From Candidatus Saganbacteria bacterium (lineage in GTDB: Bacteria > Margulisbacteria > WOR-1 > JAKLHX01), in assembly GCA_026387835.1 (NCBI GenBank), contig JAPLKZ010000010.1, forward strand, positions 236,379 to 268,378: a stretch of 32,000 nt of DNA. The letters run 5' to 3'. Both the position numbers and the translations under genes were made by a program. Positions 1 to 32,000 of this stretch are shown one piece after another. Numbering within the stretch: position 1 is the stretch's first letter; each line of letters begins with the position of its first letter. The notes beneath the pieces were generated by a model. That model saw only the letters and a program-made list of their open reading frames with translations. It had not been told where the DNA came from and made no database searches.

Positions 1-434
1 CCCATCGCATCAGACCCGTAGATGGATGAGATCGGCTCCGCGACTACCTCGATCCTGTCTATGTACGAGGCCGGAATATCGTTCAGGTCGGTCATGCCGA
101 GAAGCGAGGAATTCAACCTGACGCCGTCAAGAAGCACTAGGATCTGTTCCGACGAAGCGCTTTTCAGTTTGATCGTGGATACTCCTCCCAGGCCTCCGTT
201 GTTCTTTACATATACTATGCTGGACCTTTTGAGCGCGTCGGAAACTGTAAGCGAGCCCGAGGCTTCGATCTCCCTTGAAGAGATGACCGTCACATTCTCG
301 AACGTCCTGCTCAAAAGAAGAGGCCTTTTCTGAGCGGTCACAACGACCTTGTCTCCGTAAAATACAGGGGCATCGGCTGCGAGGACCGGGGCAAAAAACA
401 GAGGCAGGAACAATAAGCAGATCGCCTTTTTCAT
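1..434 (-). CDS. btuB: TonB-dependent outer-membrane receptor, N-terminal part (BtuB-like); gene continues past the window start
   Basis: Minus-strand frame that is open to the window edge, so it is absent from the ORF track. ATG at 434-432 has AAGGAGTG 6 nt upstream. The translation MKKAICLLFLPLFFAPVLAADAPVFYGDKVVVTAQKRP... shows a signal peptide, a TonB-box-like DKVVVTA, and plug-domain motifs (LLDGVRLN, IDRIEVVAEPISSIYGSDAM). It lies directly downstream of a cobalamin riboswitch. Confidence 0.8.
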   Translation of the reverse strand, partial: MKKAICLLFLPLFFAPVLAADAPVFYGDKVVVTAQKRPLLLSRTFENVTVISSREIEASGSLTVSDALKRSSIVYVKNNGGLGGVSTIKLKSASSEQILVLLDGVRLNSSLLGMTDLNDIPASYIDRIEVVAEPISSIYGSDAM

Positions 435-440
435 CTTACA

Positions 441-630
441 CTCCTTTTTCCCATTCCGCGAGGATGGGAGTGCTAATACTATACAGGCAAGGTCTTCTGA
501 CTTACGGATCGTCCTCCCCTGCTCCTTCCCGTCCTGGACTTTTCGATGGACAGTGGTATCAGCAGGTTCGTCCCCGTATACAGCGCCGGGAGCGTTCGTG
601 ATTCAAACACGATTCCCTTTTCCTGTACGC
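441..630 (-). promoter_or_regulatory. Cobalamin (AdoCbl) riboswitch with an SD-sequestering expression platform
   Basis: The minus strand reads TACAGGAAAAGGGAATCGTG..GAATCACGAA..GCGCTGTATACGGGGACGAA..ATACCACTGTCC..GGGAAGG..GTAAGTCAGAAGACCTTGCCTGTA. This contains a P1 helix (TACAGG/CCTGTA), the AGGGAA element, a B12-box-like CCACTG, and GTCAGAAGACCTTGCC (consensus-like, one extra T). Downstream, CACTCC (about 470) is complementary to the GGAGTG of the btuB SD (about 441-446). Confidence 0.8.
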
Positions 631-636
631 AAAAAG

Positions 637-645
637 ATTGTAGCA
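637..645 (-). promoter_or_regulatory. Extended -10 promoter element (TGCTACAAT) for the riboswitch-btuB transcript
   Basis: Minus strand reads TGCTACAAT about 7-10 nt upstream of the riboswitch P1 helix. It has the same TGn-hexamer form as other promoters in the window. Confidence 0.45.
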
Positions 646-663
646 CGGGAGGCTCAAATGATG

Positions 664-1338
664 TCAAGAGGTTGCACCTGCTATCACGATCGTAATTTCT
701 CCGAGTATTTCTTTGCTTGAAAAATGCTCCGTTGCCTCTTCAACCGTTCCCCTGAATATTTCCTCAAATTTTTTGGTAAGTTCTCTGGCAATGCAGATAT
801 TTCTGTCCCCCAAAATATCCTTGATGTCTTTAAGTGTTTTCAAAAGCCTGTGCGGGGATTCGTAAATAATTACCGTTCTTTCTTCATCGACCAGTTTTCG
901 TAATATTCTTCTCCTGCCTTTTCCCTCGCTCGGGAGGAACCCTTCAAAAACGAACCTTTTTGTGCTCAGCCCTGACCCAGCCAGCGCGTTGATGATAGCG
1001 GACGGGCCCGGGATGACAACGACCTGGATATTGTTATCTATAGCTTCCTTTATAAGCTCTTCTCCTGGGTCGGATATCCCGGGCATGCCCGCATCGCTGA
1101 CCAGTGCAACATTCTTCCCGTCAAGAAGCTGGCCGATCAAATATTTGGATTTTTCTTTTATGTTGAACTTGTGATATGAGGTCGTCTTTGTCCTGATCTC
1201 AAAATGTTCAAGGAGCTTTTTTGTCTGTCTTGTGTCCTCCGCCGCGATCAGGTCTGCTTCTTTGAGCGTCCTTATCAGGCGGAGTGATGAGTCCTCAAGG
1301 TTGCCGATAGGAGTGGCGCAGACAAAGAGCGATGCCAT
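664..1338 (-). CDS. rsmI: 16S rRNA (cytidine1402-2'-O)-methyltransferase RsmI (tetrapyrrole-methylase fold)
   Basis: 224 aa. The N-terminus LFVCATPIGNLEDSSLRLIRTLKEADLIAAEDTRQTKKLL, the SDAGMPGISDPG motif and IPGPSA..AL..SGL are typical of RsmI. Confidence 0.9.
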   Translation of the reverse strand: MASLFVCATPIGNLEDSSLRLIRTLKEADLIAAEDTRQTKKLLEHFEIRTKTTSYHKFNIKEKSKYLIGQLLDGKNVALVSDAGMPGISDPGEELIKEAIDNNIQVVVIPGPSAIINALAGSGLSTKRFVFEGFLPSEGKGRRRILRKLVDEERTVIIYESPHRLLKTLKDIKDILGDRNICIARELTKKFEEIFRGTVEEATEHFSSKEILGEITIVIAGATS

Positions 1339-1341
1339 TTT

Positions 1342-1767
1342 TTAAAGGCCTATGATCTCTTTGACCTTATCCGAGAACGTGTCTTCCTTTATTTCTTCGC
1401 CGGCAAATTCTTTCACTTCTCCCATCGTCACTTTACCCCTGTACGAAGCGCCCTCGTCGACCGAGAGCCGGTTGCCGGATATATCCCCGAATATTTTGCC
1501 GTTCTTTTTTATCTCGACGCTTTCCTTGGAAGCGACATTGCCTTTTACCTGGCCTGCCACTATTACGTTCTTTCCTTCGACGTTCCCATGGACGGTCCCC
1601 TTCGCCGAAATATAGACCTCGGCGGCACTATTCACATTTCCTTCCAGCGTCCCGTCCAGCCTGAACGAGCCGGTAGTCTTGATCTCGCCTTTTACTGTTG
1701 TGTCTTCCCCGATTATCGAACCTATCATCCCTTGTCCTGCTCCCTGCTTTGCGTCAAACATGCCCAT
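1342..1767 (-). CDS. Bactofilin (polymer-forming cytoskeletal protein, DUF583/CcmA family)
   Basis: 141 aa. Repetitive beta-helix pattern (IIGEDTTVKGEIKTTGSFRLDGTLEGNV...VHGNVEGKNVIVAGQVKGNV...IFGDISGNRLSVDEGASYRGKV) characteristic of bactofilins. Confidence 0.85.
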   Translation of the reverse strand: MGMFDAKQGAGQGMIGSIIGEDTTVKGEIKTTGSFRLDGTLEGNVNSAAEVYISAKGTVHGNVEGKNVIVAGQVKGNVASKESVEIKKNGKIFGDISGNRLSVDEGASYRGKVTMGEVKEFAGEEIKEDTFSDKVKEIIGL

Positions 1768-1770
1768 TTT

Positions 1771-2649
1771 TCACCTTCCAATATTCGCGTTTATAATGCT
1801 TAAGTTAAGATATGCTATGGGGTTAATTTTAGCACCGTTCCTTATTACTTCATAGTGCAGATGCGGACCGGTGGCAGATCCCGTCATCCCGACATATGCG
1901 ATCTTCTGGCCTTTTTTTACCTTTTGCCCGTCTGTAACTATAAAAGATGACAGGTGCCCGTATAAAGTCTCGATCCCGAAATGGTGATCTATCACAACGG
2001 TTCTGCCGTATCCAGACCTCCATCCCGCATAGCTCACGACACCATCAGCAGAGGACCTTACTGCATCACCGTAGTGCGCATCAATATCGACACCGCTGTG
2101 AAAACTGGGCCAGGGAAATACTCTGTAGCCGAATTTTGAGACTATTTTCCCGTATGCCGGCCATATCGAAGGCGTGTTCGCAAATCTTTTTCTGAATTCA
2201 GTGATCAGCGATTCAAGCTCTTTTATATTATTGCTGCTTTCTTTCACGTTCTTTTCCAGAAAATTTAGTTTATGGCCGATATCTCTATTGACAGCGTTTT
2301 CATCCTTTATCAGGCTTATCTTGCTTGGCCGCTCCTGCAGGCCCAGTAATTTCCTGATCTGGTTTTGTTTTTCGTCAATTTCGCGCAATGAAAGGGCCAG
2401 GTCATCCGTTTTTTTTGAGTATTTATCGACCTCTTTGCTTTGTCCCGCTGCTTTGGATTTAAAGTCTTCATAAGAGACGATCTTTCTGGTCACATGTGAG
2501 GAATAGACCAGTGAAGAAACAAGTACGACGACAGAAGTAACAAACACGAACATTACAACATGCACCAGCCAGCGCGGAACTTTAAGCGATATCGTAGGCT
2601 TGTTAGATGAATGCGGGATAAGTATAAAAGTAAAATATTCTTTTTGCAT
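1771..2649 (-). CDS. Membrane-anchored M23 (LytM-domain) metallopeptidase with a coiled-coil linker
   Basis: 292 aa. N-terminal TM helix (VVMFVFVTSVVVLVSSLVY), a charged coiled-coil stretch, then M23 motifs: HSGVDIDAHYGDAV, GYGRTVVIDH, GHLSS, TGSATGPHLHYEV. Confidence 0.85.
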   Translation of the reverse strand: MQKEYFTFILIPHSSNKPTISLKVPRWLVHVVMFVFVTSVVVLVSSLVYSSHVTRKIVSYEDFKSKAAGQSKEVDKYSKKTDDLALSLREIDEKQNQIRKLLGLQERPSKISLIKDENAVNRDIGHKLNFLEKNVKESSNNIKELESLITEFRKRFANTPSIWPAYGKIVSKFGYRVFPWPSFHSGVDIDAHYGDAVRSSADGVVSYAGWRSGYGRTVVIDHHFGIETLYGHLSSFIVTDGQKVKKGQKIAYVGMTGSATGPHLHYEVIRNGAKINPIAYLNLSIINANIGR

Positions 2650-2857
2650 TTTTTAAGGGTTTTTATTTTGGGCTTTTGCTTGGTGCTTGCTCCCAAAAAA
2701 TGAGTTCAAAAATAGGGCCGGTCTGTTTTTGTGTATGTATATTATACCATTTTCAGGTGGTCTATTACAATTTCGGCACCTCGAAATATGGGTGAAATTT
2801 CACAAAAAACCTGTCGAGATAGATATGTCAGGAAAAACATTACAGGAGGTACTTAAT

Positions 2858-4651
2858 ATGCCGGTAAGAACAGGCCATGTCCAAAGCATCGGAATTTCAT
2901 ATGGGTCATTTCGTGAGACAATAAAAGGTTCGTTTGATAGCGGGACCGTAAACTCGATAAGAGAATCTTTAAGCTTATTGTCCGGAAGGCTTGGGGCATA
3001 CCCATTGGGCGACGAACATTTCACGGCTGTCGCCTCTTCACCGTCTTATAATGTTCATTCTCATTGCGCCGTTGAGATGGTTAAAACCTTGGGTCTTGTC
3101 TCTCCGAGAACAGACGCAGGTCCTTTATCTAACCTCGCAAGCCATAATATCTACTCAATAATGGCCGCCGGACTGATACAACGCGACAGAGGGTTAGTAG
3201 CCGGTGATAAACCCTTTTGCGAGCAGCTTGAAGGGGTTTTAAATATGATCGAACTGCTGAAAGGCCCTAGTTCAGATGCCCCGGAATTTAAAAAAGCAAA
3301 AGGCGGCGTGTTCGCTCACTCCATAGACAGATTCATCAAGGTTTCCGGCAACAGCATGTCATTTGATTCGCCCACAATGGTCGGCCTTGATACGATGCTG
3401 AAGATAGCAATGGCAAACGGCTTCTGCATACCTGCCTGCAATGTCAACAATATGGAAATGCTCGAGGCAGGGGTCGTTGCGGCTGCTTTGACAAGATCGC
3501 CGATAATATTTGAATGGTCTCCCGGATCTTTCAAGTATAACGGCGGCGCCGTCGTCCCCAGTTTTATCACACGGCTTGAGCCTCTAAAAGCGATCGTAGC
3601 CGGACTCGGTTTCCCGTACGCTTGCCACCTTGACCACGGGACATGGGATGCGGTAATAGAAGCTCTTAACGCGGGATTTACTTCAGTAATGTATGATCCT
3701 TCCGAAACCGGTAAAAAGAAGGTCTCATACCAGGACAACCTCCGCCTCTCTACAGAAATGGCAAAAATGGCGCACGCTAAAGGTGTCGCCATCGAATTGG
3801 AGCTTGGAGGAAAAGAAGGGTCGTTCGGCGATCTTTCGGCCATGGCATCCGCGGAAAGACTGGGATACATGACCGATCCGGAACAGGCAGTCGACTTTGT
3901 CGGAAAAACGGGAGCTGATGTCCTTGCGATCTCAATAGGAAATTCACATGGCGCGCAAAAGTTCGCGGGAAAAGCGTTCATTGATATTGAACATGTATGC
4001 AGGATCAGAGAAAAGCTTGACGCGGCCGGATTCAAGCATGTTCCGCTGGTTTTCCACGGCGGGTCTGACAGATCACCTTTCGCGGATGAAATAGCGCGGC
4101 TGATCGGAAAACCCTACGATAAGAACCCGTCCGGCACGCCGATAGAATTTCAGGTGCGCGCCGTGAAAGAAGGAAGGGTCGCAAAACTAAATCTTGATAC
4201 GATATTCAGGCTTGCGCAGGCCGAAGGTGTCCTTGCCATGAGGCAGGTGATGGACTCGTATATCCTCAAGAAAGGCACTGATGATTTCAGGGCACATATC
4301 GGTGTTCCCTGGAGGGTCACGCTTGTTAACGAGTTCATGAGGAAACTGGTAGAGCTCGGGGCAGCCGGACAGGCAATGACGGTCCTGCGTCAGGTCTGCC
4401 TTGAAAAAGCAACGACAGAAGTTGCCAAAGTGCTCACAAAACAGAAGGCTTCCGTACTAGAAACATCGACTGCCGCGGGACTTGGAGCTGATCCTTTAGA
4501 CATTACCAGACTTGCGGTAAAACTCGAGCTACGAGACGATCAGATAGCTGGCGCACAAACTGTCGGAAATATAGCAAATGTCATGGCCGCAAAGCTTGCA
4601 GGCTCGGAACAAGAAGGTCAGGAAAGTAAAGCGGGAAAAGATCTGGAATAA
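2858..4651 (+). CDS. Class II (metal-dependent) fructose/ketose-bisphosphate aldolase family protein, atypically long form
   Basis: Central region carries class II aldolase motifs: IPACNVNN, ACHLDHGT, VMYDPS, IELELGG, ISIGNSHG, LVFHGGS. The preferred start is ATG 2858, with AGGAGGT 7 nt upstream. The ORF track's TTG 2687 and the ATG at 2825 lack an SD. About 174 aa N-terminal and 85 aa C-terminal of the aldolase core match nothing I recognise. Confidence 0.7.
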   Translation: MPVRTGHVQSIGISYGSFRETIKGSFDSGTVNSIRESLSLLSGRLGAYPLGDEHFTAVASSPSYNVHSHCAVEMVKTLGLVSPRTDAGPLSNLASHNIYSIMAAGLIQRDRGLVAGDKPFCEQLEGVLNMIELLKGPSSDAPEFKKAKGGVFAHSIDRFIKVSGNSMSFDSPTMVGLDTMLKIAMANGFCIPACNVNNMEMLEAGVVAAALTRSPIIFEWSPGSFKYNGGAVVPSFITRLEPLKAIVAGLGFPYACHLDHGTWDAVIEALNAGFTSVMYDPSETGKKKVSYQDNLRLSTEMAKMAHAKGVAIELELGGKEGSFGDLSAMASAERLGYMTDPEQAVDFVGKTGADVLAISIGNSHGAQKFAGKAFIDIEHVCRIREKLDAAGFKHVPLVFHGGSDRSPFADEIARLIGKPYDKNPSGTPIEFQVRAVKEGRVAKLNLDTIFRLAQAEGVLAMRQVMDSYILKKGTDDFRAHIGVPWRVTLVNEFMRKLVELGAAGQAMTVLRQVCLEKATTEVAKVLTKQKASVLETSTAAGLGADPLDITRLAVKLELRDDQIAGAQTVGNIANVMAAKLAGSEQEGQESKAGKDLE

Positions 4652-4668
4652 TAAGCTTGCTTAAAAAA

Positions 4669-4757
4669 TCGGGACGGCGGGATTTTCCGCCAAAGGCGGA
4701 CCCGCCTCCGGCGGGGAACCCACGACCTCCCCGATCCGATCGGGGCGCGCTACCAAG
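4669..4757 (-). pseudogene. Degenerate tRNA-like relic: 5'-truncated tRNA-Pro(CGG)-like with an insertion in the T-loop
   Basis: Minus strand reads AGCTTGGTAGCGCG-CCCCG-ATCGGAT-CGGGG-AGGTC-GTGGG-TTC[about 30 nt of GC-rich hairpins]AAAT-CCCGC-CGTCCCG-A. The D-loop, anticodon arm (CGG), variable loop and T-stem pair correctly. The 13 nt that should form the 5' acceptor and D-stem strand (TTTTGATATTCAT) do not pair. Confidence 0.4.
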
Positions 4758-4772
4758 CTATGAATATCAAAA

Positions 4773-4846
4773 TCGGGGTGGTGGGATTTGAACCCACGGC
4801 CTCACGGTCCCGAACCGTGCACGCTACCAAGCTGCGCTACACCCCG
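4773..4846 (-). tRNA. tRNA-Pro (anticodon CGG)
   Basis: Minus strand reads CGGGGTG-TA-GCGC-AGCTTGGTA-GCGT-G-CACGG-TTCGGGA-CCGTG-AGGCC-GTGGG-TTCAAAT-CCCAC-CACCCCG-A. It folds as a full cloverleaf. No CCA is encoded. Confidence 0.92.
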
Positions 4847-4892
4847 TTTCGACTAATGACCGATAACTAACAACTGATAACAGCTGAATTTC

Positions 4893-6122
4893 TTATTTAG
4901 ACAGTTCGAACGCTTCGTGAAGGACTTGTACCGCCTTTTTCGCCAGTTTCTCGTCGACCACGCACGATATCCTGATCTCCGAAGTGCTTATCATCTGGAT
5001 ATTAATGTCGTTTTTCGCAAGAGATTCGAACATCTTCGCCGCGACACCGGGAGCTCCAACCATTCCAATCCCGACCAGGGATATTTTGGCAACGCTGTCA
5101 TCGGACACTACTTCTTTCGCGCCTATCTTTTTCGCCACGCCGTTTACGACTTCGAGGGCTTTCTTGAGGTCGCTGTGCGCGACAGTAAAGGCCATGTCGG
5201 CCACATTACCGCCGTGGATGCTCTGTATTATCATGTCGACGCTGATGTTGCTTTCTGCGAGAGCGGTAAATATTTTTGAAGCGATACCCGGCTTGTCAGG
5301 CACCTGAAGCACGCCGATCTTTGCCACATTTTCATCATGGGCGACTCCTGTTACCAGTCCTCTTTTCTCCATTTCTTTGACCTCCTTAGGTGACAGCGTT
5401 GTTATCATCGTTCCTTCGTTCTCGTTCAGGCTTGAGCGGACATGAATATTTATGCCGTAGATCTTTCCGCACTCGACAGACCTGGGATGCATCACCCCTG
5501 CACCTGCTGAAGCAAGCTCCAGTATCTCTTCATGGGCTATCCTGTCAAGCTTTTTCGCATCGGGCACGATCCTCGGGTCCGCAGTATAGATCCCATCAAC
5601 ATCAGTGTAAATCTCGCAGACATCCGCTTTTAACGCGGCAGCTATTACGACCGCAGACGTGTCGGAACCTCCCCTGCCGATCGTCGTAATGTCGCCTTTG
5701 CTATCCACGCCCTGGAAACCTGTGACAACAACAATTTTCCCTTCCGCGATCTCTTTTTTAAGCCTCTGGAATTTTACGTCCTTGATCCTGGCTTTTGACG
5801 GGATATCTTCAGTAATGACACCGGCCTGTCCGCCTGTAAGCGATATTGCCTTTTCTCCTAATTCTATTATCGCCGATGCGAGCAGGGCAGCGGACACCTG
5901 TTCTCCAGTTGAAATGAGCATGTCATACTCTCTCGGATCAGGGTCGCTTGTGATTTGTTTTAAAAGCGATATCAACTCGTCTGTCGTATGTCCCATCGCA
6001 GAAACGATGACTACTACATCATTGCCGGCTTTTTTTGTCTTGACGACCCGCTTGGCAACATTCTTTATCTTTTCGGCGGACCCTACTGAAGTTCCGCCGT
6101 ATTTTTGGACAACAATTGGCAT
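4893..6122 (-). CDS. lysC: Aspartate kinase (monofunctional, with C-terminal ACT domains)
   Basis: 409 aa. Motifs VQKYGGTSVG, VVVVSAMG.TTD, GRGGSDTSAV and tandem ACT-like repeats at the C-terminus. SD AAAGGTG lies upstream. Confidence 0.93.
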   Translation of the reverse strand: MPIVVQKYGGTSVGSAEKIKNVAKRVVKTKKAGNDVVVIVSAMGHTTDELISLLKQITSDPDPREYDMLISTGEQVSAALLASAIIELGEKAISLTGGQAGVITEDIPSKARIKDVKFQRLKKEIAEGKIVVVTGFQGVDSKGDITTIGRGGSDTSAVVIAAALKADVCEIYTDVDGIYTADPRIVPDAKKLDRIAHEEILELASAGAGVMHPRSVECGKIYGINIHVRSSLNENEGTMITTLSPKEVKEMEKRGLVTGVAHDENVAKIGVLQVPDKPGIASKIFTALAESNISVDMIIQSIHGGNVADMAFTVAHSDLKKALEVVNGVAKKIGAKEVVSDDSVAKISLVGIGMVGAPGVAAKMFESLAKNDINIQMISTSEIRISCVVDEKLAKKAVQVLHEAFELSK

Positions 6123-6141
6123 AGAAACACCTTTCTAATAG

Positions 6142-6150
6142 ATTATAACA
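6142..6150 (-). promoter_or_regulatory. Extended -10 promoter element (TGTTATAAT) upstream of lysC
   Basis: Minus strand reads AAAAAATGTTATAATCTATTAGAAAGGTGTTTCTATG. TGnTATAAT lies about 20 nt upstream of the lysC ATG. Confidence 0.5.
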
Positions 6151-6224
6151 TTTTTTAAGCGGCGGCCTTTATCCTTCCCTCTCCCTGAAGGAGAAAGTTG
6201 GTGTGAGGGTAAAGAAAAATGCAG

Positions 6225-6791
6225 TTATCTCAAATCCTCGATAAGCCGGACCGTGTATTCGTCGCCTCGATCCCCCGGAGGGAAACTGCGGCGGCCAGTT
6301 ACTCCAAGTTGACAAAGATAAAAATAATTGCCGAAATAAATACTTGTTGTCCATTCCCAATTTCTTCCGGATAGTTTGCATTTGACTTTTGTAACAGCAT
6401 CGAACCATTCTTCACTGGTCGGGACCCTAAATCTTCTCCCTGTAATCTCGCTTAACCATTTAGAATATGCCCGGCCGTCATTCAGGCTTAAATGTCCCGC
6501 CATTTCTCTTTGACTTGCCCTGGCAAGAATATCCTGTAAAAGTCCCGCGTTATTGCCAATAATTTCGTATTGTGCGCTTCTAACAAATTGTTTGAGCTGA
6601 TCTGTTGTGAGCTCGTCTTTCATCATTCTAAAAGGCATTCCGGGAACTTTTGTGAACCGATGGCTTTCTATGAACTTTCTGAAGTTTACACCATGAGCCC
6701 ACTTTCGGCTGATAGGTTGGTCTGGCCGCGACAATCCCAGCATGCTACTTCTTGTCCGGACTTCCGCAGCGCTTCCGATTTTCATCATCAT
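6225..6791 (-). CDS. Small FGE-sulfatase/SUMF1-like domain protein (paralog 1)
   Basis: 188 aa, no signal peptide. KVPGMPFRMMKDELTTDQLKQFV, SLNDGRAYSKWLSEITGRRFRVPTSEEW, NWEWT and a C-terminal VRLIE follow the order of FGE-sulfatase (PF03781-type) motifs. SD AAAGGAG precedes three consecutive ATGs. Confidence 0.6.
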   Translation of the reverse strand: MMMKIGSAAEVRTRSSMLGLSRPDQPISRKWAHGVNFRKFIESHRFTKVPGMPFRMMKDELTTDQLKQFVRSAQYEIIGNNAGLLQDILARASQREMAGHLSLNDGRAYSKWLSEITGRRFRVPTSEEWFDAVTKVKCKLSGRNWEWTTSIYFGNYFYLCQLGVTGRRSFPPGDRGDEYTVRLIEDLR

Positions 6792-6888
6792 TTTTCTCCT
6801 TTCGATATTTTTGCCCAGTCCTCATCCGATTAAACTAGGGTGGCATTTTCATCCGAATACATATCGAACAGAAATATGGGGAATTTCA

Positions 6889-7452
6889 TTATTTAACTTC
6901 TTCGATAAGTCGGACCGAGTAGGGGTTGTAGCGGACTTCTTCATGGTGGTTGCCGCGGTTTTCGTAGCCTCGGCAGCGAATAAAGAAGTAGTTTCCTATA
7001 AAAGGAGTGTCCGTCCACTCCCAATTGTCTCCGGATAGTTTATCTCTGACTCGCATCGTGGCATCTGACCATTCTTGTTCGGTCGGGACCCTAAATCTTC
7101 TTTCGGTCATTTTGCTTAACCATTCAGCATATGCCCTGCCGTCATTCAGGCTCAAAAATGTTGCTGTTCTGTTTTGTTCTGCTGCGTCAAGAACTTTTTT
7201 TAAAGCTCCAGCGTTATGGCCTGTAATTTCGCATCCTGAGATATCGACGAATGCTTTAAATTGCAAGATGGTGAGCTCGCTTTTCATTATTCTAAAAAGC
7301 ATTCCGGGGACATCAATGAAATTGTGGCCTTCCATGAACTTTTGAATGTCTATACCAGGGGGCACCGTTCGGCCGACAGGTTGGCCAGGCCGCGACAACA
7401 TCAGCCTGCCTACTGTCATTACTTGACCTGCGATCCTCCTGATTATTGCCAT
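6889..7452 (-). CDS. Small FGE-sulfatase/SUMF1-like domain protein (paralog 2)
   Basis: 187 aa. By eye, roughly half of positions are identical to the 6225-6791 product (DVPGMLFRIMKSELT, SLNDGRAYAEWLSKMTERRFRVPTEQEW, NWEWTDT, VRLIE). SD AAAGGTG is 7 nt from the ATG. Confidence 0.6.
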   Translation of the reverse strand: MAIIRRIAGQVMTVGRLMLSRPGQPVGRTVPPGIDIQKFMEGHNFIDVPGMLFRIMKSELTILQFKAFVDISGCEITGHNAGALKKVLDAAEQNRTATFLSLNDGRAYAEWLSKMTERRFRVPTEQEWSDATMRVRDKLSGDNWEWTDTPFIGNYFFIRCRGYENRGNHHEEVRYNPYSVRLIEEVK

Positions 7453-7562
7453 CGTTTTTCACCTTTAGATATTGTCAATATTATTGCCCTTGTCCTCGAC
7501 TCCTCCAAAGAGGTTTTTTTTCATCTATATATGTATCGAACAGATATTCCGGAAGTTTCACA

Positions 7563-7571
7563 TGTTATAAT
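7563..7571 (+). promoter_or_regulatory. Extended -10 promoter element (TGTTATAAT) ending 6 nt before the yajQ ATG
   Basis: Sequence catgTTATAATtctcccATG. There is no SD between the -10 element and the start codon. Confidence 0.5.
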
Positions 7572-7577
7572 TCTCCC

Positions 7578-8069
7578 ATGAGCAAAGACGCTTCTTTCGA
7601 CATCGTCTCAAAGGTCAACCTGCCGGAGCTCGACAACGCCCTTCACCAGGTGATGAACGAGATCAGGCAGAGATTTGATTTCAAAGGAAGCACCAGCGAG
7701 GTGACAAAAGAAGGAGATGATCTTGTTTTTGCATCGGAAGATGAATTCAAGCTTAAGAATGTCATTGATATTTTTCATACAAAGATCTCTAAAAGAGGGA
7801 TTTCGCCTAAGTTCTTTGATTTCGGCAAGGTCGAAAGCGCTCTCGGCGGGACGGTGAAGCAGCCCGTAAAGATAAAGACCGGCATCCAGCAGGAAAAGTC
7901 AAAAGAGATAATAAAGATGATAAAAGACGCAAAAATAAAGGTCCAGTCCCAGATCCAGGCCGATCAGATAAGGGTTTCCGGCAAGAACAAAGACGACCTT
8001 CAGCTTGTCATCCAGATGCTGCGTAAGGCAAATCTTGATATCGAGCTTCAATTCGTGAATTACAGGTGA
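7578..8069 (+). CDS. yajQ: YajQ-family nucleotide-binding protein (UPF0234)
   Basis: 163 aa from ATG 7578. MSKDASFDIVSKVNLPELDNALHQVMNEIRQRFDFKG...IRVSGKNKDDLQLVIQMLR is the typical YajQ pattern. The longer ORF-track start at 7446 adds a Cys- and Tyr-rich, non-protein-like leader that overlaps the neighbouring gene. Confidence 0.85.
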   Translation: MSKDASFDIVSKVNLPELDNALHQVMNEIRQRFDFKGSTSEVTKEGDDLVFASEDEFKLKNVIDIFHTKISKRGISPKFFDFGKVESALGGTVKQPVKIKTGIQQEKSKEIIKMIKDAKIKVQSQIQADQIRVSGKNKDDLQLVIQMLRKANLDIELQFVNYR

Positions 8070-8092
8070 TCTTTTCCTGCCGGTACCGCCAC

Positions 8093-8123
8093 TTGACCTG
8101 ACCATATCCAAAGATGCTATAAT
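8093..8123 (+). promoter_or_regulatory. Candidate sigma70-type promoter (TTGACC, 19-nt spacer, TGCTATAAT)
   Basis: The -35-like TTGACC is at 8093-8098 and the extended -10 TGCTATAAT at 8115-8123. It lies upstream of the pgsA-cinA-recA block. Confidence 0.45.
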
Positions 8124-8354
8124 TGATGTAATAAAAGTACTGGCGGGTCAAGAACCTGCCATCTACACTTGATATCTTTTTGAACGCCTGAAGGACGACA
8201 AGGGGGAAGGCATTATATATTAAGATGTCAATCAGAGTAATTAATCCGGACCCAAAGGAGATTTTTTCAGTGATGTTAACAAGACTTTTTGAAGATTTTT
8301 CTTTTTCACCGAAAAAGAAGAACCTGTCATCGCCCGGAAAAAAGGCCTTTGGTC

Positions 8355-8888
8355 ATGATCCGGCCGGTTTTAGGCGTGACTCAGGCTAACCGGATAACGC
8401 TGGTCAGGGTCCTTTTAATCCCCCTCTTCATTTACTTTCTGCTGTCGACGTCGCTTCCTTTAAGCAAATGGATAGCCGCGGGGCTTTTTATCGCCCTTGC
8501 CTCAACTGATGCCCTTGACGGTTTTGTCGCGAGAAAATACGGACAGGTCACCGAACTTGGCAAGCTTATAGACCCTATCGCCGACAAAATGCTTGTCTAT
8601 GCCGCGTTCATGGGATTCGTGCAGATGGGGAAACTCTGGTCCTGGGTAGTCCTGATAATTGTCATGCGGGACTTTGCTGTGATGGGGCTCAGGGTATGGG
8701 CGGCAAAGAAGGGTGAGATAATCCCCGCGGGAGACACGGGAAAATGGAAGACGGCCTTGCAGATGACCGCGATCGTTTTCCTGATCCTTGACTGGCCTGC
8801 CGCAATGCTTTTATTTTTGATATCTTTAATACTTTGTGTCGTGTCCGGATTTGATTATTTCAGGCAAGCGGACCTGAGCGGAGCTTGA
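8355..8888 (+). CDS. pgsA: CDP-diacylglycerol--glycerol-3-phosphate 3-phosphatidyltransferase
   Basis: CDP-alcohol phosphatidyltransferase motif DALDGFVARKYGQVTELGKLIDPIADK, multiple TM helices, and the typical N-terminal ANRITLVRVLLIP. The start is uncertain: ATG 8355 or GTG 8376. The TTG at 8289 is unlikely. Confidence 0.8.
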   Translation: MIRPVLGVTQANRITLVRVLLIPLFIYFLLSTSLPLSKWIAAGLFIALASTDALDGFVARKYGQVTELGKLIDPIADKMLVYAAFMGFVQMGKLWSWVVLIIVMRDFAVMGLRVWAAKKGEIIPAGDTGKWKTALQMTAIVFLILDWPAAMLLFLISLILCVVSGFDYFRQADLSGA

Positions 8889-8889
8889 T

Positions 8890-9435
8890 ATGGACAGCGG
8901 ACAGAACCAGCTGGAAGATTTTTTCAGCAAGATGATGAGCGCGATCGGAAAGACCACCGATCAGGAGATAGCTGACACGCTGACAAAAGAAAAGCTGACG
9001 ATCTCGGTAGCCGAATCCCTGACCGGAGGTCTTATCAGCGAGAGATTGTCCTCTGCTTCGGGAGCGTCGGAATACTTTGTCGGCGGCATAGTCTGCTACA
9101 CGAACAGAGTAAAGGTCATGGACCTTGCGGTCCCTCCTTCACTGATAGTAAAAGAGGGCCCGGTAAGCAGGGAAGTGGCGCTGTTGCTTGCAGAAAATAT
9201 TAGGAAGAAATACAAGACGCACATAGGGCTGTCGGCCACCGGAGTAGCAGGTCCGGCGACCGTCTCCCCGCCAAAACCGATAGGGCTTACATTTGTCGCG
9301 CTGTCGTCCGAAAAAGGCAGTATCTGCAAAGAATTGAATTTGAGCGGGAGCAGGGCCGATATAAGGCAGAAAGCGGCGCAGGGAGCGCTGGGGCTTTTGT
9401 GGCTGCACCTGAGCGGCCAGGATATCGGGCAATGA
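8890..9435 (+). CDS. cinA: CinA-family protein, C-terminal domain only (nicotinamide-nucleotide amidohydrolase PncC-like)
   Basis: 181 aa. LTISVAESLTGGLISERLSSASGASEYFVGGIVCYTN and GLSATGVAGP are CinA/PncC motifs. The start lies 1 nt after the pgsA stop (TGATATG). Confidence 0.8.
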   Translation: MDSGQNQLEDFFSKMMSAIGKTTDQEIADTLTKEKLTISVAESLTGGLISERLSSASGASEYFVGGIVCYTNRVKVMDLAVPPSLIVKEGPVSREVALLLAENIRKKYKTHIGLSATGVAGPATVSPPKPIGLTFVALSSEKGSICKELNLSGSRADIRQKAAQGALGLLWLHLSGQDIGQ

Positions 9436-9545
9436 AGAGTGTAGGATTTTTCGACAGGAAAGTAGGGTTGGCGGGCTGATTGCTCATTATTGACTGATTA
9501 CGGATAAAAAATGCCGTAAATCAAAAAATGAAAGGAGAAATGTTT

Positions 9546-10604
9546 ATGGTTCAAGATGAGAAAGAAAAAGCGCTCGGGATGGCGATCTCACAGATAGAGA
9601 AGAGTTATGGAAAAGGGGCGATCATGAAGATGGGTGATTCCTCAAGGTTCACGGTGGAATCGATCTCAACGGGGATAATTTCCCTTGATTCCGCCCTGGG
9701 AGTGGGAGGCTTCCCGAGGGGAAGGATCGTAGAGATATACGGGCCGGAAGCCGGAGGAAAGACGACCGTATCGCTCCAGGCGATCGGCGCGGCGCAGAAA
9801 AAAGGGGGAATAGCGGCATTCATCGATGCGGAACATGCGCTTGACCCGATCTATGCAAAAAAGCTGGGGGTCGACATCGACAATCTATTGATATCCCAGC
9901 CGGATTACGGTGAACAGGCGCTCGAGATCTGCGAGACCCTTGTCAGGAGCGGAGCGGTAGACATTATTGTCATCGACTCAGTAGCGGCTCTGGTGCCGAA
10001 AGCCGAGATCGAGGGGGAGATGGGCGAATCGCAGATAGGCCTGCAGGCACGTCTGATGTCCAAGGCGCTCAGAAAGCTGACGGCCGTCATCAGCAAATCA
10101 AAGACCGTTGTCATCTTCATCAACCAGTTGAGGGAAAAGATCGGCATCATGTTCGGAAATCCGGAAGTGACGCCCGGAGGGAGAGCGTTAAAATTTTACT
10201 GTTCCGTGCGTCTCGATGTAAGGCCTACCGAAAAGATAAAGGACGGGGATAAGATCATAGGGACCAGAGTAAGGGTAAAGGTCGTGAAGAACAAGGTCGC
10301 TCCCCCGTTCAAAGAAGCTTCGTTCGTCCTCACGCACGGGGAAGGCATCAGCAGGGAAGGAGACCTTCTTGACCTCGCGACGACCTTCGGGATCACGCAG
10401 AAAAGCGGGGCGTGGTTCCTTTTCGGCGACGAAAAACTTGGCCAGGGCTGGGACAATTCAAAGCAGTTCTTAAAGGAACATAAGGACATCTATTCCAAGG
10501 TCGAGGTCGCTGTCAGGAAGATCATCGCTTCGCAGCATCCCGGAGCAAAACCGGCGGTAAAAGAGATCGCGAAAGAAGACGCAAAAAAAAGGAAATATAA
10601 CTGA
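9546..10604 (+). CDS. recA: Recombinase RecA
   Basis: Walker [10 protein letters not shown], plus [18 protein letters not shown] and [24 protein letters not shown] 9546 sits 8 nt after AAAGGAG (9531-9537). The ORF-track start at 9528 lies upstream of that SD. Confidence 0.95.
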
Positions 10605-10645
10605 TCCGGATATTGTTCTGATAAATGTAGCAGGAGGGAATTAAC

Positions 10646-12193
10646 ATGAGTTTTATGGCACTTGTTTATACGATACTGGCGGCTGTTGTATTATTCGGCT
10701 TTGGCATCGCGTATCTTGTCCTGCGCAGGCAGCTTGCCGAACAAAAGGTGAGGATAGCCGAAGAGAGCGCGAAAAAGATACTTGAGGACGCGAAAAGGGA
10801 GGCTGACACAAAAAGAAAGGAAGCCATCATAGAGGCAAAGGACGAGGCTCTCCGCATGAGATCGGAATTTGAGAAGGAGAGCAAGGAACGAAAATCCGAG
10901 CTTCTTTCTTTTGAAAAAAGGCTGATGCAGAAAGAAGAGCATCTTGACCAGAAAGAGCAGCAGATAGAAAAGAACGAGACCGCGGTAAAGGCCCGGACCG
11001 AAGAGGTCGCAAAGATAAGGGAAGAGCTGCAAAACGCCCTGAATAAGAACGTGGTGGAACTCGAAAGGGTCGCGGGCCTTTCGAAGGACGAAGGCAAAAG
11101 GATACTTCTCCAAAATCTTGAAAAAGATATAGAAAAAGAAGCGTCGATCCTTATTAAGAACCGCGAAGAACAGGTAAAAAAAGAAGCCGACAGAAAAGCA
11201 AGGGAGATACTCACGACCGCCATTCAAAGGTGCGCCGTGGACCACGTCGTAGAGACGACGGTCACGGTCGTCGAGCTGCCGAGCGATGATCTCAAAGGCA
11301 GGATAATCGGAAAAGAAGGCCGCAATATAAGGGCTTTCGAACAGGCTTCCGGAGTAGACCTGATAGTCGATGATACTCCCGGCGCCGTGATCCTTTCCAG
11401 CTTTGACCCGCTCAGAAGGGAGACCGCCAAGCTGACGCTTGAAAAACTGATCGTGGACGGAAGGATCCATCCTGCCAGGGTCGAAGAAATGTACGAAAAA
11501 TCCAAGCAGGAACTTAAAGTCGCTATGTGGGAATACGGCGAGCGCGCCGCACTTGAATGCGACGTGCACAACCTTCCTCCGGTGCTCATACAGCTCCTCG
11601 GCCGCCTGAGGTTCAGGACAAGCTACGGGCAGAACGTCCTGACACATTCCATAGAGATGGCAAAGCTCTCCGGCATGATAGCCGCGGAGCTCGGGGTTAA
11701 CATCAGGCTGGCAAAAAGGGCCGCGCTTCTTCACGATATAGGAAAAGCCATAGATCAGGAGATCGAAGGGACACATCCTAAACTCGGCGCCATGTTCGCG
11801 CAAAAGGCCGGAGAATCCCCCGAGATCGTACATGCCATCATGGCCCACCATAACGATGAAGAACCCAGGACAATAGAAGCCGTGATCGTCCAGGTGGCGG
11901 ATACGATATCCGCCGGCAGGCCCGGAGCCAGGCGCGATACGCTTGAAGCTTATATCAAGCGCCTTGAAAAACTTGAATCGACCGCGAACTCCTTTGAAGG
12001 CGTTGAAAAGACCTACGCCATACAGGCCGGAAGGGAAGTCAGGGTGGTGGTAAAACCCGATAAGATCGACGATACGACCTCGGCCAAGCTCGCCTATGAC
12101 ATAGCAAGGAAGATCGAACAGGAACTCGAGTATCCCGGCGAGATAAAGGTGACGGTGATAAGGGAGACGAGGAACACGGAAGTGGCAAAATAG
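10646..12193 (+). CDS. rny: Ribonuclease Y
   Basis: 515 aa. N-terminal TM helix, a long charged coiled coil, a KH domain ([17 protein letters not shown]) and an HD domain ([10 protein letters not shown]...LHDIGKA). SD AGGAGGG is present. Confidence 0.93.
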
Positions 12194-12197
12194 GATA

Positions 12198-12971
12198 ATG
12201 ACAAAGATTTTATTTATCGGCGATATCATCGGGAAACCCGGAAGGGAGACAGTAAAAAAGCTCCTGCCTTCTTTGAAGGAGGAATTCTCTGCGGACCTGA
12301 TCATCGCCAACGGAGAGAACGCCGCCGGGGGCATGGGTATCAATGCGAAAAAATATCAGGAACTTATCGATTCCGGTATTGAGATCGTCACTTTGGGCAA
12401 CCATGCCTGGCATAACAAGGATTTCACCAGAGAAATATCAGAATGCCGCAATATCGTCCGGCCCGCAAACTATCCGCCCGGCACTCCAGGAAATGGCAGG
12501 ATCATCTATCGTGGGATTGGCGTGATAAATCTTCTGGGACGTGTATTCATGAAAGAGCTCGATTGCCCGTTCAGGGCGGTCGACAGGATAATCGATGAAC
12601 TTAAAGGGCAGACAAAGATCATCATCGTCGATGTGCACGGAGAAGCGACTTCGGAAAAACAGGCTTTGGGGTGGTATCTTGACGGAAGGGTGAGCGCGGT
12701 GATCGGGACGCACACGCATGTCCAGACAGCCGACGAAAGGATTCTTCCGAACGGAACGGCCTATATCACTGACGCGGGGATGGTAGGTCCGAATAATTCT
12801 GTTATCGGCGTTGATACTACTGCGATAATCGAACGGTTTTTGACCCAGCTGCCGAAAAGGTTCGAGGTGGCAAAAGAAGGGCCGAACGTTTTCAATGCCG
12901 TGGTCCTGGATATTGATGAATCTACGGGAAAAGCCAGGGGGATAAAGAGAATTTTCAGGGTTGTTGAATAG
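12198..12971 (+). CDS. ymdB: YmdB-family metallophosphoesterase (2',3'-cyclic-nucleotide phosphodiesterase, TIGR00282-type)
   Basis: 257 aa. ILFIGDIIGKPGR, ANGENAAGGMGI, GNHAW, VDVHGEATSEK and GTHTHVQTADERIL are metallophosphoesterase motifs in the YmdB arrangement. It sits directly after rny, as in Bacillus. Confidence 0.85.
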   Translation: MTKILFIGDIIGKPGRETVKKLLPSLKEEFSADLIIANGENAAGGMGINAKKYQELIDSGIEIVTLGNHAWHNKDFTREISECRNIVRPANYPPGTPGNGRIIYRGIGVINLLGRVFMKELDCPFRAVDRIIDELKGQTKIIIVDVHGEATSEKQALGWYLDGRVSAVIGTHTHVQTADERILPNGTAYITDAGMVGPNNSVIGVDTTAIIERFLTQLPKRFEVAKEGPNVFNAVVLDIDESTGKARGIKRIFRVVE

Positions 12972-12972
12972 T

Positions 12973-15660
12973 CTATTTCAGGGTTTTTATCCGCTCTTCG
13001 AGGATCGTCTTTTTATTTTGATATTCTTTTAATTTTTCTTTTTCCGCATCGACCAATTCCGGCTTAGCACGTCCGGTAAAATCCTTATTTTCGAGTTTTT
13101 CTTTTGTGCGGCTTATCAATGCGTCCATTTCATCCAGGTGTTTTTGAAGCCTTTCTTTTTCTTTTTCAAAATCTATCAGGCCTTCCAGCGGCACATAGAT
13201 CTCGATATTAGACACAACGGCCGAAGCGCTTTGCTCAGGTTTTTCGCGCAGCCTATCAAGGACTTCGATCTTGCTTGCCTTCGCCAGACTGATCATGTAT
13301 GGGAGCAATTCACGCACGACATCTTTTTGGCCTCCCGCAGATATTATCGCGGATATTTCTTTGTTAGGGGGGACGTTCATCTCGGCCCTGATGTTCCTGA
13401 TAGAGCGGATGATCTCTATCATGAGGGCGACCTTGGCCTCTGTTTTTTCATCGATCAAAGACGGGTTGCTATCTGGCCAATCAGAAAGCATTATGGTCTT
13501 TCCGCCGCCGATTATTGAAAATATTTCTTCAGTCTCGAACGGCATGAACGGATGAAGCAATTTTACCGTCCCCAAAAGAACGGTCTTTAGGACTTTTAAA
13601 GTGTTTTCCTTGTTCGGACTTTGATCGTAAATGCTTTGTTTTGATAATTCCACGAACCAGTCGCAAAATTCGCTCCAGATAAATTCATACAACCTTCTCG
13701 CCGCTTCGCCGAATTCGAATTCTTCAAGAAGCTTTGTTGTCTGGCCGATCGTCCTGTTGAACCTGGACAGGATCCATTTGTCCGCAACGGTCAGCCGACC
13801 GGTATCGAACTTAGTATCGGCCGCCTCACCCTGCATCAGGACAAAACGGGACACGTTCCATATTTTATTGGCAAAGTTCCTTCCTTCAGTGATCTTCTCC
13901 TCGGTAAGCTTGAGGTCCTGCCCTCCGGATGTCACAAGAGAGGTCAGGGCGAAACGGAGCGCGTCCGCCCCCACCCTTTCGATCACATCGATCGGGTCGA
14001 TCACATTGCCGAGCGATTTGCTCATTTTTTTTCCGGAAATATCCCTGATAAGACCGTGTATGAATACTTTGCCAAACGGCTCGCTCCCCATAAAATGAAG
14101 CCCCATCATTATCATCTTCGAGACCCAGAAAGTTATTATGTCATATCCTGTAATAAGGGCTGATGTCGGATAATATGTCTCAAGGTCTTTTGTCTTTTGC
14201 GGCCAGCCAAGGGTCGAGAACGGCCAGAGCGATGACGAGAACCATGTGTCAAGAACATCTTCATCCTGGGAAAGGCTTTTCCCTCCGCAGGCCGGACATT
14301 TTTCCGGGTCCGCTTCGCTGACGATCACTTCCCCGCAGGCGCAGTACCATACCGGTATCCTGTGGCCCCACCAGATCTGCCGTGATATGCACCAATCCTT
14401 CAGGTTCATCATCCAGTCGGTATATACTTTTGACCAGCGTGACGGGATAAACTCAATTTTTTTCTGCTCGACCGCCTCTATCGCTTTTTCGGCAAGAGAA
14501 GCTACTTTCACGAACCATTGGTCGGAAAGGGACGGTTCGATCACCGTCTTACACCGGTAACAGCTGCCCGCGGAATTCTCGTAGTCCTCGATCTTTTCAA
14601 TGGACCCGTTCTCTTCAAGCGCTTTGACTATCGCTTCCCTGGCTTTTTGCCTTTCAAGCCCCTCGATACCGTTTATTCCCTTTTTTTCTTCCGCGCTGAA
14701 CTCTTCGAGTGTTATCTTCGCGTCTTTTGTCAGGATATTGATCTTTGGCAAGTTGTGTCTTGCACCCATATCAAAGTCATTCGGATCATGTGCCGGAGTG
14801 ACTTTTACCGCGCCGGTCCCGAAAGACGGATCGACAAACTCATCTGCAATGACCGGGATTATCCTGTTCACTAAAGGCAGGATCAAGTTTTTGCCTGTCA
14901 AATGTTTATATCTCTCATCATCAGGGTTGACCGCAACGGCAGTATCACCCAGCATAGTCTCGGGTCTTGTCGTCGCCACAACAACGAAATCATTTGTCCC
15001 GGCTGCCGGCTTCTGGTTACCGGCTACTTTATATTTTATGTACCAGAGCTTACCCTTCCTGGTCTCATGCTCAACTTCAATGTCCGATATCGCTGTTTTG
15101 CACCTGGGGCACCAGTTGACCATCCTTTTGCCGCGGTAGATCAGGCCTTCTTTGTATAACGACACAAACGCTTTCCTGACGGCTTTGGACAGGCCTTCGT
15201 CCATCGTGAAGCGCTCTCTTTTCCAGTCACACGAAGCCCCGAGCCTTCTCAGCTGTTTTGTTATCGTCGAGCCGTAAAGGCCTTTCCATTTCCATACTCT
15301 CTTCTCGAACTCCTCCCTGCCTATGTCCTCTTTCTTTTTCTTTTCTTTTGACAGGTCTTTTTCTACGACGTTCTGCGTCGCTATCCCGGCATGGTCGGTT
15401 CCTGGGACCCATAGGGTCTTATAACCCTGCATCCTGCGGAACCTTATGAGGATATCCTGGAGAGTATTATCAAGGGCATGCCCCATATGCAAGGAACCGG
15501 TCACGTTGGGCGGAGGTATAACAATGACAAACTTCCCTAGATTAGTGTTCTGGTGAGCGGTCGTGGGGCCGTCCGGCGAGAAAAAACCGCTTTCCTCCCA
15601 GATCTTGTACCATTTGCCTTCGACTTTGGTCTGGTCGTATGTCTTGGACAGTTCCATCAT
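12973..15660 (-). CDS. valS: Valine--tRNA ligase
   Basis: Class I HIGH (PPPNVTGSLHMGHA) and KMSKS (GKKMSKSLGN) motifs, with a C-terminal coiled coil. ATG 15660 overlaps the upstream gene's TGA (ATGA). The ORF-track start at 15693 lies inside the upstream gene. Confidence 0.95.
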   Translation of the reverse strand: MMELSKTYDQTKVEGKWYKIWEESGFFSPDGPTTAHQNTNLGKFVIVIPPPNVTGSLHMGHALDNTLQDILIRFRRMQGYKTLWVPGTDHAGIATQNVVEKDLSKEKKKKEDIGREEFEKRVWKWKGLYGSTITKQLRRLGASCDWKRERFTMDEGLSKAVRKAFVSLYKEGLIYRGKRMVNWCPRCKTAISDIEVEHETRKGKLWYIKYKVAGNQKPAAGTNDFVVVATTRPETMLGDTAVAVNPDDERYKHLTGKNLILPLVNRIIPVIADEFVDPSFGTGAVKVTPAHDPNDFDMGARHNLPKINILTKDAKITLEEFSAEEKKGINGIEGLERQKAREAIVKALEENGSIEKIEDYENSAGSCYRCKTVIEPSLSDQWFVKVASLAEKAIEAVEQKKIEFIPSRWSKVYTDWMMNLKDWCISRQIWWGHRIPVWYCACGEVIVSEADPEKCPACGGKSLSQDEDVLDTWFSSSLWPFSTLGWPQKTKDLETYYPTSALITGYDIITFWVSKMIMMGLHFMGSEPFGKVFIHGLIRDISGKKMSKSLGNVIDPIDVIERVGADALRFALTSLVTSGGQDLKLTEEKITEGRNFANKIWNVSRFVLMQGEAADTKFDTGRLTVADKWILSRFNRTIGQTTKLLEEFEFGEAARRLYEFIWSEFCDWFVELSKQSIYDQSPNKENTLKVLKTVLLGTVKLLHPFMPFETEEIFSIIGGGKTIMLSDWPDSNPSLIDEKTEAKVALMIEIIRSIRNIRAEMNVPPNKEISAIISAGGQKDVVRELLPYMISLAKASKIEVLDRLREKPEQSASAVVSNIEIYVPLEGLIDFEKEKERLQKHLDEMDALISRTKEKLENKDFTGRAKPELVDAEKEKLKEYQNKKTILEERIKTLK

Positions 15661-16550
15661 AAATAGTTTTCGATGATGCGGGAGGAACTCCATTCCTCCA
15701 GTTTCAGATATTCTTTCATCCCGGCAAAAGTGGCGTCTTTCGGGATGAGGCCGATGATCTCACTCCCAAGGACAGCTATTTCCTTTTTTATTGCTTCTGC
15801 CTTTACCGCATCGAATACCTGTTTGATAGATGATGATTTATAATTCACTATGTTCACTGCCACCTGGACGATGCTTTTGCTCTCCAAAGGGACGCCTATC
15901 GCGCGCACACCGCGAAGTCCGCCGTTCTTTTCCCTGATCTTTTCGGCGATGTCTTTTGCCGCCTGAAGATCATCCGTTTCCAGATCCACGTTGAACGCTA
16001 TCAGTATGTCCCTTGCCCCGATAGCGACCGCGCCCGCTGTCGGATGCAGCTTTGCAGGGCCGAAATCCGGCTTGCCTTCAGGTGTGCATATTCTCTCTGC
16101 AACGCCTTCCAGGCCGCCCTTGCGCACTGCCGACAGTTCTTTTCTTTCGGGAAAACGCGCGATATTGCCGTATATATAGACCGGTATGCCGAGCTCGTCC
16201 GCGATATTGCGCGAGATCTCGTCGCGTATCTTCACGCAGTCGTTGAACGTGGCTTTTCTTATCGGGATGAAAGGGATCACGTCGACCGCTCCCATGCACG
16301 GGTGCACGCCTTTATGGTCATTGAAATTTATGATCTGGACCGCTTTTTTAACCCCCTGGAATATCCCTTCGCACAGCTCGTCCCCCTCGCCAAAAACGGT
16401 AACCACCAGCCTTCCGTGATCGGTGTCATAAGAATAGTCCGCGACTTTTATGCGCGTACCCGCTGACCGGATCGAATTGACGATCGGCTGGATACAGTCG
16501 ATATTTTGCCCGACAGAAAAATTGGGGACTGATTCGATTATTTTTTCCAT
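15657..16550 (-). CDS. ftcD: Glutamate formimidoyltransferase (FTCD N-terminal domain type, no cyclodeaminase domain)
   Basis: 297 aa. The N-terminus IESVPNFSVGQN and the overall two-subdomain length and pattern fit formiminotransferase. Confidence 0.75.
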   Translation of the reverse strand: MEKIIESVPNFSVGQNIDCIQPIVNSIRSAGTRIKVADYSYDTDHGRLVVTVFGEGDELCEGIFQGVKKAVQIINFNDHKGVHPCMGAVDVIPFIPIRKATFNDCVKIRDEISRNIADELGIPVYIYGNIARFPERKELSAVRKGGLEGVAERICTPEGKPDFGPAKLHPTAGAVAIGARDILIAFNVDLETDDLQAAKDIAEKIREKNGGLRGVRAIGVPLESKSIVQVAVNIVNYKSSSIKQVFDAVKAEAIKKEIAVLGSEIIGLIPKDATFAGMKEYLKLEEWSSSRIIENYL

Positions 16551-16562
16551 GTGTTTAGCGGT

Positions 16563-18407
16563 TCAAGCGAAAAGTATGCCCTGGTCTGGCCTGATCTTTT
16601 CTTCGACCGGCTCGGTCTCCTTTTTTATCTCTACAAAGTATTTGTCGAGGTGCTCGCCTTCAAGGGTCTCTTTTTCCCGCAGGTCCTTTGCGATGGCAGT
16701 CAGCTTTTCCCTGTTCTTAATAAGAAGTTTTTTTGCTTTTTCGTGGCAGGCGTTGATTATGCCGTTTATCTCCTTGTCGATGGCGTCAGCGGTCATGTCG
16801 CTGTAGTCTTTCTGCTCCCCGAGGTCCCTTCCCAAAAACACCTGCCTGTTGGGCTTGCCATAAGTCCTTGGGCCGAGGGAGCTCATGCCATATTCGCATA
16901 CCATTTTTCTGACAAGCTCGGTAGCCCGTTCAAGGTCGTTATGGGCTCCCGATGTCATCTCGCTGAAGACCAGTTCTTCCGCGACCCTTCCCCCGAGCAT
17001 GACGATCACCTGCTCCAGCACTTCTTCTTTCGTGATCAGATATTTGTCTTCAAGCGGAAGCTGTAATGTATAACCAAGAGCAAAGCCCCTCGGAAGGATA
17101 GAGATCTTGTGAACGGGGTCCGCGTGAGGCAGCAGTTTTGCAAGGAGCGCGTGGCCTACTTCGTGATGCGCCACGATATCCTTTTCTTTTTCGCTTATGA
17201 CCTTGCTTCTTTTCGCCGGCCCGGCAAGGATCCTGTCTATCGCTTCTTCGGCTTCCGGCATCGTCATCTGTTTTTTATTTCTCCTGGCGGCAAGGATCGC
17301 CGCTTCGTTCAAAAGGTTCTCGAGGTCGGCACCTGTGAATCCTGAAGTCCTTCTCGCAAGGACTTCGAGGTCTACGCTTTTGTCGATTTTTTTGCCTTGC
17401 GCGTGCACTTCCAGTATCGCTTTTCTTCCTTTTATATCCGGCTTGTCAAGGACAACCTGCCTGTCAAACCTGCCTGGCCGCAGAAGCGCGGGGTCCAGGA
17501 TGTCCGGCCTGTTGGTCGCGGCGATCACTATGACATTGATCTTGGGATCGAAGCCGTCCATCTCCACAAGAAGCTGGTTAAGCGTCTGCTCCCTTTCATC
17601 ATGGCCTCCTCCAAGCCCGGCACCCCTGTGGCGGCCTACCGCGTCGATCTCGTCCATGAAGATTATGCAGGGAGAATTCTTCTTTGCCTGGGTGAAAAGG
17701 TCCCTCACCCGGGACGCGCCGACACCGACGAACATCTCAACGAAATCCGAACCTGAGAGCGAGAAGAAAGGGACTTCTGCTTCGCCTGCGATCGCCCTTG
17801 CGAGAAGCGTCTTGCCCGTTCCGGGAGGCCCCATCAGAAGCACCCCTTTGGGTATTTTGGCACCTATTTCCTTGAATTTTTGCGGTGTCTTCAAGAATTC
17901 CACGATCTCTTTCAGCTCTTCTTTTGCCTCTTCGATCCCGGCTACGTCCGCAAATGTGACCTTGATATTTGATTCAAGCGGCTTTGCCCGCGACCTTCCG
18001 AAAGAAAGGGCTGTTGTGTTCGCTGACTGCGCCTGCCGTATCAAAAGCCACCAGAGCGCTGCAAAGAAAAGCAGGGGGAGTATTATCTGGATGACGAAGT
18101 TGAGCAGCCATCCGGACTCCGCGGGCTGCTCGACCCTGATATCGATCTTTTTATTTCGGAGCGTCTGCACAAGATTGGGATAATTGAAGGCCCGCGTCTT
18201 AAAAAGCTTCCCGTCTCCGGTCTTCCCCGAGATGACATCACCGGCTATTGTTATGTCTTTTACCTGGCCGGCATCGACTTTATTGAGGAACTGTGAAAAT
18301 GATATCTCTGACTGCTTTGATATGGAACCGAAAAACGGAGACAGGAGCCCTATCGCGATAAGCGCGATAACACCGTAGATCAAAAAATTTTTCCATGTAT
18401 CTTTCAT
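16563..18407 (-). CDS. ftsH: ATP-dependent zinc metalloprotease FtsH
   Basis: 614 aa. Two TM helices, AAA+ Walker [12 protein letters not shown], Walker [13 protein letters not shown] region [20 protein letters not shown], and zinc motif HEVGHAL. Confidence 0.96.
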
Positions 18408-18428
18408 TGTCTTTATGCTTTAATTATA

Positions 18429-19211
18429 CTATAGCCCGCTTTTCTTTGCTTTCTTCCACAGAGACTCCATCTCGTCGAGGTTCATTTTGCTTAGTTTTAT
18501 CCTGCTCTTCTTCGCATGCCTTTCGATGAACCTGAACCGCCCTGAAAATTTCACGACTGCATCGTGCAGGGCTTCTTCCGCGTTAATTCCCGTTTTCCTT
18601 GAAACGTTCACCACCGCGAATAGAAGATCGCCGATCTCTTCAGCTAATCTCGACTTCAGTGCCTTGGTCTTTGAATCTTTTCTTAACAGTTCTTTTATCT
18701 CTCCCATTTCCTCTCTTACCTTGTCCCAAGCGCCGGCAATTTCATCCCAGTCAAATCCAACGCGTGCAGCCTTTTTCTGGGCTTTTTCGGCCCTGTAAAG
18801 CGCGGGGAGCGCTTTGGGTATGCTGTCAAGGATGGATCTGTACTCGGCCTCATCGCTTTTTATCTCTTCCCAATTTTTCCAGACCTCATCCACGCCGGAC
18901 ACTTTTCTTTTTGCAAAAACATGCGGGTGACGCCTTGTCATTTTTTCGTTGATGCCTTTGATGACATCTTCAACCGAAAACGCTTTCCTTTCTTTGGCGA
19001 TCCGGCTGTGAAGGATTACCTGCAGCAGCAGATCGCCGAGCTCATCGCACAGTTTTTTATCGTCTTTTTTATCGATCGCCTGGAGCATCTCATAGGCTTC
19101 TTCGATGACATAGGGCTTTAATGACCTGTGTGTCTGTTTTTTATCCCACGGGCAGCCGTTTTTGCCGCGCAGCTTATCAATGATTTTTATCAGATCTTTA
19201 AATCTTTTCAT
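18429..19211 (-). CDS. mazG: Nucleoside triphosphate pyrophosphohydrolase MazG (two-domain)
   Basis: LRGKNGCPWDKKQTHRSLKPYVIEEAYE and the E..GDLLLQV / E.IGDLLFAVVN repeats are MazG motifs. ATG 19211 is preferred because a TATAAT element (about 19229-19234, minus strand) lies between it and the ORF-track start at 19250. Confidence 0.85.
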   Translation of the reverse strand: MKRFKDLIKIIDKLRGKNGCPWDKKQTHRSLKPYVIEEAYEMLQAIDKKDDKKLCDELGDLLLQVILHSRIAKERKAFSVEDVIKGINEKMTRRHPHVFAKRKVSGVDEVWKNWEEIKSDEAEYRSILDSIPKALPALYRAEKAQKKAARVGFDWDEIAGAWDKVREEMGEIKELLRKDSKTKALKSRLAEEIGDLLFAVVNVSRKTGINAEEALHDAVVKFSGRFRFIERHAKKSRIKLSKMNLDEMESLWKKAKKSGL

Positions 19212-19294
19212 TTTTTGCTTATAGCTTCCTATATTATACAACGGATGCAAGTTTCGTTTCCTGAGGACCGATATATATAAAGGAGAATAAATAT

Positions 19295-20419
19295 ATGTCC
19301 GACGCTAATCCTATCATGCTGAATAATTATGCCGGCAATATTGTCGCGCCCGCATCTGCCGCAACACGGGCAATAAGGCCTATGGGCATTTCCACTGTCG
19401 AAGACGCTTTGAATATCCTTAATCTGGTAAACACCGGCGGCGAAGTGCTTGATGTCAAATCTCTTGGCAAAGATAACGCCACGCTGATAAGTATCGCCTC
19501 GGAAATAGTCAAAGCCAGGAAAAACGGATCTCCGGTCCAATTCGAGAACGGAAGGATCATGATGTCAAAAGAACTTTTTGGAGCGATCGTCAGATCAGCC
19601 GAGAATACATCTAATGACGCTTCGCAGATGGGCAGATCTAAATTGACCGGCCGGAACGAGAGCTCGGGAGCGGCCCAAAAAAGTTCCGGCGCTGTCTTAA
19701 AGAACTCTTCACAGCAAAATATGCCGATGTTCGCGCCTCCTCCCCCGTATTTTGAAATGAAAAAAAGAAAAGAAAAAACTAACAGTCCTAAAGTTGCCGG
19801 CTCGGCGACTGTCAAAGAAAGGCCCGATGATGATATGGTGCCGATGCTTTCGGCTTCGCAGGCTTATTACATCCTGATAGACATCGTCCCTCCCGGAGGC
19901 GGCAGGTATGTCATGCACTTGAGGGAGAAGTTCGAGTTCCAGCCTGAAGAGAAAAACGAGCTTGAGAAAGGCCTTGAAGAGTTCTGGAGGGACTTTGGCA
20001 ACGACATATCTGTCAATGCAAGGCACACCAGCATCGTCGTAAAACCTAAGATACTGATCGGGAACCTGGTCAATTGTGAAGTATCAAAAAAACTTGTATT
20101 TGTCTATGTGTCGCAATCTACAAAGGAAAAGCTTTCAAGGGGAGCTTTGATCGCTTCATCGGACCGGGTAACAATAAGACCGAGCAAGGGTAACGTCACG
20201 ATCGACCTGAACAACAAAAAGATCCTCGATCTTATCTTTAACATGCAGACAACAATATCCGACAGCGGAAAAATGCCTGTCCGGGAAGATGCCGACGATC
20301 CTTTGCCGCGATCAACATCCGCAACTATACCGGAGCAGTCTGCCGTTATGAACCCGTTCTCCAGCCCGTTCAACAGATCCCGCATAACGGGCAGGCTCAC
20401 AACAGCGTTCAGACACTGA
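19295..20419 (+). CDS. Hypothetical protein, no recognisable domain
   Basis: 374-aa ORF. AAAGGAG lies 9 nt upstream of the ATG. Two ordered-looking regions are separated by a low-complexity S/G/Q/P/K-rich linker (about aa 95-170). The last 11 nt overlap the convergent mfd 3' end. Confidence 0.6.
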   Translation: MSDANPIMLNNYAGNIVAPASAATRAIRPMGISTVEDALNILNLVNTGGEVLDVKSLGKDNATLISIASEIVKARKNGSPVQFENGRIMMSKELFGAIVRSAENTSNDASQMGRSKLTGRNESSGAAQKSSGAVLKNSSQQNMPMFAPPPPYFEMKKRKEKTNSPKVAGSATVKERPDDDMVPMLSASQAYYILIDIVPPGGGRYVMHLREKFEFQPEEKNELEKGLEEFWRDFGNDISVNARHTSIVVKPKILIGNLVNCEVSKKLVFVYVSQSTKEKLSRGALIASSDRVTIRPSKGNVTIDLNNKKILDLIFNMQTTISDSGKMPVREDADDPLPRSTSATIPEQSAVMNPFSSPFNRSRITGRLTTAFRH

Positions 20420-22664
20420 CTTGACTATCCGACTCTTTCACAAATTTTTCTATCCGTGACAATATTTCTTTTTCCGAGGACCCTGCGATGCCGATAAGAC
20501 GTTTTTCGCTCCCCAGTTCGATAATAAGATCATTGTTTTTTTGAGTGATTTTTTTTATCCCTGCGCTTGAAGCGGATATCTTTATCCTGACAATTTCTAA
20601 CATGTTCACTGCTTCTAACGGGAGGTGCCCGAACCTGTCGACAAGCTCGTCTTCGAGGTCTTTTACCTCTTTGAAATTATCTGCAAGGTTCAGCCTTTTG
20701 TAGACGGCTATGCGCTCGACTTCATCCTCGATAAAATGATCCGGGATAAAAGCATTTATTTTTAGATCTACTAAAGTCGTGTGCTTGATCGGCGTTTTTT
20801 CGCCTTTAAAATGCGCTGCGGCCTCTTTTAGCAGATCGCAATAAAGATCGGAGCCTATAGCAAGCATGTGGCCGTGCTGCTGGCTGCCCAGGACATTCCC
20901 GGCACCTCTTATCTCAAGGTCCCTCATAGCGATCCTGTACCCGGAACCCAGGGCGGTAAATGATTTTATTGCCTGAAGCCTTTCCAGGGATCTTTCGGTC
21001 AGGACGCTGGTTTCGCGGTAAAGCAGGTATGCAAAGGCCTTTACGTTTGACCGGCCCACCCTCCCGCGCAGCTGATACAGTGTTGAAAGACCGAATTTAT
21101 CCGGATTTTCGATGATTATCGTGTTGACATTGGGGATGTCCAGCCCCGATTCGATGATCGTCGTTGACAGAAGGACGTCATATTTCCCGTCGACAAAATC
21201 CATCATTATCCGCTCGAGCTCATCCGGCTTCATCCGGCCGTGAGCGACGGCCACGGAGATTGAGGGAAGTATTTTTCCGAGTTTTTTCGCTGTGTCACCG
21301 ATCTTTTCCACGCTGTTAAAAACATAAAAGACCTGGCCGCCCCTTTCTTTTTCCTTTTCGATCGCTTGTTTCACGGTGCTTGCTCTCCAGGGCAGCACGC
21401 AGGTCTCGATCATGGACCTTCCGGGAGGAGGGGTCGTGATCAGGCTCATATCCCAGATGCCTGAAACCGCCATATAAAGGGTCCTTGGAATAGGAGTCGC
21501 CGAAAGGTTTAATACATCGACATTCTTCTTTAATCTTTTTATTTTTTCTTTGTGCGCAACGCCGAACCTCTGCTCCTCATCTATTATCAGAAGCCCCAGG
21601 TCTTTGAATTTAACATCGTTCTGCAGCAGCCGGTGAGTGCCGATGATCACGTCTATTGAGCCGGACTCGGTCTTTTTCAAAAGCTCTTTTTGCTCTGAAT
21701 GGCTTTTGAACCTGGACAGGACCTCCACCGCGAAAGGGAAAGGGGCAAAACGGGCCTGAAACAGCCGGGAATGCTGCTGGGCAAGGATCGTTGTCGGGCA
21801 AAGGAAGCAGACCTGCTTTCCAGAGGAGGCGGCTTTGAACGCTGCTCTTAGGGCAACTTCGGTTTTGCCATAACCCACATCCGCGCACAGCAGGCGGTCC
21901 ATCGGCTTATCGGATTCCATGTCCTTTTTCACCGCTCTGACCGCTTCTGTCTGGTCCGGAGTATCTTCATACGGGAAAGAGCTTTCAAGTTCTGCCTGCC
22001 AGGCATCGTCTGGAGGAAAGCTATGTCCGCTCCCGGACTTTCTTGAAGAATATGTTTCCAGAAGTTCTTTTGTCATGTCACGGATAGACTTTTTCGCCCT
22101 GCGCTTTATAAGCCTCCATTCGCTCCCGCCCAAACTGTTCAATCTTGGAATATGATCGCCCGGCACATTGTATTTTGAAATAAGATTTATTTGCTGGACC
22201 GGTATATATAAACGGTCGTCACCTGCAAATCTTAAATACAGATAATCGGATGAGACGCTGTCGACGGTCTGTTTGTCTATTCCCTCATATATGCCGATGC
22301 CGTAATCCTTGTGTACTACCGCATCGCCTTTCCTGTAATCGGCATAAAACTTTTGCGGAACGGCCTTTTCTGCCTGCACTTTGAACCGTCTTCTTGGTAT
22401 ATGCTCTCCGAAGATCTCCCTGTCCGAAAAAAGGGCTATCCCTTCCTTTGGAAGATGAAAACCCTGAGGTATCTCGCCGTGGACGATCCTGATGCTTTCT
22501 TTTAAAAGCCCGGCATCAATAAAAAGTTCCTTCAAGCGCGAGTCCTGCTTGCTTATGATAAAAGTCTCTTCCCTGCCGGCTTTAAGATCGTCGATGAACG
22601 GTTCGATATTCGGACGCAAACCTGCATTCAAAGTTGAAGGCCCCTTCATTCCTCGGAAAAGCAT
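20409..22664 (-). CDS. mfd: Transcription-repair coupling factor Mfd, C-terminal portion (RNAP-interacting/CarD-like domain, SF2 translocase, TRCF domain)
   Basis: CarD-like GDAVVHKDYGIGIYEG, helicase motif I DVGYGKTEVALRAA, DEEQRFG, SATPIPRTL, QLRGRVGRS, and a C-terminal TRCF-like region. The frame opens only after a TAA at about 22665-22667. Confidence 0.85.
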   Translation of the reverse strand: MLFRGMKGPSTLNAGLRPNIEPFIDDLKAGREETFIISKQDSRLKELFIDAGLLKESIRIVHGEIPQGFHLPKEGIALFSDREIFGEHIPRRRFKVQAEKAVPQKFYADYRKGDAVVHKDYGIGIYEGIDKQTVDSVSSDYLYLRFAGDDRLYIPVQQINLISKYNVPGDHIPRLNSLGGSEWRLIKRRAKKSIRDMTKELLETYSSRKSGSGHSFPPDDAWQAELESSFPYEDTPDQTEAVRAVKKDMESDKPMDRLLCADVGYGKTEVALRAAFKAASSGKQVCFLCPTTILAQQHSRLFQARFAPFPFAVEVLSRFKSHSEQKELLKKTESGSIDVIIGTHRLLQNDVKFKDLGLLIIDEEQRFGVAHKEKIKRLKKNVDVLNLSATPIPRTLYMAVSGIWDMSLITTPPPGRSMIETCVLPWRASTVKQAIEKEKERGGQVFYVFNSVEKIGDTAKKLGKILPSISVAVAHGRMKPDELERIMMDFVDGKYDVLLSTTIIESGLDIPNVNTIIIENPDKFGLSTLYQLRGRVGRSNVKAFAYLLYRETSVLTERSLERLQAIKSFTALGSGYRIAMRDLEIRGAGNVLGSQQHGHMLAIGSDLYCDLLKEAAAHFKGEKTPIKHTTLVDLKINAFIPDHFIEDEVERIAVYKRLNLADNFKEVKDLEDELVDRFGHLPLEAVNMLEIVRIKISASSAGIKKITQKNNDLIIELGSEKRLIGIAGSSEKEILSRIEKFVKESDSQVSV

Positions 22665-23418
22665 TTAATTCGAGGACCGTTTTCCCCGAGGGTTTTTTTA
22701 TCCTGGCATCTGCGCTTCCGGCTTCATCCATAAGTATCACGGTGTCATTTTTCATATTTTTATGGAATTCTTCTTCTTTTTTTTCTCTTACCGGCAGGAT
22801 CTCGATGTTCTCTATCAAGCGTATAGACCTCTGGGTGACCGTGTCAAACTCCCTTATCGAGGCTGCCTTGTCGTCGGAAAATTCTATCCTCACTGCCCGC
22901 CGGTCTTTCAAGAAGACATCGATTATCCCTCCTCTTACCGAGAACTCGCCGCTGTCCTCCACCATAAAGACCCTTTCATATCCTATGCCCGAAAGTTTTT
23001 TGATGAGATATTCGGTATCGATCCTTTCCGCCTTGGATATCCTGACAGTATCATCAAGAAGGCTGTCTTTTTTGTATGTCTTTTTGAACAGCGCGTCCTG
23101 CGTAGTTACGATGATCGACTTCTCGCCTGATAACATTGAAAACAACGCCGCCAGGTTCTCCGGCAAGTCATCGTTGGAAAAAAAATAGACCGGCTGTTTT
23201 CCGTCTTCGGCAAATAATTTTACTTCGCAATATATCTGTTCCGCGATATCCGCATTTTTTGCCGCAAAGACGATGTCATAAGAAGACGTGTTTGAAAAAG
23301 CCGCCAGAAACGCGGCCTTTGCCGTCCCAAAGAGCCCGGAGACCTCGCCGGCCTTTAGAAGACGCTGGATGTCGATCTTTGAGGAGAGAAATTCTGTAAG
23401 TTTAAAAAGGTTCGCCAT
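22582..23418 (-). CDS. mfd: Transcription-repair coupling factor Mfd, N-terminal portion (UvrB-homology module), in a different frame from the C-terminal portion
   Basis: 278 aa. GYERVFMVEDSGEFSVRGGIIDVF...VRIEFSDDKAASIREFDTVTQRS matches the Mfd/UvrB domain 1b-2 signature. It overlaps the 20409-22664 ORF by 83 nt in another frame. Confidence 0.75.
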   Translation of the reverse strand: MANLFKLTEFLSSKIDIQRLLKAGEVSGLFGTAKAAFLAAFSNTSSYDIVFAAKNADIAEQIYCEVKLFAEDGKQPVYFFSNDDLPENLAALFSMLSGEKSIIVTTQDALFKKTYKKDSLLDDTVRISKAERIDTEYLIKKLSGIGYERVFMVEDSGEFSVRGGIIDVFLKDRRAVRIEFSDDKAASIREFDTVTQRSIRLIENIEILPVREKKEEEFHKNMKNDTVILMDEAGSADARIKKPSGKTVLELNAFPRNEGAFNFECRFASEYRTVHRRS

Positions 23419-23421
23419 TTG

Positions 23422-23994
23422 CTAAGCCGCTGGCTTGTTATATTCGTTCATCGAGTGCGAAAGACCTTTGCCGATGATATCCTCGATCGAGCAGGAAGCC
23501 CGCTGCGTAGTTTCTTTAAGTATCTTTGCAAGATGCCTGTTCATCTTTGACAGTACGAAGTCCGCGCCCCTGTTCTTATGCCCCGGTTTGCCGATACCTA
23601 TCCTGATCCTTATAAAGCTGTCGTCATGCAGAGAATCAATAACTGATCTTACCCCGTTATGCCCTGCGCTGCCGCCGCCCTTTTTAATCTTCAGGATCCC
23701 GATATCCAGATCAAACTCGTCGTGCACAACGATGATGCTTCCCGTTTGTATGTCGTTTTTTTTGGCCATCTTGGCCACGGACTCTCCGCTCCTGTTCATA
23801 TATGTCATCGGAAGGCAGGCAATGATGTCTTCTTCGCCAAGCTTGCCTTTTCCGGCCCTTGCCATGAAAGATGAATTTCTCGACAGCTTAATGCCGTTGT
23901 TTTTTGCGAAAGTCTCGACAACCTCGAACCCTACGTTATGCCGAGTATCCTTATAATCATCTCCCGGATTGCCGAGCCCAATTATTAAATACAT
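23422..23994 (-). CDS. pth: Peptidyl-tRNA hydrolase
   Basis: 190 aa. LIIGLGNPG..Y..TRHNVGF, MNRSGESV, VHDE.DL and GHNG are Pth motifs. Confidence 0.93.
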   Translation of the reverse strand: MYLIIGLGNPGDDYKDTRHNVGFEVVETFAKNNGIKLSRNSSFMARAGKGKLGEEDIIACLPMTYMNRSGESVAKMAKKNDIQTGSIIVVHDEFDLDIGILKIKKGGGSAGHNGVRSVIDSLHDDSFIRIRIGIGKPGHKNRGADFVLSKMNRHLAKILKETTQRASCSIEDIIGKGLSHSMNEYNKPAA

Positions 23995-24023
23995 GATTTA
24001 TCTTTCTTGTGTCGAGTGGTTAA

Positions 24024-24032
24024 ATTATAGCA
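24024..24032 (-). promoter_or_regulatory. Extended -10 promoter element (TGCTATAAT) upstream of pth
   Basis: Minus strand reads GGATGCTATAATTTAACC about 30 nt upstream of the pth ATG. Confidence 0.45.
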
Positions 24033-24073
24033 TCCAGCAGGTCGGCATTCAGCAAAAAGACATTAGAAAAGAA

Positions 24074-26020
24074 TCATTCATTATCGAGGTATTTAGTTAA
24101 ATTTTTTGCTTCTATGACGGCTGTTTTCCCGTAACCTTTATTCCAGTCAAGAAGGTAATCGATCTTTTCCGTTCCGAAATCAGTCTTTGACAGGATTTCC
24201 ACGGCTTCCGCTCTTGTCAGGCCTCTTTTCGGCTCGAATCTGATTGAACTATTATCGATCAAACCTTTTTGCTTGGCGGCATCAATGTCATTGGCTGCCC
24301 AGCTTTTTTTAGAAACATCCTTGTAAGGTTTTTCCGTGACTTGCGGAGTATCAAGGCTGTCAAACCTGGAAGCGACCGTCACGCCTTCCATTCTGTTAAT
24401 ATTCTTATCGGGTTTAAAGGTCTTGTCCGGATAACCGACAACAAGGCCCATTTCGTTCGCGGCATCAACATATCTTGTCGCCCAGTCTGATTTATTAAGA
24501 TCTGGAAATATTCTCTTTTCTATAGTTTCCTTAATATCGACCCCGTTTGTCCTGACCAGCAAAGTCGCCAGCTCGGCCCGGCTCAGTATCCTGTTAGGCT
24601 GAAAAGTGCCGTCCGGATAACCTTCGGCAATTCCGGCGGTCGCTGTGTATTCTATGGGTTCTACTGCCCAGAAATCTTCCGTGACATCACTGAATGTCGC
24701 AAGCCTGATTATCCTGATCCTTTTTGATTCGAGGAGTACTCCGTTCTTGTCGTAACCTTCGACTACCACCAGTCTCTTTCCTGCTTTTTCAAGAGGGACT
24801 TTTGTCCTGAAAGTCTTGCTGCCGTCGACCGTGTCGAATGGGACAGGGATACCGTTCACCTGGATCTGATCGATGATCGGATGCACGATACCGGAAACTT
24901 TTACATAGTCCCTTCTTGTTATCAGTTTGTCCCTGGGTTTGATTATAGTTATATATTCGCGGTTTTTCTCCTCTTTTGGATCGTCCCCGACAAATGATAT
25001 CGAGAAGTAATGCGTCGCGTTCTCCTGTATGCCGCTGTACGGGTGATACGCATAATCAAACTCTATCCCTTTTAGCCTGAGGCCGATACCGTAAGTCAGA
25101 TTTCTGCCTTCGGTTATCCCGACGGTTCCCGGGACAGGATCCTGGTCGAGTCCCATCCTTATGGCAAGTATATCTATAGGCCAAAGTTCAGCTCCAAATC
25201 TCATCACGGCAGGTTTGCCGGACTGCAGGTAAAGATCGCTGTCCGCGGCAAGGTTGAGCCTGACCGGCGAAGCGATCAAAGCTTTTCCCTGTCGGCCCAA
25301 AAGGTTGACCTTTGTCCCGATCTTTGTGGTTGACGGAATGCCTTCTTCAATACCGCTTTTATAAGTAATGGCTCCGCCCATGTTCGCCGGAAGGATGTTC
25401 TGCTGGTTCAATCCGAAAGAAAGCCAAGAATTCGGAGTGTAAAGGATGCCGAGATCAAGGTCCACTCCCCTGCCGTTACCGGAAGAAGCATCGTCTGTTC
25501 CCGAAGCGGTCTGGTCAAAGTATTTAAGATTAGCACCGAGATATATGTTCTTTCCGTAATCGGCGGATATCACTTCCAGAGGAAATCCGTAAGATAAGAA
25601 CAGGACGTTGTTTGAATACCCTCCGATAGAAGTCGGGGTCGGATAATGTGTGGACGAAGCCGCATTGCTTCCGAGCACCCATATATTGTCCACCCGTGAG
25701 CCGACATAACCAAGCCCTATAGAACCAACCTCAAGAGGATATGTTCCGCCCAGTACCGCATAACTTACGTCACCCATAAGGCTTGAATACATGCTTGTGA
25801 GTTTTGGAGTTTTCATCCTTCCGAGCCCGGCAGGGTTCATGAAGATGGATTCGGCATCTTCCGCGATCGCCACATATGTTTTCCCCATTCCGAGCGACCT
25901 TGCGCCGACGCCTACATATGACGGGTCAATAGCAGAATAAGTCGCCGCAAAAAGCATTGCCTGCGACAGGATCGCTGTCACAATAATTATGTATGATATA
26001 TATTTAATCAGTCTTTTCAT
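24074..26020 (-). CDS. Outer-membrane beta-barrel protein (PorV/FadL-like N-terminal signature) fused to an Ig-like domain and three C-terminal SLH domains
   Basis: Signal peptide MKRLIKYISYIIIVTAILSQAMLFA. GARSLGMGKTYVAIAEDAESIFMNPAGLG resembles the N-terminal signature of FadL/PorV-type barrels. Alternating beta-strand pattern runs to ...THYFSISF (about aa 350). Three SLH repeats follow: FSDVTEDFWAVEPIEY..GYPDGTFQP, FPDLNKSDWATRYVDAA..GYPDKTFKP, YKDVSKKSWAANDIDAA. ATG 26020 overlaps the upstream stop (ATGA). Confidence 0.7.
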   Translation of the reverse strand: MKRLIKYISYIIIVTAILSQAMLFAATYSAIDPSYVGVGARSLGMGKTYVAIAEDAESIFMNPAGLGRMKTPKLTSMYSSLMGDVSYAVLGGTYPLEVGSIGLGYVGSRVDNIWVLGSNAASSTHYPTPTSIGGYSNNVLFLSYGFPLEVISADYGKNIYLGANLKYFDQTASGTDDASSGNGRGVDLDLGILYTPNSWLSFGLNQQNILPANMGGAITYKSGIEEGIPSTTKIGTKVNLLGRQGKALIASPVRLNLAADSDLYLQSGKPAVMRFGAELWPIDILAIRMGLDQDPVPGTVGITEGRNLTYGIGLRLKGIEFDYAYHPYSGIQENATHYFSISFVGDDPKEEKNREYITIIKPRDKLITRRDYVKVSGIVHPIIDQIQVNGIPVPFDTVDGSKTFRTKVPLEKAGKRLVVVEGYDKNGVLLESKRIRIIRLATFSDVTEDFWAVEPIEYTATAGIAEGYPDGTFQPNRILSRAELATLLVRTNGVDIKETIEKRIFPDLNKSDWATRYVDAANEMGLVVGYPDKTFKPDKNINRMEGVTVASRFDSLDTPQVTEKPYKDVSKKSWAANDIDAAKQKGLIDNSSIRFEPKRGLTRAEAVEILSKTDFGTEKIDYLLDWNKGYGKTAVIEAKNLTKYLDNE

Positions 26021-28938
26021 TTCTTTATCACCCAAATTTTTGCCCTGCCGATCAACTTGCCGTCGCCAACGATCCTTGCCATGTAGATACCGTTGCTCGC
26101 AATGTCTCCGTAGTCATCTCTGCCGTCCCACATGAACTCGTTATATCCGGCTGTGGCAACGAAGCTTCTCTTTACGGCTATCCTGCCCGTAGTATCGAAC
26201 AAGTAGATGATTACGGTCGCATCTTTGCTTATGTTAAAGCCAAGCTTGGTGGTCTCAGCCAGCGGATTGAACGGATTCGGATAATTGAATGCGCTGCCTT
26301 CTATATAAAGTGTCCCGTCCGAAACTTTTAATTTTCTGGTAAACGTAGTAGAGTTGCCGGCTGGCGCGTCTTTTGCCGTAATTTTTAACGTAAACTCTCC
26401 GGCAGATATCGGGTCTGTCAGCGTCAATGTCATTAGCCCGCTGACGGGGTTGAAGCTGACAGCCGGGAGTGAAGTCGGAGAGAATGTAGAAATTGCCTCA
26501 ACAGTGATAGATGCCGCGTCTACGCTGACATTGTCGGTTATCGTAGCTTTGATAGTCGGCTTGGTTGCTATAAGGTCGCTCTCAAGAACTGTTTTTTCGT
26601 CGACCGTTACATCGCTGATGACAGGCGGTATGGTATCGGCCGATGTGAGTATTCCGACGGCACTGCCTGAATCCTTGCCGACAACGTCCGTCTCTATGCC
26701 GTCACCGTTATAAGCGGAAATACCGTACCAGTATTTCGTGTCAGGTTCGAGCCCGTCATCATTATATTCTTTGTCTTTGATGGAATCTTTTATTTTTATC
26801 CAGTCACCGGGAGTCCCCTTTTTATCCTTTGCCCTGTAGACGCTGTATTTGCTAGAGCCGCCGTCTCCCGCGTCCCAGGCAAACTTGATCGATGCCACCG
26901 TGGCTGACATCTTGTGCAGGTTCACCGGTGTATTTGCAAGGGTATACCGCGTCACTGCTTCTGTAGTGGCTGATGCACCGTCATCGTTATAAGCCGCGCA
27001 ATATCTTGTATACGGAGTGTTTGCGGACAATCCGGCCTCGTTCGCTTCCGTTAACGGCGAAGCAACGGTCTTCTTCAGGGCTCCCGCTCCATCGCTGATA
27101 TTGAAACCGGTCTCGTTCGTCGAATTCCTTGCCCACGTCCACTTGATCCCCGTAGTCCCTGTGGCAGTTCCCGCAAACGATGTTGGCGCTGCCGGCGGGT
27201 TCAATACCGTCGCTATAAGATAATCCACGTAATGCGGCGTCAGGCTTGTATTCTTGCCTGTATATACGAACTGGTAAGCGCTGATGTTCTTGTCAAAAAT
27301 ACCGTTGCCGTCAGTCGGGGTCCCGTTATCAAAATTCTGGACCAGTGATTTGAACGGGATCTTCACGAATTGCCATTCCGTGTTCTTTAGGCTGATCGCA
27401 GGCCCTGAATATATCTCGTGTGTCATGCTCCATGATCCATATGGAGAAACGTTGGTCGCTTCAAATACATCCAGTCTTATCGTATTATTAGTCCCGTCAC
27501 CTTTGAGCCAGAAGGCAAAAGCATTGGTAAGGATCAGGTTTTTGTTTGAAACAAGGTCCCCTTTCATCAGCCCGCCCCAGTCGCTTGAAAATGAATAAAG
27601 GATCCTTCTTGACTGCGCTCCGTTCTTTATGAACAAGGGATTAGTATTGAATACTGAGCTGCATCCGGTTCCGTAATTGTTATAAGCCGATACTTCCACG
27701 CCCTCGTAATTATCAATAAGGACAGACGTGCTCGGCCCAAAATCAATTGCCGTAAACCGGTCAGCGGCGGTGGACGGAGAAGTGCCTCCTGGAGTGACAA
27801 CGGTAATATCATAGGTGCCTGCGGGAAGGCCCGATGGGATGGTAGCCCTGATTTCCGTAGCCGAGTTGCTGATCATCGTCAAGGGAACAGTTCCGATCTT
27901 AACAGCTGTAGCACTTGACAGGTTAGTGCCTGTTATAGTGATATCGTTCGGCACGTCATTGTTCCCGCTAGTCGGTGAGATCCCTGTCACGACGGGAGAA
28001 AGTGAGCTGATGACCGTGAACTGGTCGGCCGAAGACGTGGCCGATGTACCGTAAGTATTCGTGACGGAAATATGGTAGACTCCGGGAGTTAGTGCTGATT
28101 GTATTACCGCATTTATAGTAGTATCGCTGATAACTGCGAACGTGCTTACTGGATCTGTCCCGATCTTTACCGAGCTTGCGGTGGCCAAATTAGTCCCTGT
28201 TATTGTAACTGGCGTGCCTGCCGTGTTAAGACCAAAAGTCGGTGAGACACCGCTGACCGCCGGTACGGGCACCGCGAGCACGGTGAACTGGCCGGAACTG
28301 TTCGCAGGTGACGTGCCGTCAGCGTTGGTCACTGTAATATAGTAAGTGCCCGGGGTAAGACCTGAAGGGACTCTTGCAATTATCTCCGTGCTTGAATTGC
28401 TGACTATCGTCATGCCTGTTGCCCCGACATTTACAGCTGTCGCGCCTGACAGATTAGTACCTGTTATAGTGACCGGGACTTCCGCATTGTTTATACCGCT
28501 GCTCGGGGTGATCGATGTCACGGCCGGCGAACTGGTGGAAATCACGGAAAACTGGTCTACCCAAGACGTCGCAGATGTGCCGTCAGCATTTGTGACCGTT
28601 ATATGGTAAACATTGGGGATAATTCCCGATTGTATGACTGCAGTTATGGTCGTGTCATTTACAACACTGAAACTTTGGACGGGAAATGAATCGATCTTTA
28701 CGGCGGACGTTCCGGTAAAATAAACTCCGGAGATCGTGACTTCGGTAGTCCCTGTATTTAAACCGCTTACCGGGCTGATAGAAGTGACCGAAGGGACCGT
28801 TCCGCCTACGACTCCTGTTCCGATCGTTATCCAGCTGTCGGAAAAAGAGGCCGGTATGGAAAAAAGCAGCAGCAGCGCTGCAATGACAGCCACTGCGACC
28901 GGTTTGCTGTATAATGATCTTATTTTTTTACTCAACAT
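26017..28938 (-). CDS. Large secreted surface protein: four IPT/TIG domains, a CBM-like beta-sandwich, two FN3 domains, an Ig-like region, and a C-terminal FlgD-Ig/T9SS-CTD-like domain
   Basis: 973 aa. Signal/anchor AVAVIAALLLLFSIPASF. Four units of about 88 aa of the type P.VTSISP.SG.N.....VTITGTNL.....V.IG........S.T.I.A.IPSGL.PG.Y.ITV.N..GTS. FN3-like segments (PAAPTSF..GIKWTW; PVNLHKMSATVASIKFAW...YSVYRAK...TKYWYGISAYN). C-terminus NYPNPFNP..TTKLGFNISKDATVIIYLFDTTGRIAV...FMWDGRDDYGDIASNGIYMARIV. Confidence 0.75.
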   Translation of the reverse strand: MLSKKIRSLYSKPVAVAVIAALLLLFSIPASFSDSWITIGTGVVGGTVPSVTSISPVSGLNTGTTEVTISGVYFTGTSAVKIDSFPVQSFSVVNDTTITAVIQSGIIPNVYHITVTNADGTSATSWVDQFSVISTSSPAVTSITPSSGINNAEVPVTITGTNLSGATAVNVGATGMTIVSNSSTEIIARVPSGLTPGTYYITVTNADGTSPANSSGQFTVLAVPVPAVSGVSPTFGLNTAGTPVTITGTNLATASSVKIGTDPVSTFAVISDTTINAVIQSALTPGVYHISVTNTYGTSATSSADQFTVISSLSPVVTGISPTSGNNDVPNDITITGTNLSSATAVKIGTVPLTMISNSATEIRATIPSGLPAGTYDITVVTPGGTSPSTAADRFTAIDFGPSTSVLIDNYEGVEVSAYNNYGTGCSSVFNTNPLFIKNGAQSRRILYSFSSDWGGLMKGDLVSNKNLILTNAFAFWLKGDGTNNTIRLDVFEATNVSPYGSWSMTHEIYSGPAISLKNTEWQFVKIPFKSLVQNFDNGTPTDGNGIFDKNISAYQFVYTGKNTSLTPHYVDYLIATVLNPPAAPTSFAGTATGTTGIKWTWARNSTNETGFNISDGAGALKKTVASPLTEANEAGLSANTPYTRYCAAYNDDGASATTEAVTRYTLANTPVNLHKMSATVASIKFAWDAGDGGSSKYSVYRAKDKKGTPGDWIKIKDSIKDKEYNDDGLEPDTKYWYGISAYNGDGIETDVVGKDSGSAVGILTSADTIPPVISDVTVDEKTVLESDLIATKPTIKATITDNVSVDAASITVEAISTFSPTSLPAVSFNPVSGLMTLTLTDPISAGEFTLKITAKDAPAGNSTTFTRKLKVSDGTLYIEGSAFNYPNPFNPLAETTKLGFNISKDATVIIYLFDTTGRIAVKRSFVATAGYNEFMWDGRDDYGDIASNGIYMARIVGDGKLIGRAKIWVIKK
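27736..28794 (-). repeat. Intragenic tandem repeat: two copies of a 531-bp two-domain (IPT-A + IPT-B) unit
   Basis: Protein repeats 1 and 3 resemble each other most, as do repeats 2 and 4. DNA at 27815 onward aligns with 28346 onward (offset 531 nt) with frequent identities, for example ...cctgttatagtga... in both. Confidence 0.7.
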
Positions 28939-29698
28939 TAAATACTTTTTCCTCGGTCTTTATTTTGTCTGCGCCATAATCAAACAATCCCAACATTTTT
29001 ACATTGCCCTTTGGAAGGTCCGTTTTGCCGCTGTAATCAATATTATATTCTTCATCGGGATATGTCATGAAAGAACCCGCTTTAAGGGTGTCCAGGAGCT
29101 TTCCGTCCGGACCGAGGACTAGAAATGTAGCTCTAACGTCCTGAAAAGTGTTGCCCGTATTTTTAACTTTTGAGCTGATCGTGAGGACCTCTGATGAACA
29201 TTTCGCGTCAAATGATTTTACCGACATGGCATGGTCCGCCGTGCCTTTCACCGAGACCCTGAAAGGCATTTCGATGTTCATATTTATGTTCAAAGTTATA
29301 TCCGAAGGCCCTTGAACGGTGCTTGTCCGGTATGAGTATAAAAGGCCGGAGGAATATCCGCCCTTTGCATCCTGGGGAACTGCTGTCCTGAACCTCAGGT
29401 CTTTTATACTTTTGGGGGGGATCGAAAATTTTTCTTCTTCGATCTTTGTCCACTTTGAACATGAATATTTCGCGGGTTTCCCGTCTTTGTCCAGCGAATT
29501 TACCATCCCGGCCGTCACATCGATCGCGCTGTCGGAAGTGTTCTCAAGGATAACTCCGCCGTTAAATACCTGCCCTTTTTCAAGATAAAGCTCTATCGAA
29601 GGCTGTCTTAACAAAAGCGCCGACTGGCAAGGAGCACTGATGATAAATATTACCAGTGCCGGCAACAAGATGTTTTTTAATATACTAATAACTTTCAT
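28928..29698 (-). CDS. Secreted two-lobed beta-sandwich (Ig-like) protein, possibly chaperone-like; function unknown
   Basis: 256 aa. Signal peptide MKVISILKNILLPALVIFIISAPCQSA. Beta-rich alternating pattern in two halves (SIELYLEKGQVFNGGVILENTSDSAIDV...; LTISSKVKNTGNTFQDVRATFLVLGPDG...). The stop overlaps the next gene's start by 11 nt. Confidence 0.5.
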   Translation of the reverse strand: MKVISILKNILLPALVIFIISAPCQSALLLRQPSIELYLEKGQVFNGGVILENTSDSAIDVTAGMVNSLDKDGKPAKYSCSKWTKIEEEKFSIPPKSIKDLRFRTAVPQDAKGGYSSGLLYSYRTSTVQGPSDITLNINMNIEMPFRVSVKGTADHAMSVKSFDAKCSSEVLTISSKVKNTGNTFQDVRATFLVLGPDGKLLDTLKAGSFMTYPDEEYNIDYSGKTDLPKGNVKMLGLFDYGADKIKTEEKVFNVE

Positions 29699-29723
29699 TA
29701 TTATACCTTAATAACCGATAACC

Positions 29724-29751
29724 GAAAGGGGCCGCTTAAACGGCCCCTTTC
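29724..29751 (-). terminator. Intra-operon stem-loop (attenuator or partial terminator) after the first gene of the surface operon
   Basis: GAAAGGGGCCG-(6 nt)-CGGCCCCTTTC forms a perfect 11-bp stem. On the minus strand it is followed by GGTTATCGGTTATT, which is only moderately U-rich. It lies 10 nt after the stop of the 29761-30816 gene. Confidence 0.5.
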
Positions 29752-29760
29752 TTATAAACT

Positions 29761-30816
29761 CTAGTTAGCCGTTCTCTGGTAAATGCCGATGTTGCATGAT
29801 TTGCTGCCAGGAGTAACGCCCACTCCGGTGGGCCATATTGCAATGAACTGCATATGGAGCTTTTCTGTCCTGTGACATGTATTATCAGCCGGAGACACAT
29901 AGACGAGGCCTACCTGGCTCCTTGCCGTTATCACAAAACCGTTGGCGTTGCTCGCGACTACTGTATTTCTGTCAGTATTGTAGCAGAGCGCGCTGTCGGT
30001 ATTTGCGGCCATCTGGACCTTTGTCTTTCCGGAGATCTGCGCATCGTTAGGCGGAACTGAAGACCCCGCGGTGCCGATTAAAAACGTCTTGATCTGGTCG
30101 GCTGTGGCACCCGAAATGAGAGGGAGCGTGTTGAACAAAACAACAGACCCGTTGCTTTTATATCCCCACTGCTTTTCGGGGGTCCCGTTCGGATCATCGG
30201 ACCATGAAAACCATCTCATTGTCGAGAGTCTGGGATCAAGCACTGTTCCCGTGGCCGCCCCTGCCGTTCCCGTAAGAACATCATTGTCGGCATAAGCATA
30301 TACCGTCCACTGGTAATTGGCCAGATCCCAGTAAGGGGCCTGTATCGTCAATCCTGTCTCGTAGAACATATTGACATCTGTTCCTGTAAGATAAGTCGAC
30401 GGTTTTGACGCTTCAGGGGATCCCGCGCCATCAGCCGGGTTTATGGCATCGCCCTTTACCCAGACCGAGGGGAACGGCGATGAAGCGGTCAGCGGAAATA
30501 ATTTGTATGTTCCCGCATGATTAAGTATCGCCGAGGTCTTTCCCACTATACTTGTTTTTACCACCGATGTCGTACCGTTCAGGGTATTACCAAAAACTGT
30601 ATTGGCTTGGTCCGCAAGCTGAAGATTGGAAATTGTAAGGTTGAACATAGCCGGCGCAACGGCAAAAGCCTGGAAACTCCACGCGCCGTTCGTGTATCCT
30701 TCGGTCAACGCGGGGTAGTCTACCGGGATCCCTCCTGATCCCGCCGCCATGGCGGGAACAATGAATACCGCTGACATGACCGCCGCGCACACTATCGAAC
30801 AAAACACTTTCTTCAT
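29761..30816 (-). CDS. Secreted protein of unknown family (candidate major surface or fibre subunit)
   Basis: ATG 30816 has AGGAGG 7 nt upstream. Signal peptide MKKVFCSIVCAAVMSAVFIVPAMA-AG. The mature protein is rich in T/S/G/A/N and poor in K/R, with Cys residues near the C-terminus (NTCHRT...SKSCNIG). The ORF-track start at 30864 is upstream of the SD. Confidence 0.6.
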   Translation of the reverse strand: MKKVFCSIVCAAVMSAVFIVPAMAAGSGGIPVDYPALTEGYTNGAWSFQAFAVAPAMFNLTISNLQLADQANTVFGNTLNGTTSVVKTSIVGKTSAILNHAGTYKLFPLTASSPFPSVWVKGDAINPADGAGSPEASKPSTYLTGTDVNMFYETGLTIQAPYWDLANYQWTVYAYADNDVLTGTAGAATGTVLDPRLSTMRWFSWSDDPNGTPEKQWGYKSNGSVVLFNTLPLISGATADQIKTFLIGTAGSSVPPNDAQISGKTKVQMAANTDSALCYNTDRNTVVASNANGFVITARSQVGLVYVSPADNTCHRTEKLHMQFIAIWPTGVGVTPGSKSCNIGIYQRTAN

Positions 30817-30978
30817 AATTTTTCCTCCTTTCTTAATAGAAGTGATCAAAGACATCGCACACATTAAAAATCACCTGCCTTTCCTTGCAGAATAGTCTTG
30901 TTTTCCCTTCAATAATATATCGTCAAATATTATTGTGAATTTCACTCTTTTTTGTGTTACACAACAATTTCATAAATA

Positions 30979-31006
30979 TTGCAATCGATGATTAAAATGT
31001 TATAAT
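30979..31006 (+). promoter_or_regulatory. Candidate promoter (TTGCAA, 16-nt spacer, TGTTATAAT) for the small-ORF/response-regulator unit
   Basis: The -35-like TTGCAA is at 30979-30984 and the extended -10 TGTTATAAT at 30998-31006, about 28 nt upstream of ATG 31035. Confidence 0.5.
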
Positions 31007-31034
31007 ATCCTTATTATATTCCGAGGTGGAACGT

Positions 31035-31298
31035 ATGAACGATGCACATAACACAAATGAAGATCCGAACACAAAACTGGTGGAAAGCATAAAAAAATTC
31101 GCCGCTTCATACCGGGTTTTGACGCCCCAGGGAAAGACCGCCTTCCAGAACCAGATAAACATCCAGATGAAAACGATGGACGAGCGCACAAGAAAACTTT
31201 ATCAGGCTCTTATCGATTCCACAAAGAACGACCTGAACGTGGATAAGACCGTACAAGAGATGGAGAGGGCCGATAAAAGGTATAAGTCCGGCATGTAG
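31035..31298 (+). CDS. Small hypothetical protein (87 aa, predicted helical)
   Basis: ATG 31035 has GAGGTGG 6 nt upstream. The sequence is charged, helical-looking and protein-like (KLVESIKKFAASYRVLTPQGKTAFQNQINIQMKTMDERTRKLYQALIDS). No domain recognised. Confidence 0.45.
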   Translation: MNDAHNTNEDPNTKLVESIKKFAASYRVLTPQGKTAFQNQINIQMKTMDERTRKLYQALIDSTKNDLNVDKTVQEMERADKRYKSGM

Positions 31299-31327
31299 AT
31301 CCTTTCTTCCCGGAGCGACCAGCAAAA

Positions 31328-31696
31328 TTGAAAAACATTCTTATCGTTGAGGACGTAGAAGACCACTTAGAGATAGTAAAGATCATTCTCGAGCAGTACA
31401 ACTATAACATCCTTACTGCCGCAAACGGCAGATCGGGGCTTGAAACGGTCCAAAAAAAACTTCCCGACCTTATTATCCTGGACGTGATGCTGCCCGAAAT
31501 GAACGGATATGAGGTCTGCAAGGCTATCAGGGCGGACCAGCACACAAGGGTTATCCCTGTGATAATGCTGTCCGTCAAGTCAAATCCCGAAGACATCGAG
31601 GCGGGCTACAAGGCCGGGGCCAACGAATATATCACCAAACCTTTCAATCTTGAAGAACTCGTTAAAAAAGTAAAAAAACATCTAGGGGAGGAATAA
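31328..31696 (+). CDS. Stand-alone response-regulator receiver domain protein (CheY-like)
   Basis: 122 aa. ILIVEDVED..., phospho-acceptor context LIILDVMLPEMNGYEV, and SVKS...GANEYITKPF (conserved T/S and K positions). TTG start. Confidence 0.85.
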   Translation: MKNILIVEDVEDHLEIVKIILEQYNYNILTAANGRSGLETVQKKLPDLIILDVMLPEMNGYEVCKAIRADQHTRVIPVIMLSVKSNPEDIEAGYKAGANEYITKPFNLEELVKKVKKHLGEE

Positions 31697-31702
31697 TTAC
31701 AA

Positions 31703-32000
31703 ATGATCAAAGAAGGTAAAAACTGCCTGCTTGTCCAAACTACCGGGATAAAGCCTTTCAAGAGATGCACGTACTGCGAACGCAGGGTGACAGATTGTTT
31801 TGGTATACAGTTTTTTATCGTCGCTTTCGGCATAATAGGGTTGTTGCTCGTAATGTTCACTATTAGGGACCTACCTATACTGGCCATCGACATCACCGTA
31901 TTGATATTGATGATGCTTATCCTGCTGGGTATAATCGCCAGCCGCGAGACGAACGAGATCGTAGTCAATAACTTCCTCCTCAAGGAATTAAACGAAGAGC
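31703..32000 (+). CDS. Membrane protein, N-terminal part (gene continues beyond the window); possibly a sensor protein
   Basis: Frame is open from ATG 31703 (GGGGAGGA upstream) to the window end and is not in the ORF track. MIKEGKNCLLVQTTGIKPFKRCTYCERRVTDC is followed by two hydrophobic helices (FGIQFFIVAFGIIGLLLVMF; ILAIDITVLILMMLILLGII). Confidence 0.45.
   Translation, partial: MIKEGKNCLLVQTTGIKPFKRCTYCERRVTDCFGIQFFIVAFGIIGLLLVMFTIRDLPILAIDITVLILMMLILLGIIASRETNEIVVNNFLLKELNEE

Follow-up and report, generated by a model that had tools for sequence, protein, structure and literature searches.

A conserved gene pair in Margulisbacteria encodes a CTD protein and a PorV/PorQ-family barrel fused to SLH domains, most likely a surface-protein anchor

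Introduction

In Porphyromonas gingivalis and Flavobacterium johnsoniae, the CTD surface proteins PG1035 and SprB are each partnered by a 14-stranded FadL-family barrel, PorP and SprF respectively, with the two genes linked (PMC9143113, PMC12618676). These complexes are the precedent for a CTD protein held on a cognate barrel (PMC9143113), and genetically linked cognate shuttles are known (PMC12618676). The PorP-PG1035 complex is further tied to peptidoglycan by PorE, a separate OmpA_C lipoprotein. PorU and PorZ, the partners of PorV and PorQ, retain their CTDs, and porU lies directly upstream of porV in both species. The extracellular loops of PorV are where CTDs bind (PMC10994853). The T9SS is described in reviews as confined to the Bacteroidota or the FCB group (PMC7463736; PMC12398890), and CTD proteins and T9SS genes are stated to co-occur (PMC11285876).

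In the OmpM/SlpA/Slp SLH-porins of Terrabacteria, an outer-membrane β-barrel and wall-binding SLH domains are united in one polypeptide (bioRxiv 10.1101/2021.05.31.446380). OmpM is defined operationally as SLH plus β-barrel, and 'OmpM homologues' have been reported in Saganbacteria and Margulisbacteria (bioRxiv 10.1101/2021.05.31.446380). We describe here a locus of a Candidatus Saganbacteria genome in which a CTD protein and an SLH-bearing barrel are encoded side by side, and compare it with these systems. The whole 32-kb stretch of DNA analysed is referred to as the window.

Results

A sequence-only reading of the window had proposed a unit of four minus-strand genes, here called A to D, with two overlaps, a strong Shine-Dalgarno (SD) sequence before A and a hairpin behind it. 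All of these features are present (Table 1), and the four product lengths are the same in the gene calls of NCBI and of Logan. There is an 11-nt overlap of B with C and a 4-nt one (ATGA) of C with D, and all four products begin with a Sec-type signal peptide as judged by eye. The SD of A is AAAGGAGGA, 7 nt 5' of the ATG, and those of B, C and D are weak or absent. The AGGAGG core of A, earlier read as the strongest SD in the window, is not unique there, being also found 5' of starts at 10646 and about 2864. The stem of the hairpin is one base pair longer than the 11 bp first counted, and its 76-nt context folds with an energy of -27.3 kcal/mol (z -3.4). The hairpin lacks a U-tract and the terminator scan made no call there; a partial terminator and a stabiliser of the mRNA are possible roles. 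The site upstream of A is a candidate promoter by its match to the consensus.

Table 1. Positions of the genes, domains and expression signals in the window
Feature	Position	Strand	Description
Gene A	29761-30816	minus	ORF, 351 aa; secreted, beta-rich, T/A/G/S/N-rich
Gene B	28928-29698	minus	ORF, 256 aa; secreted, two Ig-like domains
Gene C	26017-28938	minus	ORF, 973 aa; multidomain, CTD at C-terminus
C passenger	26293..28938	minus	aa 1-882: signal peptide, 4 IPT/TIG, CBM_11/CIA30-like, 2 FN3, Ig-like region
C CTD	26017..26292	minus	aa 883-973 plus stop; T9SS type-A-like; motifs YPNPFNP, NGIYxxRIV, GRAKIWVIKK
Gene D	24074-26020	minus	ORF, 648 aa; barrel, Ig spacer, SLH
D N-terminal part	24992..26020	minus	aa 1-343: signal peptide, NPA-motif segment, 14-stranded PorV/PorQ-family barrel
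D spacer	24704..24952	minus	aa 357-439; Ig-like beta-sandwich, Glucodextran_B-like
D SLH domains	24074..24703	minus	aa 440-648 plus stop; three SLH domains
Stem-loop between A and B	29724..29751	minus	12-bp stem, 4-nt loop UUAA
Promoter-like site upstream of A	30912..30939	minus	TTCACA-16-TATTAT, 10/12, consensus scan only

The reading of D as an SLH-bearing barrel of the PorV family was upheld by both profile and model. D passes the PorV_fam model NF033709 marginally (94 bits, cutoff 90, aa 36-343) and is named 'PorV/PorQ family protein' by NCBI. With the equivalog models it falls well short of the cutoff, both for PorV (NF033710, 20.2 bits against 250) and for PorQ (NF033711, 28.7 against 220). 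The AF2 model (pLDDT 85) has 14 long strands, and its top Foldseek matches are the PorV chains 8gl6_F (E 2e-10) and 6h3i_F. TMt values were 0.64-0.66 for PorV in SprA complexes compared to 0.40-0.51 for FadL and TodX, suggesting that the modelled barrel is structurally nearer PorV. The motif GARSLGMG...NPAGL varies little or not at all among 47 homologues, and the segment that contains it is read as a hatch. The spacer scores 22.1 bits with PF09136, under the cutoff of that profile; AF2 builds it as a sandwich with pLDDT above 90, and it is predicted to be periplasmic. The SLH assignment held with PF00395 (114.2 bits, cutoff 20.8, three stretches), with a Foldseek match to the Sap SLH domains 3pyw (TMt 0.85) and with hmmsearch against PDB sequences (2.8e-21). 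The SLH module is a predicted binder of peptidoglycan or a secondary cell-wall polymer. A search of genome contigs with D alone had a Paenibacillus SLH as its sole match. D was also considered as an usher or protein conduit and rejected, since ushers have 24 strands and the barrel of D has 14, with an N-terminal FadL-type NPA segment; the chaperone-usher logic first suggested for D was dropped on the same grounds.

The C-terminus of C had been likened to the T9SS and FlgD-Ig domains. The first likeness was confirmed by TIGR04183 (28.1 bits, cutoff 23, aa 886-963 of 973); the second stayed below its cutoff (FlgD_ig, 17-23 bits against 27), and C has no PF18962 (Por_Secre_tail) match in Pfam. 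Among 31 related CTDs, TIGR04183 was matched by 24 and PF18962 by 11 (E up to 0.01), and the C-terminal ends of the PorU and PorZ models by 19 and 12, respectively. When the CTD family profile was searched against the PDB, the top matches were the CTDs of PorU (6za2, 8e-8) and PorZ (5m11, 1.4e-6), and the cleaved gingipain CTDs reached only 0.035-0.23. This suggests that PorU and PorZ CTDs are, by sequence, the closest solved relatives of the family. Across the upstream partner proteins, the CTD ends 0-5 residues before the stop codon. In the passenger of C, which NCBI names an IPT/TIG domain-containing protein, the CBM_11-like stretch scores 26.7 bits, just under the cutoff of 27.

The coupling of CTD and barrel recurs in related loci. 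A CTD-ending gene lies directly 5' of the barrel gene in 24 of the 29 evaluable loci (gaps of -18 to +244 nt), a set that is not independent because several loci come from closely related genomes and that includes six CTDs used as seeds of the CTD HMM. In one additional locus the CTD gene lies directly 3'. The two genes are on the same strand and frequently overlap in most related loci. The identity matrices of barrels and CTDs are correlated (Spearman 0.49), a value reached by none of 2000 permutations. Passenger length runs from zero to over 3,300 aa, and most partners carry long adhesin-like passengers. Some loci have minimal pairs, as in L031, of a 109-aa CTD-only protein and an SLH-less barrel, both above their NCBIfam cutoffs (112.7 bits for the L031 barrel with NF033709). 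Two loci (L021, L026) have a barrel without an adjoining CTD gene, and four (L013, L020, L027, L038) have extra CTD proteins near the pair that lack a barrel of their own. The D locus occupies a stable housekeeping position beside pth and mfd.

In contrast to the proposal that all four genes are conserved together, A and B are absent from more distant C-D loci. They lie beside C-D only in a close clade (the window, L008 and L010); the sequences of L096 and L097 end inside or just after TIG genes. It is the C-D pair, rather than a four-gene operon, that is conserved as a unit, and A and B are a clade-specific add-on to it. In L096-L099, B-like genes lie 3' of small secreted proteins and 5' of a large SdrD_B or pil_N protein, giving the recurring order of subunits, two-Ig protein and large protein.

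A has no Pfam or NCBIfam match, including none to WxL in Pfam, and a PDB sequence search returned nothing. Its family comprises 28 clusters among 5.8 billion proteins searched, each at least 44% identical, and by these searches is a lineage-restricted orphan family. The AF2 model of A is poor (pLDDT 56) and has no fold match, whether to pilins or to S-layer proteins. Kinship of A with the small subunits in the upstream cassette found in relatives was considered and rejected, the A1 profile matching none of them. The strong SD, the hairpin behind the gene and the gene order make it probable that A is a structural protein secreted in large amounts.

B had been thought to resemble a periplasmic chaperone. 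No PapD-type signature was found in it (Pfam and NCBIfam, E up to 0.1), and matches to PDB sequences were at chance level. A word-index search found two related proteins, and exhaustive phmmer found 332 representatives. Of the 56 relatives scanned, 35 match PF06030 (DUF916; best 7.7e-12) and five PF11797; B itself scores 19.2 bits with PF06030, below the cutoff of 27.3. Profile matches of its relatives point to a distant DUF916/WxLIP-like family member. Its translation ends in a polar tail without a hydrophobic membrane-anchor segment. Gene order and expression signals indicate that B is probably a partner or assembly factor of A.

The window and the 10 kb flanking it on each side yielded no T9SS core gene (sprA/sov, porK/L/M/N = gldK/L/M/N, porU), in agreement with the sequence-only reading of the window, and none was found among the precomputed Pfam matches for called genes of the related loci L008-L013 and L096-L099. 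Two FGE-sulfatase-like ORFs (6225-7452) were examined as GldK/PorK candidates and discarded, having only weak SenA/EgtB-type NCBIfam matches. Our literature search found no paper linking Margulisbacteria to type IX secretion, and nothing relevant on PorV with SLH domains or on PorV homologues outside the Bacteroidota.

Discussion

The C-D pair resembles PorE-PorP-PG1035 and SprB-SprF in joining a CTD surface protein to a 14-stranded barrel encoded by a linked gene, and its SLH domains recall the peptidoglycan tie of the PorE complex. It differs from these systems in several respects. The CTD of C is of the type-A, PorU-PorZ kind rather than type B, D scores as a member of the PorV/PorQ family, and wall binding is built into the barrel polypeptide rather than left to a separate lipoprotein. 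The host phylum is Margulisiibacteriota, and a T9SS translocon was not found in the window and its 10-kb flanks. By family and fold, D is best matched by PorV/PorQ, and the CTD of C by sequence to PorU and PorZ, as in the PorU-PorV and PorZ-PorQ pairs. However, C lacks the C25 peptidase (sortase) domain of PorU and the beta-propeller of PorZ, D adds an Ig-SLH tail and scores far below the equivalog cutoffs, and no sign of A-LPS attachment chemistry was seen at C-D.

D also meets the operational definition of OmpM (bioRxiv 10.1101/2021.05.31.446380), and surveys that use this definition may have counted D-type proteins. OmpM and D share a taxonomic neighbourhood (Cyanobacteria, Margulisbacteria, Saganbacteria), and each joins barrel and SLH in a single polypeptide. 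Canonical OmpM proteins have one SLH domain, at the N-terminus, and a coiled-coil stalk, whereas D has three SLH domains at its C-terminus, an Ig spacer and an N-terminal barrel; this barrel is of the PorV/FadL type with a dedicated CTD partner gene rather than a porin. A and B alone recall the Csc/WxL clusters of Firmicutes (DUF916/DUF3324 WxLIP), in which a two-Ig DUF916-like protein likewise lies beside secreted surface proteins of no recognised fold. Relatives of B match both profiles of that family, but B scores below the Pfam cutoff and lacks the anchor segment, A lacks a WxL match and the host is diderm. The likeness to chaperone-usher pili is confined to gene order (abundant small subunit, two-Ig protein, large protein, barrel); none of the four proteins matched a PapD-chaperone or usher family in Pfam or NCBIfam (E up to 0.1).

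We consider it rather probable that C and D are cognate partners in the anchoring of a surface protein, arranged from the cell wall through SLH, barrel and CTD to the adhesin. An even-stranded barrel would have both termini on the periplasmic side, and therefore the Ig-SLH tail would bind the cell wall from below. By analogy with PorV-PorU, PorQ-PorZ and PorP/SprF with type-B CTDs, the CTD of C would stay uncleaved and be bound non-covalently by the extracellular loops of the barrel; the location of this CTD relative to the outer membrane is taken solely from Bacteroidota structures. The result would be a fixed chain ending in an adhesin or glycan-binding stalk, in which the single polypeptide D would cover the job of PorP and the peptidoglycan-binding PorE in Porphyromonas and would double as an outer-membrane-to-wall tether. 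A barrel immobilised in this way could not be a shuttle, so T9SS-dependent export, if it occurs, may require another carrier.

It is possible, though doubtful, that both the translocon and the motor of the T9SS are absent from Margulisbacteria and Saganbacteria and that CTD and PorV-like barrel make up a free-standing module of two genes for surface display. Perhaps during its assembly by BAM, the barrel would then bring the CTD protein translated with it to the cell surface and keep that protein in place, tethered by SLH. The opposite case, an ordinary T9SS cargo locus in which a full system (SprA/Sov, PorKLMN, PorU, PorZ) lies elsewhere, D is the PorV/PorQ of the lineage and C is one cargo of several, appears unlikely to us. 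CTD and barrel both pass T9SS-related NCBIfam models, barrel-less extra CTD proteins occur near four of the pairs, the stretch of the genome inspected for T9SS genes is about 52 kb, and CTD proteins are stated to co-occur with T9SS genes (PMC11285876). Yet no core gene appears in this stretch or in the Pfam matches of related loci, the reviews confine T9SS to the Bacteroidota/FCB group (PMC7463736, PMC12398890) and the literature offered no link to Margulisbacteria. Moreover, an SLH-fixed barrel cannot shuttle cargo, and one-to-one adjacency with translational coupling fits a cognate pair rather than one PorV serving many cargoes.

The remaining readings assign the locus another purpose. That D is mainly an envelope protein, either an OmpM-like outer membrane-wall tether or a hydrophobic-compound channel of the FadL type, with the CTD as cap or subunit of the barrel and the passenger of C incidental, seems improbable, and this reading overlaps with the C-D anchor and is compatible with it. 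The operational OmpM definition and the reported homologues (bioRxiv 10.1101/2021.05.31.446380), the 109-aa CTD-only partners, the conserved FadL-type NPA segment, the stable position by pth and mfd and the two barrels without a neighbouring CTD gene would all suit it. Against it stand a fold nearer PorV than FadL/TodX, the long adhesin-like passengers of most partners, and a domain order that reverses that of OmpM on a different type of barrel. Least probable is a chaperone-usher-like fibre or S-layer operon, with A as polymerising subunit, B as periplasmic chaperone and C and D as export and anchoring machinery. The strong SD, following hairpin and high conservation of A are as expected for such a subunit, as is the gene order recurring in L096-L099. 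However, no PapD-chaperone match was found for B and no usher match for C or D (E up to 0.1), B resembles DUF916/WxLIP proteins, and a 14-stranded barrel with an NPA segment is too small for a folded subunit. A and B are moreover missing from most C-D loci, and the low-confidence model of A matches no pilin or S-layer fold.

Collectively, these results suggest that the C-D pair, which recurs across Margulisbacteria, a sister phylum of Cyanobacteria and one not known for type IX secretion, is most likely a surface-protein anchor. A CTD protein on a cognate FadL-family barrel tied to the wall is already known from Bacteroidota. The present case differs in the fusion of SLH wall binding to the barrel, the one-to-one and translationally coupled pairing, and the minimal CTD-only versions. 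The finding bears on the origin of the PorV/CTD recognition pair and on whether this pair can work without the T9SS machine, as well as on outer-membrane tethering in Margulisbacteria and surface building in uncultured diderms. The pair of a 109-aa CTD and a barrel alone would offer a compact system for tests of CTD-PorV recognition. If the pair does prove to be a free-standing module, the CTD/PorV interaction would predate, or be independent of, type IX secretion, and diderms on the Terrabacteria side would gain an unrecognised route for protein display and outer-membrane tethering.

Gene D encodes a PorV-type barrel fused to SLH domains

NCBI names D a 'PorV/PorQ family protein'. It scored 94 bits against the NCBIfam model PorV_fam, NF033709 (cutoff 90, aa 36-343), and fell far under the cutoffs of the NCBIfam PorV, PorQ and PorV2 equivalog models. 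Three SLH domains (114 bits) were detected with Pfam, together with an Ig domain resembling Glucodextran_B that scored below its cutoff. The AF2 structure prediction, computed from an alignment of 47 homologues (pLDDT 85), places the conserved GARSLGMG...NPAGL motif in an N-terminal segment, ahead of 14 long strands spanning aa 73-343; a beta-sandwich at aa 357-439 and three SLH repeats follow. In Foldseek searches of the PDB this model best matched PorV of the F. johnsoniae translocon (8gl6_F, E 2e-10; 6h3i_F, TMt 0.66), followed by the Sap SLH domain (TMt 0.85), with FadL and TodX further down (TMt 0.40-0.51). The NF033709 score, the top structural match and the three SLH domains together bear out the sequence-only reading of D as a PorV-type barrel fused to SLH. 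By general barrel topology, both ends of a barrel with an even number of strands lie on the periplasmic side. With 14 predicted strands, the barrel of D would thus place its Ig-SLH tail in a position to bind the wall.

Gene C ends in a T9SS-type CTD

C, named 'IPT/TIG domain-containing protein' by NCBI, combines four TIG domains with a CBM_11/CIA30-like domain and two FN3 domains, and ends in a C-terminal domain (CTD). The last 90 residues scored 28.1 bits against TIGR04183 (cutoff 23), in agreement with the earlier recognition of a T9SS-type CTD; Pfam gave nothing on this tail except FlgD_ig, under its cutoff. The tail contains YPNPFNP and NGIYxxRIV and terminates in GRAKIWVIKK. Type-A CTDs carry conserved motifs that match these. 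A cryo-EM study stresses a conserved lysine (PMC10994853). Among 31 related CTDs, 24 matched TIGR04183, 19 the PorU model at its C-terminal end and 12 likewise the PorZ model. The best PDB sequence matches of the CTD profile were PorU (6za2, residues 1056-1155, E 8e-8) and PorZ (5m11, E 1.4e-6); the E-values of gingipain CTDs were no better than 0.035-0.23.

The C-D pair is conserved

Hundreds of relatives of D were found (40-73% identity), and almost every named one belongs to Margulisiibacteriota or Saganbacteria. Two of the loci compared with the window, L008 and L010 (57% identity), preserve the gene order A-like, B-like, TIG protein, CTD protein, D, pth, mfd. At L011-L013 (41-44% identity), the neighbours are different, A and B are absent, and the gene directly upstream of the barrel encodes a big Ig-repeat protein (TIG, Big_5, Big_9, cadherin, PKD or fn3 domains) with the same terminal CTD. 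Beyond the close relatives, the conserved unit is the C-D pair and not the four-gene unit originally proposed.

We extended the comparison by a metagenome scan to 30 barrel loci including the window. A CTD-ending ORF was located directly upstream of the barrel gene, on the same strand and at a gap of -18 to +244 nt, in 24 of the 29 evaluable loci, several of which come from closely related genomes and six of whose CTDs are seeds of the CTD HMM. The CTD-ending ORF was directly downstream in one locus (L025), the upstream tail was CTD-like and divergent in another (L024) and without recognisable CTD in a third (L023), and the barrel had no partner in two (L021, L026). The CTDs of upstream partners end 0-5 residues before the stop, and passengers vary in length between zero and over 3,300 aa. 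Three loci have a minimal pair, in which the gene for a 109-aa protein (signal peptide and CTD only) overlaps that for an SLH-less barrel of 306-357 aa; both members score above NCBIfam cutoffs. The neighbours of the minimal pair in L031 are housekeeping genes (rpsB, tsf, polA, relA). Identity among the barrels correlates with identity among their CTDs (Spearman 0.49; reached by 0 of 2000 permutations), a co-divergence that fits inheritance as a unit, whether through interaction or shared phylogeny.

A second recurrent C-terminal module of ~100 aa (...NINW[IT]S[IT]P...TDL...WD..TQ...PG.GY.V...W.P), for which Pfam gave no match, ends TIG or fn3 proteins encoded directly before the CTD protein. 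This module is absent from the window.

Coordinates in the window and in compared loci (L handles)
Sequence	Feature	Coordinates	Strand
Window	A, ORF	29761-30816	minus
Window	B, ORF	28928-29698	minus
Window	C, ORF	26017-28938	minus
Window	D, ORF	24074-26020	minus
Window	Hairpin 3' of A, 12-bp stem, UUAA loop	29724-29751	
Window	Promoter-like site	30939-30912	
Window	mfd, two overlapping ORFs	20409-23418	minus
Window	374-aa ORF	19295-20419	plus
Window	FGE-sulfatase-like ORFs	6225-7452 (6225-6791, 6889-7452)	minus
L100	FGE-sulfatase-like copy	8867-9448	
L094/L095	parB to TamB-like region	14007-20369	
L031	Minimal pair	9534-10933	
L034	Minimal pair	3864-5173	
L037	Minimal pair	9675-10906	
L008	NINW module protein	3631-6258	
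L010	NINW module protein	5524-6495	
L011	NINW module protein	3892-6798	
L013	NINW module proteins, two genes	2667-6389, 6413-8077	
L097	NINW module protein	11893-14526	
L097	Cassette	4687-9729	
L096	Cassette	4461-9903	
L010	Cassette	154-3367	
L098	Cassette	4752-12177	
L099	Cassette	1242-8730	
L008	Unannotated gene, position as 374-aa ORF	15543-16571	
L010	Unannotated gene, position as 374-aa ORF	15483-16184	

Operon layout and expression signals

The four ORFs lie exactly where the sequence-only reading had placed them, and public gene calls give identical products. C shares 11 nt with B and 4 nt (ATGA) with D, also as described. Judged by eye, all four proteins start with a Sec-type signal peptide. 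Upstream of A, AAAGGAGGA is located 7 nt before the ATG, and the Shine-Dalgarno sequences of B, C and D are weak or absent. The AGGAGG of A is present as claimed, and it recurs elsewhere in the window, before rny (10646) and before another start near 2864. The hairpin behind A likewise exists, with a stem one base pair longer than the 11 bp first counted, and folds much better than shuffled sequence (z -3.4). It has no U-tract and the terminator scan made no call there, so that we can only infer a role as attenuator between A and B.

A and B may derive from a recurrent cassette

Both A and B are hypothetical proteins in NCBI. A search of 5.8 billion proteins yielded just 28 clusters for the A family; identity is 44% or higher throughout, and no member carries a functional name. 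A had no family match in Pfam or NCBIfam and no PDB match, and its AF2 model, which was poor (pLDDT 56) and mostly beta, gave no match in a fold search. The strong conservation, the strong Shine-Dalgarno sequence and the hairpin suggest that A is an abundant structural protein. Two cysteines (...ALCYNTD..., ...NTCHRTE...) occur together in A of the window and in the homologous proteins P0122 and P0142; the pair is missing from most other members, and four have the second cysteine alone. This pattern suggests that A, an extracytoplasmic protein, may form an optional disulfide.

An exhaustive search returned 332 representative relatives of B. Among 56 scanned, 35 matched DUF916/WxLIP_PGBD and five WxLIP_HBD, which points to B as a distant DUF916-like protein with two predicted Ig-like domains. 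A PapD-chaperone signature was not detectable in B, and its earlier likening to periplasmic chaperones is not supported. A related cassette encodes 3-4 small secreted proteins (165-346 aa, with a common C-terminal ...G.Y.T.I.FTMTE motif), a B paralogue and an 820-1080-aa SdrD_B/pil_N protein with SdrD_B and CarboxypepD_reg domains and, in some, T2SS-T3SS_pil_N. It is located upstream of A in relatives (L010, L096, L097) and is also found in L098 and L099. In L096 and L097 it adjoins GH26, CBM9 and ABC-permease genes. Because the cassette recurs in several loci, a module of subunits, DUF916-like protein and large protein exists, and the A-B pair may be derived from it. A weak version of the idea that B is an assembly factor is thereby kept, with D not part of the module.

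Genomic surroundings

The remaining window genes are housekeeping genes (recA, rny, ymdB, valS, ftsH, mazG, FTCD, mfd, pth, and those for bactofilin, M23 peptidase, aspartokinase and aldolase). The 10 kb past the left end contain genes for a TonB-dependent receptor and TonB, queA and tgt; the 10 kb past the right end contain a two-component pair, parAB, gidB, BamA and TamB, and this gene content marks the organism as a diderm. As initially noted, no T9SS core gene is visible, here in ~52 kb (window and 10 kb on each side).

Two tandem ORFs of ~188 aa each match one and the same stretch of the FGE-sulfatase domain; L100, outside the window, has a third copy of 193 aa. The tandem ORFs were considered as GldK or PorK and ruled out, having weak SenA/EgtB-like NCBIfam matches instead. 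The neighbouring loci L094/L095 place parB, parA, gidB, BamA (an Omp85 with POTRA domains) and a 1503-aa TamB-like protein 4-10 kb beyond window position 32000. Given the closeness of these genes, the operon may be near the replication origin, adjoining outer-membrane biogenesis genes. The two ORFs of mfd (278 and 751 aa) probably reflect a strain-level frameshift or faulty assembly: at 22608-22614, 11 nt are missing relative to the Logan assemblies L001 and L002 of the same population (99.87% identity), which encode an intact 1006-aa Mfd. The 374-aa ORF between mfd and mazG had no match in Pfam or NCBIfam; unannotated genes occupy a similar position in L008 and L010.

A putative wall-tethered anchor for CTD proteins

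By NCBIfam cutoffs, D belongs to the PorV/PorQ family, though to neither the PorV nor the PorQ equivalogs, and C to the type-A CTD family; their genes are paired. In F. johnsoniae, SprF is bound by SprB, and PorP-PorE has been proposed to tie non-mobile CTD proteins to the wall (PMC9143113). The genes of cognate CTD proteins and shuttles are genetically linked (PMC12618676), and CTDs bind at the extracellular loops of PorV (PMC10994853). From these parallels, we read C-D as a fixed anchor, which would work in the manner of the anchoring pairs PorP/PorE and PorU-PorV. D would unite the roles of PorP and PorE, using a Terrabacterial wall-binding module, and the chain would run from the wall through SLH, Ig spacer, barrel and CTD to the TIG/CBM/FN3 stalk. 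Domain identities and gene pairing are observed; binding of the CTD to the barrel, the membrane side and retention of the CTD are inferred.

D also falls under the operational definition of OmpM (SLH and barrel), by which 'OmpM homologues' have been reported in Saganbacteria and Margulisbacteria (bioRxiv 10.1101/2021.05.31.446380). Canonical OmpM differs from D in domain order and barrel type. The A-D system does not fit the criteria for a chaperone-usher system. Our literature search found no paper on PorV-SLH fusions or on T9SS parts in Margulisbacteria. Reviews confine the T9SS to Bacteroidota or the FCB group (PMC12398890, PMC7463736), and species without a T9SS are said also to lack CTD proteins (PMC11285876). 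If the C-D pair works without a T9SS, the finding would be sharply more interesting.

Follow-up and report, generated by a model that had tools for sequence, protein, structure and literature searches.

A PorV/PorQ-family barrel with an Ig-SLH tail, coupled to a gene for a CTD-bearing surface protein in Candidatus Saganbacteria: a candidate wall-anchored docking site

In the attachment complex of the Bacteroidota type IX secretion system (T9SS), PorV holds PorU and PorQ holds PorZ (PMC5562754; PDB 8GL6, 6ZA2, 5M11). PorU and PorZ are the two T9SS proteins that retain their C-terminal sorting domain (CTD) while sitting on PorV and PorQ (PMC5562754), and papers such as PMC7192894 and PMC12365241 treat the parts of this system as confined to Bacteroidota. 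Another arrangement brings together a cargo with a type B CTD, a cognate PorP/SprF-like barrel and the peptidoglycan-binding protein PorE (PMC9143113, PMC7192894). Outside this field, OmpM, Slp and the cyanobacterial SLH porins (bioRxiv 10.1101/2021.05.31.446380) join an SLH domain and a barrel in one chain, with the SLH domain first, whereas in trimeric autotransporters of Veillonella and other Terrabacteria SLH follows the barrel (PMC7549365; bioRxiv 10.64898/2026.01.22.700529).

The window considered here, a stretch of 32,000 nucleotides from a Candidatus Saganbacteria genome, carries a gene that has something in common with each of these systems. Margulisbacteria and Saganbacteria are sister lineages of Cyanobacteria. 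The gene starts with ATG at 26020 and ends with a stop codon at 24074-24076, encoding 648 amino acids, and its features are as follows.

24074..26020 (-): gene for a PorV-like barrel followed by an Ig domain and three SLH repeats, from the open reading frame list, translation, Pfam, NCBIfam and an AlphaFold2 (AF2) model
25946..26020 (-): signal peptide, about aa 1-25, MKRLIKYISYIIIVTAILSQAMLFA, read from the sequence, with a deduced cleavage site
24992..25939 (-): 14-strand outer-membrane barrel of the PorV/PorQ family with N-terminal hatch, aa 28-343, from NF033709, DSSP and Foldseek
24992..25018 (-): last barrel strand, aa 335-343, containing THYFSISF, internal and beta-signal-like, from the AF2 strand and conservation
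24953..24991 (-): linker of aa 344-356, VGDDPKEEKNREY, flexible, with pLDDT under 50 for aa 348-353
24704..24952 (-): Ig-like beta-sandwich spacer, aa 357-439, eight high-pLDDT strands in the AF2 model
24146..24697 (-): three SLH repeats forming one module, aa 442-625, from Pfam, Foldseek and alignment with Sap
about 24566-24697, 24386-24508 and 24203-24328 (-): the individual SLH repeats, Pfam stretches converted to window coordinates

Domain searches and the AF2 model of the 648-aa protein (59-sequence alignment, mean pLDDT 85.1) give the same layout, namely signal peptide, 14-strand barrel, linker, Ig sandwich and three SLH repeats. Such agreement of the domain assignments goes well past what chance would give (PorV_fam E 1.3e-26; at least 120 full-length homologues, at 37-73% identity among the matches listed). 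In the region of the signal peptide, aa 2-20 are helical and aa 19-27 form a stretch of low confidence. DSSP finds 14 long strands within aa 73-343, preceded by a hatch-like N-terminal segment (aa 28-72). A first-pass annotation, made from the sequence, had proposed a barrel, an Ig domain and three SLH repeats in this order. Pfam, NCBIfam and AF2 bear out the order, and the boundaries were right to within a few residues: the SLH repeats had been placed at 24182-24694 and the Pfam stretches span 24203-24697, the model does show a closed barrel, and the THYFSISF singled out as a beta-signal-like strand falls in the last strand of the model and is conserved in the 59 homologues, with T336, F339 and S340 invariant or nearly so. 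The Ig spacer itself has a weak match to Glucodextran_B in Pfam (E 1.4e-4), under the cut-off.

By profile and by predicted structure, the barrel is placed in the PorV/PorQ family, with a FadL-like fold of 14 strands and a hatch. NF033709 (PorV_fam) aligns with aa 36-343 over its positions 9-324 of 326, and the score exceeds the curated cut-off by a narrow margin (94 bits versus 90). The best fold match in the PDB is 8gl6_F (Foldseek E 8.6e-12, target TM 0.64), from the RemA-CTD complex of the T9SS; we take this chain to be PorV. FadL and TodX rank next, at about 1e-7 to 1e-8, and PorV stands above FadL in both the HMM and the fold searches; the NPAG hatch motif is retained. Unlike PorV and PorQ, the protein stays far under the PorV/PorQ/PorV2 equivalog models (NF033710, NF033711 and NF052325, with 20.2/250, 28.7/220 and 40.3/325 bits), its host is a Margulisbacterium and not a member of Bacteroidota, and an Ig domain and three SLH repeats are added to a barrel that in PorV and PorQ has no periplasmic tail.

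This barrel family bears directly on the first reading of the gene, in which it was an OmpM/Slp tether turned around, that is, a Terrabacterial SLH-porin tether with swapped domain order and the same job as OmpM. SLH and barrel are indeed found in one chain, csaB is present, as it is for OmpM, Slp and the cyanobacterial SLH porins, and like these the protein would fasten the outer membrane of a Terrabacterial diderm to its wall; moreover, the survey that defines OmpM as 'SLH plus beta-barrel' (bioRxiv 10.1101/2021.05.31.446380) would formally take the protein in, and would score it and its relatives as OmpM despite their different barrel family. However, the order is the opposite one, with no SLH domain at the N-terminus, SLH occurs as three repeats where those tethers have a single one, an Ig spacer takes the place of the coiled coil, and the barrel type is that of PorV/FadL, not that of a porin. 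The same genome also has a canonical OmpM-like gene, SLH first and barrel last (C9:157387-158877), which encodes its sole OmpM-like protein, and the replacement of SLH by LysM in sister paralogues shows an independent fusion of domains. On the barrel family and the coexisting OmpM-like gene, we reject a reversed or circularly permuted OmpM, a reading that we find barely credible.

A second difficulty had been seen in the position of the beta-signal, as a barrel with a C-terminal tail seemed to pose a problem of recognition by BAM. OmpA and the SLH-tailed autotransporters provide precedents, with the barrel first, a periplasmic wall binder last and the beta-signal internal, and tail-less paralogues of the present barrel stop exactly at the aromatic residue equivalent to the end of its last strand (...ATWKF, ...VAYKF, ...VHIGF). 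On both counts the paradox disappears, and the protein joins the clear examples of a beta-signal lying inside the chain, here with about 300 residues after it that are predicted to be periplasmic; BamA is present in the genome. These precedents differ in other respects: the OmpA barrel has 8 strands and the trimeric YadA anchor 12, against 14 here, and autotransporters carry their passenger in the same chain, whereas here a separate CTD protein is encoded. With the OmpA family, the likeness is one of layout only, the OmpA_C-like domain being absent from the protein.

On which side of the outer membrane does the tail lie? With an even number of strands, the N- and C-terminus come to lie on one side of the membrane, and the Sec signal peptide directs the former to the periplasm; from the strand number and the wall-binding modules we infer that the tail is periplasmic. 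Paralogues of the barrel in the same genome have other tails: one LysM in one of them and two LysM in another (Pfam), and, in another still, a Pro/Ala linker and a membrane helix, after which come basic residues (a search of the genome for an exosortase that might process this helix-tailed paralogue found none). Such modularity fits a periplasmic, wall-directed C-terminus. The Ig-SLH arm might instead be extracellular and bind an S-layer or a surface glycan, as S-layers are anchored by SLH modules in monoderm bacteria. Yet this would contradict the topology deduced from the 14 strands and the Sec signal peptide, and LysM, or a membrane helix with basic residues, at the same place in paralogues makes sense only in the periplasm or inner membrane, so that we regard an extracellular arm as highly improbable.

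With the tail taken as periplasmic, its SLH repeats have the characters of a wall binder. Pfam recognises all three (E 2.6e-33), and they form a triple module of the Sap/SpaA type, with one fold and TRAE-type motifs, that aligns end to end with the SLH module of Bacillus anthracis Sap (E 1e-18). In Foldseek it matches 3pyw (target TM 0.85), and also SpaA-SLH structures bound to pyruvylated ManNAc. At the motif positions the three repeats read SRAE, NRME and TRAE, where Sap has TRAE, DRVS and TKAE; each of the three repeats here keeps the arginine, and R481, E483, E545 and R603 are invariant in the 59 homologues. A single CsaB-type pyruvyl transferase is encoded in the genome, as a fusion with a TagA/WecG glycosyltransferase (C10:183465-185276), and this supports the availability of a pyruvylated ligand for the module. 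The long periplasmic arm toward a pyruvylated wall polymer, suggested at first pass together with a search for csaB, is in this light plausible.

The barrel gene belongs to an operon, of which the other genes, on the same strand, are given below.

26017..28938 (-): partner gene, secreted protein of 973 aa with four TIG domains, a CBM11-like domain, two FN3 domains and a C-terminal sorting domain, from Pfam and NCBIfam
26020..26283 (-): T9SS-type A CTD of the partner, about aa 886-973 (YPNPFNP...WDGRD...GKIWVIKK), from TIGR04183, the PorU model and AF2
28928..29698 (-): operon gene 2, secreted Ig-like protein of 256 aa, signal peptide read from the sequence, weak WxLIP_PGBD match
29761..30864 (-): operon gene 1, secreted protein of 367 aa, family unassigned, from translation

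The 367-aa protein has no Pfam match, and in three genomes from the same family, orthologues 48-52% identical to it are found at the corresponding place; the 256-aa protein is conserved solely among genomes of that family. The stop codon of the partner gene overlaps the start of the barrel gene in an ATGA. This translationally coupled CTD partner is key context that the first-pass annotation did not include.

The partner ends in a type A sorting domain, with 28.1 bits against TIGR04183 for a cut-off of 23, and the C-terminal part of the PorU model matches it as well (E 2.1e-12). The AF2 model of the domain (pLDDT 87) has its best PDB matches in PorU (6za2, E 6.5e-7), FlgD and PorZ (5m11), although the matches to PorU and PorZ are suggestive only, given that Ig-like folds match promiscuously. 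The likeness to PorU and PorZ is thus to the very CTDs that these two proteins retain. A gene ending in a CTD lies directly upstream of the barrel gene in 18 of the 19 loci examined in Margulisiibacteriota and Saganbacteria, and in the genome studied the LysM-type and helix-type paralogues likewise sit after CTD genes. A contact between CTD and barrel is suggested by this adjacency and by the ATGA overlap, but the adjacency could also reflect co-regulation only.

In a rival explanation, the barrel is a general outer-membrane staple, a FadL-like channel for hydrophobic uptake, or a mere membrane anchor, the SLH repeats tethering the outer membrane as in OmpM or OmpA, and the CTD neighbour being unrelated or co-regulated. 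The strong fold matches to FadL and TodX and the conserved hatch motif agree with a channel. Extra staples would also be useful to a cell that has one OmpM-like protein and no OmpA-domain tethers (PF00691 found no OmpA_C-like domain in the genome, while controls were positive in six genomes), and LysM, another wall binder, on the paralogues goes in the same direction. Such a staple or channel nevertheless does not readily account for CTD genes kept upstream over deep divergence, nor for the start/stop overlap seen here; PorV outranks FadL by fold and by HMM; and the presence of several full-length copies in many genomes, up to about eight, is easier to explain by dedicated partners than by a housekeeping staple. 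We consider this explanation unlikely.

The reading that we favour, and hold to be fairly probable, is that of a docking barrel stapled to the wall, through which a CTD-bearing surface protein is pinned across the outer membrane. The C-terminus of the barrel would re-enter the periplasm and continue by the short linker and the Ig spacer into the three-repeat SLH module. The ligand of this module would be a secondary cell-wall polymer that carries pyruvyl groups and in whose synthesis the CsaB-TagA fusion enzyme takes part, and binding would staple the barrel, hence the outer membrane, to the wall. The outer face of the barrel would hold the CTD of the TIG/FN3 surface protein encoded directly upstream, once this protein has, as we suppose, passed the outer membrane. 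Because a PorU-type sortase is undetectable, the CTD is probably uncleaved, and the partner would remain non-covalently bound. Barrel and partner together would then make a fixed, wall-anchored display site, and not a mobile shuttle.

Two known systems would come close to such a site. As with PorV and PorQ, a barrel of the same family, by HMM and by fold, may anchor a CTD protein to the outer membrane. As in the system of type B CTD, PorP and PorE, the cargo may be anchored by its own barrel, and the barrel connected with the wall by a periplasmic domain that binds it; the assembly of that complex does not depend on PorU or PorV, which invites a further parallel with the barrel-partner pair. 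The wall binder of PorE (OmpA_C-like) is, however, a separate protein, whereas here SLH or LysM is fused to the barrel, and the barrel belongs to the PorV/PorQ family, not to PorP, with a CTD of type A.

How much else of a T9SS does the genome contain? TIGR04183 has six matches, of which three exceed the cut-off, and, against the docking reading, 3 of about 7 CTD proteins have no adjacent barrel. No SprA of family level was found in the genome, which is 95% complete; the best match of the SprA model is a remote relative, an outer-membrane protein of 1340 aa with 61.9 bits for a cut-off of 200, all four matching stretches falling on one segment of SprA. Its gene (C6:71202-75221) adjoins a CTD gene, and a match is found in 140 of the 146 genomes of the phylum. 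The PorU model matches in this genome through CTDs alone and does not reach its cut-off, so that no PorU sortase is detectable, and profile searches for GldL and GldM (PorL and PorM) gave zero matches, a weak result as the profiles were positive in none of the control genomes. On the SprA and PorU scores, with GldL/GldM as weak, uncontrolled negatives, a full T9SS is not recognisable. Compared with the Bacteroidota system, the PorU sortase is thus undetected, the SprA-like protein is remote and half the size, and barrel and partner are fixed as a gene pair. More tentatively, and as a proposal that we ourselves find somewhat doubtful, Margulisbacteria and Saganbacteria might run a stripped-down relative of the T9SS, with the giant and nearly universal SprA-like protein as its exit pore, CTD cargo and wall-fused PorV-like end stations (SLH, LysM or membrane helix), and with neither sortase nor PorLM motor.

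The first-pass annotation had itself named a common, already described architecture as something that would count against it. Common it is: barrel, Ig and SLH are found together in all 65 genomes from the class to which this one belongs, many of which have several copies (up to about eight full-length), and members already carry the NCBI name 'PorV/PorQ family protein'; among the matches listed, full-length relatives are named solely Margulisiibacteriota or Saganbacteria. As for its description, a search covering few subscription journals found no paper on this architecture, on PorV with SLH in this sense, or on Margulisbacteria and type IX secretion, and the combination of barrel, SLH tail and tagged partner looks like a means, so far undescribed, by which a surface protein is pinned through the outer membrane to the wall.

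Throughout a phylum related to Cyanobacteria, PorV-family barrels fused to wall binders form hard-wired gene pairs with matching CTD tags. If such a barrel does hold its partner, surface protein, outer membrane and wall would be fastened together in three layers, possibly as a minimal, or ancestral, version of surface attachment in the T9SS style. Should the stripped-down T9SS prove true, Terrabacteria would have a second, cargo-bearing class of outer-membrane tether, and the origin or spread of T9SS-type parts would move outside the Bacteroidota/FCB group.

The barrel-SLH gene and its product, modelled with AlphaFold2 from an alignment of 59 homologues (mean pLDDT 85.1), have the following layout, strands being counted from the DSSP string:

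Window 24074-26020, minus strand: barrel-SLH gene, ORF of 648 aa
N-terminus: signal helix
aa 28-72: hatch-like N-terminal segment
aa 73-343: 14 long barrel strands
aa 335-343: final barrel strand, including THYFSISF
aa 344-356: low-confidence linker
aa 357-439: beta-sandwich
aa 442-625: helical SLH module

Pfam finds three C-terminal SLH repeats (E 2.6e-33); its Glucodextran_B-like Ig signal at aa 357-428 is weak. The NCBIfam PorV/PorQ family model NF033709 matches aa 36-343 with 94 bits against a cut-off of 90; the protein lies far below the cut-offs of the strict NCBIfam PorV, PorQ and PorV2 models. The top PDB match of the predicted structure (Foldseek) is 8gl6_F (E 8.6e-12), a chain of 367 residues that we take to be PorV, from the T9SS complex with bound RemA-CTD. 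It is followed by the SLH module of B. anthracis Sap (target TM 0.85), then by FadL/TodX and by SpaA-SLH structures solved with pyruvylated ManNAc. Because all these results agree with it, the domain anatomy proposed in the first-pass annotation (barrel, Ig-like domain, three SLH repeats) proves right almost residue for residue. By topological rules, both termini of the barrel would be periplasmic, since the strand number is even and the protein has a Sec signal.

The same annotation asked how BAM could fold a barrel followed by such a long extension. We see no problem here, as clear precedents exist for a periplasmic wall binder placed after the barrel: OmpA and Terrabacterial autotransporters both have this order. 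For the autotransporters, a 2026 preprint reports periplasmic domains of this kind in nearly all cases (10.64898/2026.01.22.700529). The host genome (1.5 Mb, 95% complete) encodes BamA, with a TamB-like protein of 1550 aa nearby; it yielded no OmpA-domain protein in a search where the positive controls matched.

Around the gene, the 79-nt gap separating it from pth (window 23994-24073) contains TGCTATAAT, which resembles an extended -10 element and lies near the ATG of pth; no terminator is obvious there. The mfd gene appears as two overlapping minus-strand ORFs of 278 aa (22582-23418) and 751 aa (20409-22664), sharing window 22582-22664, which could reflect a frameshift or an assembly error. 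On the other side lie:

Window 26017-28938, minus strand: partner gene, 973-aa secreted protein, directly upstream of the barrel-SLH gene
Window 28928-30864: two genes for secreted proteins of 367 aa and 256 aa, 5' of the partner gene in one operon

The partner's TGA stop overlaps the ATG of the barrel gene (ATGA). Pfam and NCBIfam recognize four TIG domains, one CBM11-like domain and two FN3 domains, and at the C-terminus a sorting domain of T9SS type A, or CTD (TIGR04183, 28.1 bits against a cut-off of 23). The PorU model also matches the C-terminal tail (E 2.1e-12), and a structural model of the last 130 aa (pLDDT 86.9) best matches P. gingivalis PorU (6za2, E 6.5e-7), with FlgD next and PorZ (5m11) at rank 10. 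The 367-aa protein has no family assignment, and the 256-aa protein is Ig-like with a weak WxLIP_PGBD match; both genes are conserved, and their order with them, in three genomes belonging to the same family, and are not conserved in more distant relatives, so that the CTD gene and the barrel gene form the conserved core. Among 18 further loci with upstream sequence, from diverse Margulisiibacteriota and Saganbacteria, the directly upstream gene ends in the same YPNPF[ND]P...WDGRD...GK(I/L)xV(I/L)K domain in 17 (18 of 19 with the window locus). The barrel-SLH protein is probably a wall-stapled, PorV-like docking barrel for the co-encoded CTD protein. The main rival, a plain staple and/or a FadL-like channel next to which the CTD gene is incidental, would fit the FadL/TodX matches and sits poorly with this recurrent pairing; we consider it unlikely.

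The closest functional parallels to a docking barrel with its CTD partner are the PorU-PorV and PorZ-PorQ pairs, in which PorU and PorZ are held through retained CTDs, together with the type B CTD/PorP/PorE complex. PorV and PorQ anchor the T9SS proteins PorU and PorZ, respectively (PMC5562754); in the type B complex, peptidoglycan binding comes from a separate PorE (PMC9143113, PMC7192894).

As to how the partner might leave the cell, no SprA in the genome reaches the family cut-off, PorU is absent apart from the CTD similarity, and GldL and GldM gave no matches in searches run without a positive control. One protein deserves mention:

C6:71202-75221 (locus L103:2703-6722), minus strand: SprA-like outer-membrane protein, 1340 aa, signal peptide, terminal ...TINF

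Its gene is convergent with a CTD gene, its sole NCBIfam match is SprA (E 1.8e-17, below cut-off, one SprA segment matched four times), and relatives occur in 140 of 146 genomes of the phylum. CTD proteins might leave the cell through it; this is a lead and not a result.

On the wall side, the SLH module can be aligned over its whole length with that of Sap, and the TRAE-type motif retains its arginine in each of the three repeats (SRAE, NRME, TRAE), at positions that are invariant across the barrel-SLH family. The CsaB-type pyruvyl transferase that the first reading proposed to look for is indeed present, in a single copy fused to a TagA/WecG glycosyltransferase:

C10:183465-185276 (locus L001), minus strand: CsaB-TagA/WecG fusion, 602 aa (PF04230 plus PF03808)

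In the Paenibacillus/Bacillus pathway, CsaB pyruvylates ManNAc supplied by TagA; here, one enzyme would make the presumed SLH ligand.

Full-length matches occur in 65 of 65 genomes of the same class, with several copies listed for some genomes (up to about 8, in genome G122), and patchily in other classes of the phylum. Some are in tandem (G095:C12:24926-28931, G129:C1:1010964-1016523), and some members, such as P0028 and other homologues of 840-940 aa, have six SLH repeats, arranged as two triples. Homologues with a taxon name are from MAGs of Candidatus Margulisiibacteriota and Saganbacteria; in a scan of 185,579 species genomes, the named full-length matches among those listed were likewise from Margulisiibacteriota or Saganbacteria only, and the listed matches in other phyla covered the SLH part alone. 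The architecture is therefore common in its class; it appears undescribed, as we found no paper on this barrel-SLH fusion or on a T9SS-like system in the Margulisbacteria phylum. NCBI labels members 'PorV/PorQ family protein' or 'SLH domain-containing protein'. An OmpM survey may have counted them as OmpM, since it defined OmpM as SLH plus barrel in any order (bioRxiv 10.1101/2021.05.31.446380).

The idea of a reversed OmpM/Slp tether is not borne out: the barrel is of the PorV/PorQ family and not of that of the OmpM porins, and the genome also has a genuine OmpM-like gene, its only other SLH gene:

C9:157387-158877 (locus L106), plus strand: OmpM-like protein, 490 aa, signal peptide, one N-terminal SLH

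The genome further has at least four paralogues that are clearly PorV-like, and several weaker matches; the C-termini vary:

C12:128815-130038, plus strand: barrel, Pro/Ala/Glu-rich linker, one LysM (Pfam)
C12:134209-135606, plus strand: barrel, Pro/Ala/Glu-rich linker, two LysM (Pfam)
C12:1850-3307 (locus L105), minus strand: barrel, Pro/Ala linker (~80 residues), hydrophobic helix, RYRR
C3:89299-90486: barrel, short Pro-rich tail

The C9 protein has the canonical OmpM layout, with a coiled-coil-like stretch and a C-terminal part that is rich in beta structure and has an aromatic residue at its end. CTD genes also precede the LysM-type and helix-type barrels. Both LysM-tailed barrels (loci L104, L005 and L006) are directly downstream of a large protein, and the two CTDs are nearly identical, which suggests that a cargo-plus-barrel cassette was recently duplicated. 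Directly upstream of the helix-tailed barrel is a CTD-ending ORF; this barrel could link outer and inner membranes. A search of the genome found no exosortase. There are also more distant, tail-less relatives, which end exactly at a terminal aromatic residue. In this genome, predicted periplasmic anchors are fused modularly onto one barrel family.
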